Positions 1-64,000 of a stretch of 64,000 nt of DNA are shown here, in pieces. Source of the DNA: Octopus bimaculoides (lineage: Eukaryota); NCBI RefSeq assembly GCF_001194135.2, contig NC_068998.1:10196543-10260542 (forward strand). The letters are read 5' to 3'. The stretch's first letter is position 1. Each line of letters starts with the position of its first letter. The position numbers and the translations under genes are program-made. The notes under the pieces were generated by a model. That model was given only the letters and a program-made list of their open reading frames with translations, was not told the DNA's origin and did no database searches.

Positions 1-2002
1 ATTACCACTATTCGCTGTAATTAAGGAAATGAATAAAATATGGAAATCCACGGTTAAGGGGAGGTAATTCAGTGAGTATAATTTTTAATCATATACTTCC
101 GTATGTTTATCTACCTCCTTTAGTCAATGATGAGGATTTAATTTGATCAACCATAATTCTCAAACAAAATCAGTATGACACAGTGGGTAATGAGCCTGCA
201 CTGTGATCTGGCGAAGAAGTACTACAAACGTAGTGCAGTCTGGTGGCCTATTATCATGTGTAGCTGACTCTTTCGACAAGTTAAACTGGGCCTAGTTACA
301 TGACCAGCTTATATAATATAAAGAGAAGCTTGTAGTGTGTTTGTATGTTATTTCACATTAATGGTGAAACTATGAACAAAGTATTAAAAAAAAAACTCAA
401 TACCTTCGAATGAATCGATCTCAGTATCTCTTTTTAAAGCCCAGTGCTTATTTTATCGAACCAACACCAGTTGTCAAGTTATGGTGGGAGATGAACACAT
501 ACACGCACAGGCACGCACGCACGCACACACACACACACGCGCGATGAGATTCATTCAGTTTCTATCTATGCTAGATGAGAGCTATAGTTGAAGACACTTA
601 TCCAAGGTGTCACACATTGAGATTGAACCCAGAACCATTTGGTTTGGAATTCAGTCATACCTGCATTTATATATGTATACATATAAATATATTACACATA
701 TACAAATATGCACACATATACACGCATACTCATGTACACAAATACATACACTCAACCACTGAAATTTAATGATACACGAGAACAATATTTAGATTTTTAA
801 TTTCTTTATTTTTTCAAAGAATTACATTTTTTCTAAAAGTGGAAGACCTTTCTTAACTAGTTTGTTCCAGGAGACTCGAAAAGAAAGAAAGTCATTATAG
901 AGAAAGCATCTAATTGTTAATTAAAAATTTAAGGCTGGCAGGATGATTAGAAAACCAGGTGAAATACTTCGCCACATTTGCATCTCTCTTTGCTTTCTGA
1001 GTTCAAATTCCACCAAAGTTAACATTACTGTTCATTTTCCAAGGGACAATAAAATAAGTAGCAGTCGAGGACTAGGGGTTGATGCAATCAACTAGACCCC
1101 TCCCCTCAAATTTCAGGCCTTATGACTATAGTAGAAAGGATTATTAATTACTGTATTTGAACGGGTATAAGGAACCCATTTTTGTCAAAAATTAGGTTTA
1201 AAAAATATGAGAGTCTTTTATACATGGATAGCATTATAGATATTAATAAATTACTTAATTTCTCGAACCTCAAATCTCCAAATTAGGGGGTTCCATATCC
1301 ACAAGGGTTCCTTATACAAGTTAAAAATGGTAAATATCTAAGGCAGTGAGCTGGCAAAAGTGTTGGCAATTTGGACAAATGCTTAGCAGTATTTCTTCCA
1401 ACTTTACAGTATGAGTTCAAATCCTGTTGAGGTCAGCTTTGTCTTTCATCCTTTCATAGTCAATAAATTAAGAACCAGTTGAACACTGGGGCCTTGCAAG
1501 TACAGATTGGAGCCTGGAGCAGCTTCTTGGCTTGCCAGTCCTCCATCTAACCGCAGCCAGCATAGAAAGTAGATGTTAAACAATGATGATGATGAGCTGG
1601 CAGAATTGTTAGCATGCTAGACAAAATGCTTAGCGATATTTTCATTTGTCTTTCATCTTTCTGAGTTCAAGTTCCACCAATATCAATTTTGCCTTTCATC
1701 CTTTCAAAGTCAATAAATCAAATACCAGTTGTCATAATTATCAAGTGGCGATTAAGACCAAGGAGAGATAATTATAAAACTCAAAAATTCTCTGAAGTAG
1801 GAACAAAACCTGCTTTATGAGTCAGATAATATAGATTTGTGTGGCTTGGTTGGAAGCCATAATCCAATAGCTTTAGTTGCATGGTTTGAACTTATGACTT
1901 AAATGGTTATTAATCCAGCAACTTCATCTCACAGCATCTACTTCTAAGACTGAAAATTCTCAGTCTCAGAAAGGAACAAAGAAACGCAAAACACCAACTT
2001 AC

Positions 2003-2117
2003 ATTTTGCATGCTGATGAGCACAAAAATCTCCAGAAACCACCAACATTGTCTTCACAAGTTGCCACGCAACCACTGGATAAATCTAGGTTCTGTAGACG
2101 AGCAATAATGTCATCAA
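2003..2117 (-). CDS. Secreted peptide precursor, coding exon 2 (IDDIIARLQNLDLSSGCVATCEDNVGGFWRFLCSSACK)
   Basis: Acceptor gatatttttcag|, phase 1 fits exon 1, open for 115 nt, CX3C-X11-CX3C. Ends at AT|gtaagt, or reads through to KM-TAA (stop ends at 1999). Confidence 0.78.
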
Positions 2118-2334
2118 CTGAAAAATATCAAAAACATCAACAATGATAAAAAATAATAACAACAGTTCCCTTGTGGTTATTTAAAAATTTTAAAGACGGG
2201 TGAAAATGAATAAAAGATGTAAGGTGGCAAAGTGGGGGAATCATTAACATTTTGGTCAAATTTTGCATGGGAATCGTGTCTCAAAATAAAGTGGTCCTTT
2301 TGAAGAAGATATACATATAACTTGGAAAACTTAC

Positions 2335-2425
2335 TTGAGAATCTCTTATCTATTTCATCATCAGAATACACACTGGCACTCAGTACCAAAGGCACAAGAG
2401 CCAAGAAGAAAAGTACGATTTTCAT
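2335..2425 (-). CDS. Secreted peptide precursor, coding exon 1: signal peptide + acidic spacer + KR (MKIVLFFLALVPLVLSASVYSDDEIDKRFS)
   Basis: Exon 2437-2335 with acceptor ttttattttaccag|, aatacCATG context and phase-1 donor A|gtaagt; typical hydrophobic signal peptide. Confidence 0.8.
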
Positions 2426-2761
2426 GGTATTCAGTTTCTGGTAAAATAAAAATGACACATGGAATCTATGAGACAGGATTACAAGGAGAAGGAGTTGAGA
2501 AAATTACAACGAAGTATGTTTGGGAGGAATGTATTAAGACCCATGGGTCCAGATGGCTGCAGCACACACACACACACAACAACAACAACAACACACACAT
2601 GCACATTCATCCAAAGTGTATTCAAACATTGATATTTGTCAAGCAAATATGAAAGAGAGAACTCAATTCATGGTCTGGCTCTCCATTGGTTATGACAATG
2701 AGAGTTCCAGTTGATTTAATCAATGGAACAGCCTGCTCATGAAATTATGTATGCATGTATG

Positions 2762-2805
<44 letters not shown>

Positions 2806-3229
2806 TGTATACATACATCTATATATATATATTTATATATATAAGCATTGATTAGAGAACAAGCATCAAATTCAGGCCAACACCTTTATACAAACCCATG
2901 CTTCTATACATTTCATCATATACAAATAATACCATGGCCTTCAACATATAAAAGAAATACATACATAAGCACCAAAATTAAAAAAAATATATATGCACAT
3001 ATAAAAATACAAAAACTAATAGGAGGATCTGTCTGGAAAAAGTATATGCAATTCGACTAAAAAAGGTGATCAAAATGAATTACTAAAACATATCAATTGA
3101 CTAAAAAAAATTTTTTTTTACCCCTCAGTTAAAAATATATCAAAATAGTCAGTTTTTTAAAAATGAAGCAATCCATGGTAGATCTGGTATCTAAGGCGCG
3201 TAAGAGAGTCCCCAAAAAATAAAAGCGTA

Positions 3230-3435
3230 GGTCAAAACTCACATCCATGGCCATTTTGGGAATTCATTGCTGCGGTCCGATTGCCTCGGCAATGAGGCAA
3301 TGGGTTGTATGCAATGTTTCGAGTGGCATGGGCACTTCAAAACTGGATGAACATCCATGGAAGATGATGAGTTATCTGGAAGACCTGCCATGAGTGTTAC
3401 CCTCAGAAATGTGGTATTGTGCATCAACAATTCAT
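3230..3435 (+). mobile_element. Mariner transposase N-terminal (HTH) fragment
   Basis: LGNEAMGCMQCFEWHGHFKTG*TSMEDDELSGRPAMS matches the mariner FEW..F..G..S.EDD.RSGRP motif. Confidence 0.75.
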
Positions 3436-4559
3436 CCCCCAGGGACAGACCAATAACAATGAAGAATTTTGGGAAAATGACTTTGATATTAAGCTGGTGT
3501 TTTGAACATAAATTTACATGAAATTTTGATGGAAATTTTAAATTTAGATCCCTTTCACCTTTTTGATACTAACTCACCTGGGACTTCCCCTAGTGTTATA
3601 AAACAATTTTCTGGTTTGGAAGAGATTTAAATTAAAATCGTCCATCAAATTTTCATGTTGATTTGTTTCAAATATCAACTTAATATTGACAAAGTTATTT
3701 TATAAAATTCTACATAATTTTTGAAATTATTTGCAACAAAGATAGTGTATTTCTACAGAAATATGGTAACAAATTGTAGAACCAGGAATAATTTCAGACA
3801 GGTTGGTAACAAAAGAGGGCTTACAACTCTGTTGCCGAGGAATATTTATCAATGGCATTTGATGAAAATTCCTTCATAAATTGTGTTCTGTAGTACATTT
3901 CCACGTAGTACATTTGGCGCGGTTTCTACGACTGGATGCCAACCACTCTGAGAGTATAATGAATGCTTTTACGTGCCACTGACATGGGTGCCATGTGCGT
4001 GACACCAGTATCTTCCATAACTGCAATTTTATTTGGCTTGATGGGTCTTCTTCTCAAGCATGACAATGCCAAAGGTCTTGGTCATTGCCTCCATGAGGCC
4101 CAACACTTGAAAGGAGCTTGTAGTGACGTCATATTGGCGCCAACATCCAAGCGTTCCCGCTTCTATTCTGTCTCTTACCACGCCAGACAGCGAACAAGCA
4201 AGACGGTCTAAAACAAGCTCTCATTGAGTGTGGAAGAAGCAAGTTGTCTCTCCAACGATTCATCTCTACATTCAGGCTACTCAGAAACCGGACAATTGGA
4301 AGCTGTATATTTTCCACCATAAACAAATATTGTTGTTGTTGATCAGTTTGGAGTTCTGCGTTCCGTTCACTTCTAATTTAATATAGGAAAGTCAGGTGTA
4401 CATCTAATGATGTATAACCCACTTTCCTAAAAGCTTTTCCGGTGCCACCAGCATCAGTCTCTTTAACTGTGAGAGGCCCAATACTTGAAAAGTGCTTTTT
4501 ATGTGCCACTGGCACAGGTACCAGTTCTGTAATTCCAGCACCAGCCATAACTACAATGA

Positions 4560-5450
4560 AGGGTCTTCTCAAGCACAGCATATTGCCAAAGGTCTCGGTC
4601 ACTAGTCACTGCCTCTAGGAGGCTCAAAGTTTGCAGATCATGCATCACCACCTTGTCCCATGTCTTCCTGGATCTGCCTCTACCACAGGCTCCCTCCACA
4701 GTTAGAGATCGGCACTTCTTTACCCAACTGTCCTCGTCCATATGCATCAAATGACCATACCAGTGCAGTCATCTTTCTTGCACATCCAGCAAAGCATACT
4801 GGCTTCATTTCTTTCAAGCCAATGCATGTCTTCGGCTGTCACAGCCCATGCTTCACTACCGTGTAGCATAGCTATTCACACACAGGCATCATACAATCCG
4901 CCTTCCACTCTGAGGTAAGAGCTCTCTTATCTTTGCCCAGCCTCATCTTATCCTCACAGCTATTCTCGAAGCATTTACCTCTACTTGGTCACCAAGATAA
5001 CAAAATCTATCTACAACCTCTAGCTCACCTCCCTGGCTGTTGATGGAGTCTATTTTCTGCACACTTTCAGTGTTTATTGTACCTGTGCATTTGCCACACA
5101 CAAGAACTATTTTCCCTGTTAACCGTCCTGATATCGCTGTACCTCTTATGTGTCCATAGCTTACACCAGATACATCTTATGGAGTTTCTACCTACGCCTT
5201 TTCTACAGATATGTTCAACTTACCTCTCTCTGATGATGGAATAATCATGCTATGGAATTCTTGCTTGCTACTATATTCCAATAGCTGGTATATTCTAGAA
5301 ACAGTTGTTAGACTTATGTAAACCTTTTTATCGTATAGATAAATTAAATACCCTTGTCAAATCTTGCCAAACCATTTGCCTTGTCACTTCAGCTTTAATC
5401 TATATCTACTGGCTCAAGAGGAAGTCGCTTTAGAAAGGTAGTCACAAAAT
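4560..5450 (-). mobile_element. RTE-clade LINE, decayed 3' part of the RT ORF
   Basis: VDRFCYLGD, LYDACV..AMLHGSEAWAVTAEDM.WLERNEASML, MDEDSWVKKCRSLTVEGACGRGRSRKTWDKVV. Confidence 0.85.
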
Positions 5451-5679
5451 CCTCATATCTTTTATATCATCATCATCACAGTTAACGTCCTCCTTCCATG
5501 CTGGCCTGGGTAGGACGGTTTGACAGGAAATGGCCAGGCAGAAGCCTGCACCAAACGTCTATGCTGCTATATTTCATGTTGAGAACTTTTTAGGTCTTAA
5601 TAGACACAAAATGTGATCTATTTCTAGCGCATTAATTGTCCACGTTAGTGGTCGATGTTATTTTTAAAATATATATCAT

Positions 5680-5732
<53 letters not shown>

Positions 5733-6037
5733 CATGGGTTTCCTCAGTTTCTGTCAACCAAATTCACTCATAAGTCACTGTTTGGCCAAGGGATGTAGCA
5801 TGTAGCAGAAGACATTTATTCAAAGTGCTGCACAGCGGGACTGAACCCAAAACCATATGGTTGCAAAGTGAGCTTCTTAGCCACATGGCCATGTCTGTTT
5901 CAAGCCATGGGGTACAGAATTATAACAAAATAACTGAATATATTTTTGCCTGTTGCTCTGCTAATTATGCCACCCACTTCATTTCAATGGAAATAAAACT
6001 AATAACAATAACAACATTGATAACAGCTTTAGATGAA

Positions 6038-6062
6038 TTTATTTTTTGAAGGAAATTTTATT
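6038..6062 (-). terminator. Candidate polyadenylation signals for CRYZL1 (two AATAAA on the minus strand)
   Basis: tttatt at 6038-6043 and 6057-6062, 36-60 nt downstream of the stop. Confidence 0.5.
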
Positions 6063-6097
6063 TACAGAATAACAAATTAACAGCGATGACTGGTTGC

Positions 6098-6194
6098 TCA
6101 GAACTGGACAATTGTCTTCCCAAAGATTTGATCAGATATTGATAGGAAATTACTCACAGCTTCATCAACTTGGATGGTTTTGGATATATTCACT
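6098..6194 (-). CDS. CRYZL1: CRYZL1 last coding exon (KVNISKTIQVDEAVSNFLSISDQIFGKTIVQF*)
   Basis: Acceptor ttttcttcttctag|, phase 2 fits exon 10; ends VQF-TGA like human KKQVVQF*. Confidence 0.88.
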
Positions 6195-6463
6195 CTAGAA
6201 GAAGAAAAAAGATGAAAAGAAATCAACATTATATATATTCTTTTATATGTTTCAGTCGTTTGACTGCTGCCATGCTGGGGCACCACCTTGAGTGGTTTTA
6301 GTAGAAGAAATAGACCCCAGGACTTATAATTTTTAAGACCAGTACTTATTTTATCAGGCTCATTTGCTGAACCGCTAAGTTACAGGCAGGTAAGCACACC
6401 ATCTGTTGTCAAAAGATGGTGGGGGAACAAGCACAGATACACAAACATATACACATGCATATA

Positions 6464-6494
<31 letters not shown>

Positions 6495-9400
6495 CGATAG
6501 GCTTCTTTCAGTTTCTGTCTACGGAATCCACTCATGAGGCTTTGGTCGGCCAAAGGCTATAGTAGAAGACACTTGCCCAAGATGCTACGTGGTGAGACTG
6601 AACCCGGAACCATGTGGTTGGTAAGCAAGTTACCACACAGCCACTTTATATATATGCACATAACGGGCTTCTTTCAGTTTCTGCCGACCAAATCCACTCA
6701 CAAGAGATAATACTTTTCATTAAAATACTATAATGCAACTTACAGTCAGAAAAGCTTCCTAATTGCATTCATACAAGATTTAAGACAGATAAATTTTCCC
6801 AAATGATAATCTCACACTATTATCAATGATCTTTACCTGTATACTGCATTTGCATATATCTGAAAGCATGCTATCTGTTTCGGTGCATATCTGTAAATGA
6901 AAATACATCTGTCTGCGTGCATGATCTTTAATGTTTTTATGACCTCATTCATTTTGTGTTCCTGAAACATATCTACTAAATGCTTCCAAAATATAATTTG
7001 GTTTAACTTCATTATACATACATACATATCATCATTTAACATCTGTTTTCCATGCTAGCATGGGTTGGATGGTTTGACTAAAAACTGGTAAGCTGGGGTG
7101 CTGCACCAGGTTCCAATCTGATCTGGCATGGTTTCTACTGCTGGGTGCTCTTCCTAAAACAAACCACCCCAAAAGTGTAGTGGGTGCTTTTTATGTGCCA
7201 CTGACATGGGTGCCAGTTATGCAACACCAGCATCAGCCACAATTACAATCTCACTTGGTTTGACATATTCTGAAGCATGGTATATTGTCAAAGTTCTCGG
7301 TCACTTGTTACTGCCACCATGAGGCCCAACATTTCAACAGTGCTTCTTATATACCAGTTATGTGACACTGGCATCAGCCACACACACACACACACACACA
7401 TACATATTTATTTATCACCTGTATTGACCAAGCTATTGAAAGTTGCTATACACTGCTGGTCAAAATGCACTTCTAAACCTTTCTTGACCCAAATCTTCTT
7501 CTCATCATTGTGGAGGCCTTCAGAGTGCCATTTTCAAATCTCTCAGATACCATTTGGTAACTGCACAGGTCAACCTGCCGTTCATAAACCATGCAACATG
7601 TCTAACCCAGTGGAACTTATGCTTTTGGTATTCTGCAATCACATCATTCACTCTGCTCCATTCTCAGTTACTTCTTTTCCGATATACACTCCCAATGGTA
7701 TTCTCACATGACTATAGTAGCTCAACCCATGCCAGCATGGAAAATAGATGTAGAACGATGAAAATATTCATGCATTTTTAACTACTTACAAAATTGCATA
7801 CAACCAGTCTTATCAGCATATGATGTTGATATCAATCAGAAGTCTGTTCAAGAAGACGCCATCTAAACTTTAACCTTTTAGCATTCAGATTACTCTGTCA
7901 AATGTAATGCTTACTTGTTCACATTGTTTTAGATTTATCATTCATTATCTCATACCTTTGAGATTTTCATGATGTGATTGTGTATTTTAAGAATGACATA
8001 ATAGAGTAAGTGTGAGGAGATCTGATTGATCTAAAAACAAGACAGGTAGAATATTGGGCTGGATGTGGCCAGTTTAGGAGAAAGGTGGAATAAATAGAAC
8101 ACCGTTCTGTGGAGCACGTTCATGCTTTATTTCACTTCAGCCCTCACACATTCTCTCTGTATGCAGAACGTGGCCATGTCTCACTACCTTGCAGCATTGC
8201 ATGGTACTGAGTTAGGGGCATTGAATGCAGAAGAAAAAGAAGGGCTTTCTAATAGATCCTTACACACATTTAAAAACCCATTTAACCAAATCACTTTCAA
8301 ATAGATTTGAACAGGATGAATGAAAGTATAATAATAAAACAACAACAAAAAGAACCATGCATGAGCAGATGCCAAAATTACAGGCCTGTCTGCTTGTTTA
8401 CTTTGAAATATCAAGATCAGCAGAAAGAATTATCAGGTAAACTGATAAAAGACTGCCAAGAAAAAAACAATCAGCTTGCTTTACTTTTCTGCCCCCTCAG
8501 TTTGCAATGCTATGGTAGTACTTCTCAGACATTTGTAGATATGATCTACTTGAATTTTATGAAGGTATTCATTAGAAGAAATAGAGGAGTCCATGCGAGC
8601 TTACACAGTCATGATGTCAGTAGTACTGAGTGTTGGCAGCACAACAATAGGGCTTTTCAAACAAATGCAGATCTGGTCTGGTCTGCCAAGATCAGTGGTT
8701 ACCAACAGGTGTCCATATGGCTCCTGAAAACAATTTTGCCTTAAATGTTGTATTGGTGTGTATTGCAAGAAACAGCTAGGTTTCTTTAACATTTTACATA
8801 GTTCAACCCAAACAAGTTAAAACAAATAGGAGTTTCAAAAGAAGTTTTTATAAAAACGAGTTTCTAAACAATGAATGGCTATGGGGGTCCACCAGAGTAA
8901 CATAGTAACCAAAAGGGTTTATAGATTTTTTAAAAAATGGTTGAGAACCCTTGTCCTAGATTTTGGAAAAGTATTCAGCCATCATGAGTCACAGAGTCAA
9001 GTGCATCAATGGAAAGGGTTTCCATTGGTTTCTTTGACTGAGTATCAAAGTTGCTTTCTATCAACTAAACAGGAATGGCTGTGTGGTAAGAAGTTTGATT
9101 CCCAACCACATGGTTCCAGGTTCAGTCCTGCTGCATGGCGTCTTAGGTAAGTGTCTTCTACTAAAGCCTCTGGTTGACCAAAGCCTTCTGAGTGGATTTG
9201 GTAGATGGAAACTGAAAGAAGCCCGTCATATATGTATATATGTGTGTCTCTCTCTCTCTCTGTCTCTGTATCTGTGTTTGTCCCCCATCACTGCTTGACA
9301 AATAGTGTTGGTGTGTTTATGTCTCTGTAACTTAGTGGTTCGACAAAAGAGATTGACAGAGTAAGTACCAAGTTTAAAAGAACAAGTACTGGGGTCAATT

Positions 9401-12400
9401 CATTTGGCTAAAAATTCTTCAAGCTGGTGCCCCAGCATGGCCACAGTCTAATGACTGAAACAAGTAAAAAATGTTTGCTCACTGAATATAAGCATATAAG
9501 TGTCCAGGACTTTAACTATTCAACCTCTGGAAATAAAATATGCATTCAACACAGAGAAGTGGCGAAAAGATAAAATAATCAAAATTGGTAAAAGAAAACA
9601 ATGAACTTACTTGAGCAATCCTCGATCCAGTTTGTCGACAGCATCACATAAGATGTGTATGAAATGTTAAGAAAGAAAACATGAAATATATGAAAGGGAT
9701 GGGTCATTTATCAAATATTTTTGTTGTTACTGTTTTTTAGCCCAGTTCAACTCTGATCAATCAATCATGATATTTGTTATTGTAAAAAATATTTTGTTTC
9801 ATGGCCTAATCTAGAAGGCTCTGAATCTTTCTGACTTCATCACACACACAAGGCATCCTTATTGTTTAACCTATTAGCATCTAAACTGGCCACATCCAGA
9901 CAAAATGTTCTACTTGTTTTATGATGAACTGGCCATATCCAGCCTCTCACACCTACCCTACAATGTCATTCTAAAATTAAACAATCACATCTTCAAAATC
10001 TTGAAACTACTAAATACTAAATGACCTTACTGTTTCTCCAAATTTCAGGCATCGTGACTATGTTATAAACTGTTGGTTATACATGAGTGTAAATATATGA
10101 ATATCACAATTTTCATGATACTCAAGCATTAGTATGAATTTTCCACTGCTTAAATTCATAGATCTAAGAATTTCGTGACACAACTAGATAACTCTAGTTG
10201 TGCACCAAATGTGCCATGGAGCTCCATTTGAGAATCACTGGTTTAATCAACTTGAATTTAACAACATTAACAAAAGCTAAAAACAAATTAGTTCTGGTCA
10301 AAAAGGATATGTTTATAACGTCCATGCTGGGAGTATGACATTGTCCATATTGAATCAAATAGAAAACAGAGACTGCCACTACGCAGAAACAATTCACGTG
10401 AATCTGGTGGGTCCAGCTGAATAAAGATAAAAGAAATGAATATATATGTATATATATATATATTTGACAGGAAGGACAACAAAAGAAAGAAAGAGACCTC
10501 GATATTATGCAAATAGAGGAATTTATCTGTAAAAATATGTGACACTTATTCAGTAGCCATGATAAAACTCAGAGTTTCGGATGCCGGGGTGGGAGACCAC
10601 GCCAACATCTCTTCAGTTATCCGGCCAATTGAAAATTCCTGTGAAAAATGACCGTTAAAAACAAAGGGAAATTACTGTGTAGTGACAAAATGCGTATATT
10701 ATCGCATGCACGCATATATCCATATACGCACGCATATATTTACATACGCACACATCCACGCACACACTCCCAAGCACGCACATGTACCTTCCAAGCACTG
10801 TTGTAAACAGAGGAGGTGAGCTAGAATGTTAAAACTTAGTGTGCTTGCCTGGCAGAGTTCAAGGTCAATCTGTACCAAGCGGTTTTACACTGTGTGCATT
10901 AGATTTGTTACTATGGCAACAGTCCAGTTACTTATTGATCAGACCATGTATGTTTCAGCAAATACAGTACTTATGTGTTTCAATGTTTTAATTACTTTTG
11001 AATATAATCAGCTAATTAGATAGCTTTAGTGAAATAATTAATATTTTTATGGAAATTATGATGGAAGGTTTTAACTTAAATATGAGCATGTTAAATGGGG
11101 GACAGTTTGGTACAGTAGAACTAGAAGTGGGTGGTATGAAAAGGGGAAAGCAGAAGGGAAAAACACAACTCGATAACATTTGGTTCAAAAGATAAGTAAA
11201 TTATTTGAAGGCCCTGCATTATGACCGATAAAAATAAGGAAAACAATATCTCACCCNNNNNNNNNNNNNNNNNNNNNNNNNNNNNNNNNNNNNNNNNNNN
11301 NNNNNNNNNNNNNNNNNNNNNNNNNNNNNNNNCCATCCCCCCTCCCAAATCACAACCATTACTATAGCCACCACCTACGCTGCTGCTGCCACTGCCACCA
11401 CCTCCACCACCACTGCTGCTGCCGCCGCCACCACCACTACCACGGGTGTATGGTAGTAGCTGTTGGTGGGTGGCAAAATTATTGAGTTGGATACAGAAGT
11501 GATAATGGTGGTTCTCATAGCAGTAGTAGCGGTGGTGGTAGTATGGGGGTGGTGGTGGTGGGTAAGACGGTCACTGCATAAAAGCACCTAGTATATTCTG
11601 TAAAGTGGTTGGTGTTAGGAAGGGCATCCAGCCATAGAAACCATTCTAAAACAGATATGGAGCCCAGGTAGTCCTCCAGCTGGCCAACTCCTGTCAGGTT
11701 GTCCAACCCATGCCAGCATGGAGAACAAACCTTACATGATGATGATGATGATTCCTTTTTACACTTTCATGTTTCTTAGCGGGGCTCGGAAAGGAGTCTC
11801 AGGGAGTAGCATCCCTGCCTTCCCCGAGCTAGTTTTCCACCACATTTCTTTACAATTGTGGTTGAGGCCTTTGGTCTTGGGACCACTCATGTCTAGAAAC
11901 TAAAGTTTGGGGGTAAGCAAAGGCATGCTCCCCATAGAAAATCCAGCTTTGAAAAAGCCTTGTGAGAATAGCAAAGGAGCATGGACACCAGCCAGCCCAA
12001 AGGTTGGGGTAGGCTGCACCTGCTTACCTCAAAAAGGAAGGTGCAAACCCTCATCCTGGGTCACAAGCATGACTTGCCTTATGATGGCCAACAGCCTGAG
12101 GAAATGCTTGGGGTGAGGTTGGAAAGTTGGAATATGGGTTGTAAGATTCCACAAAATTAGGATTGCTCAACTGAAGTAGGATGCAGGGGACATGCCTGTA
12201 TGGAAGGATAACCACGATTGTAGTTAGCTTGGCATACCTTCTAGAGCACAGCAAACTGCCAGGAGTATTAGTCCTTTGTCCTCTCCTCTCTGAGGCCCAA
12301 TATCAACATCCATTCTCACCACTTCATCCCATGCTTTCCTGAGTCTACCCCTTTCACATGTTCTCTCCATAATTAGAGATTGGCATGTCTTGATGCAATT

Positions 12401-15400
12401 GTTCATATGTATAACACAACCATACCTGGGGTTGATTTCTTCAACTAAAAGGCAGTGCTCCAGCATGGCCACAGTCAAAATGACTGAAACCAGTAAAGGT
12501 TTAAAAGCGTATACCAAAGAGAAATATATTTGTAAATAACACTATTCCCAATACTCCCATACTCATCCCCTCCCATCAGAATCACCTGTAAAGGTAGCAA
12601 AGCAGAGAATATTACCTGTAAATCAGGCTGAGAGGTAACCCATCGACCAAACGACCCGAGGCAGGAGATCAAGTCGTATTTATGTGGTACTGGCCGAGAG
12701 AAATTTTCCTTTGTGAAGATGATATCATCTGTTTCTGTAAACATCCGTACTGTAAGTAGAGCAGAAAAAAAGGTGCATTTAAACTTTTCGTTGTTGTTAT
12801 TTACCATGAAGAGATCTCTGAAACAAAACTCCCTACAAAAATTAGACTTTATTCCATTTTGTTGATGTAAAAAAATTTCTGTTTTGCTTATTTTATGCTT
12901 AAAAAGTCCATGAGATGGATGCAGGTACAACTGTGTAGCTAAGAAGCTCCCTTTGCAGTCAAGTGGTTTCTAGTTTACTTTTACTGCATGGCACCTTAGG
13001 CAAGTGTCTTCTACTATAGCCCTCGGGTTAACCAAATCCTTGTGAGTGAACATGATAGAGGGAAAATGTGTGAGTCCATCATATATGTATGTTTTTGTGT
13101 GCCCCAGCCATTACTTGACAAATGGTGCCATGTAGTGGGACTGAACCAGAAGCCACTTGACTGCAAAATAAGCTTCTTAACCACACACTTGTACCTGCGT
13201 CCATTTCATGTCCCTTTACACATAAAAGGAACAAAAGAAAAATATAGGACCTGGTGTGATTTTTTGAGATATTTTTTAGGGAAAAAATACATTTTAGATG
13301 CTATCAAATACGGTAAGACTAAATGCAGTTATTTACTGTAAAAGGAATTTACAGTTGAATCTAATATAGTCCCTAGAAGGAACATTGATATAACTTTGTC
13401 CAGTAAACTTACCGCCATTGTCGATGATACAGTCAACTCCCAGACCCCCAGTCTCTTCCATCACACTGCTGCGTAACATACTCCCATGGCCACTCACATC
13501 GATTATTTGTGCTGAAAGGAGAGTAAATTATACACTGTTAAAAAAGAAGTTAGAGGATATCTTGAGCCAAGAGGCTAATTAAGCCAGAGCTTGTTCTAGG
13601 CTCCAAAGCATTTAAGTGAACGAAAGAATAAGACAACACCCTAAACAAGATGTCAGACTATTGCACGGTTAACTTTCCAGTTGCTACTGGTACATTTCCA
13701 GGTGACTGGACTGGACTGGAGCAACAAGAGATATATGTGTCCTTGCATATAGACACTGGCATAGCTGGAATCAGAGACTAACAAAACATCCAATTTTTGC
13801 TGTGTTGACCATTCAGCTTAGTTCCAGAAGATCAAGACAAATGACACTCTCGTCATCTCAAAGAACAGGTCACCTTATTCTGCTGTGCTGATTACTGGCT
13901 CTTGAACATTTTAAGTCATGGAATGGAAAAGCAGTGTGACACCATTCTGTGAACTCAGCCTTCCTTTTTAGAGCATAAAGATATATGTTTCATTGCCTGT
14001 CACCAGATTAAAATAAAATGTGTTTTCATCGGTTTCAAATGCTTCCAGCAGATCTGAGCAGACTTCCATACATTTTGCTTTCAAATCAGCTGTCAATTAC
14101 CAAAGTACCCAGTTTGCACAGGTTTTCTAATAACCAGTCTTTCACAATTTCCTGTAATGTCTTTTGACCATAGTCCAGTTATGCAGCAAGTTCACAAACT
14201 GCAACTTGTTTATCAAAGCATATCATTTCATCCACTTGTCAGCAATTGCAGCTGATGGCCTTACACTGTGTGGTTTATCTTCAATGCTGGTTTCCTTTTC
14301 TTTGAACTTCCTCCATCTGTACACATTGCTCTTGTCAATGGTGTCATCTTTGTAAACAACCCACAGCGTGGCCATAGTTCAATAGAACATGTAAATAAAA
14401 GATAAAAGACAATAAAATTGATAAGAATATGTTTTTAGAAAGAATGGAGTACCAAAGTGGAATAAGATTAACCATTATTTACCTAATGAAGGGATTGAAG
14501 ACTTTAAAAAATGTCGTTCTTCTGCAGAAGCCACAGTTGTAATAACCTAGAGAGATTTATAATATATATTAAAATATATTTTCTAAAATTCATGAAAAAT
14601 AATAGGATGTGTGATGCTTCCCACTGTCACTACTCTAAAGTTTATATTTCCCCACTGCAATTAATATTACAATTCAAAAGGTATTTTTTTTATTGGAATT
14701 TTAGCAAGATTTAGTGCTAAAGACACACTGTGGAAAAAATAGATGTATGGAATATGAAAATCCGGGCTCAAGGGGAGGTAATTCAGTGAGTATTATTCTT
14801 AAACATATACATACATGTTTATGTAGTATATACACACATACATGCATATATATTTATTTATTTATATAACCATCATCATCATTCGTCGGCATTTCACATC
14901 CACTTTTACATGCTAGCATGGACTGATAGGTTAACTGGTTAACTATCAGATTAATAATAATAATAATAATAATAATAACAACAACAATAACGATAATAAT
15001 AATAATAGTTTCAAAATTTGGCACAGGGCCAGCAATTACATTGATTCCAGTACTTATTTAATCGACCCTGAAAGGATGAAAGGAAAAGTTGACCTCAGTG
15101 AAATTTGAACTCAGATCATGAAAATGGATGAAATAATGCTAAGCATTTTGCCCGTCATGCTAACAATTCTGCCAGCTCACAGCTTTATAATAATAATAAT
15201 AATGGTTTAAAATTTTGCCACAAAGGCAGTCATTTTGGGGGAGGGAATGAGAAGATTACATCGTTTATTTTGGCATAATGACCCAAAGTACCACAAAAAA
15301 AAGGCATTTAATTATTTATTTCACTGAAACTAAAAATGAATTGTCTATACCTTTGCCCCCCAACTCAGGGCTAGCTGAATGGTAATACTGCCGAAAGTCG

Positions 15401-15747
15401 AGGCTCCATCCATTACAAGTATTGTGTCTCCAGCACAGAGTCGACAGAGGTAGTGAAGTGCAGTGTAAGCATGTAAGCAGTCACCGATGCCACAAGCAGC
15501 ATCTTCAAAACTCAGCATCTCAGGTTTCTTTACTATTAAGAAAGAAAGAAAGAAAAAAAGAATGTGAGAAATGATAATAGAATAAGATGTCATTAAAAAA
15601 TATAAGATTATAAAATATCTGACGCATTTGAACAGAGTACAAATGGTATAGTGTGTGTGTGTATAGATATATACACATATATATACATATGCATATGTGT
15701 GGTATGTGAATATGTATATATATGTATGAGTATATATGTATGTGTGT

Positions 15748-15799
<52 letters not shown>

Positions 15800-17172
15800 A
15801 TATGCGTGAGTATGTATATGTATACATGTATATATGAGTGTATATGTGTGTGTGTGTATATATATAACAAGAAAACAGGATGGTCATTACAGGAACACAT
15901 TTGATCAATACTGATCTTGGGGAAGATGGGGTGTTGAAACAACAACAACAACAAAATTGAAAACTAATAGAGAAACTCAGTTCTCTACTTACCAATGTCA
16001 TATTCATGGAATATACAATATTCGGCACAGCCAGAATTTATGCTGGAAAGCGGAACGACACCTGGAAATAAGAAAGAAGAAAACGCCTTTCAGTAAAAGA
16101 AGTTCAAATGTGAACTATAGCAGTGAGAAGTGACTTCCAAGAGGCGATTGAAAGGGTCAGTCCAAACCCTCCTTTAGTCTATTCTAACTATATTTCCGAC
16201 TTTCATGGTACTTCTTATATATTTTTCATGTTTTTAAATGAGTTGCAATGTCACTGGTGCCAAGCTGTATCGGCCTTTGCCTTCTGCTTGGATAATATCA
16301 GAGGCATAGAGAGGGGAGGCTGGTATGCGTGGACAACTGCTGGTCTTCCATAAACAATCATACCTGGGCTTGTGTCTTGGAGGGGAACTTTCTAGGAGCA
16401 ATCCCATGGTCATTCATAACCGAAGAGGGTCTACTCTTTACCCTGATACGCTAGAAATAGCAGCTATTCAAGTATTGTTGTTGTTGTTGTTGGCACTCTA
16501 TCGCTTACGATGTCGAGGGTTCCAATTGATCCGATCAACGGAACAGCCTGCTCGTGAAATTAACGTGCAAGTGGCTGAGCACTCCACAGACACGTATACC
16601 CTTAATGAAGTTCTCAGAGATATTCAGCGTGACACAGAGTGTGACAAGGCTGACCTCTTTGAATTACAGGCACAACAGATACAGGAAGAAAGAGTGAGAG
16701 AAAGTTGTGGTGAAAGAATACAGTAGGGTTCACTACCATCCCCTGCCGGAGCCTCGTGGAGCTTTAGGTGTTTTCGCTCAATAAAAACTCACAACGCCCT
16801 GTCTGGGAATCGAAACCGCGATCCTATGACCGCGAGTCCGCTGCCCTAACCACTGGGCCATTGCACCTCCACTATTCAAATATAACTTGAAGTTAAACAA
16901 CAAAACAACAACTATCTCAGCCTTATGCACTAATTTAATTGAATAAATCACATTGTTGTCATATTTAAAGTTAGATACTTACCTACAACAACATCCCCTT
17001 CTTTGAATGTCAAGACACCTTCCCCTACTTGAGTGATAACTCCAGCTACATCTCGACCCACAGCATAATGTTTCTGATCAGGATTTTTTCGGAATACTTC
17101 ATCAAGAACCTATCAATGTCAAAACATGAAGAAAAAAAAAAAAAGGCATAGGTCATATGGTCTGAAGGTTGT

Positions 17173-17205
<33 letters not shown>

Positions 17206-20201
17206 AAAAGAGTACTAGTTGAGTACCAGGTGTCCTCTACTATAGTTTGAGGTGACCAATGTCTTGTGAGCGAATTTGATAGATGAAAACTGTGTGGAAA
17301 CCTGAAGTACATATATGTGTGTATTTTTGTGTTTGTGTTTGTCCCACCACCATTAATTGACAACTGTTGTTGGTTTGTTTATGTCCCTGTATCTTAGTGG
17401 TTCAGCAAAAGAGACTGATAGAACAAGTAGATTTGACGAAAATCCTTCGAGGTGGTGCTCCAGCACAGCTGCAGTCCAATGACTGAAACAAGTAAAAGAT
17501 AAAAGCTGAAAGATAACCCCTGACTCCCACCCTCCNNNNNNNNNNNNNNNNNNNNNNNNNNNNNNNNNNNNNNNNNNNNNNNNNNNNNNNNNNNNNNNNN
17601 NNNNNNNNNNNNNNNNNNNNNNNNNNNNNNNNNNNNNNNNNNNNNNNNNNNNNNNNNNNNNNNNNNNNNNNNNNNNNNNNNNNNNNNNNNNNNNNNNNNN
17701 NNNNNNNNNNNNNCAACAATAACAAAATAGATACCTTCTGGTTGATGGGACTCAGAGCTGAGGTTTTGACCTTCACTTGAACTTCATTTTTGCCAGGAGA
17801 TGGAACTGGCAGCTGAAGATGAAGAAAATATAAAACACATGAATTTTGTTTATGAAACACTAATTATTTTTTATTATTATTTTTTATTGCCCACAAGGGG
17901 CTAAACATAGAGGGGACAAACAAGGACAGACAAATGGGTTAAGTCGATTACATCGACCCCAGTGTGTAACTGGTACTTAATTTATCGACCCCGAAAGGAT
18001 GAAAGGCAAAGTCCACCCGGAACCATGTGGTTAGTAAGCAAGCTACTTACCACACAGCCACTCCTGCACCCATATACACATATATAAAAGATAGGTGCAG
18101 GTGAGATTACAAGAGGCACAGGTGTGGATGTGTGGTTAAGAAGATTGTTTCTCGACCATGTGATCTCAGATTCAGTCCAACTGTGTAGTATCTTGGAGAA
18201 ATGTCTTCTACCATAGGCCTTGGTAGAGTAAAGCTTTGTGAGTGGATCTGGGAGACAGAAACTGAAAGACGGCGAGCTGGCAGAAACGTTAGCACGCCAG
18301 GCGAAATGCTTAGCGGTATTTCGTCTACCGTTACATTCTGAGTGCGGGATGCATAACCATTTTGTTCAAAACAATATAGTGAATACATAAAAAATAAAGA
18401 CAACCAACATATTTATTTACCAAAGAGTTATCAAAGAAGGCGACGTTTAGCAATAAGATAGTTATACCACACTTAGTATGCACATATCCGAATCTCACAA
18501 ACTAAGCATCAAAAAAGGTAAGTGAGATTTGTGTAACTGGTGTTTAGCTTTGAAGATATCATTAATATTTGCTTAGGAATTGCTGCATCCAACCAAGAGA
18601 ATTGCTTTCAAATGTTCATCAGTCGACCTTGTTCAATGTGCTGACTTCACATCCTTCATTATTGAAGATGTTTGAGCACAGACATAAGTTGTTCTAAACA
18701 CTGTTGCCATACCAAATGCAAACGAACAATCATTGCTGGAACTTACACAAAAGATACAGGGCGGCGGCGGGCCTGATGAACTGCCCTTGCGGGCCGGAGT
18801 CTGGTGACCCGTGCTTTAGAGGAAAAAGGTTGTAAACTAGAAGGCTTTGCTTTCCAGTTTATTTGATATCACAAAAGCTCATTTTCTTTGAGGAAACGTG
18901 ACACCGTACCAGTGATTACAATTAATTCACTTTGTTGCAGGTGCAAAACAACAACAACAACAACAAAGTTATGGCTTTCATAGGAGTAAGGTCAGGATAA
19001 CGGAAAAACAAGTCAAAAAGTGTTGTGAAGACAAGTTATTGTCACAGAGAAAATCCTGAGTGTTGTTGTGAATGTTGGTAGAGGCTATTTTCAGATAGTG
19101 TGAATTCGTCAACGCCCCTTTTGTTTTGCATTAAGCACGGCTCTGCGTTTTCGAAGTTGTATTTATTTAGCAAGTAGTTTAAATTAGAAATCATATGTTG
19201 AAACTGAAATAAGTACGTCGTGGAAACATTACAACAACCTTTTAAAACACACATCAACCGTTATATTAAAATACTATACAAGGTGTTAGTAGTATTTCGT
19301 CGTACATCTACGTTCTCGACACTAACGGATGTCAGTGGCTAATGAGTCTTCCTCACAAATTGCAGTATGGTTATGTATTATACTTCTTACGTAAAAGAAT
19401 GATACACGATTGGGAAATCATACACATTACAAATACATTCTAAAGGTGTTCTGAAGAATTTCAGTGAATATGCGGAAATAAAGCGATGCAGTGCAATAAA
19501 TAAATGTGCGGGAGGGAGAAGAAAAGAAACAGAATTATGTTAAATTCTTTTGTCTGAGCATCAAACTATACAACTGGCATGAACGGGTTCATTGATCCAG
19601 CCAGTATGCTACGGGTATTTACTGTATTGAACTAATAATAGAAGGTGGAGGTGGTTAATAGTAACAGTACAGCTTCGGAACAGGGCTTAGAATATTTGCT
19701 TTCGTGTTTTTAAGTGTCATGTTCAAGCCGTACGGTATTGTCTCGGCCTTTAGCCCCGATGCAGTCGAGAAATTAGTACCAGTGGCATGCCGTGACCGAT
19801 TCAATCGATCATGTGGTACCACTTACAAAAAGAAAAAAAGGCGATCTTTCGAGATCGCCGATATGTTTAAATAAAAAGAAAAGAATACACAGTGTTTGTG
19901 AATGTGTGTGTGTGTATATGTATATATATAATCCTCCTCTAGTTATAAGTAAATTCACAAGCTATTGTATGGGCAATCTATTATAAATCAATCAATACCA
20001 CAACTGTTGCCATGTTTTAAATATTAACAGGAAGATGGAAAACTCGATCACTTTGACACAAGAAATAAACACTTATAATAACAATAATTAAAATGATAAC
20101 AATATCAGATCGTAATATAAACAACTCACATCGGTCTCAAGAACATATTTTGATGTTTCTTCGTCTGAATTAACAACAGATTGCCAAAACACGGCTTTCA
20201 T
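6098..20201 (-). CDS. CRYZL1: Quinone oxidoreductase-like protein 1 (zeta-crystallin-like, FERRY complex subunit Fy-4), complete 11-exon CDS: join(complement 20130-20201, 17735-17812, 16983-17109, 15993-16061, 15351-15532, 14483-14546, 13413-13511, 12616-12749, 10311-10416, 9611-9656, 6098-6194); 1074 nt = 357 aa + stop
   Basis: Exons (72,78,127,69,182,64,99,134,106,46,97 nt) splice in frame with matching phases. The protein is colinear with human CRYZL1 as recalled: HAYTALHYL, MDGASTFGSITIQLA, EETGGLGVD, PHKYDLISCLG, LQLDPPDS, C-terminal VQF*. Confidence 0.95.
9070..9470 (+). mobile_element. SINE family A copy, CpG-decayed, in CRYZL1 last intron
   Basis: Same layout as 22998-23395 with many CG->TG/CA changes. 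Confidence 0.85.
9611..9656 (-). CDS. CRYZL1: CRYZL1 coding exon 10 (HILCDAVDKLDRGLLK)
   Basis: AC acceptor after the U12 branch site, donor AA|gtaagt, 46 nt; aligns to human CILKDVMEKLSTGVFR as recalled. Confidence 0.9.
9657..10310 (-). other. CRYZL1: U12-type (minor spliceosome) AT-AC intron, 654 nt, phase 1
   Basis: 5' end ATATCCTTTTT (consensus RTATCCTTT). Branch motif TTTCTTAAC at 9674-9666, then ATTTCATAC| at the 3' end. Splicing at these ends restores the frame RYK-H-ILCDAVDKL. Confidence 0.93.
10311..10416 (-). CDS. CRYZL1: CRYZL1 coding exon 9 (LDPPDSRELFLRSGSLCFLFDSIWTMSYSQHGRYK)
   Basis: Acceptor tttatctttattcag|, 106 nt, followed by the U12 donor |ATATCCTTT. Confidence 0.93.
11760..12410. 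mobile_element. RTE LINE pieces: plus-strand 5' region (~11760-12240) and minus-strand 3' fragment (~12240-12410)
   Basis: VRLESWNMG resembles the APE-domain start (GSWNVG); opposite strand ERTCERGRLRKAWDEVVR. Confidence 0.55.
12616..12749 (-). CDS. CRYZL1: CRYZL1 coding exon 8 (VRMFTETDDIIFTKENFSRPVPHKYDLISCLGSFGRWVTSQPDLQ)
   Basis: Acceptor ctctacttacag|, donor CAG|gtaata, 134 nt. Confidence 0.94.
13413..13511 (-). CDS. CRYZL1: CRYZL1 coding exon 7 (AQIIDVSGHGSMLRSSVMEETGGLGVDCIIDNG)
   Basis: Acceptor ctctcctttcag|, donor G|gtaagt, 99 nt; EETGGLGVD motif. Confidence 0.95.
13750..14365 (-). mobile_element. Mariner transposase relic in CRYZL1 intron 6
   Basis: Decayed translation VYKDDTIDKSNVYRW.KFKE..TSIEDKPHSVRPS ... 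LTADLKAKCMEVCSDLL ... NLVTGNET (cf. mariner IVTGDET). Confidence 0.8.
14483..14546 (-). CDS. CRYZL1: CRYZL1 coding exon 6 (VITTVASAEERHFLKSSIPSL)
   Basis: Acceptor tctctctag|, donor G|gtaaat, 64 nt, phase 0/1; bridges exons 5 and 7. Confidence 0.88.
15351..15532 (-). CDS. CRYZL1: CRYZL1 coding exon 5 (VKKPEMLSFEDAACGIGDCLHAYTALHYLCRLCAGDTILVMDGASTFGSITIQLALSWGAK)
   Basis: Acceptor ttctttcttaatag|, donor AAG|gtatag, 182 nt; start of the Rossmann fold, strong CRYZL1 match. Confidence 0.96.
15993..16061 (-). CDS. CRYZL1: CRYZL1 coding exon 4 (GVVPLSSINSGCAEYCIFHEYDI)
   Basis: Acceptor ttctttcttatttccag|, donor G|gtaagt, 69 nt, phase 1/1. Confidence 0.92.
16490..16870 (-). mobile_element. SINE family C (tRNA-derived head gaggtgcaatggcccagtggttagggcagcggactc)
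   Basis: Near-identical to 20992-21305 (+, internally deleted); fragments at 2660-2745 and 42810-43135. Confidence 0.88.
16983..17109 (-). CDS. CRYZL1: CRYZL1 coding exon 3 (VLDEVFRKNPDQKHYAVGRDVAGVITQVGEGVLTFKEGDVVV)
   Basis: Acceptor ttgatag|, donor G|gtaagt, 127 nt; MDR motif GRDVAGVITQVG..V..F..GD.V. Confidence 0.93.
17735..17812 (-). CDS. CRYZL1: CRYZL1 coding exon 2 (LPVPSPGKNEVQVKVKTSALSPINQK)
   Basis: Acceptor ttcttcatcttcag|, donor AAG|gtatct, 78 nt; MDR-family GroES-like motif. Confidence 0.93.
18490..18813 (-). mobile_element. hAT (Charlie/GTF2IRD2-like) relic: C-terminal dimerisation domain plus one terminus
   Basis: FRTTYVCAQTSSIMKDVKSAH*TRSTDEHLKAIL; terminus cacgggtcaccagactccggcccgc next to 8-mer ctttagag (resembles NTCTAGAN target). 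Confidence 0.75.
20130..20201 (-). CDS. CRYZL1: CRYZL1 coding exon 1 (MKAVFWQSVVNSDEETSKYVLETD)
   Basis: caagATG start, 24 codons, phase-0 donor GAT|gtgagt; resembles human N-terminus MKGLYFQQSSTDEE. Confidence 0.88.
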
Positions 20202-20991
20202 CTTGACCGGTGTCGTGGGAATTTGTGTATCGGTTTTCAAAATGTGCTGAAAGCTTGTCAGAATCCTCTCGTTGAAACGTTCTCTTTCTCACCGAATTCT
20301 TAACTCTTATTAATGAATAATTGAATTAAAAAAAAAGAATTTATTATATGTGTCTAAAAAAAAATGTAGCATTTCATTTATCCGGTTCGCAGTCTATTTT
20401 TTTCTGAACTTCCGATATATTCTAATTATACAAGTTTATATAGTGATCTAGCTACCAAATCTCGCTCAAATAACAATTGTTCTAAGAAAAGATAATGTAG
20501 TTGATAATGTAGCTCTCTGTATATATATCTAGAAAAGAAAACAAAGATGAGATGTTTACGACTGGAACGTCTTTAATAACAACAGATTTATTTATTAAGT
20601 TTGATTATGTTTGCTGACTGTTTTATGTTAGGCCTAAGAGAAAAAAGTTATTCTTAAAGAGTTGATTCTAAGGAACCTAGTAATTTCTGCCCTGCAAAAT
20701 TTAAGGCAATCTTAAGTATAACTTTGTCAAACAGTTTTTTAAGGTTAGCTATAATTTCTATAGAAAATCTGTAGAGATAACAGCCTTAGTCACACGCTGA
20801 GCCAAATACCACTTGGCCACACACCTTAACTAATAAAGAACATGCACGCACGTACGCTCGCACGCACGTACGCTCGCACGCACACACGCACACACACACA
20901 CACAGAAGGAATGCGCCTCAACGTTGCCCGGGTGTTATGACCTACAGCGACATTATATTATTTGTTCTTTTCTTATCGGTAGAATGAAGTG

Positions 20992-21305
20992 GAGGCGCAA
21001 TGGCCAAGTGGTTAGGGCAGCGGACTCGCGGTCATAGGATTGCGGTTGTGAGTGTTAATTGAGCGAAACACCTAAGTTCCACGTGGCTCCAACAGGGAAT
21101 GGTGGCGAACCCTGCTGTACTCTTTCACCACAACTTTCTCTCACTCTTTCTTCCTGTTTCTGTTGTGCCTGTAATTCAAAGGGGCCAGCCTTGTCACACT
21201 CTGTGTAACGCTGAATATCCCCGAGAACTACGTTAATTTCACGAGTAGGCTGTTCCGTTGATTGGATCAACCCTCGTCGTTGTACGCGACGGAGTGCCAA
21301 CAGCA
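20992..21305 (+). mobile_element. SINE family C copy with internal deletions
   Basis: gaggcgcaatggccaagtggttagggcagcggactcgcgg ... gacggagtgccaacagcaac. Confidence 0.85.
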
Positions 21306-22997
21306 ACAGCGAAGACAGCTATTCTTTATAAACATGTTTTTCGGTCATTTTCTGATGAACAACGCTGCAGTTTCCGTCTACCAAATTCAGTCACAAGTAG
21401 AATGCACTTGCCCAAGGTACCACACAGTCATTCTTGCTCCAAATGCACGCGCGCGCATGTATTGATAAAAGTTGCCAGAGTTGCCTCCCTTAGCTAAAGG
21501 CTTCAAAATTATGCGACCCGACCTTATTTTCGAGGTTAATTTTGTAGTAAAAAAAAGAGAGTTATTGTGCAAAAGGTATAGTTTATTTGGTAGCCGAAAG
21601 ATTACCGAATCTTTTGATACCTCATACGTCAAAATTGGCAACATAGGTGTACACGTACCACACACGCACGCACACACACACGCATGCGCGCACATTCTTG
21701 TTGTAAATGCTCCTTCAAGATAAATTTCTAAATGAACATCATGTGTCTGTAAATCTCTGAGGTCTGAAGTGGCTGAGTTAAAAAAAGATTAATCAATAAT
21801 TGTAGTTGGCGTTGAGGTTTGCCGTTAAGTTATTGTTGAAGCGACTATCTGAAGTAGTTTCGAATTCTCCTCCAGTTAATGTCACCTTATTTAACTTTTT
21901 TGTAGACACACACGTACACGCACGCACACACACACACACACACACAAATCGTGTTCCCTAAACAAATTCAAGGTAGAATGTTGTGCTGAAAAATAAAAAA
22001 TAATTAAGATATATAGAAACAAATAATTATCATAAATATTGATTGCTAACATTGGCACAAGGTCACAGATTTTCAGGAGCAAAGAGTATATAGAAGTATT
22101 GATCTGGTCCAGATCAAAAGCCAACTTAGATGAGATTTGAACCGTAAACCTAAAGGGACGTAACTCCATGTACTATAAAGACAAAAATTATAATTCTTAG
22201 ATGAGAATTGTCGGAAGAAACCTCAACAGCGAGTAGATAACTGAGAATTAAACGCACTAGACTAGTTGTTTTACTGCACCTGTAACTCTAAACTTTACCT
22301 GTCCTGTTGAAGAAATCCGATTGAGTTCAACGACATACAACGAAGTTATTGAAACAACTCTCATGCATGCACGCATGTATGTATGTGTCTATCTTATTGA
22401 TAAAGTGAATTTTATGTTAATGAAATAAATGTAAATATAAGTTGAGAGTTAAGTTCAGTGTCGGTGCTGACTGAGCAGATATGTGATCGAAGACAGTCCA
22501 GCTATGACTATCATGTCATATTTTGTTCTAGACGTTGTGTACCTCGAACTACATTGACTAGTGTGTCTTTTTTTAATTTTTTTTTATAAGACAACAGAAT
22601 ATAACTTGGCTGCTATTTCTAGTCGATCGAATGGCCACATAGGAACTCCTTGTCGTTCGACTTGTGATCAATCCTGAACTCGCAAGTCCGATGACCAAAG
22701 CCTTTCAACTGAGACCATTTCCCACAATAGAGAGTATTAAGTCTTGAATAATCCAGTATCCTCCCCCCACTTTCAAAGCTGCAATGAAATGTAGTGATAT
22801 GAATGAGAAGATTTTACTGCCATCCGTTCTAGCATCTTAGAACAAGCATGGGTAACCTTTTCCCCCGAAGCGAGCCGCATGAGATATGACCCTTCATTAG
22901 TCCAGTCGTATCTCTCAAAATAAAATTGAAGATAATATTTCGTTATGCGTGCTATTCAGAAAGTCCTCCGGGTCGCACGTTGACCATGACTAATCAA

Positions 22998-23395
22998 GTG
23001 GCTGTGTGGTAAGTAGTTTGCTTACCAACCACATGGTTCTGGGTTCAGTCCTACTGCGTGGCACCTTGGGCAAGTGTCTTTTACTATAGCCTCGGGCCGA
23101 CCAAAGCCTTGTGAGTGGATTTGGTAGACGGAAACTGAAAGAAGCCTGTCGTATATATGTGTGTGTGTGTGTATGTGTGTGTGTGTGTATGTTTGTGCGT
23201 CTGTATTTGTCCCCCCAACATCGCTTGACAACCGATGCTGGTGTGTTTATGTCCCCGTAACTTAGCGGTTCGGCAAAAAGAAACCGATAGAATAAGTACT
23301 AGGCTTACAAAGAATAAGTCCTGGGGTCGATTTACTCGACTAAAAGGCGGTGCTCCAGCACGGCCGCAGTCAAATGCCTGAAACAAGTAAAAGAG
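22998..23395 (+). mobile_element. SINE family A (tRNA-derived, CORE-like ccttgggcaagtgtctt motif, internal (TA/TG)n), full-length CpG-intact copy
   Basis: A/B-box-like head gtggctgtgtggtaag...gggttcagtcc, tail gactgaaacaagtaaaaga. Other copies: 440-660(-), 5730-5895(-), 6245-6645(-), 9070-9470, 12915-13160, 17215-17500, 33440-33830(-), 35815-36510(-), 46380-46770(-), 46850-47420, 53680-53905, 60620-60740, 63255-63590. Confidence 0.9.
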
Positions 23396-26300
23396 TACAT
23401 AGATTGAAGAACCTGACTCGCTGGTAGAAATGGTTTACGAAAGTGCGGCTTTTAAATCTCACAGCAGTTACGCCCACTTTACCCAGAATTCCATATTCAG
23501 TCTAGAATCTGTGATAAGGCTTCTTGGTTCGAAGAAGGGGAAAAAAGCTGCTCCCACACACACACATATCATACATATATTATATTATATACACACATAA
23601 CAAATATATACATAGATATATGTATGTATTTATTTACTGCAGGAGTGTTATTTGCAACCACAAGAAAAAAGAAGCTGAATAACTGTAGAATAATGCTAAC
23701 CTAAGGGGGGTACCTTTGAAAGAAAACCTGTTTTTCTCTTATAGTGTTTGTGACCCTGTCATGCTCTTCTGGGGGGTGTTTATTATTGGCAGCAGTCTGT
23801 GAAACAATTGCCCCCTCATCCACAAAAAGTCAACAACTAAAATATCGTTGATACTAATTGAAGGCTTTTGCTTTGTGTGTAGGCGCCTCAGAATTAGTAT
23901 AAAATTCCTAATAACTATCCTTTCATTTATTTATTCATCATATTGTGTGTGTGATCTAGGTTTTACCATAACCACAAAAAAAAAAGAAAAGTGAAGCCAA
24001 GGCATTAAAAAAAAAACGAAAAATAATCCGCAGCAATTCCTTGACAATTTCTTTCGTTGTCGTAATAATATATGTTACATAAATCACCGTCGTTTCATCA
24101 TCGAAATCGGTAAATTTGTTAATTGTGTGGCAGATTTTTCACCAAACGACATAAAAGAACCAAAAAAAAAAAAAAATTGAATTAGCAAAAATACAGCAAT
24201 TCCAGTTGATATATGTACATATATATATAAATTTAAAATATATATGTATATATAAATATGATACTTTAAATCACTTTGGCATTAGGATATATCTCTTGTG
24301 TCAAAAATTTAATCACGATGAAAACATATCAAGGTAGGAAATTTTAGCCTTATTTTAATTTGTGAATATTAATATATTTTCTATTTCTGCGTGTGTATTT
24401 ATGTAATTTTACTTGTAATGAGTCGTGTGTGTGTATATATATGTCTTCCATGTGTATATAAGTACATTATTATAGTTGGTTGATCATAGTTCTGGTTTTT
24501 CATAATGCTTTGATATTCCGGCAAATAAAAGACAAGATATCTTGAATTTTACCCACGTTATTGCTAACTCTAGCATTTCAGCATAAGCGAATCCAGAAGC
24601 CATGTATTCGGCAACGCGACAGTTTTACTAATTAATAGTTAGTAATTGTACGTTATATACGCTAAAGTTGATTTAAAAAAAAAATTACAGAAATGATACA
24701 AAAAAGAAAGAAAAACGAACTTAAAAACAAGTTCTAGTATAACTATGACATTTGTACGCCGGCTGAAGCTATACTCGAGAAATCTATGCGATCGCTTGAC
24801 CTGCTAGATATAGCAGCCAAACCTCTCTCAAACCACACCTTACAGTTGCTGGAAAGGAACGGACGCGTCAGATGATGTTGACGTAATAATACTTTTATAA
24901 AGGACGAGTTGGTCACGATTAGAATGCCTTTGATTGTCCGGTTCGATCAAACATAATCTTGAGACTCAACTATAGAATAAACGGGAGCTGCACTTTGATA
25001 GTTCGAAATCGCAGTCAAATTCTTCATATAAAACAAAGGGGGCTACACATTGGTTATTGTTGTCTTAGCTATACATGATGGCAAAGAGCATGAATGTCAC
25101 TTAGTCTCATATATTGTCATTGCTGCGAAATCAAATGTAAAACTGACTCAAATTTCTGGTGAGGCGAATATGCGTTTCGTTTTCTGATTCTAGCCATTAT
25201 TTTCCCTTCTCGTCAATAAATATGCTTTGAGAAAAGTATGAATGCCATTTAATCACCTACGCCTCCTTATTCTGTAAAGTGATGGTTCATCGACGCTGTC
25301 GTCGAAGTCATCGTTTCATGACATGATCGAAGCGATTGATTAATTAAATACCAGGCAATATTTTAGTCCATTCCGGGGTCCGAGTTCAAATCCCACCGGA
25401 GGAATTGAATTTTGCCTTTGAAGCATTTGGAATGAGTCAGGATGAGTTGCTAAAATGAATAGCAGACATCTATTGACGCCGATTTCAATCGGCAATACAC
25501 TACATCCTTTGACACACCTTAGAGGTTTGTGACCTTGTTGTGCCAATGTGAAAAAAAAAATTGTCATCACCACCACCATCATCGTATTGTTTAACCCCAG
25601 TTCAGCCCTGATGATGAAATAAACCTGTGATCATAAGCATTCCAGTTCGTCTTTTATGCCAGACACATTATAACCGGTTGGATAGAGATGGGAGGGAGGG
25701 AAATTTGGTTGTTTCTAGCAAGTCATGCGATCGCGTACACCTTCCCCACTTTTTGGACAAACATCAGTTCCTCCTACACACATTCTCTGAACCGTTTCAT
25801 ACATTTGTGATTATGATTGTTGCTATTTTGTAGCAATAATCAAGTATATCCTTGAAGATAGCTATGGAGAAAAGTGGAGTTAGAAGCCTGTAGCCTTCGG
25901 CAAAGAATTCGTGTTGCGTATTATTGTATTTACTTTCGAAACTCCGACACTTGCTCATTTCTAAGGAAACAGAAATCACTCTAACGCACTCTATCTTCTA
26001 ATCACTAATTGGATATCTTTTCTGTGACCTTCAGAAATGCTACAACATAATATGTTTCTCCCCCACTTAATCCCATTGATTTGGTGGATCAATATCGTTT
26101 CATTTTATGATTGCAGTTGTTTCCTCGTTTTCTCTCTCTTATTGCTGTGTGTGCGTGTGTGTTCTACCTATTTTCAATAGACCTTATCAAGCGAGAGGAA
26201 TTATTTGTCGTCCTCGAACAAGAGACCGTATATGCTATCGTTTAAGACCCACAAGTTAGCTTCGACTAAGCTGATTTATAGTCAAAGCGTTCCACTCATA

Positions 26301-28115
26301 ACCTTCCTAGCTTATTTTCAGGCAGTGTATTTAGGGCTTCCTTCTACAACGTGTTTACTCCAGTTTATTTTTTAAGATGGTAATGTGTGGTTTGTAGGGG
26401 ATTTGGCTGTTATTTCTAACTATTAGAGCGGCTACATAGAATCTCCATCATTGGTTCGTGAAGTCCACAAATTGTTACGAGCGGAGATACAACCGAAATA
26501 AGTCGTCTTCCAGTGCATCAACTTGGTCAACACACACACACACACAGACAGACAGACAGGCACTACCACAAATTATGTCAGAATGAAGAACCCTTTACAA
26601 ATTCGCTCGTTTTTTTTTTTAGAAATAGTAACGAGATTTCGTTCGCATCACACCTCACCGGCTTCTAAGAAAGAAAGGACTTGCTGCGTAAAGTCTTCCG
26701 GGATGCATTATGTGTGTTTGGTGTGTGTGAGTGAGGAAACTTGATATTAACAACTGGAGTTACATAAATCTACCAAACCAGCTGATATTGGGTTAAAGCA
26801 ACATCAGTAAAGGCGGAAAATGTGTAGGCTAGTGAAACGGGAAGTTAAGATTTTAATGCATTTTCAGACAACTTTTGCAGTAAAGTATTTCTAAGTGAAA
26901 TGCCTTTATAACGGTAATCGAAACCAGATGACATTTTTACTGCGCTTTTGCTATCGTATGGTAGATAGTAAATCTGTATGATGGTAGAAATGGTTTTCCG
27001 GTTATAGAAAGCTTTGTGAGCGTTGATTCTGTAATCTATATTGATTTCCCGCGCATTTCATACACTTACATAATTTCGGGGTGGGGGGTTGCTCAGATCA
27101 GCTGTGAGTTTTCTTTTTAATAATAATAATAATAATCTTTTCTACTATAGTGACACAAGATCTGAAATTTTTTGCAGTAGAGGTCTAGTCAATTATTACT
27201 TCGACCACAGTTCTCAAATGGTACTTATTTTATCGACGCCGAAAAAATGAAAGGCAGTCAACCTCAGCGGAATTTGAACTTAGAATGCCGCTAAGCATTT
27301 TATTCGGCGTGCCAGCACTTCTGCCTGTTCGCCACTCTATAGCTGATAATGATGATCTTTCTTGCTATAGGCAGAAGTCCTGAAAATTGGGGGAGGAGGA
27401 GGGGGCTAGACGATTACATCGATCCCTGTGCTCAGCTGATACTTATTTTATCGATCTCGACTGGATGAAATGCTAAATCGACTTAAGCGGGTTTGAACCA
27501 AGAATGTAGTAGATGCTGCATGTCATTTTGTCCGATACTACAATAGGATTTTGGTGATATANNNNNNNNNNNNNNNNNNNNNNNNNNNNNNNNNNNNNNN
27601 NNNNNNNNNNNNNNNNNNNNNNNNNNNNNNNNNNNNNNNNNNNNNNNNNNNNNNNNNNNNNNNNNNNNNNNNNNNNNNNNNNNNNNNNNNNNNNNNNNNN
27701 NNNNNNNNNNNNNNNNNNNNNNNNNNNNNNNNNNNNNNNNNNNNNNNNNNNNNNNNNNNNNNNNNNNNNNNNNNNNNNNNNNNNNNNNNNNNNNNNNNNN
27801 NNNNNNNNNNNNNNNNNNNNNNNNNNNNNNNNNNNNNNNNNNNNNNNNNNNNNNNNNNNNNNNNNNNNNNNNNNNNNNNNNNNNNNNNNNNNNNNNNNNN
27901 NNNNNNNNNNNNNNNNNNNNNNNNNNNNNNNNNNNNNNNNNNNNNNNNNNNNNNNNNNNNNNNNNNNNNNNNNNNNNNNNNNNNNNNNNNNNNNNNNNNN
28001 NNNNNNNNNNNNNNNNNNNNNNNNNNNNNNNNNNNNNNNNNNNNNNNNNNNNNNNNNNNNNNNNNNNNNNNNNNNNNNNNNNNNNNNNNNNNNNNNNNNN
28101 NNNNNNNNNNNNNNN

Positions 28116-28161
<46 letters not shown>

Positions 28162-28261
28162 CAGAGTAAGCACTTAAATGCGAAACAAGGTGGAAAAAAT
28201 AGTGCTTCAATACCGGAGGTAGAGTAATATGCTTTATTAAAAAAGCAGCAAAAATATCACA

Positions 28262-28306
28262 AAAACTGTTACTCAGAGTTTCACGTCCCGTTCGTCGGAC
28301 AGTTTT
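28262..28306 (-). ncRNA. Minimal type-I hammerhead ribozyme-like motif (U4C core variant)
   Basis: AAAACUGU-CCGACGA-ACG GGA CGU-GAAA-CUCUGAG-UA-ACAGUUUU: perfect 8-bp stem I, 3-bp stem II, near-palindromic stem III, GUA cleavage triplet. Confidence 0.6.
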
Positions 28307-28316
28307 GATTCGAAAT

Positions 28317-28362
28317 AAAACTGTTCGACGAACGGGAACGTGAAACTCCGAGTAAAAGTTTT
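28317..28362 (+). ncRNA. Second, more degenerate hammerhead-like motif (inverted copy)
   Basis: AAAACUGU-UCGACGA-ACG GGAA CGU-GAAA-CUCCGAG-UA-AAAGUUUU; core positions 3 and 4 and one stem I pair altered. Confidence 0.45.
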
Positions 28363-28817
28363 TTTTTGTTGATATTTTGCAAATTTTGAAATATATATGT
28401 TTTTCGTTGATTCTATTTAATCAAGAATTTGATATTTAATTGCTATTTATGATATCAACCCGGAAGTTTGAAAGGCGAAATGGAATTCCTCTTCTATTTC
28501 AACACGTAACGGATAAGGGACGTAACTAAATGATGCAAAATCTTTTTGCACGCCAATCCAATGATTCTGCCACCCACCGCCTAATAATAATAATAAATGT
28601 ATAATTGTATTGATATCGCGAACAAGGTCCTTCTGCTGCCGACTAATAGAAAGATCGTGATGGAAAAATGGGGTCACATGTAAGATAATACATTCCAAGA
28701 CACGCAGCTAAAAGGTTTAATTCAGACGGCATTTATAATGTCATACGCCCATCAACTTGTAAAAATTTCACACACACACACACATCCATTTGGATATACG
28801 TATATAAATGTACGCGG

Positions 28818-28853
<36 letters not shown>

Positions 28854-28854
28854 G

Positions 28855-28885
<31 letters not shown>

Positions 28886-29156
28886 GTCTATCTATCTATC
28901 TGTGTGTTTGTGAAATACGAATGGTGTCTGTGATTTTGAATAATGGTATTAAATGTTCTATTCTAGGCTATTTTCTCGTAGCTCACCTTATTTATAAATG
29001 TAAAATTTATTATCGATCTGTAGGTGGCATTAATTATATTCGCTGCTCACAGGACCTATTGTGGTCTGTGTATGTATATGTGGGGGTGTGTACGTATGTA
29101 ACAAGTGAAGAATCGAGTTTTACACACACACACACATGAATATATGCTTCTGTGCA

Positions 29157-29211
<55 letters not shown>

Positions 29212-29958
29212 TATTCAAATTGGACGATTATACCCAGATATGTAATTCAAATAATTATATACAAAGGAGAACTGACATACATAATGTGTATTNNNNNNNN
29301 NNNNNNNNNNNNNNNNNNNNNNNNNNNNNNNNNNNNNNNNNNNNNNNNNNNNNNNNNNNNNNNNNNNNNNNNNNNNNNNNNNNNNNNNNNNNNNNNNNNN
29401 NNNNNNNNNNNNNNNNNNNNNNNNNNNNNNNNNNNNNNNNNNNNNNNNNNNNNNNNNNNNNNNNNNNNNNNNNNNNNNNNNNNNNNNNNNNNNNNNNNNN
29501 NNNNNNNNNNNNNNNNNNNNNNNNNNNNNNNNNNNNNNNNNNNNNNNNNNNNNNNNNNNNNNNNNNNNNNNNNNNNNNNNNNNNNNNNNNNNNNNNNNNN
29601 NNNNNNNNNNNNNNNNNNNNNNNNNNNNNNNNNNNNNNNNNNNNNNNNNNNNNNNNNNNNNNNNNNNNNNNNNNNNNNNNNNNNNNNNNNNNNNNNNNNN
29701 NNNNNNNNNNNNNNNNNNNNNNNNNNNNNNNNNNNNNNNNNNNNNNNNNNNNNNNNNNNNNNNNNNNNNNNNNNNNNNNNNNNNNNNNNNNNNNNNNNNN
29801 NNNNNNNNNNNNNNNNNNNNNNNNNNNNNNNNNNNNNNNNNNNNNNNNNNNNNNNNNNNNNNNNNNNNNNNNNNNNNNNNNNNNNNNNNNNNNNNNNNNN
29901 NNNNNNNNNNNNNNNNNNNNNNNNNNNNNNNNNNNNNNNNNNNNNNNNNNNNNNNNNN

Positions 29959-30145
29959 ATATATGTGTGTGTGTATGTATAAGTATGCATGTGTGTGTGT
30001 GTATGTATAAGTATGCATGTGTGTGTGTGTATGTATAAGTATGCATGTGTGTGTGTGTATGTATAAGTATGCATGTGTGTGTGTGTGTGTGTATGTATAA
30101 GTATGCGTGTGTGTGTGTGTATGTATAAGTATGCATGTGTGTGTC
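29959..30145. repeat. Minisatellite, unit ~26-32 bp ((gt)n-atgtataagtatgcat), running into an N-gap
   Basis: At least 6 tandem units visible. Confidence 0.85.
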
Positions 30146-33100
30146 TGTATATGTATTGTGTGCGCGCGCGCAAGTTGTAGTCAGCTGCTTCTTGTGGTAG
30201 GCTTAGGATTTTGAACAAAGAGTTGGGTGGTGGGAAATTTAACTGATCGATAGAGGTCTTGTATGTATCGAGTGGTTTCTTCACTCTAATGCCGTGTGAT
30301 CGTCCACCTATTACAGCTGAGATGTAACACACACACACGCACGTATGCACACACATACACACAAATATGTAAATTGTCAGTTTCAGAGATATATATTATG
30401 CTAATCTTTACCTTTTCTTCTTATGTAAGTTATTTAACGAGTGTAATATCCATAATATCAATAAGTAATGGGACACATTAATCTCTTCCCATCACCCTTG
30501 GTAAATCCCCCCCCCCCTCGGTTTTTCTCGCCTTTTAATGCTGGGTGGTGACGGAATAAATAACTATTAAACGGCACTAGTTGTTGCTGTTTTGTTCGTT
30601 CTCAGATTGATTCTGATCGAGCAGATACCTATGGCCGAAATAACCTGGGTTTAAACAGCTTCCATCACTACAGTTTTGTGTGGAACCTCTACGTGATAAT
30701 TCGATTTACTAGAAAAATGAGCCAGTGTTTTTTTTTTCTTTTTTTGCAAAGAGAGTAAGGTGTGATTTGAGGTAGATTTGACTACTGGTCCCGCCTGGTT
30801 TAATGCTTTCGTAAAAGGCTTCCTTCTTGTCCAGAAACAAGACGAATTTTTGGTGATGGTTGTGGTCTGTAGTAACATACACATACCAAAATATCAAGAT
30901 CTATGTGTAGAAAATATCAGTTCTTAATGTGGTTTTTGTGTAAAAATAAAGAAATAAATGGCCCTCACTCCCTAAATATCTAGCTCACTATTAATTATTA
31001 TTTTCCCATTGCGCGTATAGAGGTTAGTTACCTGTGTTAAGTAGATTTAAAATATTCGCTCACCGATTTAATCATTATGTGCACATACATACATACGTAC
31101 ATCATACATACGTATACGCACACACACATATGTATGTGTACATATACGTATATTTGTATGTGTACAATCACATTTCTTATGTCTGTTGTTTCGTGTCCTC
31201 CAATAGAAACCAGCATTGCTGGGTCACACGATTCAAAAACAACTGATCGCAGTATAATTAGAGGTGAATCTTGACGTTTCTAATTCTTATCTATCTCTGT
31301 CTGGTACTAATTAACATTATATATTTTCTCTCATTCTTTTCTTCTTTTCATTCATTCGAAGAATATTTAAAATTAAACAACGGAAAACAATAAAATGTTG
31401 GCACTTTGTTTCATTGATTTACATGGAACTAAACGGCCGTCAACACAGCAATCTTAGTGTTACCTACGAATATAATTCCACTTGGTCGTTAGACTTGCTA
31501 GAAATAGCAGACAAATCTCCATCGAGCCTGTCTCTGTGCTCCTATGTACAATGTGGATGCTGGTTGAGAGAAGGGGTCTCTTTTATTTGAATCTATTCTA
31601 AGTATTTTATTGCATATTTATGAATTTGGCTTCAAGCTTGGCTAGGAGGTAAATTTTTCAGGAAATCTTGCTTGCAATAGAGTAGTGGTTTCCTGTCTAT
31701 GGAGAGAAAGTATTGGTCATTTGAAAACCACTGCCTTGAAAACTGACAGACAAATTACTGGTCCTTTATGAGCCTTAGCAAGGTTTTCAATGTGCACCAC
31801 TCACTCACTCCATTGAGGGTGGATTTGTAATTCACCACATCTCTATGTCAACTTTTGTTTTGTGTGCCGGATGCAGAATTGTAATGCTTTTTCATGATTT
31901 GGTTGAATCATTAGAGAATTGGACAAAAATGATGTGCAGCATTTGTTCTGATTCTTTACATTCTGAGTTCAAATCCTGCTGAGGTCAGTTTTGCTTTTCA
32001 TCCCTCCATGGCTATAAAATGACACATCAGTCAAGCACAATATTTGTTGATATTAACTAACACCCTTCCCCTCAAAATTGCAGGCCCTTGTGCCTGCAGA
32101 AACCATTTCTTTTTCTTCTTTTTTATTGCTCTGCAGATGGGTGGAATTGGTGGAGTCGTCAGAGAAAATGTCTACATAATACTGTATTTGTTTTGATTCT
32201 CTATATTCTGAATTCTAATCCTGTTATGCCCACCTTTGTCATTCATTCTCCTAAAGTTAACTGTACCAGGCATGTGCTGATGGTTGATATCATCAACTGT
32301 TCCCTCCCTCTGAATCTCAAGCCTTTGTGCTGATATAAAGTATCTGTTGGTTGGTGATGGATTAGCAGAATCATTGGAGCATCAGACAAAACAGCTTGCA
32401 GTATTTATTCTGGTTCTTTATGTTTTGAGTTCAAATCCTGTCAAGGTCAACTTTGCCCTTCGTCCTCTCAGGATTGATAAAATAAAGTACTAGTCCAGTA
32501 CTGGGTTTGATTTAATCAACTAACCCCTTTCCCTTCTAAATATCTGGTTTTTGTGCTTATGTAGAAAATTATTATTTAGCTTTGTCTTACATTCTGAGTT
32601 CCAGTTAGACCAAGGTCATAATTGTCTTTTATTCTCCAAAATGTCAATACAATAAGCAACAATTAATTATTGGTGAGATAGCAGAATGGTCAGTACATTG
32701 GATAAAATGCATAGCAGCGTTTCTTCTGAGTTCAAATCCTGCCAAGGTCAACTTTGTCTTTCATCCCTTCAGGGTTGACATATTAAAAGTTCAGTCAAGA
32801 ACTGGGGTCAGTGTAATCAACATGCCCCCTCTTCTCAAAATTGCCTGCCTTGAACCTTGCAATGAACTGGCATCCCATTCAAGGGTGAAGAGGTTGTTAT
32901 CTCAATCACTTATCTACCATGGAAATTTGGTAACCAGCCTTATGAATCCAGGAGTTCAAGGGGTCAAAAGAAAAATTACTGTAGTTGACATAATTACCTA
33001 CCTGTATTTTCTTTCCAAAATCTAGAGACTTGTTTCTGTGCTAGAAATCGTAAGTCCTGCCAAGGTAGTTCTTTGTTTTGCATTCCTCCAGTACAAATTA

Positions 33101-34639
33101 TGAAAAGCACCAGTCAAGTAGTGGGGGTACTTTAATCCACTACTTCTTCCCCCTAACTCATGGCCTTGTTTCTATGTTAGAAATCCCTAAACCCACTAAG
33201 GTCAATTTTGCCTTTCAGTCCAAAAGAAAGTACTTCTTCTGTTACCAGGCTTTCACACACTTTTTGTCTACTGTATTTCATTTACAAGGCTTTAGCTGAT
33301 CCAAGGTTATGGTAGAAGAGACTTGCTTAAGGTGTCACATGTTGGGAGGGAACTCCAGATCATGTAATTGTGAAATGAATTTCTTAATAATACAACCATG
33401 CTTGCACCCTTATGCCAGTAAGGCCTTCAGGAAAGACATGAACATCACGGCATATCTTTTATCTTTTATTTGTTTCTGTCAGTTGACTGAGGCCATGCTG
33501 TGGCATGAGTTTATAAAGGGTTTGGTCAAACAAACTGACCTCAGTACTTATTTTGAAGTTTGGTACTTATTATGTTAGTCTCATTTGCTGAACTGCTAAG
33601 TTGTAAGGATGTTACCTAACTAATACCAGTTGTCAAGCAGTGGTGGTGGACCAAGATACACACACACACATGACGGGCTTCCACACAGTTTCCATCTACC
33701 ATATTCACTCACAAGACATTGGTCGATCTAGGGCCATAGCAAAAGACATTTGCTCAAGGATCCGTACAGTGGGACTGAACCTGAAAGCACACGACTGCAA
33801 AGTAAGTTCTTCTCAACCACACAGCCATGCCTGTGTTTAGGAGATAAATCTTTGATAAATGAAGCCTGCAATGCAAAAAGCTGCAGCTATCTCACTTTCT
33901 CCGCTAAAGCTCCTGGGAAAGGCATGAATAATACAGCTTCTGCTTCTCATGCCTTGTTTTTCCTTCTTCACTTCTGGTTTCACTCCTCCTGCCTGTTGTG
34001 ATATAAATATGAGACTTCTTATCTATATGAAGATTATTATTATGAACTTGTAGAACAAACAGGAAATCCTTTGTTTCAAGTTTCGTACTTCTGCTCCTAA
34101 TATCCAGTCATATGTTGCAACCATCCCAGTAGGTGGTCCAGATTTCTAATATTTGGTCAACTACAACTCCTAACACAAAGCTGTCATCACCTGCTAGAAA
34201 TAACAGTGAATTTCTCTCAAACCACATCATATTGTTTCCGAAGATGAAAAGACATGTTAGGTAGTGAATGTTTATTTCACGTTTTTCCTTTATCAGAACT
34301 AATGATTTCTGGTGTGATCATGTGGATGGCTGCAAGAGCATTCCATTAAAAAGGCTCAAAAAGACCAAAATGCTTCTGGTGTTCTCACTGGCCACTGTTG
34401 GAATGAATTTTCATGTCACTTTGATACTTGTGTTTTTAACACAGCATGTCCTTAGGTCTGCCAATGGTGTATAAACATTGAATATGATATTGTCATATAT
34501 GCCATCTAATATAGTATATGAAATATTCTAAGAGAGAAGTTTATAATATTTCAATTTTAACTTTGATAAGCTAAATATTTAGGTTTGTTATGGTTATATT
34601 ATGTTACTGCAAACAGGGTACAAAATATGTTTGAATTCT

Positions 34640-35345
34640 AACATTCACGCACTCTCTCATATAAACATACACACACTCTCACATACATATACACACACTC
34701 TTATACATATACACACACTCATATATAACGTACCCTCTCAAATAACGTACTCCTTCTCATATATACACTCTCTCTCACATACACATATACACTCTCACAT
34801 AAGCATATACACACTCTCTTTCTCTCTCACATACACATATACACACTCTCACGTGCACATATACACACCCTCTAACACACATATATACACACCCTCTCGC
34901 ATACACATATACACACCCTCTTGCACACATACACACCCTCTCATGCACACCCTCTCTCATGCACATACTCTCTTATATACACATACACACCCTCTCATAT
35001 ACACACCTCTCACACATATACACCTCTCACATACACATATACATACCCTCTCATATACACCCTCTCACACATACACACACCCTCTCACATACACATATAC
35101 ACTCCCTCTCACATACACATATACACTCCCTCTCACATACACATATACACACTCCCTCTCACATACACATATACACTCCCTGTCACATACATATACACAC
35201 CCTGTCACATATACACACCCTCTCACATATACACACCCTCTCACATGCACACCCTCTCTCACACACACACACACACACACCCTGTCACATGCACATGTAC
35301 ACATCTCTCACACATATACACACCCTCTCATATGCTCACACAGTC
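34640..35345. repeat. Degenerate CA/TC minisatellite (acacatatacacaccctctc-like units)
   Basis: Tandem ~20-26 bp units giving spurious His/Thr/Tyr ORFs. Confidence 0.85.
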
Positions 35346-36265
35346 TCACATACACAGACCGTTTCACTTACAATCCATTGTAATATGAGTGTTTTCTATA
35401 TATTTCTTTTTTTTTTTTTTTTTAATCACCAAAATTATATACATTAACTTAGTGACTTAAATTTTAATGCAAATGGTATTTGGATATTTGGCAAGCAGTA
35501 TTTGCAGTTTGAGTCACATCGCATGAGTGGGTCTGTATTTCTTTTTCTGCCTCAAAATTTTAAATTTCTTTCATGATTTAGCTTGAAGACAAAGAGGAGC
35601 TCCTGGGACTCTTTTCATGTTGCCCCCAAAGACCAACGAGCAGGAGGGTGGCTGGAGAAGGTATTCCCAAACTAGGGACCTGGTCTGAATGTTAGGAACT
35701 GATCGGTCTCTGCTAACGGTACCCAAGGACCGAGTAGTGGTGTTAATAAGCAGGGTGGGAGGTGGGTGGCGTAAATAGTATTATAGATAAATAGTATTAT
35801 AGATAAATAGTATTATAAATGACTGAAACAAGTATAAGAATAAAATAATATACATGACAGGCTTCTTTCAGTTTCTGTCTATTAAATCCACTCACAAGGC
35901 TTTGGTTGACCTGAGGCTATAGTAGAAGACACTTGCCCAAGTTGCCACACAGTGGGACTGAACCTGGAACCATGTGGTTGGGAAGTAAACTTCTTGCCAC
36001 ACAACCATGCCTGTGCCTATATATATATTCTTTTATTCTTTTACTTGTTTCAGTCATTTGACTGCGGCCATGCTGGAGCACCGCCTTTAGTTGAATAAAT
36101 CGACCCCAGGACTTATTCTTTGCAAGTCTAGTACTTATTCTGTCAGTCTCTTTTGCTGAACTGCTAAGTTACAGAGACATAACCACACTGACATCAGTTG
36201 TCAAGCGATGGGGTGGGGACAAACACAGACACAAACATACACACACACACACACACACACATATG

Positions 36266-36312
<47 letters not shown>

Positions 36313-37485
36313 AATTAGTTTTCACATTTATTATATTAGATATATATGTATGATGGGCTTCTTTTAGTTTCCGTCTACCAAATCTACTCACAAGGATTTG
36401 TTCGGCCTGAGGCTATAGTAGAAGACACTTACCCATGGTGCCACACAGTGGGACTGAACCTGGAACCCAAAACCATGCAGTTGCAAAGCTAGATTCTTCA
36501 CCACACGACCATGCGTGCACTTACATCAAGAGGAAAGAAATATATATATATATATATATAAAAAATAAATAATTGCTCTTGAAATATTAAGTAGTTATGG
36601 TGTTAGTTGTCAAGACAATGAGACAACTTAAATTGCTGCTGAAGTGGTGCTGACTATTCTAACAACCCTCTTCCTTTTAACTCCGTGTCCCCACTTCCCC
36701 CATCTCTGCTAATACTGAACATACAGTGACTAAATTTGACGTATTCTACATCATCATCATCATCATCATCGTTTAACGTCCGCTTTCCATGCTAGCATGG
36801 GTTGGACGATTTGACTGAGGACTGGTGAAACCGGATGGCAACACCAGGCTCCAATCTAATTTGGAAGAGTTTCTACAGCTGGATGCCCTTCCTAACGCCA
36901 ACCACTCAGATTTTGTTAATTCTATTCATGGAAATGAACATCTCTTTCTAAGTCTTTTCAGCTTGTTTGTTTGTTGATCACTGTAATAATGTTGCTAAGA
37001 AAATTTTGTCGTGAGCTTGTTAAATCGTCCCTTGATTAAAGAAATTAATAAGCGGTACGGAAGGGTAAATGCTGCGGCACAGGTAGTTGTATTTGTTTAG
37101 CCCCAGGCTGACCCTGTCCAAGCAGACATATGATCAAAAGTATTCCAGCCATGACCATCCTGTCTTTTTTCGATATGCAAAAAACCAGGATTGCATTATC
37201 CTTTAAAACAGTAATATTTGTTACCTTAAACAGCTAAGAGAACAATATTGTTTGTATTTTTTTTACATGATGTTAGGAAGGGCATCCAACTGTAGAGACC
37301 ATGTCATAGAAGACAGCAGAGTTTGGTGCAGTTTTCTGACTTACCAGTTCCTGTTTAACCATTCTACCCATGCTCATGTGGAAAATGGACATTAAAATGA
37401 TACCGATGGTGACATCCTACTGTTGTTTATTCTGATATAAGCTATACTTTATGATCAAATGTTTGTTAGGTTTGGACACATTATT

Positions 37486-37930
37486 TAACCATTTTGATAC
37501 CACCCTGCCAGAGACCATCCTTGGTTCTATGGTACAAACTTCCTGTTTTGAAGTGATCTAAATTAAAACCTTATAATAAAATGTCTCGTTAATTTATGTC
37601 CCAAACATAATCATTTTGGTACCAACCTGTTCAAACCACCATTGATTCTCTGTTACTGATTCTCCTACTTTAATGTGATCTGAATTAAAATTTCCTATTA
37701 AAATTTCTTGGTAATTGATGTTCTAAACATCTGTTTAATAACGATAGCATTATTTTACCAAAGTCAGCATTTTTTTTTCAAATCAATTTAAACAAGGAGG
37801 TGTATTTCAAGAAAAATATGATGTTAACAAAATAATTAAAAATTAGTTATTTCACTAAATTCTTCATTTCCAAACTTACATTAAACAAAAGCAGTATATT
37901 TCAATGAAAATCTGGCAATGACAGGGTTAA
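37486..37930. mobile_element. Second TTAA-flanked MITE family with an internal duplication
   Basis: ttaaccattttgatacc ... gacagggttaa; related sequence at ~3460-3800. Confidence 0.5.
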
Positions 37931-38599
37931 TATGACTGTATAATAAACACTCATCTATAGATAGATGTAGGTGCATGGCTCAGTGGTTAGAGCGTCAAGC
38001 TCACAATCATGAGGTAGTGAGTTCGATTCTGGATTTACTTGTATTGGTCAATCAAGCCCTTGCTGTCTACTTTCTGAATGTAAATATATTAGATATATTC
38101 AAGAATATTGGTTGTAAAAAAAAAATTAATAAATAATCAGCTCATTTATAATTGATGATCAGACATTTTTTGCTGCTGGAGGGCATCCTAACTTATATGA
38201 ATTTAACATCTTGGCTAATCATTAAATGAACAAATATAGCACAGTGGCCAGGTACAATGGATCAATAGCAAGGCATCAAAATGCTAAATAATGAATCAAC
38301 CAATAAAAAAAAGTACAGAACGCAACTGCTGAAGGTAACTGGTTGCTATGGATGAAACATAAAGTAACAATAGTTACAGAGACTCGCTTTTTTTTTGTTT
38401 GTGGCTGGTGGTGGCATATATAACTTGGAGTAAAAGACATTTCTATTGTTGGACATCATTGAAGATTGTTTAATGAACAAAGAGGTTGCTCGATTTGTTG
38501 AAAATGAGTCTCTTATATGAATGCTAACCAAACAAGAACAAGAATTTTTTTCGCAAGGTTTCCTGCTGGAAATTTAATTTGTCCAGAACTTTTGAAATT

Positions 38600-38643
<44 letters not shown>

Positions 38644-38879
38644 GTGACAATATTGTTGTTTCTAGGTACAGGAAGTTGTTTTAATGTTACAGAAACAAGA
38701 GTTAAGCACTACTGATGTAGCCTTTGTTTTTCATCCTTCTGAGATTGATGAAATAAAGTACCAGTCAAATGCTAGGGTTGATTTACAATTACTTAAAGTA
38801 TCATACATGTAATTGAAATTATTACAGAAGATTGTGACTGAGTCTCTCTTCGTAAAACATTATTTTTTAAAATCAGTGT

Positions 38880-39370
38880 AAGTTTGTCAAAGGAGGCTGG
38901 AGAAGTGCTCAAGACCTTCAGAACTTCTCCAAGACAGGGGTAGGAGGTTGATGTTATTGATGTTTAATTTCCATTTCTGTAGATTGACATCTGCAGGAAA
39001 AAAATGTCTGGCGAGGAGTGAGATGTAGTTTTGGAAAGGAGCTACTGGTAAAAGTGCTAAAAGCAGGAGCTAAGATGTTAGACATTGCAAAAATGACAAG
39101 AGGAGGATAGAGATAATGTGCTGAGGGTGATGGTGTGTGCATGTGTGGTTAGTAGTCACAAGCTGATGAGATGATAAAATGTAAGTTGATGAGAGCTCTC
39201 TCGGTACACACTGTAATTCAGTCTGATGAGAAACTCCCAATCCAAGAGAGGAATCAGATGCAGGGAAAGCTGAACTTTTCAGTTTAGTTTGGGAGGTTTT
39301 ATGACAAATATGGACAAAGGTTTGTTAATGAAGTCAAGGGTGAGATATTACTGGTGCATGATTTAGGGGA
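38880..39370 (-). mobile_element. Jockey/CR1-like LINE 3' end relic
   Basis: FFPADVNLQKWKLNINNINLL resembles the FP...NL..FK..IN...L C-terminus. Confidence 0.4.
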
Positions 39371-39396
39371 GCCAAATAAGTTTCCTGTAGACCTGA

Positions 39397-39580
39397 CAGT
39401 GCTACTTTAGCATGTGGCCTACCATGGTATCCATAGTTTACACTGTGAAATGACCTGTCTGGGTCAAGATTAGAGTCGGGGGTTAGGTTAGGGTTTGATT
39501 GTATACAAAAGGGTAATGCTCAGGTAGACCACATGCTAAAGTGTAAATGACCAGGCAGGTCATATGCTAAAGTGGCACTG
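39397..39580. repeat. Inverted-repeat element (21/24-bp arms) with an internal ggttaggttaggg motif
   Basis: cagtgctactttagcatgtggcct vs reverse complement of aggtcatatgctaaagtggcactg; a third partial copy at ~39520-39542. Confidence 0.55.
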
Positions 39581-41054
39581 ATCTGGCTCTAGACAAAACT
39601 GTAGTCGTGGTCATTGAAGAGAGAGAGAGAGTGAAGGTGATGAATGAGGTGTCGTTTACGACTATCTGTATAACCTATGTGGTTTGTAAATGAGTTAATT
39701 ATAACTAATGTAACACTGTCATTGATTATTGCTCTCATTCTACCTAAAAGATAACTTGTAGGCACTCTAAGGAATTAGTTGCCAAGCTTGCCCAGCAACA
39801 GAAAGTAGAATGAGAATGAATGACAGAAATTAGGTCAGTAAGCCTTTAATTGATGTTGGTAGCAAAATATGGACTGAGACTGAACGATGTCGATGAGATA
39901 AAGTGATTAAGCATATAGCTCAGGGTGCAGAATTGTTAACGAAGGACAAGATTAATGGAGAAAAGATCCATTTAACTAATGTTTAGCTTGGAAAATTACA
40001 ACTCAAAATTCATTAATGGTGTGCCCACTGATTCTCATAAATGAATATTTATTTATTAGGACAGAGAACTTTCTCATGCTTAATGAATAATTAGTTTTCG
40101 CAATTAGGTTTTTCAGACAAAGAAAGGTTATTATATTTTATCAGCATAGCTTAAAAAAAAAATGATAAAAGAAAAGAGAAAACACAAAACAAAAAAAAAA
40201 AGAAAAAAACATACAAAAAGAAACAGGAAACCTCAGAATGTTTTGTTTACTTTATATTTTGAGTGATTATGTGTGTATACCAGTAGATAATACTTTTGTT
40301 TTTACATTCATTAAGCATTTCTGTGTCCCTGAAGATGTCTTTTAATTACAATTGTTACAACTTCTAAGTAATGACGGAGTTGTTTTTCATTACTTTCTCA
40401 TTAGCATTTTCCCTGTGGCTGTTGACTCAGTGATGTCCAAATATGTATGTCAGCCATATCTGTTTCACCATACTTGGTGGTTCTGTGATGGTTGTGGGCA
40501 TTGTTCCTTTTAATAATGCCATTAAAAAGAAAAGCAAAAATCACCCCTCCCCCATATTTTGCTTATTTGCTGAGTATAGTTATTGTCAAGCTCTTTTCAC
40601 ACTCTTGAGAACTTAACTACTCACCTACCCTTTCTGATCCTTTATCCCCATTCTCTTGCCCTTATACCTTGAGGGCAAATCCTTATTGTTTCTTCTCTTC
40701 TTCCAGCTGAGGAAGCTAAGTATAACCTCTTCAGCAAGACATCTGTTCTTGTCCTTTCTATCATACTTTAACTTCTCATTACCTGGCATAAAACCACTGC
40801 CCTGAATATTATACCCCCACTTCACTCAAGGGTTCTCACCCATTAAGTTACTTAGTGATCTCACTTGTGTCAGTGCCCTGAACAAAAAAAAAGCACTCAG
40901 TAGCCTCTGTAAAATGGTTGGTATTAGGAAGGGCATCCATCCATAGAAACCATGTTAAAACAGGACATTGGAGTTCAGTGTAATCTTCTGGTTTGTTGGT
41001 TTTTGTCAAACTGTCCAATCTACACAAGCATGGAAAACAGACATTTGATGATGT

Positions 41055-41290
41055 AAGGCGGCGAGCTGGCAGAAATGTTAGCACGTCGGGCGAAATGCTT
41101 AGCGGTATTTCGTCTGTCTTTATGTTCTGAGTTCAAATTCCGCCAAGGTCGACTTTGCCTTTCATCCTTTCGGGGTTGATAAATTAAGTACCAGTTACAC
41201 ACTGTGGGTCGATATAATCGACTTAATCCGTTTGTCTGTCCTTGTTTGTCCCCTCTATGTTTTAGCCCCTTGTGGGCAATAAAGAAATAA
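41055..41290 (+). mobile_element. SINE family B (tRNA-derived, Meta-domain-like gcctttcatcctttcggggtcgataaattaagtacc), full length with 23-bp TSD
   Basis: TSD ggaaaacagacatttgatgatgt at 41032-41054 and 41291-41313. Other copies: 940-1140, 1340-1730, 15010-15190(-), 17870-18020(-), 27130-27520(-), 31900-33250 cluster, 44420-45240, 55730-55900(-), 56880-57050(-), 62340-62550. Confidence 0.9.
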
Positions 41291-41895
41291 GGAAAACAGA
41301 CATTTGATGATGTTGATAATGATGAATATTAGGTAATTCAAGTGTGATATGGAAGGTGAAGTGAAAAGATTGGTCGCAAACGGAAATCCAGTTGTAGCTC
41401 ACCAGGAGCTTACTACTATTAATCTGTGGTACTCATGAAACAGGATCAGGTTATTCCAGTGTTAGTTTTCTTTCTTGCACACAACGATTATAAGAAAGAT
41501 GAAATAGGATTGAGTGATGCTCATGCCTTTTGTAAGGGTGTTAGTGACAATGGTGAAATTGCAGGAACCAAAGGCTGTGTCCAGGTTATGGCCTGTGCAT
41601 CTTTGGTCTTCATCTATACTTAGCAGTACATATGACATCATCATCATTATTGTCATCAATAGTTTATACACCCATTTTCTGTATACCACTGTTGTTTTAG
41701 AAATATTTTTCATATCTGCCTTGCAAACCTTCCCCCATCCCAACCACTTTGAGGTCTAGTGTTCCAAACAAAGTTCTTTGCAATTGCTTCTTCTTGGGTC
41801 TGCTTTGGCTGTGTTCTGTGCTTGATCTGTTGAAGCTTTTGATAATGTTTACAAGTATTCCTACGAGGTAACTGAAGTAATAAGAGCACAAATGG

Positions 41896-41978
<83 letters not shown>

Positions 41979-42053
41979 TATAATTGTATTCATAATATTT
42001 ATTATGCTATTTAGTTGAGTCAGTTTCTTGCTACTATGTGTTTTTGCCTGTAG

Positions 42054-42174
42054 GTATATGCCTGTTGACCCTGCATACCCAAAGGCAAGAAACTGACTTG
42101 ACCAAACTAAGAATATTGTGAATCTCTACTATGGTATTGAGTACTCTTTTTTTCTGACAGTCATCACTAAGCAG
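42054..42174 (+). other. Possible non-coding (5' UTR) exon of the plus-strand gene
   Basis: Acceptor tttttgcctgtag| and donor AAGCAG|gtatat around non-repetitive sequence; signals only. Confidence 0.25.
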
Positions 42175-43439
42175 GTATATATATATATATATATATATAT
42201 AGGTGTATGTGTGTTATGTTTGTGTATCTGTATTTATGAGAGAGAGTGTGTGTATACAACACACACATATACATAAAAGATATAATTTTTGTTGTTAATT
42301 AATGCTTTGCTTTAATTCTTATCTAACATGCTGCATATGTGTCTGTTAGTCATATGTAGGTCAGACAACACGATGTACAAAAACCAATAGTCTCAGTGTG
42401 TATTTAGAGGTCTGACCATACATCGATGGATTAAGCTATTTACAACACTGCTAGTTTTCACAGCTATTGTGAACAACTACTAAACAAGATTTACTTGTGT
42501 AACACTGTTTTCTTCTTTCGTTTAGCATCATTTCTTTTCATTAAACTGTTTTGCATAAAGTAGATGAGTTGGTACTGTTATTAGAGTACTAACGGAATAC
42601 CTTGTTTTTGTGTGTATGTGTGTGTATGTTTGTGTATATAGAAAAATAATTTACTTAAACCTTTTAAGAGTAAGAATGGAATGGGGAAGTGTTCTGTGAG
42701 CTTTTATTTCTGCTGGTGACAACAACAAAGGTGTTATCTCTCCCTGTGAAAGGCAAAGTTTAAGATACATGTTGACTGAAGTATGATATCACATGCTAGC
42801 CTTCTGTGAAGGTGTGTGGTTCAGTGGTTGGAGTATTCAGCTCACAGGTTTTATGGTTGTGAGTTTGATTCCTGGCAGTGTGATGTGTCCTCAATCAAGA
42901 CACTTCACTCCATGTTGCCCCAGTCCACCCGACAGGCAAAAATGACCTGTACCTGTAACTCAAAAGGCCAGCCATATCACATTCTGTGTCATGCTGAATC
43001 TCCCTTGAACTATGTTTAGGGTAAGTATGCTTGGAGTGCTCAGCCACTAGCACGTTAATTTCACAAGCAGGCTATTCCATTGGTTAGATCAATTGAAACC
43101 CTCCTTTTCATAACTGATGGAGTGCCAGTCCATATGGCAGCGAAATATGGGTGTTGTATATAGAGGATGTGAATGAGTATTGGTTAGGATATTGCACTTA
43201 TAGCCATAAGTTTCTGGTTTCAGTTCTGGGACCAGGCAGTGTATTATGTTCTCGAGCAAAACACTTCATGTTGCTTCCGTCTATTTAGCCATGTGTTTTC
43301 CAGTAATAGCTGAGAAGTTAATCCTGTGATGGACTGACATCCTATTCAGTGGTAAGTGTTATAATCTCAGTGTTATAAACCATGGAAACCAGGTTACACT
43401 CCAGCTTTGTAGGTCTTGGGACTCGTGACAAATCTAACA

Positions 43440-43890
43440 TTGAGAATGTTTTGAAACTGGAGAGAAATGGAGTGAGCATATCTCATTGTATATATAAAGT
43501 TAGTGTGAATGAACAATGAAACACAGATGAACTGAGAGAAAGACTGGGTATAGGAGGAATTAGATGTTGTGTGCAAGAGGGAAGACTGTGTTAATACAGA
43601 GATGTGATTCATAGGAAAGATGATGGTGAGGTGAAGAAGTGCCACAGAATCCAAATGAAATGGATTTGTAGAAGAGCAAGACTAAGGAAGACACGGTAGA
43701 AGTAAAAGGCTAACTTCAAGAGACTGAACCTCATGGAGTGGATGGTAACAGATCGTGACAAGCAGCAAGGCTCTGTGTTAGAGGTAACCCGTCTGAACCA
43801 TGCAAGCATGGAGAAATGAGCACAAAATGATATCTCCTATGTTCTGTTCAATTTCCAACCCATGCAAGCATAGAAAAGTGGACATTGAAA
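43440..43890 (+). mobile_element. RTE LINE 3' fragment with ccatgcaagcatgga...(tga)n tail
   Basis: GIRCCVQEGRLC...EVKKCHRI...RRARLRKT, followed by the tail shared with SINE family D. Confidence 0.65.
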
Positions 43891-43899
43891 TGATGTTGA

Positions 43900-44400
43900 T
43901 ACTGTCTGTAATTCCATCTGTTCTTTGTATGTCTAGAGCTAACTCCATGACATCATCTTACCTCCTACTTCCCATCTGTCTCTTTTATATGTACGGCTCT
44001 CCTTTTCCTCTGGAGCCATTAGTTTTCCTAACATAATTCTCTTTTCCCATGCCATCCACTCTAATAACATTACCAATAAATTTTTATCTTTGTTTATCAA
44101 TCAATACTTTTCAAAGTACTGACATGTTTCACTTGCTGCAGTATTGATCTGATTGTTGTTCTTTCTGTCACTGATGTCCTCAATATTCTTCTCTAGCATC
44201 ATATTTCAAATTTATCAATGTTCTTACTTCCTTTGTTTATTGTCCAAACTTCTTGCATCCATAATATCTACTAGATATACCAGGAATTTTAATAATCTTT
44301 CCTTTGTTCTTTGTAATATCCCTTTATCTTAGATAATTTTCTGAAGTTCACCCTTTTTGAGATGTATTCTTCTTTTAATTTCTTTGAGACCCTCCTGGTT
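43900..44400 (-). mobile_element. Highly decayed RTE/BovB-like LINE fragment
   Basis: Pattern resembling PVxxYGCETW...FE.W..R.IL.IS in the minus-strand translation. Confidence 0.4.
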
Positions 44401-46849
44401 TTAAAAGTAAACTCCTCAACCACTTCTAATGCAGTGAGTTGATAGAATTATTAACACATCGGACAAAATGCCTTATTTACTTACACCTGTCTACATTCTG
44501 AGTTCAAATCCTGCCTCTGTCCACTTTAATTTTCATCCTTCTGGAATTAATAACATTAAATACCAGTCAACTTAATGGGATTGGTGGTATCAACTTACAT
44601 TGTCTCCTCAAAACTGTTGACCTTGTGCCTTAATGAGTAACATTATTGTTATAAAAATAAGAAAAACAGATTGTGTATCTCTATTGGTTAATATTTTTTT
44701 TTATTTATTCCTTGTTGTTTGTAGTTTATCATTGTTGAACTCTGTACTTTATCTCCATGATAGTACCAGTTGCCAACTATTTTGAATACCATTGGGAGAC
44801 AAAGTTTCCTTCCACATAGTTTTGTGTTTGCTTGATAAACTCTATTATGTAACAATTCTTTATAGTCCCAGTAACACAAAATTGATACTCTCCTTTATGT
44901 GATACCAGCTTGATACTCCTAGATACATGATATAAACTTGATGAACCCAGTTAGTTGATCCTTTCTAATTTTGGCACCAAGACCAGCAAGTCAGTGGGAA
45001 GGGGCCGAGTCGATTACATTGATCCCAGTGCTCAACCGATATGTATTCCATCAACCCTGAAAGGATGAAAGGTGAAATCTATCTTGGCAGCATCTGAGTT
45101 CAAATGCCATCAAGGTTGACTTTGCCTTTCATCCTTTCGTGGTCAAGAAAATAAGAACCAGTTGAGCACTGGGGGTCAACATAATTGACTTATTCCCTGA
45201 CCCCAAAATAGCTAGTCTTGTGTTAAAATTTGAAACCTATACAAGCATGATACTCCTAGATGCTTGATACTACCATTTATGCAATACAAGCTTGGCACCT
45301 CCAGTTATTTAATACAAAAGTGATTCTCTCAGTTATGTAACACAAACAGAATACTCTTAGTAATACAAACACAATACTCCCAGTTATGCTATATAAACAT
45401 GATACACCCAGTTATGTAATGCACGTCATGTTTTTATTAGGTCTTGATTTCTATTTTTAGAATTTTAATGGTTCTTGACATTTATAGGGAGAAAGCTAGA
45501 AATTTGAAGTAGTTATAAAATCTGTCTTTTTTTTTTCTTTCACGCACTCACACATTGATATCACTACAGCTTGGTGATCTAAAAGCCCAAAACACAGTTG
45601 AGCTAATGAAGTTTCAGCCTTAATTAATTGCTCTGTCATTCATTGCTTCATATTAAGTATTCTTTTACTCATGTTTGTATGTATTCACTCATTCATCATA
45701 TAATCTATCTGTATGTATATATATGATATCCACATACATATGCATATAGACACTAATAAATCTCTCTGCATCTCTATATCTTGCTCACTCATCTGTTTGT
45801 AGTTAAGTTAATGTTAACATATTTAGTATAGTAAACATTAAAAACCTAATTAGAAACATTTAAGTGGTGAGCAAAGGACAGCATTAGCTAAATGACTAAT
45901 TTTAATTTAATCAATTGAACCTGTTTCTATGATATTAAACCTCCTCAGTAAACCATAGACTTAACTATAGGGGCTGATATAATGATGAGAAAATCACCAA
46001 ATAGATGCACAGTATAGTACATGAGGTGTTCATAGCATGGGGTATTGTTTCATTAATATGTTTGAAGTTTGTGATAGCATCAGGAAGTCTGGAGCTGTGA
46101 TGGAGTAAATCCTGAACTCTTCAAATAAGCAAATAAATTCTACTATGTGTATTTACTAATTCATTTATCCGATATGTCAATGACCTCACAGCCACATCAA
46201 ATACTGCCCTTTTTCTTATACTGGTGATACAACTCTTCATTTTTCCCTTACTTTCCCAAGCCATGCACCATCTACACGCAACCCAGATACCACATGCTAA
46301 GTCTGCATTGATTCTATGAATGGACCACATGTTGGAAAACAAGTTTCTAAGCCTCACAGCCATGCCTATGTGTGTGTGATTGTGTATGCATGTGTTTATA
46401 TATCTTTTATATTTTATTAGTTTCAGTCAGACTACAGCCATGCTGGGGCACTTCTTTGGAAGAATTTTAGTCAAACGAGTCTATCCTAGTACTTATAATT
46501 TTTTTTTTAAGCCTGGTATTCCTCTTGGTCTCTTTTGCCAAACCACTAAGCTATGAGGACATAAATTAACCAACACCGGTTGTCAAGTAGTGGTGGGAGT
46601 GACAAATGCAGACACAAAGATATATACACATGCACACATATTTATATATGTTGGACTTCTTTCAGTTTCTGACCACTAAACCCACTCACAAGGCTTTGGT
46701 CAGCCTGAAACTATAGTGGAAGACATTAGCCCAAGGTGCCATGCAGTGGCACTGAAATCAGTACCCCGTGGTTGGTAAATATATTACATATATTCTGGTA
46801 AATGCCTGTACTTACAAATTAGATGGTAAATATTTTATATATAATAGGC

Positions 46850-47164
46850 GCAGAAGTGGCTGTGTGGTAAGTAGCTTGCTTACCAACCACATGGTTCCGG
46901 GTTCAGTCCCACTGCGTGACACCTTGGGCAAGTGTCTTCTACTATAACCTCGGGCCGACCAAAGCCTTGTGAGTGGATTTGGTAGACGGAAACTGAAAGA
47001 AGCCCGTCGTATATATGTATATATATTAAATTTAAATGTTGAAGTGAATCTAACGAATTTTGTGTGTTATTTTAAATGGCTTATAAACACCTTCCACGCT
47101 GCAATTGTTTTCGTTCCAGCACACGATCTCAGATCAGGTCACTTGCTATGCAAGTACATCTCCG

Positions 47165-47216
<52 letters not shown>

Positions 47217-47420
47217 ATGTTTGTGTGTGTATGTTTGTCCCCCTAGCATTGCTTGACAACCGATGCTGGTGTGTTTATGTCCCCGTCACTTAGCAGTTCG
47301 GCAAAAAGAGACATGTAGAATAAGTATTAGGCTTACAAAGAATAATTCCCGGGGTCGATTTGCTCAACTAAAGGCGGTGCTCCAGCATGGCCACAGTCAA
47401 ATGACTGAAACAAGTAAAGA
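46850..47420 (+). mobile_element. SINE family A copy interrupted by the 47025-47165 repeat
   Basis: Head at ~46850, tail gactgaaacaagtaaagaga at ~47420. Confidence 0.88.
47025..47165 (+). mobile_element. Second, 5'-truncated copy of the same repeat, inserted in the (TA)n tract of a SINE
   Basis: attaaatttaaatgttgaagtgaatctaac...gctatgcaagtacatctcc is the reverse complement of ~51478-51617. Confidence 0.7.
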
Positions 47421-48009
47421 GAGTATAATCAGGTAAATGCTTGTACTTACAAATTAGAGGAAAACCTGCTCAGTTCAAGAAATAGTTTGTAGTTTTATTT
47501 TGAAGCGAACACATGACAAGTTACAACTACTCGTTTCACAATGAAAATGTTGTATATGATAATAAGAGGAATAAATTAAACAATTATCTGGCAACCAACC
47601 TGTTAACTTCATAGACCCGCCAAGATATATCATGAACAATGTCATGTATAAGTATGTGTTTTCTTTTTAACTATGTAGTTTTGATAATATTCATCGGTGA
47701 CTTTTAATAACATCTGTTTGTCATTTTTATAGTTAAATATAGAGACTGCAGCTGGTGATGAAATAATTTGCTCTATTAAGCATTTAGCAGTATGTGTGTC
47801 TGTGTGTGTGGGTGTGTGTCGGTGTGTGTGTCGGTGTGTGTGTGTGTGTGTCTGTGTGTGTGTGTCTGTGTGTGTGTTTAGTTTAGATATTCACTTTGCA
47901 TCTGGATGGTTTCAGGTTTAGTTTTACTGTGCAGCAACTTGGGCAAGGTAATCTATAATAACTCTAGGTTAACCAGTGCCTTGTGAATGAATTTGGCAGA
48001 CAGATGTTG

Positions 48010-49209
48010 TGAAGCCATGGCGTTGTGGACGATAGAGCATCGTGTATTTGCTTATGACAGTTACATGAAGAATGAGTCTGTCACAGCAGTTTAGCATGAG
48101 TTTTGGCACCACTTCAACATACACTGAAATCAGGTGGTTCCCACTCGTAACACAGTCTTATGCTGAGTGAATGCCTTTCATACACAAGGTACACTAATGA
48201 ATAAGAGACTAGTAGGGGCACCTTGAATAGTATGGCCCCTGGAAAATGTGGAATGTGTCATACAAGCTTTGATATGGAATCCGAATTGCTCTGCTCAGTG
48301 GTATTCTACTGAACTTGACATCGGTAATCGATCAGTAAGGCATATTTTTGCATGAAGACCTGCATTTCCACCTGTGCAAATTGGTCATTGGGCAACAGTT
48401 GAAATCGTGGCACAGCGGCATAACTTCAAACGTCAGATGGAAGCAATCTTCGAGGCAAATGACAACCTCATTTTGTTAATGAGTGATGATACTCATTTTC
48501 TTCTCAATGGCATGGTGACTCAACAGAACTGTCGTTATTGGGCTCTTGAAAATCCGAGAGAACTGCACGAAGGGCCACTGTACAGCTCAAAAGTGACGGT
48601 CTGGTGTGCTGTTGCAAAAGCTGCTGTTGTTGGTCCTTACTTTTTTTAACACAATAATGCAAATGCTGTTACTGTGAACTCTGAGCGTTACATCGAGATG
48701 ATGAACAAGTTCTTTGTGCCTGAATTATAACAAAAACGTATGCCTATTCGATGTGTGTAGTTTCAGCAGAATGGGGCAACGGCCCACACACCCAGAGCAT
48801 CAATGGTCGTTCTTCACCCTTACTTTAGTGACCACCTCATTTCCAGGTTTCCGAACGTTCCTTGGTCCCCTGATTTGTTCATATGTGATTATTTCTTGTG
48901 GGGAAACCTCAAGGCACATGTGTATGTGCATAAGCCCCATACACTGGACAATTTGAAGGAAGTTATTTACATGAAAGTCGCCCAAATCGACAGAGCAATG
49001 CTAAAGAGAGTGGAGGCCAACTTCCAAGAACACCTTCAGAAATGCATCAATGAAAACGGACACCATACGATGGATGTTGTTTTCCACACTTGATTTGCAC
49101 AAATGTTAATTCAATACGAACACATTGTTGGTCAATAAAATTTGTTTGTAGCTAAAATTAATGGTTTTGTGAATTTTTCAAAAACTTCTGTCCTCTGTGC
49201 CTCACCCTG
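48010..49209 (+). mobile_element. Tc1/mariner transposon of the rosa/DD41D type; decayed transposase 48017-49092 and intact right TIR
   Basis: MALWTIEHRVFAYDSY..., LMSDDTHFLLNGMVTQQNCRYW, KVTVWCAV...GPYFF, FQQNGATAH, SPDLFICDYFLWGNLK; stops and frameshifts; right end ...cctctgtgcctcaccctg|TA. Confidence 0.9.
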
Positions 49210-49223
49210 TATGTGTGTGTGTG

Positions 49224-49260
<37 letters not shown>

Positions 49261-50448
49261 AAATGACAGAGCGAGAGAGGTGGGAGAGTGATGTGAATCG
49301 CAAGTGGTGTTCTTATTGAGTATCAATAGACTTTTAAAGGAACTGAAAATCAAAGACAATCAGTGTCAAGAGAGAGAACAAAAATGGTAGCGATGAAATA
49401 GGTGAGCTATGGGAAAGAATTGATTTTTCTTGCGATGCTTCTTTCTTTCTTTCTTTTTTTTTTTTTACTGTGTAAACAAGTGTTGTGTGGGTGGTTGTAG
49501 GAGGAGCAGTAGTAGTATTTGTAGTAGTAGTAGTAGTAGTATTAGATGTTAGGTAGTAGAATATAGGTAAGGTTGTGGAGGGAGGACTTAGAATGAGGTT
49601 GTTTCCTTTAAATTGGAACATTTGGCTACTATTTCTAGCATGTTGAATAGCCATGTACAGGCTCCCTTTTCCTCTCTGTAAATAACGTTCTCAGTCTGGT
49701 GATGGAAGTTATGGTCGGTGGCTGTGATTGGTCCAGCCAGTTTCTAGTTTCACTATTGCTTACCTCACTCTCTCTCAGCTGTTCGCATCTATAAATTTTT
49801 CTAATTTTTGTATTTCTTCCTACTTTCTACTTCTACAGTAGATGTCACTTGTTGATAATCATTAAGACTCTTGTCCCTTCTACTTTCTCGTCAGCCACCT
49901 ACCTACATTAAAGAAATGAAAAAATTAGTTTGAAATTATTGTGTTTTTGCTTTTTTTTAAAAAATTTTATTTAAACATTAAATATTCATGTTTATATAAT
50001 TGATGTATTTATCTTTCTAATCTGTCAGTAAAAAAATTAATTAGAAAAAAAAAAGTAAATAAACTACATATTAAAATATAAAATAAAATTTTTTTTTAAT
50101 TACTTTTCCTGTTCAAAAATAAAAATAAAAATCGTTACTAATTACTGTAAAAAAACAATTTAATCAATTTCAATCACTAAATATTATATAGAGAGTATTT
50201 TTTTTCTAAAAACTTGGTTTAGAAAATATTTAAAGAAAAAAAAAAAAATTCCATTAACATAGTAACAACGGGATTTGAACCGTTAACACTTAAATAATTA
50301 TTATTCTCCTATTCAGTCTTGTGATTTTTCTTATTCTCTTTTGTTTTCCTCTTCTTTCTGTCTACCAGACATGATATTGAAAACATTTATGACCGTAGAT
50401 CAAAGTAGTCTTTTTTTTCTTCTTTTTTTACAATTCATTCATTTATTA

Positions 50449-50501
<53 letters not shown>

Positions 50502-50894
50502 TTTTTCTTCTTTCAACTTCGGCGGTACTACACGATCAATAATTCATATATTATTATTATTATATTATATTATATTGCTGCTGCCCTGCTGTAGTTCAGT
50601 GGCATGTCATGCGAATGTAGCTGGATGATAGGTAGCTTGCTAGGCTGGCTAGCTAATACTACTGCACTGAAAAAGGCAGTGTGTTGCATGCATCATGAAT
50701 CTGTTGCTCTGCTACTATGTTCTTTGGTCTGTGTATGTGTGTGTGTGTATTTATAATACGTTTATAGATATATATATATGTTACCAACCAGCCGAAGTTA
50801 GAGTGTGACAAGGCCACGAGAGTTTCCTGCTGTGGTACTTTTATAAGTGTCAGTACAGAAAACTCTTGGTCTTTGAGCCACTCTGTAACTTCTG

Positions 50895-50952
<58 letters not shown>

Positions 50953-51171
50953 TACACACTTGTGTTATGAGTTCTCTTTTCTTGTTTGTATCACCAAACT
51001 TATGCACACACACACACACACATACACACACACAGACATACCTATACACACACACATACATATAGGTTGTCTATCTGTTGTTTGAATGGATGCACTTTTG
51101 ATTTTGATGCTGTTTCCATTGATGAAAACAGAACTGAGAAAATAAGCACAATCCATCTGCTTTATACATAC

Positions 51172-51204
<33 letters not shown>

Positions 51205-51211
<7 letters not shown>

Positions 51212-51475
51212 CATCATCGTTTAACGTCCGCTTTCCATGCTAGCATGGGTTGGACGATTTGACTGAGGAGTGGTGAAACCGGATGGCAACACCAGGCTCC
51301 AATCTAAATTTGGCAGAGTTTCTACAGCTGGATGCCCTTCCTAACGCCAACCACTCAGAGTGTAGTGGGTGTTTTTACGTGTCACCCGCACGAAGGCCAG
51401 TCAGGCGGTACTGGCAACGGCCACACTCGAAAATGGTGTCTTTTATGTGCCACCCGCACAAGAACCAGTCCAGGG
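51205..51475 (-). mobile_element. SINE family D (RTE-type 3' tail ccaacccatgctagcatggaaagcggacgttaaac(gat)n), young copy
   Basis: Only about 3 differences from 36760-36905 over ~150 nt. Older copies: 3920-4120, 5460-5550, 7020-7350, 11545-11750, 37275-37410, 40870-41050, 54100-54400, 60850-61030. Confidence 0.85.
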
Positions 51476-51687
51476 GCCGGAGATGTACTTGCATAGCAAG
51501 TGACCTGACCTGAGATCGTGTGCTGGAACGAAAACAATTGCAGTGTGGAAGGTGTTTATAAGCCATTTAAAATAACACACAAAAACTGTTAGATTCACTT
51601 CAACATTTAAATTTAATTTGTGTCAAAATATTTTCGTCGATTTGAGACCGCGACCTGTTCACTGACAAAATTCTGTGCTGCATCTCG

Positions 51688-51690
<3 letters not shown>
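51476..51690 (-). mobile_element. Unclassified dispersed repeat (Penelope-like/retrozyme-like) carrying the G3:C8 hammerhead motif
   Basis: About 140 nt match, in inverted orientation, to 47025-47165; abuts (TA)n. Confidence 0.55.
51621..51667 (-). ncRNA. Minimal hammerhead-like motif with compensatory G3:C8 core and one extra nucleotide after A9
   Basis: UGUCA-GUGAACA-G-GUCG(CGGUCUCAAAU)CGAC-GAAA-AUAU-UU-UGACA: 5-bp stem I, 4-bp stem II, palindromic AAUAUU stem III. Confidence 0.45.
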
Positions 51691-51719
<29 letters not shown>

Positions 51720-51959
51720 CACACATGCGAAGTCTGCTATTCTAATGGGATTGATTTTGTTGCTCAGCAGTTATGCAATTCCCACTGCAAAGAATGCTGT
51801 CACTTTGGGGTCATTTTAAAGTACTGTTACCCACTTTACTCAGCCAAAATGGACATCAGACTGTATATACGGTTGTGATTTGAGCTTACTGTCTTTGCTG
51901 TTTTCCTCCACATTTCCTTCTACCCCCACCATCTCCCCCCTTCTCTCTCTATTCTAATT

Positions 51960-52760
51960 TATGTCTGTTATTCACTCTTATTTCTGCATTCATTCATTCA
52001 TGCACTCACTCACTCACTCGCTCTGTCTCTCAATCGTCATTCAAAATATATTCTCTTCTCACACTTTGTTTCTCAGCGAGCATGTTTCTCTGTCTGTCGG
52101 TCTGTTTGTTTCTCCACTCTCACTCCGACTCTCTCAAATCTCCCTCTGGCTCTCTCTTCTCTCTCTCTCTCTCTCTTTCTCTCCTCCTCTCTCTCACACA
52201 CATGCAGTAAAAATCTCTCACCCATACACGCCTTCTCACACAAACACTCACTCAACATCACTGTCACTACACACACTTCCCTTCATCTCATGCAATTTCT
52301 TTTTTGCTCATACTCTCATTATCTCTATCACCCCCACCTCACTCATGCTCTCTATACTCACTCATTCTCTCTCTCTCTCTCATTCTTTCTATCCCAAATG
52401 TGCACTCACTTTATCTCTTACACACACACACACTCTCTCTCTCAACCACACTCATTCTCTTTCTCTGATTCTCTTACACACCCCCATTGTCCTTTCACCT
52501 ACACATACTTATTTTCCTTATACATTTTCTCTCATTCTCTCTCACACACATTCTCTTGCAAACACACACTCTCTCTCATTTTCTTTTGCATACACTTTCT
52601 CTCTCATTCACTCTTGCATATTCACTCTGCAACACAGTCACTTTAACATTCTTTCTCTGTCTCTCATTTTCCCTGTCATTCACAATCACACACACAAGCA
52701 CTCGCACATCTCTGTATCATGCCTACTTTCGCTTCACTCTGAATTCAAGTTAACACACAT
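51960..52760. repeat. CT/CA-rich low-complexity tract
   Basis: Degenerate (CT)n/(CA)n; spurious Ser/Leu/His ORFs. Confidence 0.8.
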
Positions 52761-53934
52761 GTAATGATGTGATTTCAAGAAAGGTATTGATTTAAAAATT
52801 AAAAACTTTAATTATGGGCAGTTTTCGGTATCTTGGTAATGTGAACTAGGAATGATCCCAGTCAAACTGACATTGAAAGGGTTAAAGTCATTTAAAGCAA
52901 AACAAAAAAGGAAAAAAAAAAGATCTGATTAAAAAAGTTCAGAGTAGTCTCCCTTGAACATCAGCTATGATGTCACATTCTACTTTTTGTCAGAATTTAT
53001 GAGAAGTATTATAATGAATGTTAAAATGTTCTTTATGTGCAATGAACATTGAGTTAACCCTTTAAATTCCTTAAAGCAAGATGAGATAGTTTTTCTTATA
53101 TTTTTTAGAATAAAATTTTTTAAAATTCCAGTAATTACACAACATCATAGGAAATATTATAATTTCCTGCTGTTGCTGTTGCTGGCTTGTGGGTGGGTGG
53201 GTGTTTGGTTGTTGGAGTAACAGAATCAATAGGATGATAGATGAAGTTCAATACTTTCTAAGTTAAGATCAGCATATATAAATGGTGTGAACTATCTGAA
53301 ACACTGCCTTCTGGGCAGTTTTATGATTGCTTGCTTGACATGTATTATCTCTGTCCCTCTCTCTTTCTCTTTCACATTCACACACTGTCCAATGTGTCCT
53401 TTCCTAATGTTGGCTGCTTGAATGTAATTTTGAGGAAATTTGGATGCTATTTGTAACAGGCTAGGTTACAGTGTTTTGTGAAAGGTAGTGGTGGGAGGGG
53501 CTGGTAATGCTTTGGCTACATTATACATAAAAGGTGTCAAAATTGTAATGATATTTGTTCGGTAACTGATGAGGGGTTGAGGATTTTTGTGTCCATTGCT
53601 TGTATTTTTTCCTGTTTGTTTGTTTTTGTATTTTCCTATGTTGATCCCCTCTACTACATTTTTATTATATATATAAGCTTGCTTCCCAACCCCATGGATC
53701 TGAGTTCACTCCCACTGTGTGGCACCTTGGGCAAGTGTCTTCTACTATAGCCTTGAGTTGAACAAAGCCTTGTGAGTGGATTTGGTAAACGGACACTGAA
53801 AGAAGCCCATTGTGTGTGTGTGTGTGTGTGTGTGTCTTTGGGTTTGTGTTTGTCCCCCCCATCACCGCTTTGACAACTGGTGTTGCTGAGTTTATGTCTC
53901 CATAGCTTAGCATTCCATAAAGAAGTGCTGATCA

Positions 53935-54085
53935 CTCAAACTGGTTGGAACTCATAGAAGAGGGAGACCCAGAAAGACCTAGGATGAAGTACTGAAGGAT
54001 GACCTTAGGACACTGAGCCTTTGGGAAGCGATAACAAATGACCAAGATATATGGCATCTTGCTGTACTCAAGAAAACCTGTCCTC
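53935..54085 (+). mobile_element. RTE LINE 3' end fragment
   Basis: Frameshifted RRG.PRKT.DEVLKDDLRTLSLWEAITNDQDIWHLAVLKKT. Confidence 0.65.
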
Positions 54086-54892
54086 TACAACAGATGGTGT
54101 TAAGGCCACTCTCCTTGATGAAGAAGATTGGCCTGAAGTTCTATGTCAGTGCCACATAAAAACCACTTGTGCCATGCCACATAAAAACCACTTGTGCCGT
54201 GCCATGTAAAAAGCACTCGTGCTGGCACCAGTGCCATGTTAAAAGCACCCAGCATACACTGTAAAGTAGGTGATGTTAGGAAGGGCATCCACTTCTAGAA
54301 ACCAAGCCAAATCAAACTGGAGCCTGGTGCAGCTCTGGCTGCCAGCTCTGGTCAAACTGTCCAACCCATGCAGTGTAGAAAATGGATGTTAAAAGATGAT
54401 GGTACACATACACACACACACTACAAATGTGTGTGTGTGTGTGTGTGTGTAATGATAGCAGTATGCAAGGATGCTGCATTTTAGCTCTGTAAAATGAAAT
54501 ATAACTTCATTCCAATATAAATTGTCTTTTTTGATGACATTTCATTAGAAGCTTTAAATCGAAATTGTACAACATTTCTAATTGAAATTCTAATCACAAT
54601 AATGGTTAATGCCATTTTGTATTCTATTGTTTTTTAATAACCTATTTCAAAATTCTGATTGTAAAAAATATTTTAAGCACCATTTTAATGGATTATTTTC
54701 AAAGTAAATGATAATATAAATTTGAGTTGGTTATTGTGAAATGATATTTATTATGGAAGTTATTTGTTGAAATTACAATAAAACAATAATGATATTTCCT
54801 ATCCTTTTCCCTATTCATTTGTTGGTATTTCTGCTACTGCAATGCCTAGTTCTTTGTTTTTATTTTATTTTGCTACGAGCTATGCTATAACT

Positions 54893-54944
<52 letters not shown>

Positions 54945-55939
54945 TGCATGGGTCAGACGGAATTTGTTGAGGCAAATTCTCTATGGCTGGATACCTCTTC
55001 CTGTTGCCAACCCTAACCAGTTTTCAAGAAAGGGGATATTTTCCCTTGGCCAAATTGAAAGTAAACAACATCGCATGTATGATGGTGCTAATTATAGATG
55101 CCATGCCATGTGATGTTGAGACAAGGCTACATACCATGTCCTGTATTTGTAAAATTATTGAAATTTGAGATAGACTTGGATACTATATCTCAGCAGTTGG
55201 ACTTCCACGTAAAGGTTCTCTAGTTGGCTAAAATTCTGCTGATGTCATTAGCGTTAGTTGCAAGCATTACACCATCCCATGACCTCTTTTTAATCAATTT
55301 GAAATGTAAACCTAACATAGTGAGTCCTCTTCTTAAGTTTAAAACATAATAGTTGTATATGAATTTACTTCTAAGATTTTAGCATGAATTATATAATAAA
55401 TCTTAATAGCAGCAAACTGAAACAGCTGTTTCTCTTTATTTGCTCAAATTTGGTCTTGTTATATCTAATATAATCCATATTTTCTGTATTACATTTGGGT
55501 CAATTCTCAATTGGAACCATTTTATTTTCTACTGTAATGCACTTGTTTTAAGGCTAGGTCACTTCGTCCATCCCATGTTGGAGTTTAGAATGTATGCTCA
55601 AATTTAGCGGGCTTATTTCTCAGTTTAAGGGCTTAGTTTAAGAGGCTTAGTTAAGAGCTGTTTTCCTGTCTAACTAAAACAAACAAACAAATAAGTAATA
55701 ATAATAATAATAATAATAACAATAATCCTTTCTATTACAGGCACAAGGCCTGAAATTTGGGCGGGAGTGGACTAGTCGATTCGAAAGGATGAAAGGCAAA
55801 GTCAACCTTGGCACAATTTGAACTCAGAATGTAGCGATGGGCGAAATGCCGCTAAGCATTTCGTCCAGTGTGCTAACAATTCTGCCAGCTCACCGCCTTA
55901 ATAATAATTATATTAATAATAATAATGATAATAATAATA

Positions 55940-56150
55940 ATAATCTGTTCATCCATCTGTCCGTTGACACCATTTGTGTCTGAGTTTGGTTCATCTGAAG
56001 GCCAAGTAGGGAATGAAAGGCATTGATTGTATGGCAGGGCAGGCGGTGGTCTTGGGCTGCTGTGACAAGGCCTTGCATTAGCCTCCTTTTACTTCTTCTG
56101 TAGTCTTTCTCTTCTCCTTCAAAGTGGAACAACTGGAATGAATTGCTCTT
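55940..56150 (-). mobile_element. LINE C-terminal relic (RTE-like zinc-knuckle region)
   Basis: HRLPCHTINAFHSLLGLQ resembles CxxC..F...IGL.SH. Confidence 0.35.
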
Positions 56151-56152
56151 CA

Positions 56153-56220
56153 CCAGGATGGGCATCTGACAGGATGGGCATCTGACAGGATGGGCATCTG
56201 ACAGGATGGGCATCTGACAG
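56153..56220. repeat. 16-bp tandem repeat caggatgggcatctga, about 4 copies
   Basis: Directly visible. Confidence 0.9.
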
Positions 56221-56499
56221 CTCCTGTTTCCCCGGTGTTAGGGCTGATTCTGGCTTGAAGGAGGGAGGAATTCAGTTGGTCTTTGAGTCTGTGTTCCAGG
56301 GCTCCTTGATGTCATTTGCCAGTAATGAGCTTGCTGTAGAGGATACTCCATGGGAGTCTTGAAGTTATGGTTCACCATAACTTATTAGCCTAATTTTGTT
56401 ACTGTTACATTTATTTAGTGACTATTAAATAATGTTACTTTTTTTCTTCTGTTTATTTCAGCTTGATCTCTGAAGTGCTGCCAGACATCTATTGTCATC

Positions 56500-56518
56500 A
56501 TGGCTGGATCAGTAGCAG
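56500..56518 (+). CDS. Probable first coding exon (MAGSVA + phase-1 G) of an unidentified plus-strand gene; whole exon 56462-56518
   Basis: Strong acceptor ttttttcttctgtttatttcag|, Kozak-like gtcatcATGG, donor CAG|gtaatt; no downstream coding exon found with confidence in the window. Confidence 0.55.
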
Positions 56519-57988
56519 GTAATTTAATCTTTTCCTCTTATTGTTTTTTTCATTGTCTTTGTGGCACCTGCACTAGAGAGGTTGTTGCGTTTAAATGAGA
56601 CTAAAGAGTCCTCTCTGCTCTATGTTGTCTATGTTTGTTTGTGCACTAAATGGTTGTCTCATACTGGGCAAGTAGAAAAGAGGCTAATGAAAGAAGACCA
56701 GAGTGAGAGGGCGATAGAGGAGAGATTAATGGAAGAAACAAATGAGAGAGATGGACAGCTACATAGTGATTGTTGGTAAAGAGATTGAATAGAAACAGCA
56801 TGAGCAATGAAGAGAATGAATGAATGAATGAAAGAAAGAGAGATATATAGAGAGAGACATGTAATCAAGTGTGTTAGAAGGAAAGAATAAGGTCTGAAAG
56901 AGGGGGTTTAGTCAATTACATTGATCCCAGTGCTCAACTGAAAGGATGAAAGCAAAGTCGACCTTGGCAGAAATTGAATGAGAATATAAGACAGACAAAA
57001 TGCCGCTAAGCATTTTGTCTGGCATACTAAAGATTCTGCCAATTTACTGAATGATAATAATTTGCTATAATAATACTCTTGTGTTTTTCTCCGTCACAAC
57101 ACATGAATGAGAAAGGAAGGAGTGGTAGATGAATAAGGAAGTGAATAATAAGGAAAGAATAGTGTTATGAATAGTAATGATGGTGGGTGATGGGGGAGAG
57201 AGACAGATTGATGGATTGTGAAGGATGTCAATGAGTGATGAAAAGTGATTGCTAACAATGAAGAAGATGGAGGAATAGAACATGAATAAACCTAATCGGA
57301 TGGTGTCCCTTGCAACACAGGCATTATGATGGGAGAGAGATAGTGATAGTAGGGAGGCACATCGATTGGGGGAAAAGTGAGTGATAATGGTGATGAGAGG
57401 TATCCAGGTGGCCTCAAGGTATACCCTGAATAAAAATGAGTGGGAATGCATGTGAATTGTAATAAGAGTTACAATCAGGGGGGATTGAAACTGGGTTATT
57501 GAATTAAATAACCCTTGGAATGTATCTACCCCTCTGTGACCGTTTACTATTTGTTCTGTATACAGTATGTCTTATTGTGGGTTTTTTGCTCTTTATGAGG
57601 AGGCTGTTTGATTATTGATTGTCCTTTTTGCCTCTGAGAAATTCATTACAGAAAATATGACCTCTAAAAGGTCGATCAAGATTTTAATGTAGGACATGAC
57701 TTTGTCCGAACTGAGACACATCATTGAATCAGCTGTTTTAGTCACAAGATTGATATTGATTATATATATTTTTTTTCTTTTCCACCCTGTTAACATCTCT
57801 TCAAGGTGGTTCTGTGTTTAAGAAGAGAGTAAGAAGCAAGACGCAGCATTTGTTACGGAATAATGCAAAGTGTAATCTGATTTCTTCTTCTTCTTTGCTT
57901 CCTCCACCTCCTCTTCATCATTGTCATCATCATCTACTTCTTCTTTGACTACTTCGATTATTTCTTCCTTTTTGATGATTTCTTTGAC

Positions 57989-58036
<48 letters not shown>

Positions 58037-58668
58037 TCTGATGATTAGTTTTGTGGATAAAGTATTTAATTTGTGGTGGTATCTAGTCACAACCCTAAAC
58101 ACTCTGATTTCAACTTTTGCCAGGGTCAGCTTTGCTGCCTATCATCATGATTTGCTTGAATCGACTTTACTCTTCTCCTATAAGTTTGTGGCATTCTGCC
58201 AGTGCAAGAAAGCAATCTGATGATGTTGATAACAGCAATAATAATAGTAATACTGATCATGTTGCCAGGCACATCATAGTGTTCTGTCGAAGTTTCTTTC
58301 AATATAATTTATAGAGCATCGAGTATTGATCATCATTATTATTATTATTTAATTATATTTTTTTGAAGAACATTTTCATCAGTTCATTGTAAGTGAACTT
58401 TACATAGCAATAAGATAAATTAATGTCTATCTACATCTGGATTACATGCAGAAAAAAACAGTGGTAAACTTTTAATTTGATAGATTTAACCTTTTAGTAT
58501 TAACTTTGTTTATATGTAACATGATTGATTGATAGGTCGCAGACCTCTGGGAGTCATCATCATAGGCTGTTGTGTTTTTGATTTGGATAATAAAATTACA
58601 GGCCAAGCAATATCCATAATTTTAGAAGCCAGTGAGAAAATTGGAGTCCAGCCCAAGCATTGCATTAA

Positions 58669-58889
58669 CCCTTTAGTGTTTGCATTATTCTGCTAGAATT
58701 AATGTTTTTTCATCCACATTGTTTTGAACTAATCATGTATTATCTTGTAGCTATGAGATTTTGATGAGGTAGCTGTTAATTTTTAAAACGATATTGTAGG
58801 GTTAGTGTGAGAGACCAGATTTGGCCAGTTTGAACATAAAACAAGCAGAATACTTTTGGCCGGATATGGCCGGTTTAAATGCTAAAGGG
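58669..58889. mobile_element. piggyBac-type MITE with TTAA TSD
   Basis: TTAA|ccctttagtgtt ... aatgctaaaggg|TTAA; related partial copies at ~7874-8075 and ~9865-10010 (inside the U12 intron). Confidence 0.85.
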
Positions 58890-59600
58890 TTAAAGCACTT
58901 CATTTGTTTGATATTGTTGTAGTTGTTATTAAGCTTTAGCTCTGATCAAGCAGATCTATGGTCAAAAGTATTCCAGCTATGACCAAATAGAAATTTAAAA
59001 GAAAGAATAAATGGGAATCTCATTTTGAATTTTAAAATTTAGGAAAATATATATGAAACAAGTGTCTACTCTTTAATTAATCATACATTGTGTTCAGCAA
59101 AATTTTGATCAGCACATTTTTCAAGTCACATGTTATGGATTTGTTTAAGCCTTAGATTATATTTTTTAGATATCTATGTCATACCTAGATACCCCCTATG
59201 GTGCATTGTCTGAGAAACATTGACAATCTGTCAATATATATATATATATAATAAGAATTGTATTGAGGTTAAGAGGAATTCAAATTGATGTTATGATCGT
59301 TTCAGTAAATAAATGTTTTTTTAAAATCCCGTACCACTTGTATAGATAAGTAATATATACAATATATGTAATGAATGCAATATAATAGAATAGAATAAAA
59401 TTATTATTGTTGATTCACTTTGTCAGACATCATTATTCAAAATGCAATTAAGAAACAAACATACAATGCAAGATAAATTTGTAACACTTCATATCTGTGT
59501 TGAGTCCATTCAAATAGACAGGTTCATACATGAAGTGTTGATGAGGTGATAGCTTGGATTATAATTATCCCCTCCATATGTATGTCTATATATATATATA

Positions 59601-59655
<55 letters not shown>

Positions 59656-59859
59656 CAAGGGGTACTGAAAAGTACCTGGGTTTGGGTGAAAGAAAATACA
59701 AGAAGATGAGTTAATTATGATTTTATTCAACATATTCCCTTCTCAGATTCACACACTTATTGCAGTGGTCTTTCAGTTTTTCTAAGCCCTGTAAAAGAAC
59801 TCAGAGGGTTGGGCCTCTCATGATACTCTTAAAACTAGGGGCTTTTCAGTACTGCCTCA
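59656..59859. mobile_element. Mariner-type MITE with TA TSD
   Basis: TA|caaggggtactgaaaagt ... gcttttcagtactgcctca|TA imperfect TIRs. Confidence 0.7.
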
Positions 59860-61783
59860 TATATATATATATATGGAATGAAGAAAAAAAATATACTAGC
59901 AGTTTTTCTTTCCATATATATTACTGGTAAGCTATAGGTCAGCTCTGGTGGATCAGATCTGTGATAAAAAAAATTACGAGGCCTTCCTGTCTTTGTATGC
60001 CAAGGGCTACATGAGCTTATGTGTGTTTTATTTTTGGGGGTAGGTGTTATTTAAGACATTGGCTGTTGCTTTTAGCAAACAAGTATGGCTTCCTGTACAT
60101 ATGTATGTACATACATGTGTACATATGTCTGTCTGTCCATACATAAATATATACATACATACATATATGGAACTGTTATTTTGGCTAGATTTAACCTTAG
60201 ATTAAACCATAAGCAGGCTTGTAATTAAAGATAATCCAGCTATGATCATCCCATATATTTTTTTCAGGAATAGTATATTCTGAATTTAAAACAGTAGGGT
60301 TTAATTTGAGGGAAATTTGAGCAGTCTCATTGGCTGTTGATGTGGCATGTAAAGAGTTGTGTTTCTGTACCAACAGACCATTCGGACATTAGAGAAAAAT
60401 AAGGCATAAAATTAATTTTTAGTGGTGGTGATGTTATTGATGATGATGGGATTATTGTGGATTAAAAAAAAACAAAATAGCCAAAACCATGCATACAGTG
60501 ATCTTGTTAAGCTGATTAATTTGAGGTTTCAATGCAATTGCAAAAATATTTTAGAGATTTGTCAAATGTTTAATTATTTCTATTCTTTAAAGAGTAAAAG
60601 AAGAAACAAAACTGGGCCATGTTTGCTTCTCAACCATGTGCCATGTGGTCTTGGCACATTTAGCAAGTATCTTCTAATATAGACCTGGGTTGACCAAACC
60701 CTTGAGAGTGGATTTGGTAGGCAGAAACTGAAAGAAGCCTCTTTCCTCTTCTCCCTCTCTCTATATGTTTATAGATGCATGTATATATACGTGTGCATAT
60801 CCTTGTCTAGACATCATTTGATAGTTGTAAATGAGCATCGTCATTATGCAAGCAAGGTTGTTCATTTCCTTCTTTGTGAAAACCATGTCTGGCTATGGTG
60901 GAAATATTACTTTGTTTGGAAGCTGGTGAGGGTTGGTGACAGGAAGAGCATTCCAGCCATACAAAATAATCTGCCTCAACAGATTCTGTCTGACCCATGC
61001 AAGAGTGGAAATGTGGACATTAAATGATGATGATTATCATCATAATGTTGTTTCTGTTGTTGATTATGAACCCCAGGTCATCTCTGGCTGTCCTAATTGT
61101 TCAGTTCTACCTCTTGGTTTCGAACTGTTTATAATAACTCCATTAGCTAATTAATCCTTTCCTTACTGTGTATATATATATATATATATATATATNNNNN
61201 NNNNNNNNNNNNNNNNNNNNNNNNNNNNNNNNNNNNNNNNNNNNNNNNNNNNNNNNNNNNNNNNNNNNNNNNNNNNNNNNNNNNNNNNNNNNNNNNNNNN
61301 NNNNNNNNNNNNNNNNNNNNNNNNNNNNNNNNNNNNNNNNNNNNNNNNNNNNNNNNNNNNNNNNNNNNNNNNNNNNNNNNNNNNNNNNNNNNNNNNNNNN
61401 NNNNNNNNNNNNNNNNNNNNNNNNNNNNNNNNNNNNNNNNNNNNNNNNNNNNNNNNNNNNNNNNNNNNNNNNNNNNNNNNNNNNNNNNNNNNNNNNNNNN
61501 NNNNNNNNNNNNNNNNNNNNNNNNNNNNNNNNNNNNNNNNNNNNNNNNNNNNNNNNNNNNNNNNNNNNNNNNNNNNNNNNNNNNNNNNNNNNNNNNNNNN
61601 NNNNNNNNNNNNNNNNNNNNNNNNNNNNNNNNNNNNNNNNNNNNNNNNNNNNNNNNNNNNNNNNNNNNNNNNNNNNNNNNNNNNNNNNNNNNNNNNNNNN
61701 NNNNNNNNNNNNNNNNNNNNNNNNNNNNNNNNNNNNNNNNNNNNNNNNNNNNNNNNNNNNNNNNNNNNNNNNNNNNNNNNNNN

Positions 61784-61998
61784 GGTAGGTATGATGGCAT
61801 CAGTCATTGTGTTGGTGAAGATGACGATGATTGTAGTGGTGGTGGTAGCAGTGGTGGTGATGGTGGCAGCGGTGGTAGTGGTGGTGGTGGTGGTGGTAGG
61901 TATGATGGCATCAGTCATTGTGTTGGTGAAGATGACGGTGATTGTAGTGGTGGTGATGAAGGGTCTGATCATACTGATGCTGCTACTGATAGTGATGG

Positions 61999-62033
<35 letters not shown>

Positions 62034-62160
62034 GTTGCAGTGGTGGTGATGACAGCATTGGTCATAGTGATGATGATGATTATGATGGTCGTGGTGGTGG
62101 TGGTGGTGATGACGATGACGATGAGGATGATTGCAACAGTGCTGATGAAGTTGATAAGCA
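61784..62160. repeat. (GAT/GGT)n low-complexity array with a ~110-bp direct duplication
   Basis: ggtaggtatgatggcatcagtcattgtgttggtgaagatgacg at 61784 and ~61894. Confidence 0.8.
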
Positions 62161-63941
62161 TACTTTTGCCAATAATTCCACAACAGGAGTTCTGACTCTT
62201 GGACAGATACCTACGTACGTATAGAACAGTTTATTTCTGTACAGATTAGATCTGTTCAGCACACAGAAACAAGTTTAAAAAAACATAGACAATGAATTTA
62301 TGTGATTGATGATATGTGTGGCATTTGGCTGTTGTTGTTGTTTTTATCAAAGTGGTGGCCTGACAGAATCATTAGCATATTGGACAAAATGCCTGACAGC
62401 ATTTTTTTTGTTTTTGGCTTTTTGTTCTGAGTTTGAATTATACCAAACAAGGCCGACTTTGCTTTTGATTCTTTAAAGATTGATTAAATAGGTACAAGTT
62501 GAGCATTGGTGTCGATGTAATTGGCTTGCCCTCCCCTCAAAATTGCTGGCCTTGTGTCTTATCATTCTTCTTTCATATACACACAACAGATTAAATGGTT
62601 GGGGGCAGAAACCCCCCCCCCCCTTAATATTGGGCTACAAGAAGTAACCTTAGATGCAAAGAACCTTCCTAAGTTTCCTAGCTGCCCCTTATAACACTTT
62701 TTTTTATACATTAAACCTGTTTGCAATCAAAACCCTCACAACACACACACACACNNNNNNNNNNNNNNNNNNNNNNNNNNNNNNNNNNNNNNNNNNNNNN
62801 NNNNNNNNNNNNNNNNNNNNNNNNNNNNNNNNNNNNNNNNNNNNNNNNNNNNNNNNNNNNNNNNNNNNNNNNNNNNNNNNNNNNNNNNNNNNNNNNNNNN
62901 NNNNNNNNNNNNNNNNNNNNNNNNNNNNNNNNNNNNNNNNNNNNNNNNNNNNNNNNNNNNNNNNNNNNNNNNNNNNNNNNNNNNNNNNNNNNNNNNNNNN
63001 NNNNNNNNNNNNNNNNNNNNNNNNNNNNNNNNNNNNNNNNNNNNNNNNNNNNNNNNNNNNNNNNNNNNNNNNNNNNNNNNNNNNNNNNNNNNNNNNNNNN
63101 NNNNNNNNNNNNNNNNNNNNNNNNNNNNNNNNNNNNNNNNNNNNNNNNNNNNNNNNNNNNNNNNNNNNNNNNNNNNNNNNNNNNNNNNNNNNNNNNNNNN
63201 NNNNNNNNNNNNNNNNNNNNNNNNNNNNNTATATATATATATATATATATATATGCATGGCTGTGAGGTTAAGAAGCTTGCTTTGTAATTGTGTGGATTT
63301 GGGTTCAGTTCCACTGTGGGGCATCTTGTGCAAGTGTTTTCTACTATAGCCCTAGGTTGACCAATGCGTTGTGAATGAATTTGGTTGATGGAAACTGTGT
63401 GGAAGCCCATCATATATGTGAATGTTTGTGTTCATCCCCCATTACAGCTTGACAATTTGTGTGAGTTTGTTTATGTTTCTGCAGCTTAGTGGTGTGAGGA
63501 AAGAGACCGATAGAACAAGTATTAAACCTTTAAAATAAATACTGAGATTGATTTATTCTGTTGCGCCCTTCAAGTTGGTGCCCTAACTCCATTATCTAAT
63601 AAGTTATCGAATGCAATATAGGTATCCCTAACCCGCAGACCATAAAACATACTCAATGCATTTAATATTAGAATGTTGTAGTTTATGAATTATATTAAGT
63701 GGTTGCTTCTAACTTATAACTTGCCAAATTGTTTCATATGGAGATCAGCTCAGTTGCGTCTATATTCATCAGAGAGTAAAATGTTTCATTTTACACTCTG
63801 ATGCAGCTGGCTACAGCTGTGCTGATCTCGAAATAAAACCTATTGCAAATTGTTAGTAGTTATTGAATATATAAATAAACTACATATATCTGTCTATGGA
63901 TATATCTGTGTGTATGCACGCGCACGCATACATGTATGTAT

Positions 63942-64000
<59 letters not shown>

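Follow-up and report, generated by a model that had tools for sequence, protein, structure and literature searches.

The solved structures of plant vicilin-buried peptides are disulfide-stapled helical hairpins. Scorpion peptides of the kappa-hefutoxin type and the hairpin cone-snail peptides of framework XIV likewise display a two-disulfide helix-loop-helix, carried on a precursor with signal, pro and mature segments, and hairpins of the CX3C kind are an established scaffold of toxins and antimicrobial peptides. These scorpion and cone-snail toxins are shorter than the peptide described here, are generally basic, and do not have its N-terminal helix and LDLS motif. A twin CX3C helical hairpin with two disulfides is also found in the small Tim proteins, which have no signal peptide and reside in the mitochondrial intermembrane space. 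An amphioxus example of the CX3C-hairpin toxin or antimicrobial scaffold has been described (PMC11767717). In molluscs, clionin and PXRX are small secreted precursors with conserved cysteines (PMC8398477, PMC6425005).

The window, the whole 64,000-nucleotide stretch of Octopus bimaculoides DNA analyzed here, carries on its minus strand a genuine, previously unannotated octopus gene whose three exons are predicted to encode a small secreted, disulfide-stapled helical peptide. The coding part of exon 1 (2425-2335, 91 nt, minus strand) begins with the ATG at 2425 and contains the signal peptide MKIVLFFLALVPLVLSA, the acidic pro-segment SVYSDDEIDKR, the residues FS and the first base of Ile31. It shows 97% identity to the family protein P0001 by tblastn and is followed by a GTAAGT donor. 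Intron 1 (2334-2118, 217 nt, minus strand) is in phase 1 and runs from this GTAAGT to TTTTTCAG. Exon 2 (2117-2003, minus strand) encodes the N-terminal helix DDIIARLQNL, the LDLSSG motif and the predicted CVATC-x11-CSSAC helical hairpin, and ends at a phase-2 donor (AAA AT, then GTAAGT at 2002-1997). Exons 1 and 2 join in frame at consensus splice sites to give MKIVLFFLALVPLVLSASVYSDDEIDKRFSIDDIIARLQNLDLSSGCVATCEDNVGGFWRFLCSSACK. The original prediction had proposed this in-phase join, which is borne out by the splice sites and by homologues at E values of 1e-28 to 3e-18. It had also read the product as signal peptide, acidic pro-segment, KR site and four cysteines, a layout that held up, with the dibasic site and the four Cys common to the family. 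It had further noted that the supplied ORF track misses exon 2; the track contains only fragments, namely a 93-aa ORF (2177-2458) and a 22-aa ORF (1999-2067). The putative promoter and 5'UTR (2426-2843, minus strand) show collinearity with the sequence that precedes the O. vulgaris orthologue: blastn gives 84.8% identity for a stretch of 587 nt, and the aligned columns of the proximal 400 nt are 91.8% identical. On the plus strand, the locus contains only short, unsupported ORFs, and Rfam and tRNA scans of both strands of the region returned nothing. The C-x3-C-x10-13-C-x3-C motif turns up a single time when the 64 kb window is translated in six frames, and tblastn and a motif scan found no second copy of the gene there.

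The end of the protein had been left as either a Met followed by a stop or a further exon, a question that was settled by the homologues. Intron 2 (2002-875, 1128 nt, minus strand), whose flanks are collinear with O. vulgaris at 84-88% identity, leads to the coding part of exon 3 (874-853, minus strand), which supplies (I)LLEQTS and the stop TAA and aligns with the exon annotated as last in O. vulgaris (P0002, P0023). The Met-stop ending would apply only if intron 2 were retained: unspliced at 2003, the frame runs into a TAA at 2001-1999 and the product would end in ...CKM. Because of the third exon, the mature part comprises about 47 residues and not the roughly 41 estimated originally. The exon 3 acceptor, ...TTTTCGAG, retains its AG, and its polypyrimidine tract is 13 nt shorter than in the O. 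vulgaris copies. An AATAAA polyadenylation signal lies at 810-805 (minus strand), 42 nt past the stop, and is conserved in the O. vulgaris alignment. The spliced three-exon product is 75 aa long and ends in ...CKILLEQTS. Its frame is intact, with 75 codons free of stops and frameshifts, and so are the start codon, both GTAAGT donors, both AG acceptors, the KR site, all four Cys and the AATAAA.

By sequence comparison, the gene is a member of an unnamed, mollusc-wide family of predicted prepropeptides (the A0A0L8FGZ6 / LOC117681481 group). A database search matched the window product to three Octopus proteins (E 1.1e-28, 3.0e-26 and 3.4e-18), and an exhaustive profile search recovered 12 true family members from Octopus, Argonauta, Magallana and Solemya, to which additional searches added further oyster and octopus members. 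The family was found in Octopus, Argonauta, Sepia esculenta, three oysters and Solemya, and profile searches gave at least 8 copies in O. bimaculoides and at least 4 in O. vulgaris. The O. bimaculoides homologues include A0A0L8FGZ6, whose signal peptide is identical to that of the window product, A0A0L8GWF1 and A0A0L8GVS8. Those of O. vulgaris are two tandem 75-aa "hypothetical predicted proteins" situated 30 kb apart on chromosome OX597831.1, together with CAI9726847 and CAI9736015. These octopus sequences are true homologues (53-81% identity) that have the three exons, the signal peptide, the KR site and the cysteine motif in common with the window gene. None of them is named, assigned to a domain or functionally described, and none is identical to the window product, which is absent from a 15-billion-protein collection.

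Outside the cephalopods, family members are present in the oysters M. gigas (LOC117681481), C. angulata (LOC128155920) and C. virginica (LOC111127373) and in Solemya velum (ScPMuIL_000291/293/294). They possess the signal peptide, the dibasic site and the CX3C-X11/12-CX3C motif, but their mature part is only about 30% identical to that of the window product and has a GIG loop in place of GFW. The C. virginica gene has been listed among those up-regulated when larvae are exposed to acidification. Neither the dibasic site nor any of the four Cys varies across an alignment of 17 members, and KR28 of the window product is matched by KR, RR or KK in every one of the 16 full-length members. The window product also has the Ala preceding the last Cys and the MK..L..L...P signal, which vary little or not at all within the family. 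Octopus, C. virginica and M. gigas agree in the position and phase of both introns, the first in phase 1 just past the dibasic site and the second in phase 2 two codons past the last Cys. The expected conservation of the frame and cysteines in other octopods was found, in homologues from Octopus and Argonauta with KR and four Cys; the family is not restricted to cephalopods, given the oyster and Solemya members with the same intron positions. The original prediction had not recognized the family, and indeed every homologue is "uncharacterized" and without a Pfam domain, a Pfam search of the product and 13 family members giving noise only. A literature search with the UniProt and LOC identifiers of the family and its diagnostic peptide strings found no description of it.

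Transcript support comes from Sepia esculenta, in which a family member is transcribed and spliced in a juvenile (larval) RNA-seq run (SRR19578103). The intron 1 junction is spliced in the RNA-seq contig. Transcript P0009 retains intron 2, and P0019, a member of its 90% cluster, has been spliced through to exon 3. The coding end of the Sepia transcript falls at the same point as that of the window gene.

The CVATC-x11-CSSAC segment has the CX3C-Xn-CX3C arrangement of the alpha-hairpinin fold class. An AlphaFold model of the 38-residue exon-2 peptide (pLDDT 72.8) has helices at residues 2-9, 16-23 and 26-37, that is, one helix followed by a helical hairpin. Both CX3C pairs are located in the adjacent helices 16-23 and 26-37, in agreement with the CX3C-X11-CX3C helical hairpin proposed originally. 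The full-length model of the closest relative is poor (pLDDT 53). Compared with the PDB by Foldseek, the 38-residue model had no match, probably because it is too short. A PDB search with the single sequence returned nothing at E up to 10, and the best PDB profile matches, to the vicilin hairpin peptides 7LVG (E 0.79) and 7LXK (E 1.2), are non-significant and align only the cysteines.

Several hairpin families resemble the predicted peptide. The plant alpha-hairpinins and vicilin-buried peptides, such as the Jug r 2 (7LVG) and Ara h 1 (7LXK) leader peptides, have the identical CX3C-X11-CX3C spacing, but they are Arg/Gln-rich and excised from seed-storage precursors, whereas the window peptide is hydrophobic and anionic. 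Homology to the plant peptides is not supported at the E values given above. The kappa-hefutoxin and framework-XIV toxins present the same kind of scaffold, but no PDB sequence match to them appeared at E up to 10. A small Tim identity was rejected, as the window product has a classical hydrophobic signal and gives no Pfam Tim10/DDP match at E up to 10. The conotoxin family PF02950 was rejected as well: a match appeared for only one of 13 members, at E 0.19, and for none of the window exon translations or closest relatives. One oyster isoform is named "Conotoxin" in UniRef, for which no support was found beyond this PF02950 match; the weak similarity of that one family member probably explains the label.

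From rules for such precursors, we infer signal cleavage, KR cleavage and the disulfide pairing. A signal peptide of 17-18 residues would direct the product into the secretory pathway, where a proprotein convertase may cut after KR28 and remove the acidic pro-segment of 10-11 residues. The resulting 47-residue product, beginning FSIDDII..., would fold into a short amphipathic helix and, behind it, a helix-turn-helix hairpin, braced by the two disulfides of CX3C-X11-CX3C. By analogy with solved hairpins, these would pair the outer cysteines with each other and the inner cysteines with each other. What reaches the extracellular space would be an anionic and fairly hydrophobic peptide. Comparison of the 16 full-length members revealed the convertase-type layout, a signal peptide and a pro-segment with a conserved dibasic end. 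The predicted mature peptide has a net charge of -3, and cephalopod and oyster members lie between -1 and -5, a positive net charge being found only in two Solemya members (+2 and +3). Since the mature peptides are anionic and hydrophobic, they are a poor fit to classical cationic antimicrobial peptides. That class, characterized by net positive charge and amphipathicity, was rejected for the window product on its predicted charge. Where the O. vulgaris and O. bimaculoides copies end in a Gly that could donate an amide, the window copy has Ser.

We also compared the family with known mollusc prohormones. It was not found in the searchable mollusc and oyster neuropeptide lists, in which a classical abundant neuropeptide might have been picked up. 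Clionin and PXRX have in common with the window family that they are small secreted mollusc precursors with conserved cysteines. However, the cysteine pattern of clionin differs, with no similarity to the sequences in the PMC8398477 supplement, and the P[FM]R[WY] motif that defines PXRX is absent from the window family. Strings diagnostic of the family are absent from the supplements of PMC8398477 and PMC6425005.

Selection acts differently on the two branches of the family: the mature peptide is constrained in oysters and variable in the octopod tandem clade. In the oyster mature peptide, pN is 0.046 versus a saturated pS of 0.75 (p = 4e-13), indicating strong purifying selection. One octopus paralogue (P0007/P0018) has a mature part that is 92% identical between species. 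In tandem or sister octopus copies, the signal is identical and the mature part 72-83% identical, and the window product differs from A0A0L8FGZ6 at 1 of 28 prepro positions versus 13 of 47 mature positions (Fisher p = 0.012). In this octopod clade dN/dS is about 1-2; for the window gene against the two O. vulgaris copies it is 1.1-1.7, which is not distinguishable from neutral (binomial p > 0.5). In this comparison, coding identity (90%) is no higher than that of the flanks (87-93%), and the substitutions in the window copy avoid the invariant positions of the family. The window copy belongs to a tandemly duplicated octopod sub-clade with a constant prepro region and a fast-changing mature part, a pattern that suggests its target may have shifted or be co-evolving.

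The locus is a 75-aa prepropeptide gene of a mollusc-wide family, and we propose that the ancestral role of this family was most likely that of an endogenous extracellular ligand, resembling a hormone, a neuropeptide or a developmental factor. We consider this reading probable. The strong purifying selection in oysters favours an endogenous role of the family over one in venom. The data show the gene model, the membership in the family, its conserved architecture and the contrast in selection; secretion, cleavage, disulfide pairing and the ligand role are what we infer from the sequences. It is possible, though rather unlikely in our view, that the octopod expansion, including the window copy, consists of secreted effectors against prey, predators or microbes, which evolved in the manner of conotoxins or frog-skin peptides, the signal staying conserved and the mature part becoming hypervariable. 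The copy number of at least 8 genes in O. bimaculoides, the tandem O. vulgaris pair, the identical signals beside divergent mature parts and the use of CX3C hairpins in toxins and antimicrobials are all consistent with such a role. The dN/dS at or above 1 would fit too, but it is not significantly above 1, and the negative charge of the mature peptide argues against this explanation, as does the presence of the family in filter-feeding bivalves, where it is strongly constrained. Moreover, no member appears in the supplements of an O. vulgaris posterior-salivary-gland peptide study (888,000 characters), while the Sepia member, being expressed in whole juveniles, is uninformative on the venom gland.

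The neutral-like dN/dS of about 1 and the equal identity of coding sequence and flanks could alternatively indicate a recent tandem duplicate that is drifting, with its frame still intact but redundant, on its way to becoming a pseudogene and without a function of its own. The shortened acceptor tract of exon 3, the loss of the terminal Gly and the absence of the product from the protein collection could be read in the same manner. We regard this as improbable, since the 75 codons, the start codon, splice sites, KR, cysteines and polyadenylation signal have all remained intact and the substitutions spare the family-invariant positions. Absence from annotation is to be expected because the gene consists of three tiny exons, and several of its relatives are likewise mis-annotated. 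That the exons form the N-terminus of a larger known protein, an outcome the original prediction had named as refuting it, or a chance ORF, is very improbable. The sole argument for it comes from the window boundary, which lies 852 nt past exon 3. In independent annotations, the orthologues and paralogues have lengths of 74-82 aa and stop at the same position, exon 3 is followed by a stop codon and AATAAA, the Sepia transcript has the same coding end, and the motif is found only once in the window.

A more speculative version of the endogenous-ligand proposal, which we consider rather unlikely, combines these elements. The family may be an ancient molluscan hormone or developmental signal that predates the split between bivalves and cephalopods and is missing from every neuropeptide catalogue. 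The constrained GIG-loop gene would have been kept in oysters and in one octopus paralogue, while in octopods duplication would have produced a fast-diversifying GFW-loop array, including the window copy, that was recruited to a new outward role such as venom, defence or chemical communication.

The gene architecture also carries a lesson for annotation. Three tiny exons combined with a GTAAGT donor in phase 2, whose sequence introduces an in-frame TAA, lead to systematic truncation or omission by gene predictors. Several database entries of the family end in ...CKM, ...CQL, ...CDV or ...CNM because of this donor.

If the product is a signalling peptide, an uncatalogued, deeply conserved ligand family would be added to mollusc endocrinology, and a search for its receptor would be feasible, as oysters and octopus are both tractable. 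If the octopod expansion instead serves defence or venom, it would provide a clean case of an endogenous scaffold that was duplicated and repurposed, with an ancestor-like conserved paralogue available for comparison in the same genome. Should the outward recruitment prove true, the shift from ligand to effector would be traceable within one genome.

The window very probably carries a genuine secreted-peptide gene, belonging to an unnamed mollusc family of CX3C-hairpin prepropeptides. On the minus strand, exon 1 (2425-2335, 91 nt, coding from the ATG at 2425) is followed by a consensus GTAAGT donor, and a 217-nt intron ending in TTTTTCAG separates it from exon 2 (2117-2003), with which it is in frame. 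The spliced product of these two exons, MKIVLFFLALVPLVLSA / SVYSDDEIDKR / FSIDDIIARLQNLDLSSGCVATCEDNVGGFWRFLCSSACK, is exactly the one written in the original prediction, which had ended either in a methionine before a stop or in a further exon. The further exon was found and the methionine ending fell away. In O. vulgaris the last exon is some 1.4 kb further downstream, which led to its window counterpart, exon 3 (874-853, minus strand, ...TTTTCGAG/TCTCCTGGAACAAACTAGTTAA). The exon 2 donor is phase-2 (AAA AT/GTAAGT at 2003/2002), and the in-frame TAA behind the earlier hesitation is this GTAAGT read in phase 2. With exon 3, the product has 75 residues and the C-terminus CKILLEQTS, and an AATAAA lies 42 nt downstream of the stop codon.

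The pattern C-x3-C-x10-13-C-x3-C occurs once in a six-frame translation of the whole 64-kb window, and tblastn of the window gave no second gene copy. Scans for RNA families and tRNAs gave nothing at the locus, and its plus strand holds nothing notable. As had been pointed out for the missed exon 2, the mechanical ORF list contains only pieces of the gene. The exact 75-aa product is absent from a 15-billion-protein collection, and the gene is therefore unannotated.

The spliced product matches three Octopus proteins of 74-75 aa, namely O. bimaculoides A0A0L8FGZ6 (81% identity, E 1e-28), an O. vulgaris protein (75%) and O. bimaculoides A0A0L8GWF1 (55%). Since all three extend beyond ...ACK, with I(V/I)LEQTG or VILGKPN, the phase-2 donor equivalent to that at 2003, whose use had been in question, is employed in these relatives. 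On chromosome OX597831.1 of O. vulgaris, two tandem copies of the gene stand about 30 kb from each other (loci L001 and L002, at ~42.06 and 42.09 Mb). The upstream copy, P0023 at L002, is the better orthologue of the window gene; the window and L002 share five collinear blocks (83-88% identity) spanning the promoter, the surroundings of both exons and the 3' end. The gene sits right at the window's edge, so any second tandem copy would have to lie beyond it. Between the two O. vulgaris copies the signal peptides are identical and the mature parts 83% identical, which suggests either homogenisation of exon 1 or faster change in exon 2.

A further 800-nt block of 86-88% identity (L002 24390-25188, window 13033-12145) is found downstream of the O. 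vulgaris gene but upstream of the window gene, owing either to a local rearrangement or to its being a repeat copy. Two or more dispersed repeat families, with elements of ~150-450 nt, are present in many copies across the window, one for example at 6235-6645, 9070-9469, 22997-23397, 36034-36506, 46848-47426 and 53676-53911, the other at 41055-41289, 17879-18017 and 55782-55899. Both also occur near the O. vulgaris orthologues (70-92% identity), look like SINE- or transposon-type elements and explain most of the intron size difference between the window and O. vulgaris. Microsatellites, (GT)n/(GTT)n and (AT)n, at 2565-2600 and 2760-2800 are found 140-380 nt before the start codon, within an otherwise conserved upstream block. 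Exons of a CRYZL1 (quinone oxidoreductase-like protein 1) orthologue are found at 15345-16028 and 17402-17860 on the minus strand, where a 61-aa stretch matches human CRYZL1 (PDB 7ND2, E 4e-14); the second of these two ORFs extends into an N gap and, judged by eye, resembles the N-terminal portion of such an enzyme. The window comes from a gapped draft assembly, as seen from six N runs of 76-666 nt (11257-11332, 17536-17713, 27562-28115, 29293-29958, 61196-61783, 62755-63229), several of them bordered by simple repeats translating as YIYIYI or HTHTHT.

When 1.84 billion representatives were searched exhaustively with a profile, 12 true family members and four repeat-protein false positives came back, and a word-indexed profile search added further members. 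O. bimaculoides has at least eight family genes and O. vulgaris at least four, on two chromosomes. Other members come from Argonauta hians, the oysters Magallana gigas, Crassostrea angulata and C. virginica, and the protobranch Solemya velum, at three adjacent gene numbers. A Logan contig of run SRR19578103, juvenile Sepia esculenta RNA-seq (PMC9538352), joins exons 1 and 2 and retains intron 2, and a second contig of the same cluster is spliced onto a last exon encoding IIFQQ and a stop; thus, transcription and the predicted splicing of the family extend to a decapodiform. In C. virginica and M. gigas, both introns occupy the octopus positions and phases, the first lying in phase 1 just past the dibasic site and the second in phase 2, two codons beyond the last Cys. 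The four cysteines, whose conservation in other octopods was one of the points on which the original prediction could have failed, are invariant across 17 aligned sequences, as are the Ala before the last Cys, the dibasic site and, in the signal, M1, K2, L and P.

Several database entries (P0005, P0008, P0009, P0030-P0032, P0010, P0012, P0021) are mis-spliced, or are cut short at the phase-2 donor (...CQL, ...CDV, ...CKM, ...CNM), where GTAAGT gives an in-frame TAA. The M. gigas RefSeq model has an additional 5' exon with an upstream in-frame ATG (3001-3084 of its locus, L005), and some octopod models (P0008, P0025, P0004) also begin upstream of the signal-peptide Met. These N-terminal extensions are probably 5'UTR read as coding, and would bury the signal peptide. 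A trypsin-domain protein gene lies upstream of the C. virginica member (L003, 1-715), with no sign of conservation in octopus.

That the family had not been recognised in the original prediction is understandable, as every member is labelled "uncharacterized" or "hypothetical" and no precomputed Pfam domain is assigned to any; hmmscan of the members gave noise only. The sole conotoxin signal found was a match of one member to PF02950 (E 0.19), from which we infer that the UniRef name "Conotoxin" of the oyster isoform A0A8W8L1V4 stems. The family profile had no significant match in the PDB. Its top matches, the vicilin-buried alpha-hairpinin peptides 7LVG and 7LXK (E 0.8-1.2), have the identical CX3C-X11-CX3C spacing, on which the alignment rests, so this likeness is a scaffold resemblance and no evidence of homology. 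Family-diagnostic strings are absent from the supplements of a mollusc prohormone survey (PMC6425005) and from an oyster visceral-ganglion neuropeptide study (PMC8398477). Two candidates were rejected, clionin for its different cysteine pattern and PXRX because it requires a P[FM]R[WY] motif that the family does not have. No characterised family is detectably related to this one, which stands in none of the checked catalogues; the scaffold class and precursor layout are already known.

The AlphaFold model of the window exon-2 peptide, built with the 17-sequence alignment (pLDDT 72.8), has helices at 2-9, 16-23 and 26-37. The peptide is thus predicted to form an N-terminal helix followed by a helix-turn-helix with one CX3C in each helix, in agreement with the proposed helical hairpin. 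The disulfide pairing would be that of the known hairpin class. The full-length model of the closest relative is poor (pLDDT 53), and Foldseek with the short exon-2 model gave no match. At the C-terminus, the window product has Ser where the O. vulgaris and O. bimaculoides copies have a Gly that could serve as amide donor; because C-termini differ from member to member, amidation does not count as a conserved trait of the family.

The selection pattern in oysters contrasts with that in the window's octopod clade. The comparison of M. gigas with C. virginica shows saturation at synonymous sites (pS 0.70) and a pN of 0.046 for the mature peptide, rejecting neutrality (p = 4e-13); signals are 59% and mature parts 89% identical. 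The octopus paralogue A0A0L8GWF6/CAI9736015 has the GIG loop of the bivalves and a similarly conserved mature part (92% between species). In the window's octopus clade the pattern is reversed, with signals 82-100% and mature parts 72-85% identical. The window signal peptide is identical to that of A0A0L8FGZ6, and differences from this protein number 1/28 in the prepro region versus 13/47 in the mature part (Fisher p = 0.012). The dN/dS of the window gene is 1.1 against P0023 and 1.7 against P0002, the other tandem copy, and 1.9 between the two O. vulgaris copies, ratios that rest on 15-24 substitutions and are indistinguishable from neutrality (p > 0.5). The data for this clade are compatible either with diversification along a conserved scaffold or with a young duplicate under relaxed constraint. 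A drifting duplicate, in whose favour the coding identity of 90% equals the flank identity of 87-93%, is quite improbable.

A defence or venom effector is somewhat less improbable, though still unlikely. A 2026 preprint places cephalopod salivary-gland secreted proteins in 44 superfamilies, 27 with unknown function, and a study of O. vulgaris salivary-gland peptides does not contain the family in its supplements. The predicted mature peptides of the family (45-58 residues) carry net charges from -1 to -5 in cephalopods and oysters, that of the window copy being -3; the two Solemya members are at +2 and +3. All have positive GRAVY values, and these properties disfavor a classical cationic membrane-lytic antimicrobial peptide. 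A chance ORF, or a piece of a larger protein, is highly improbable.

We tentatively propose that the family is an endogenous ligand, because its sequence and gene structure are deeply conserved, the oyster constraint is strong, and it is expressed in oyster larvae and cuttlefish juveniles. The signal peptide would take the precursor into the ER, a convertase would cut at KR28, a two-disulfide helical hairpin with an N-terminal helix would fold, and the extracellular peptide would be secreted. The joint statement, a real secreted-peptide gene of the family together with a ligand role, seems to us reasonably probable. The window copy belongs to an expanded, fast-changing octopod branch whose target may have become different or be co-evolving. 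Many orphan families of secreted peptides exist; conservation from bivalves to cephalopods, together with the selection contrast, makes this one more testable than most.
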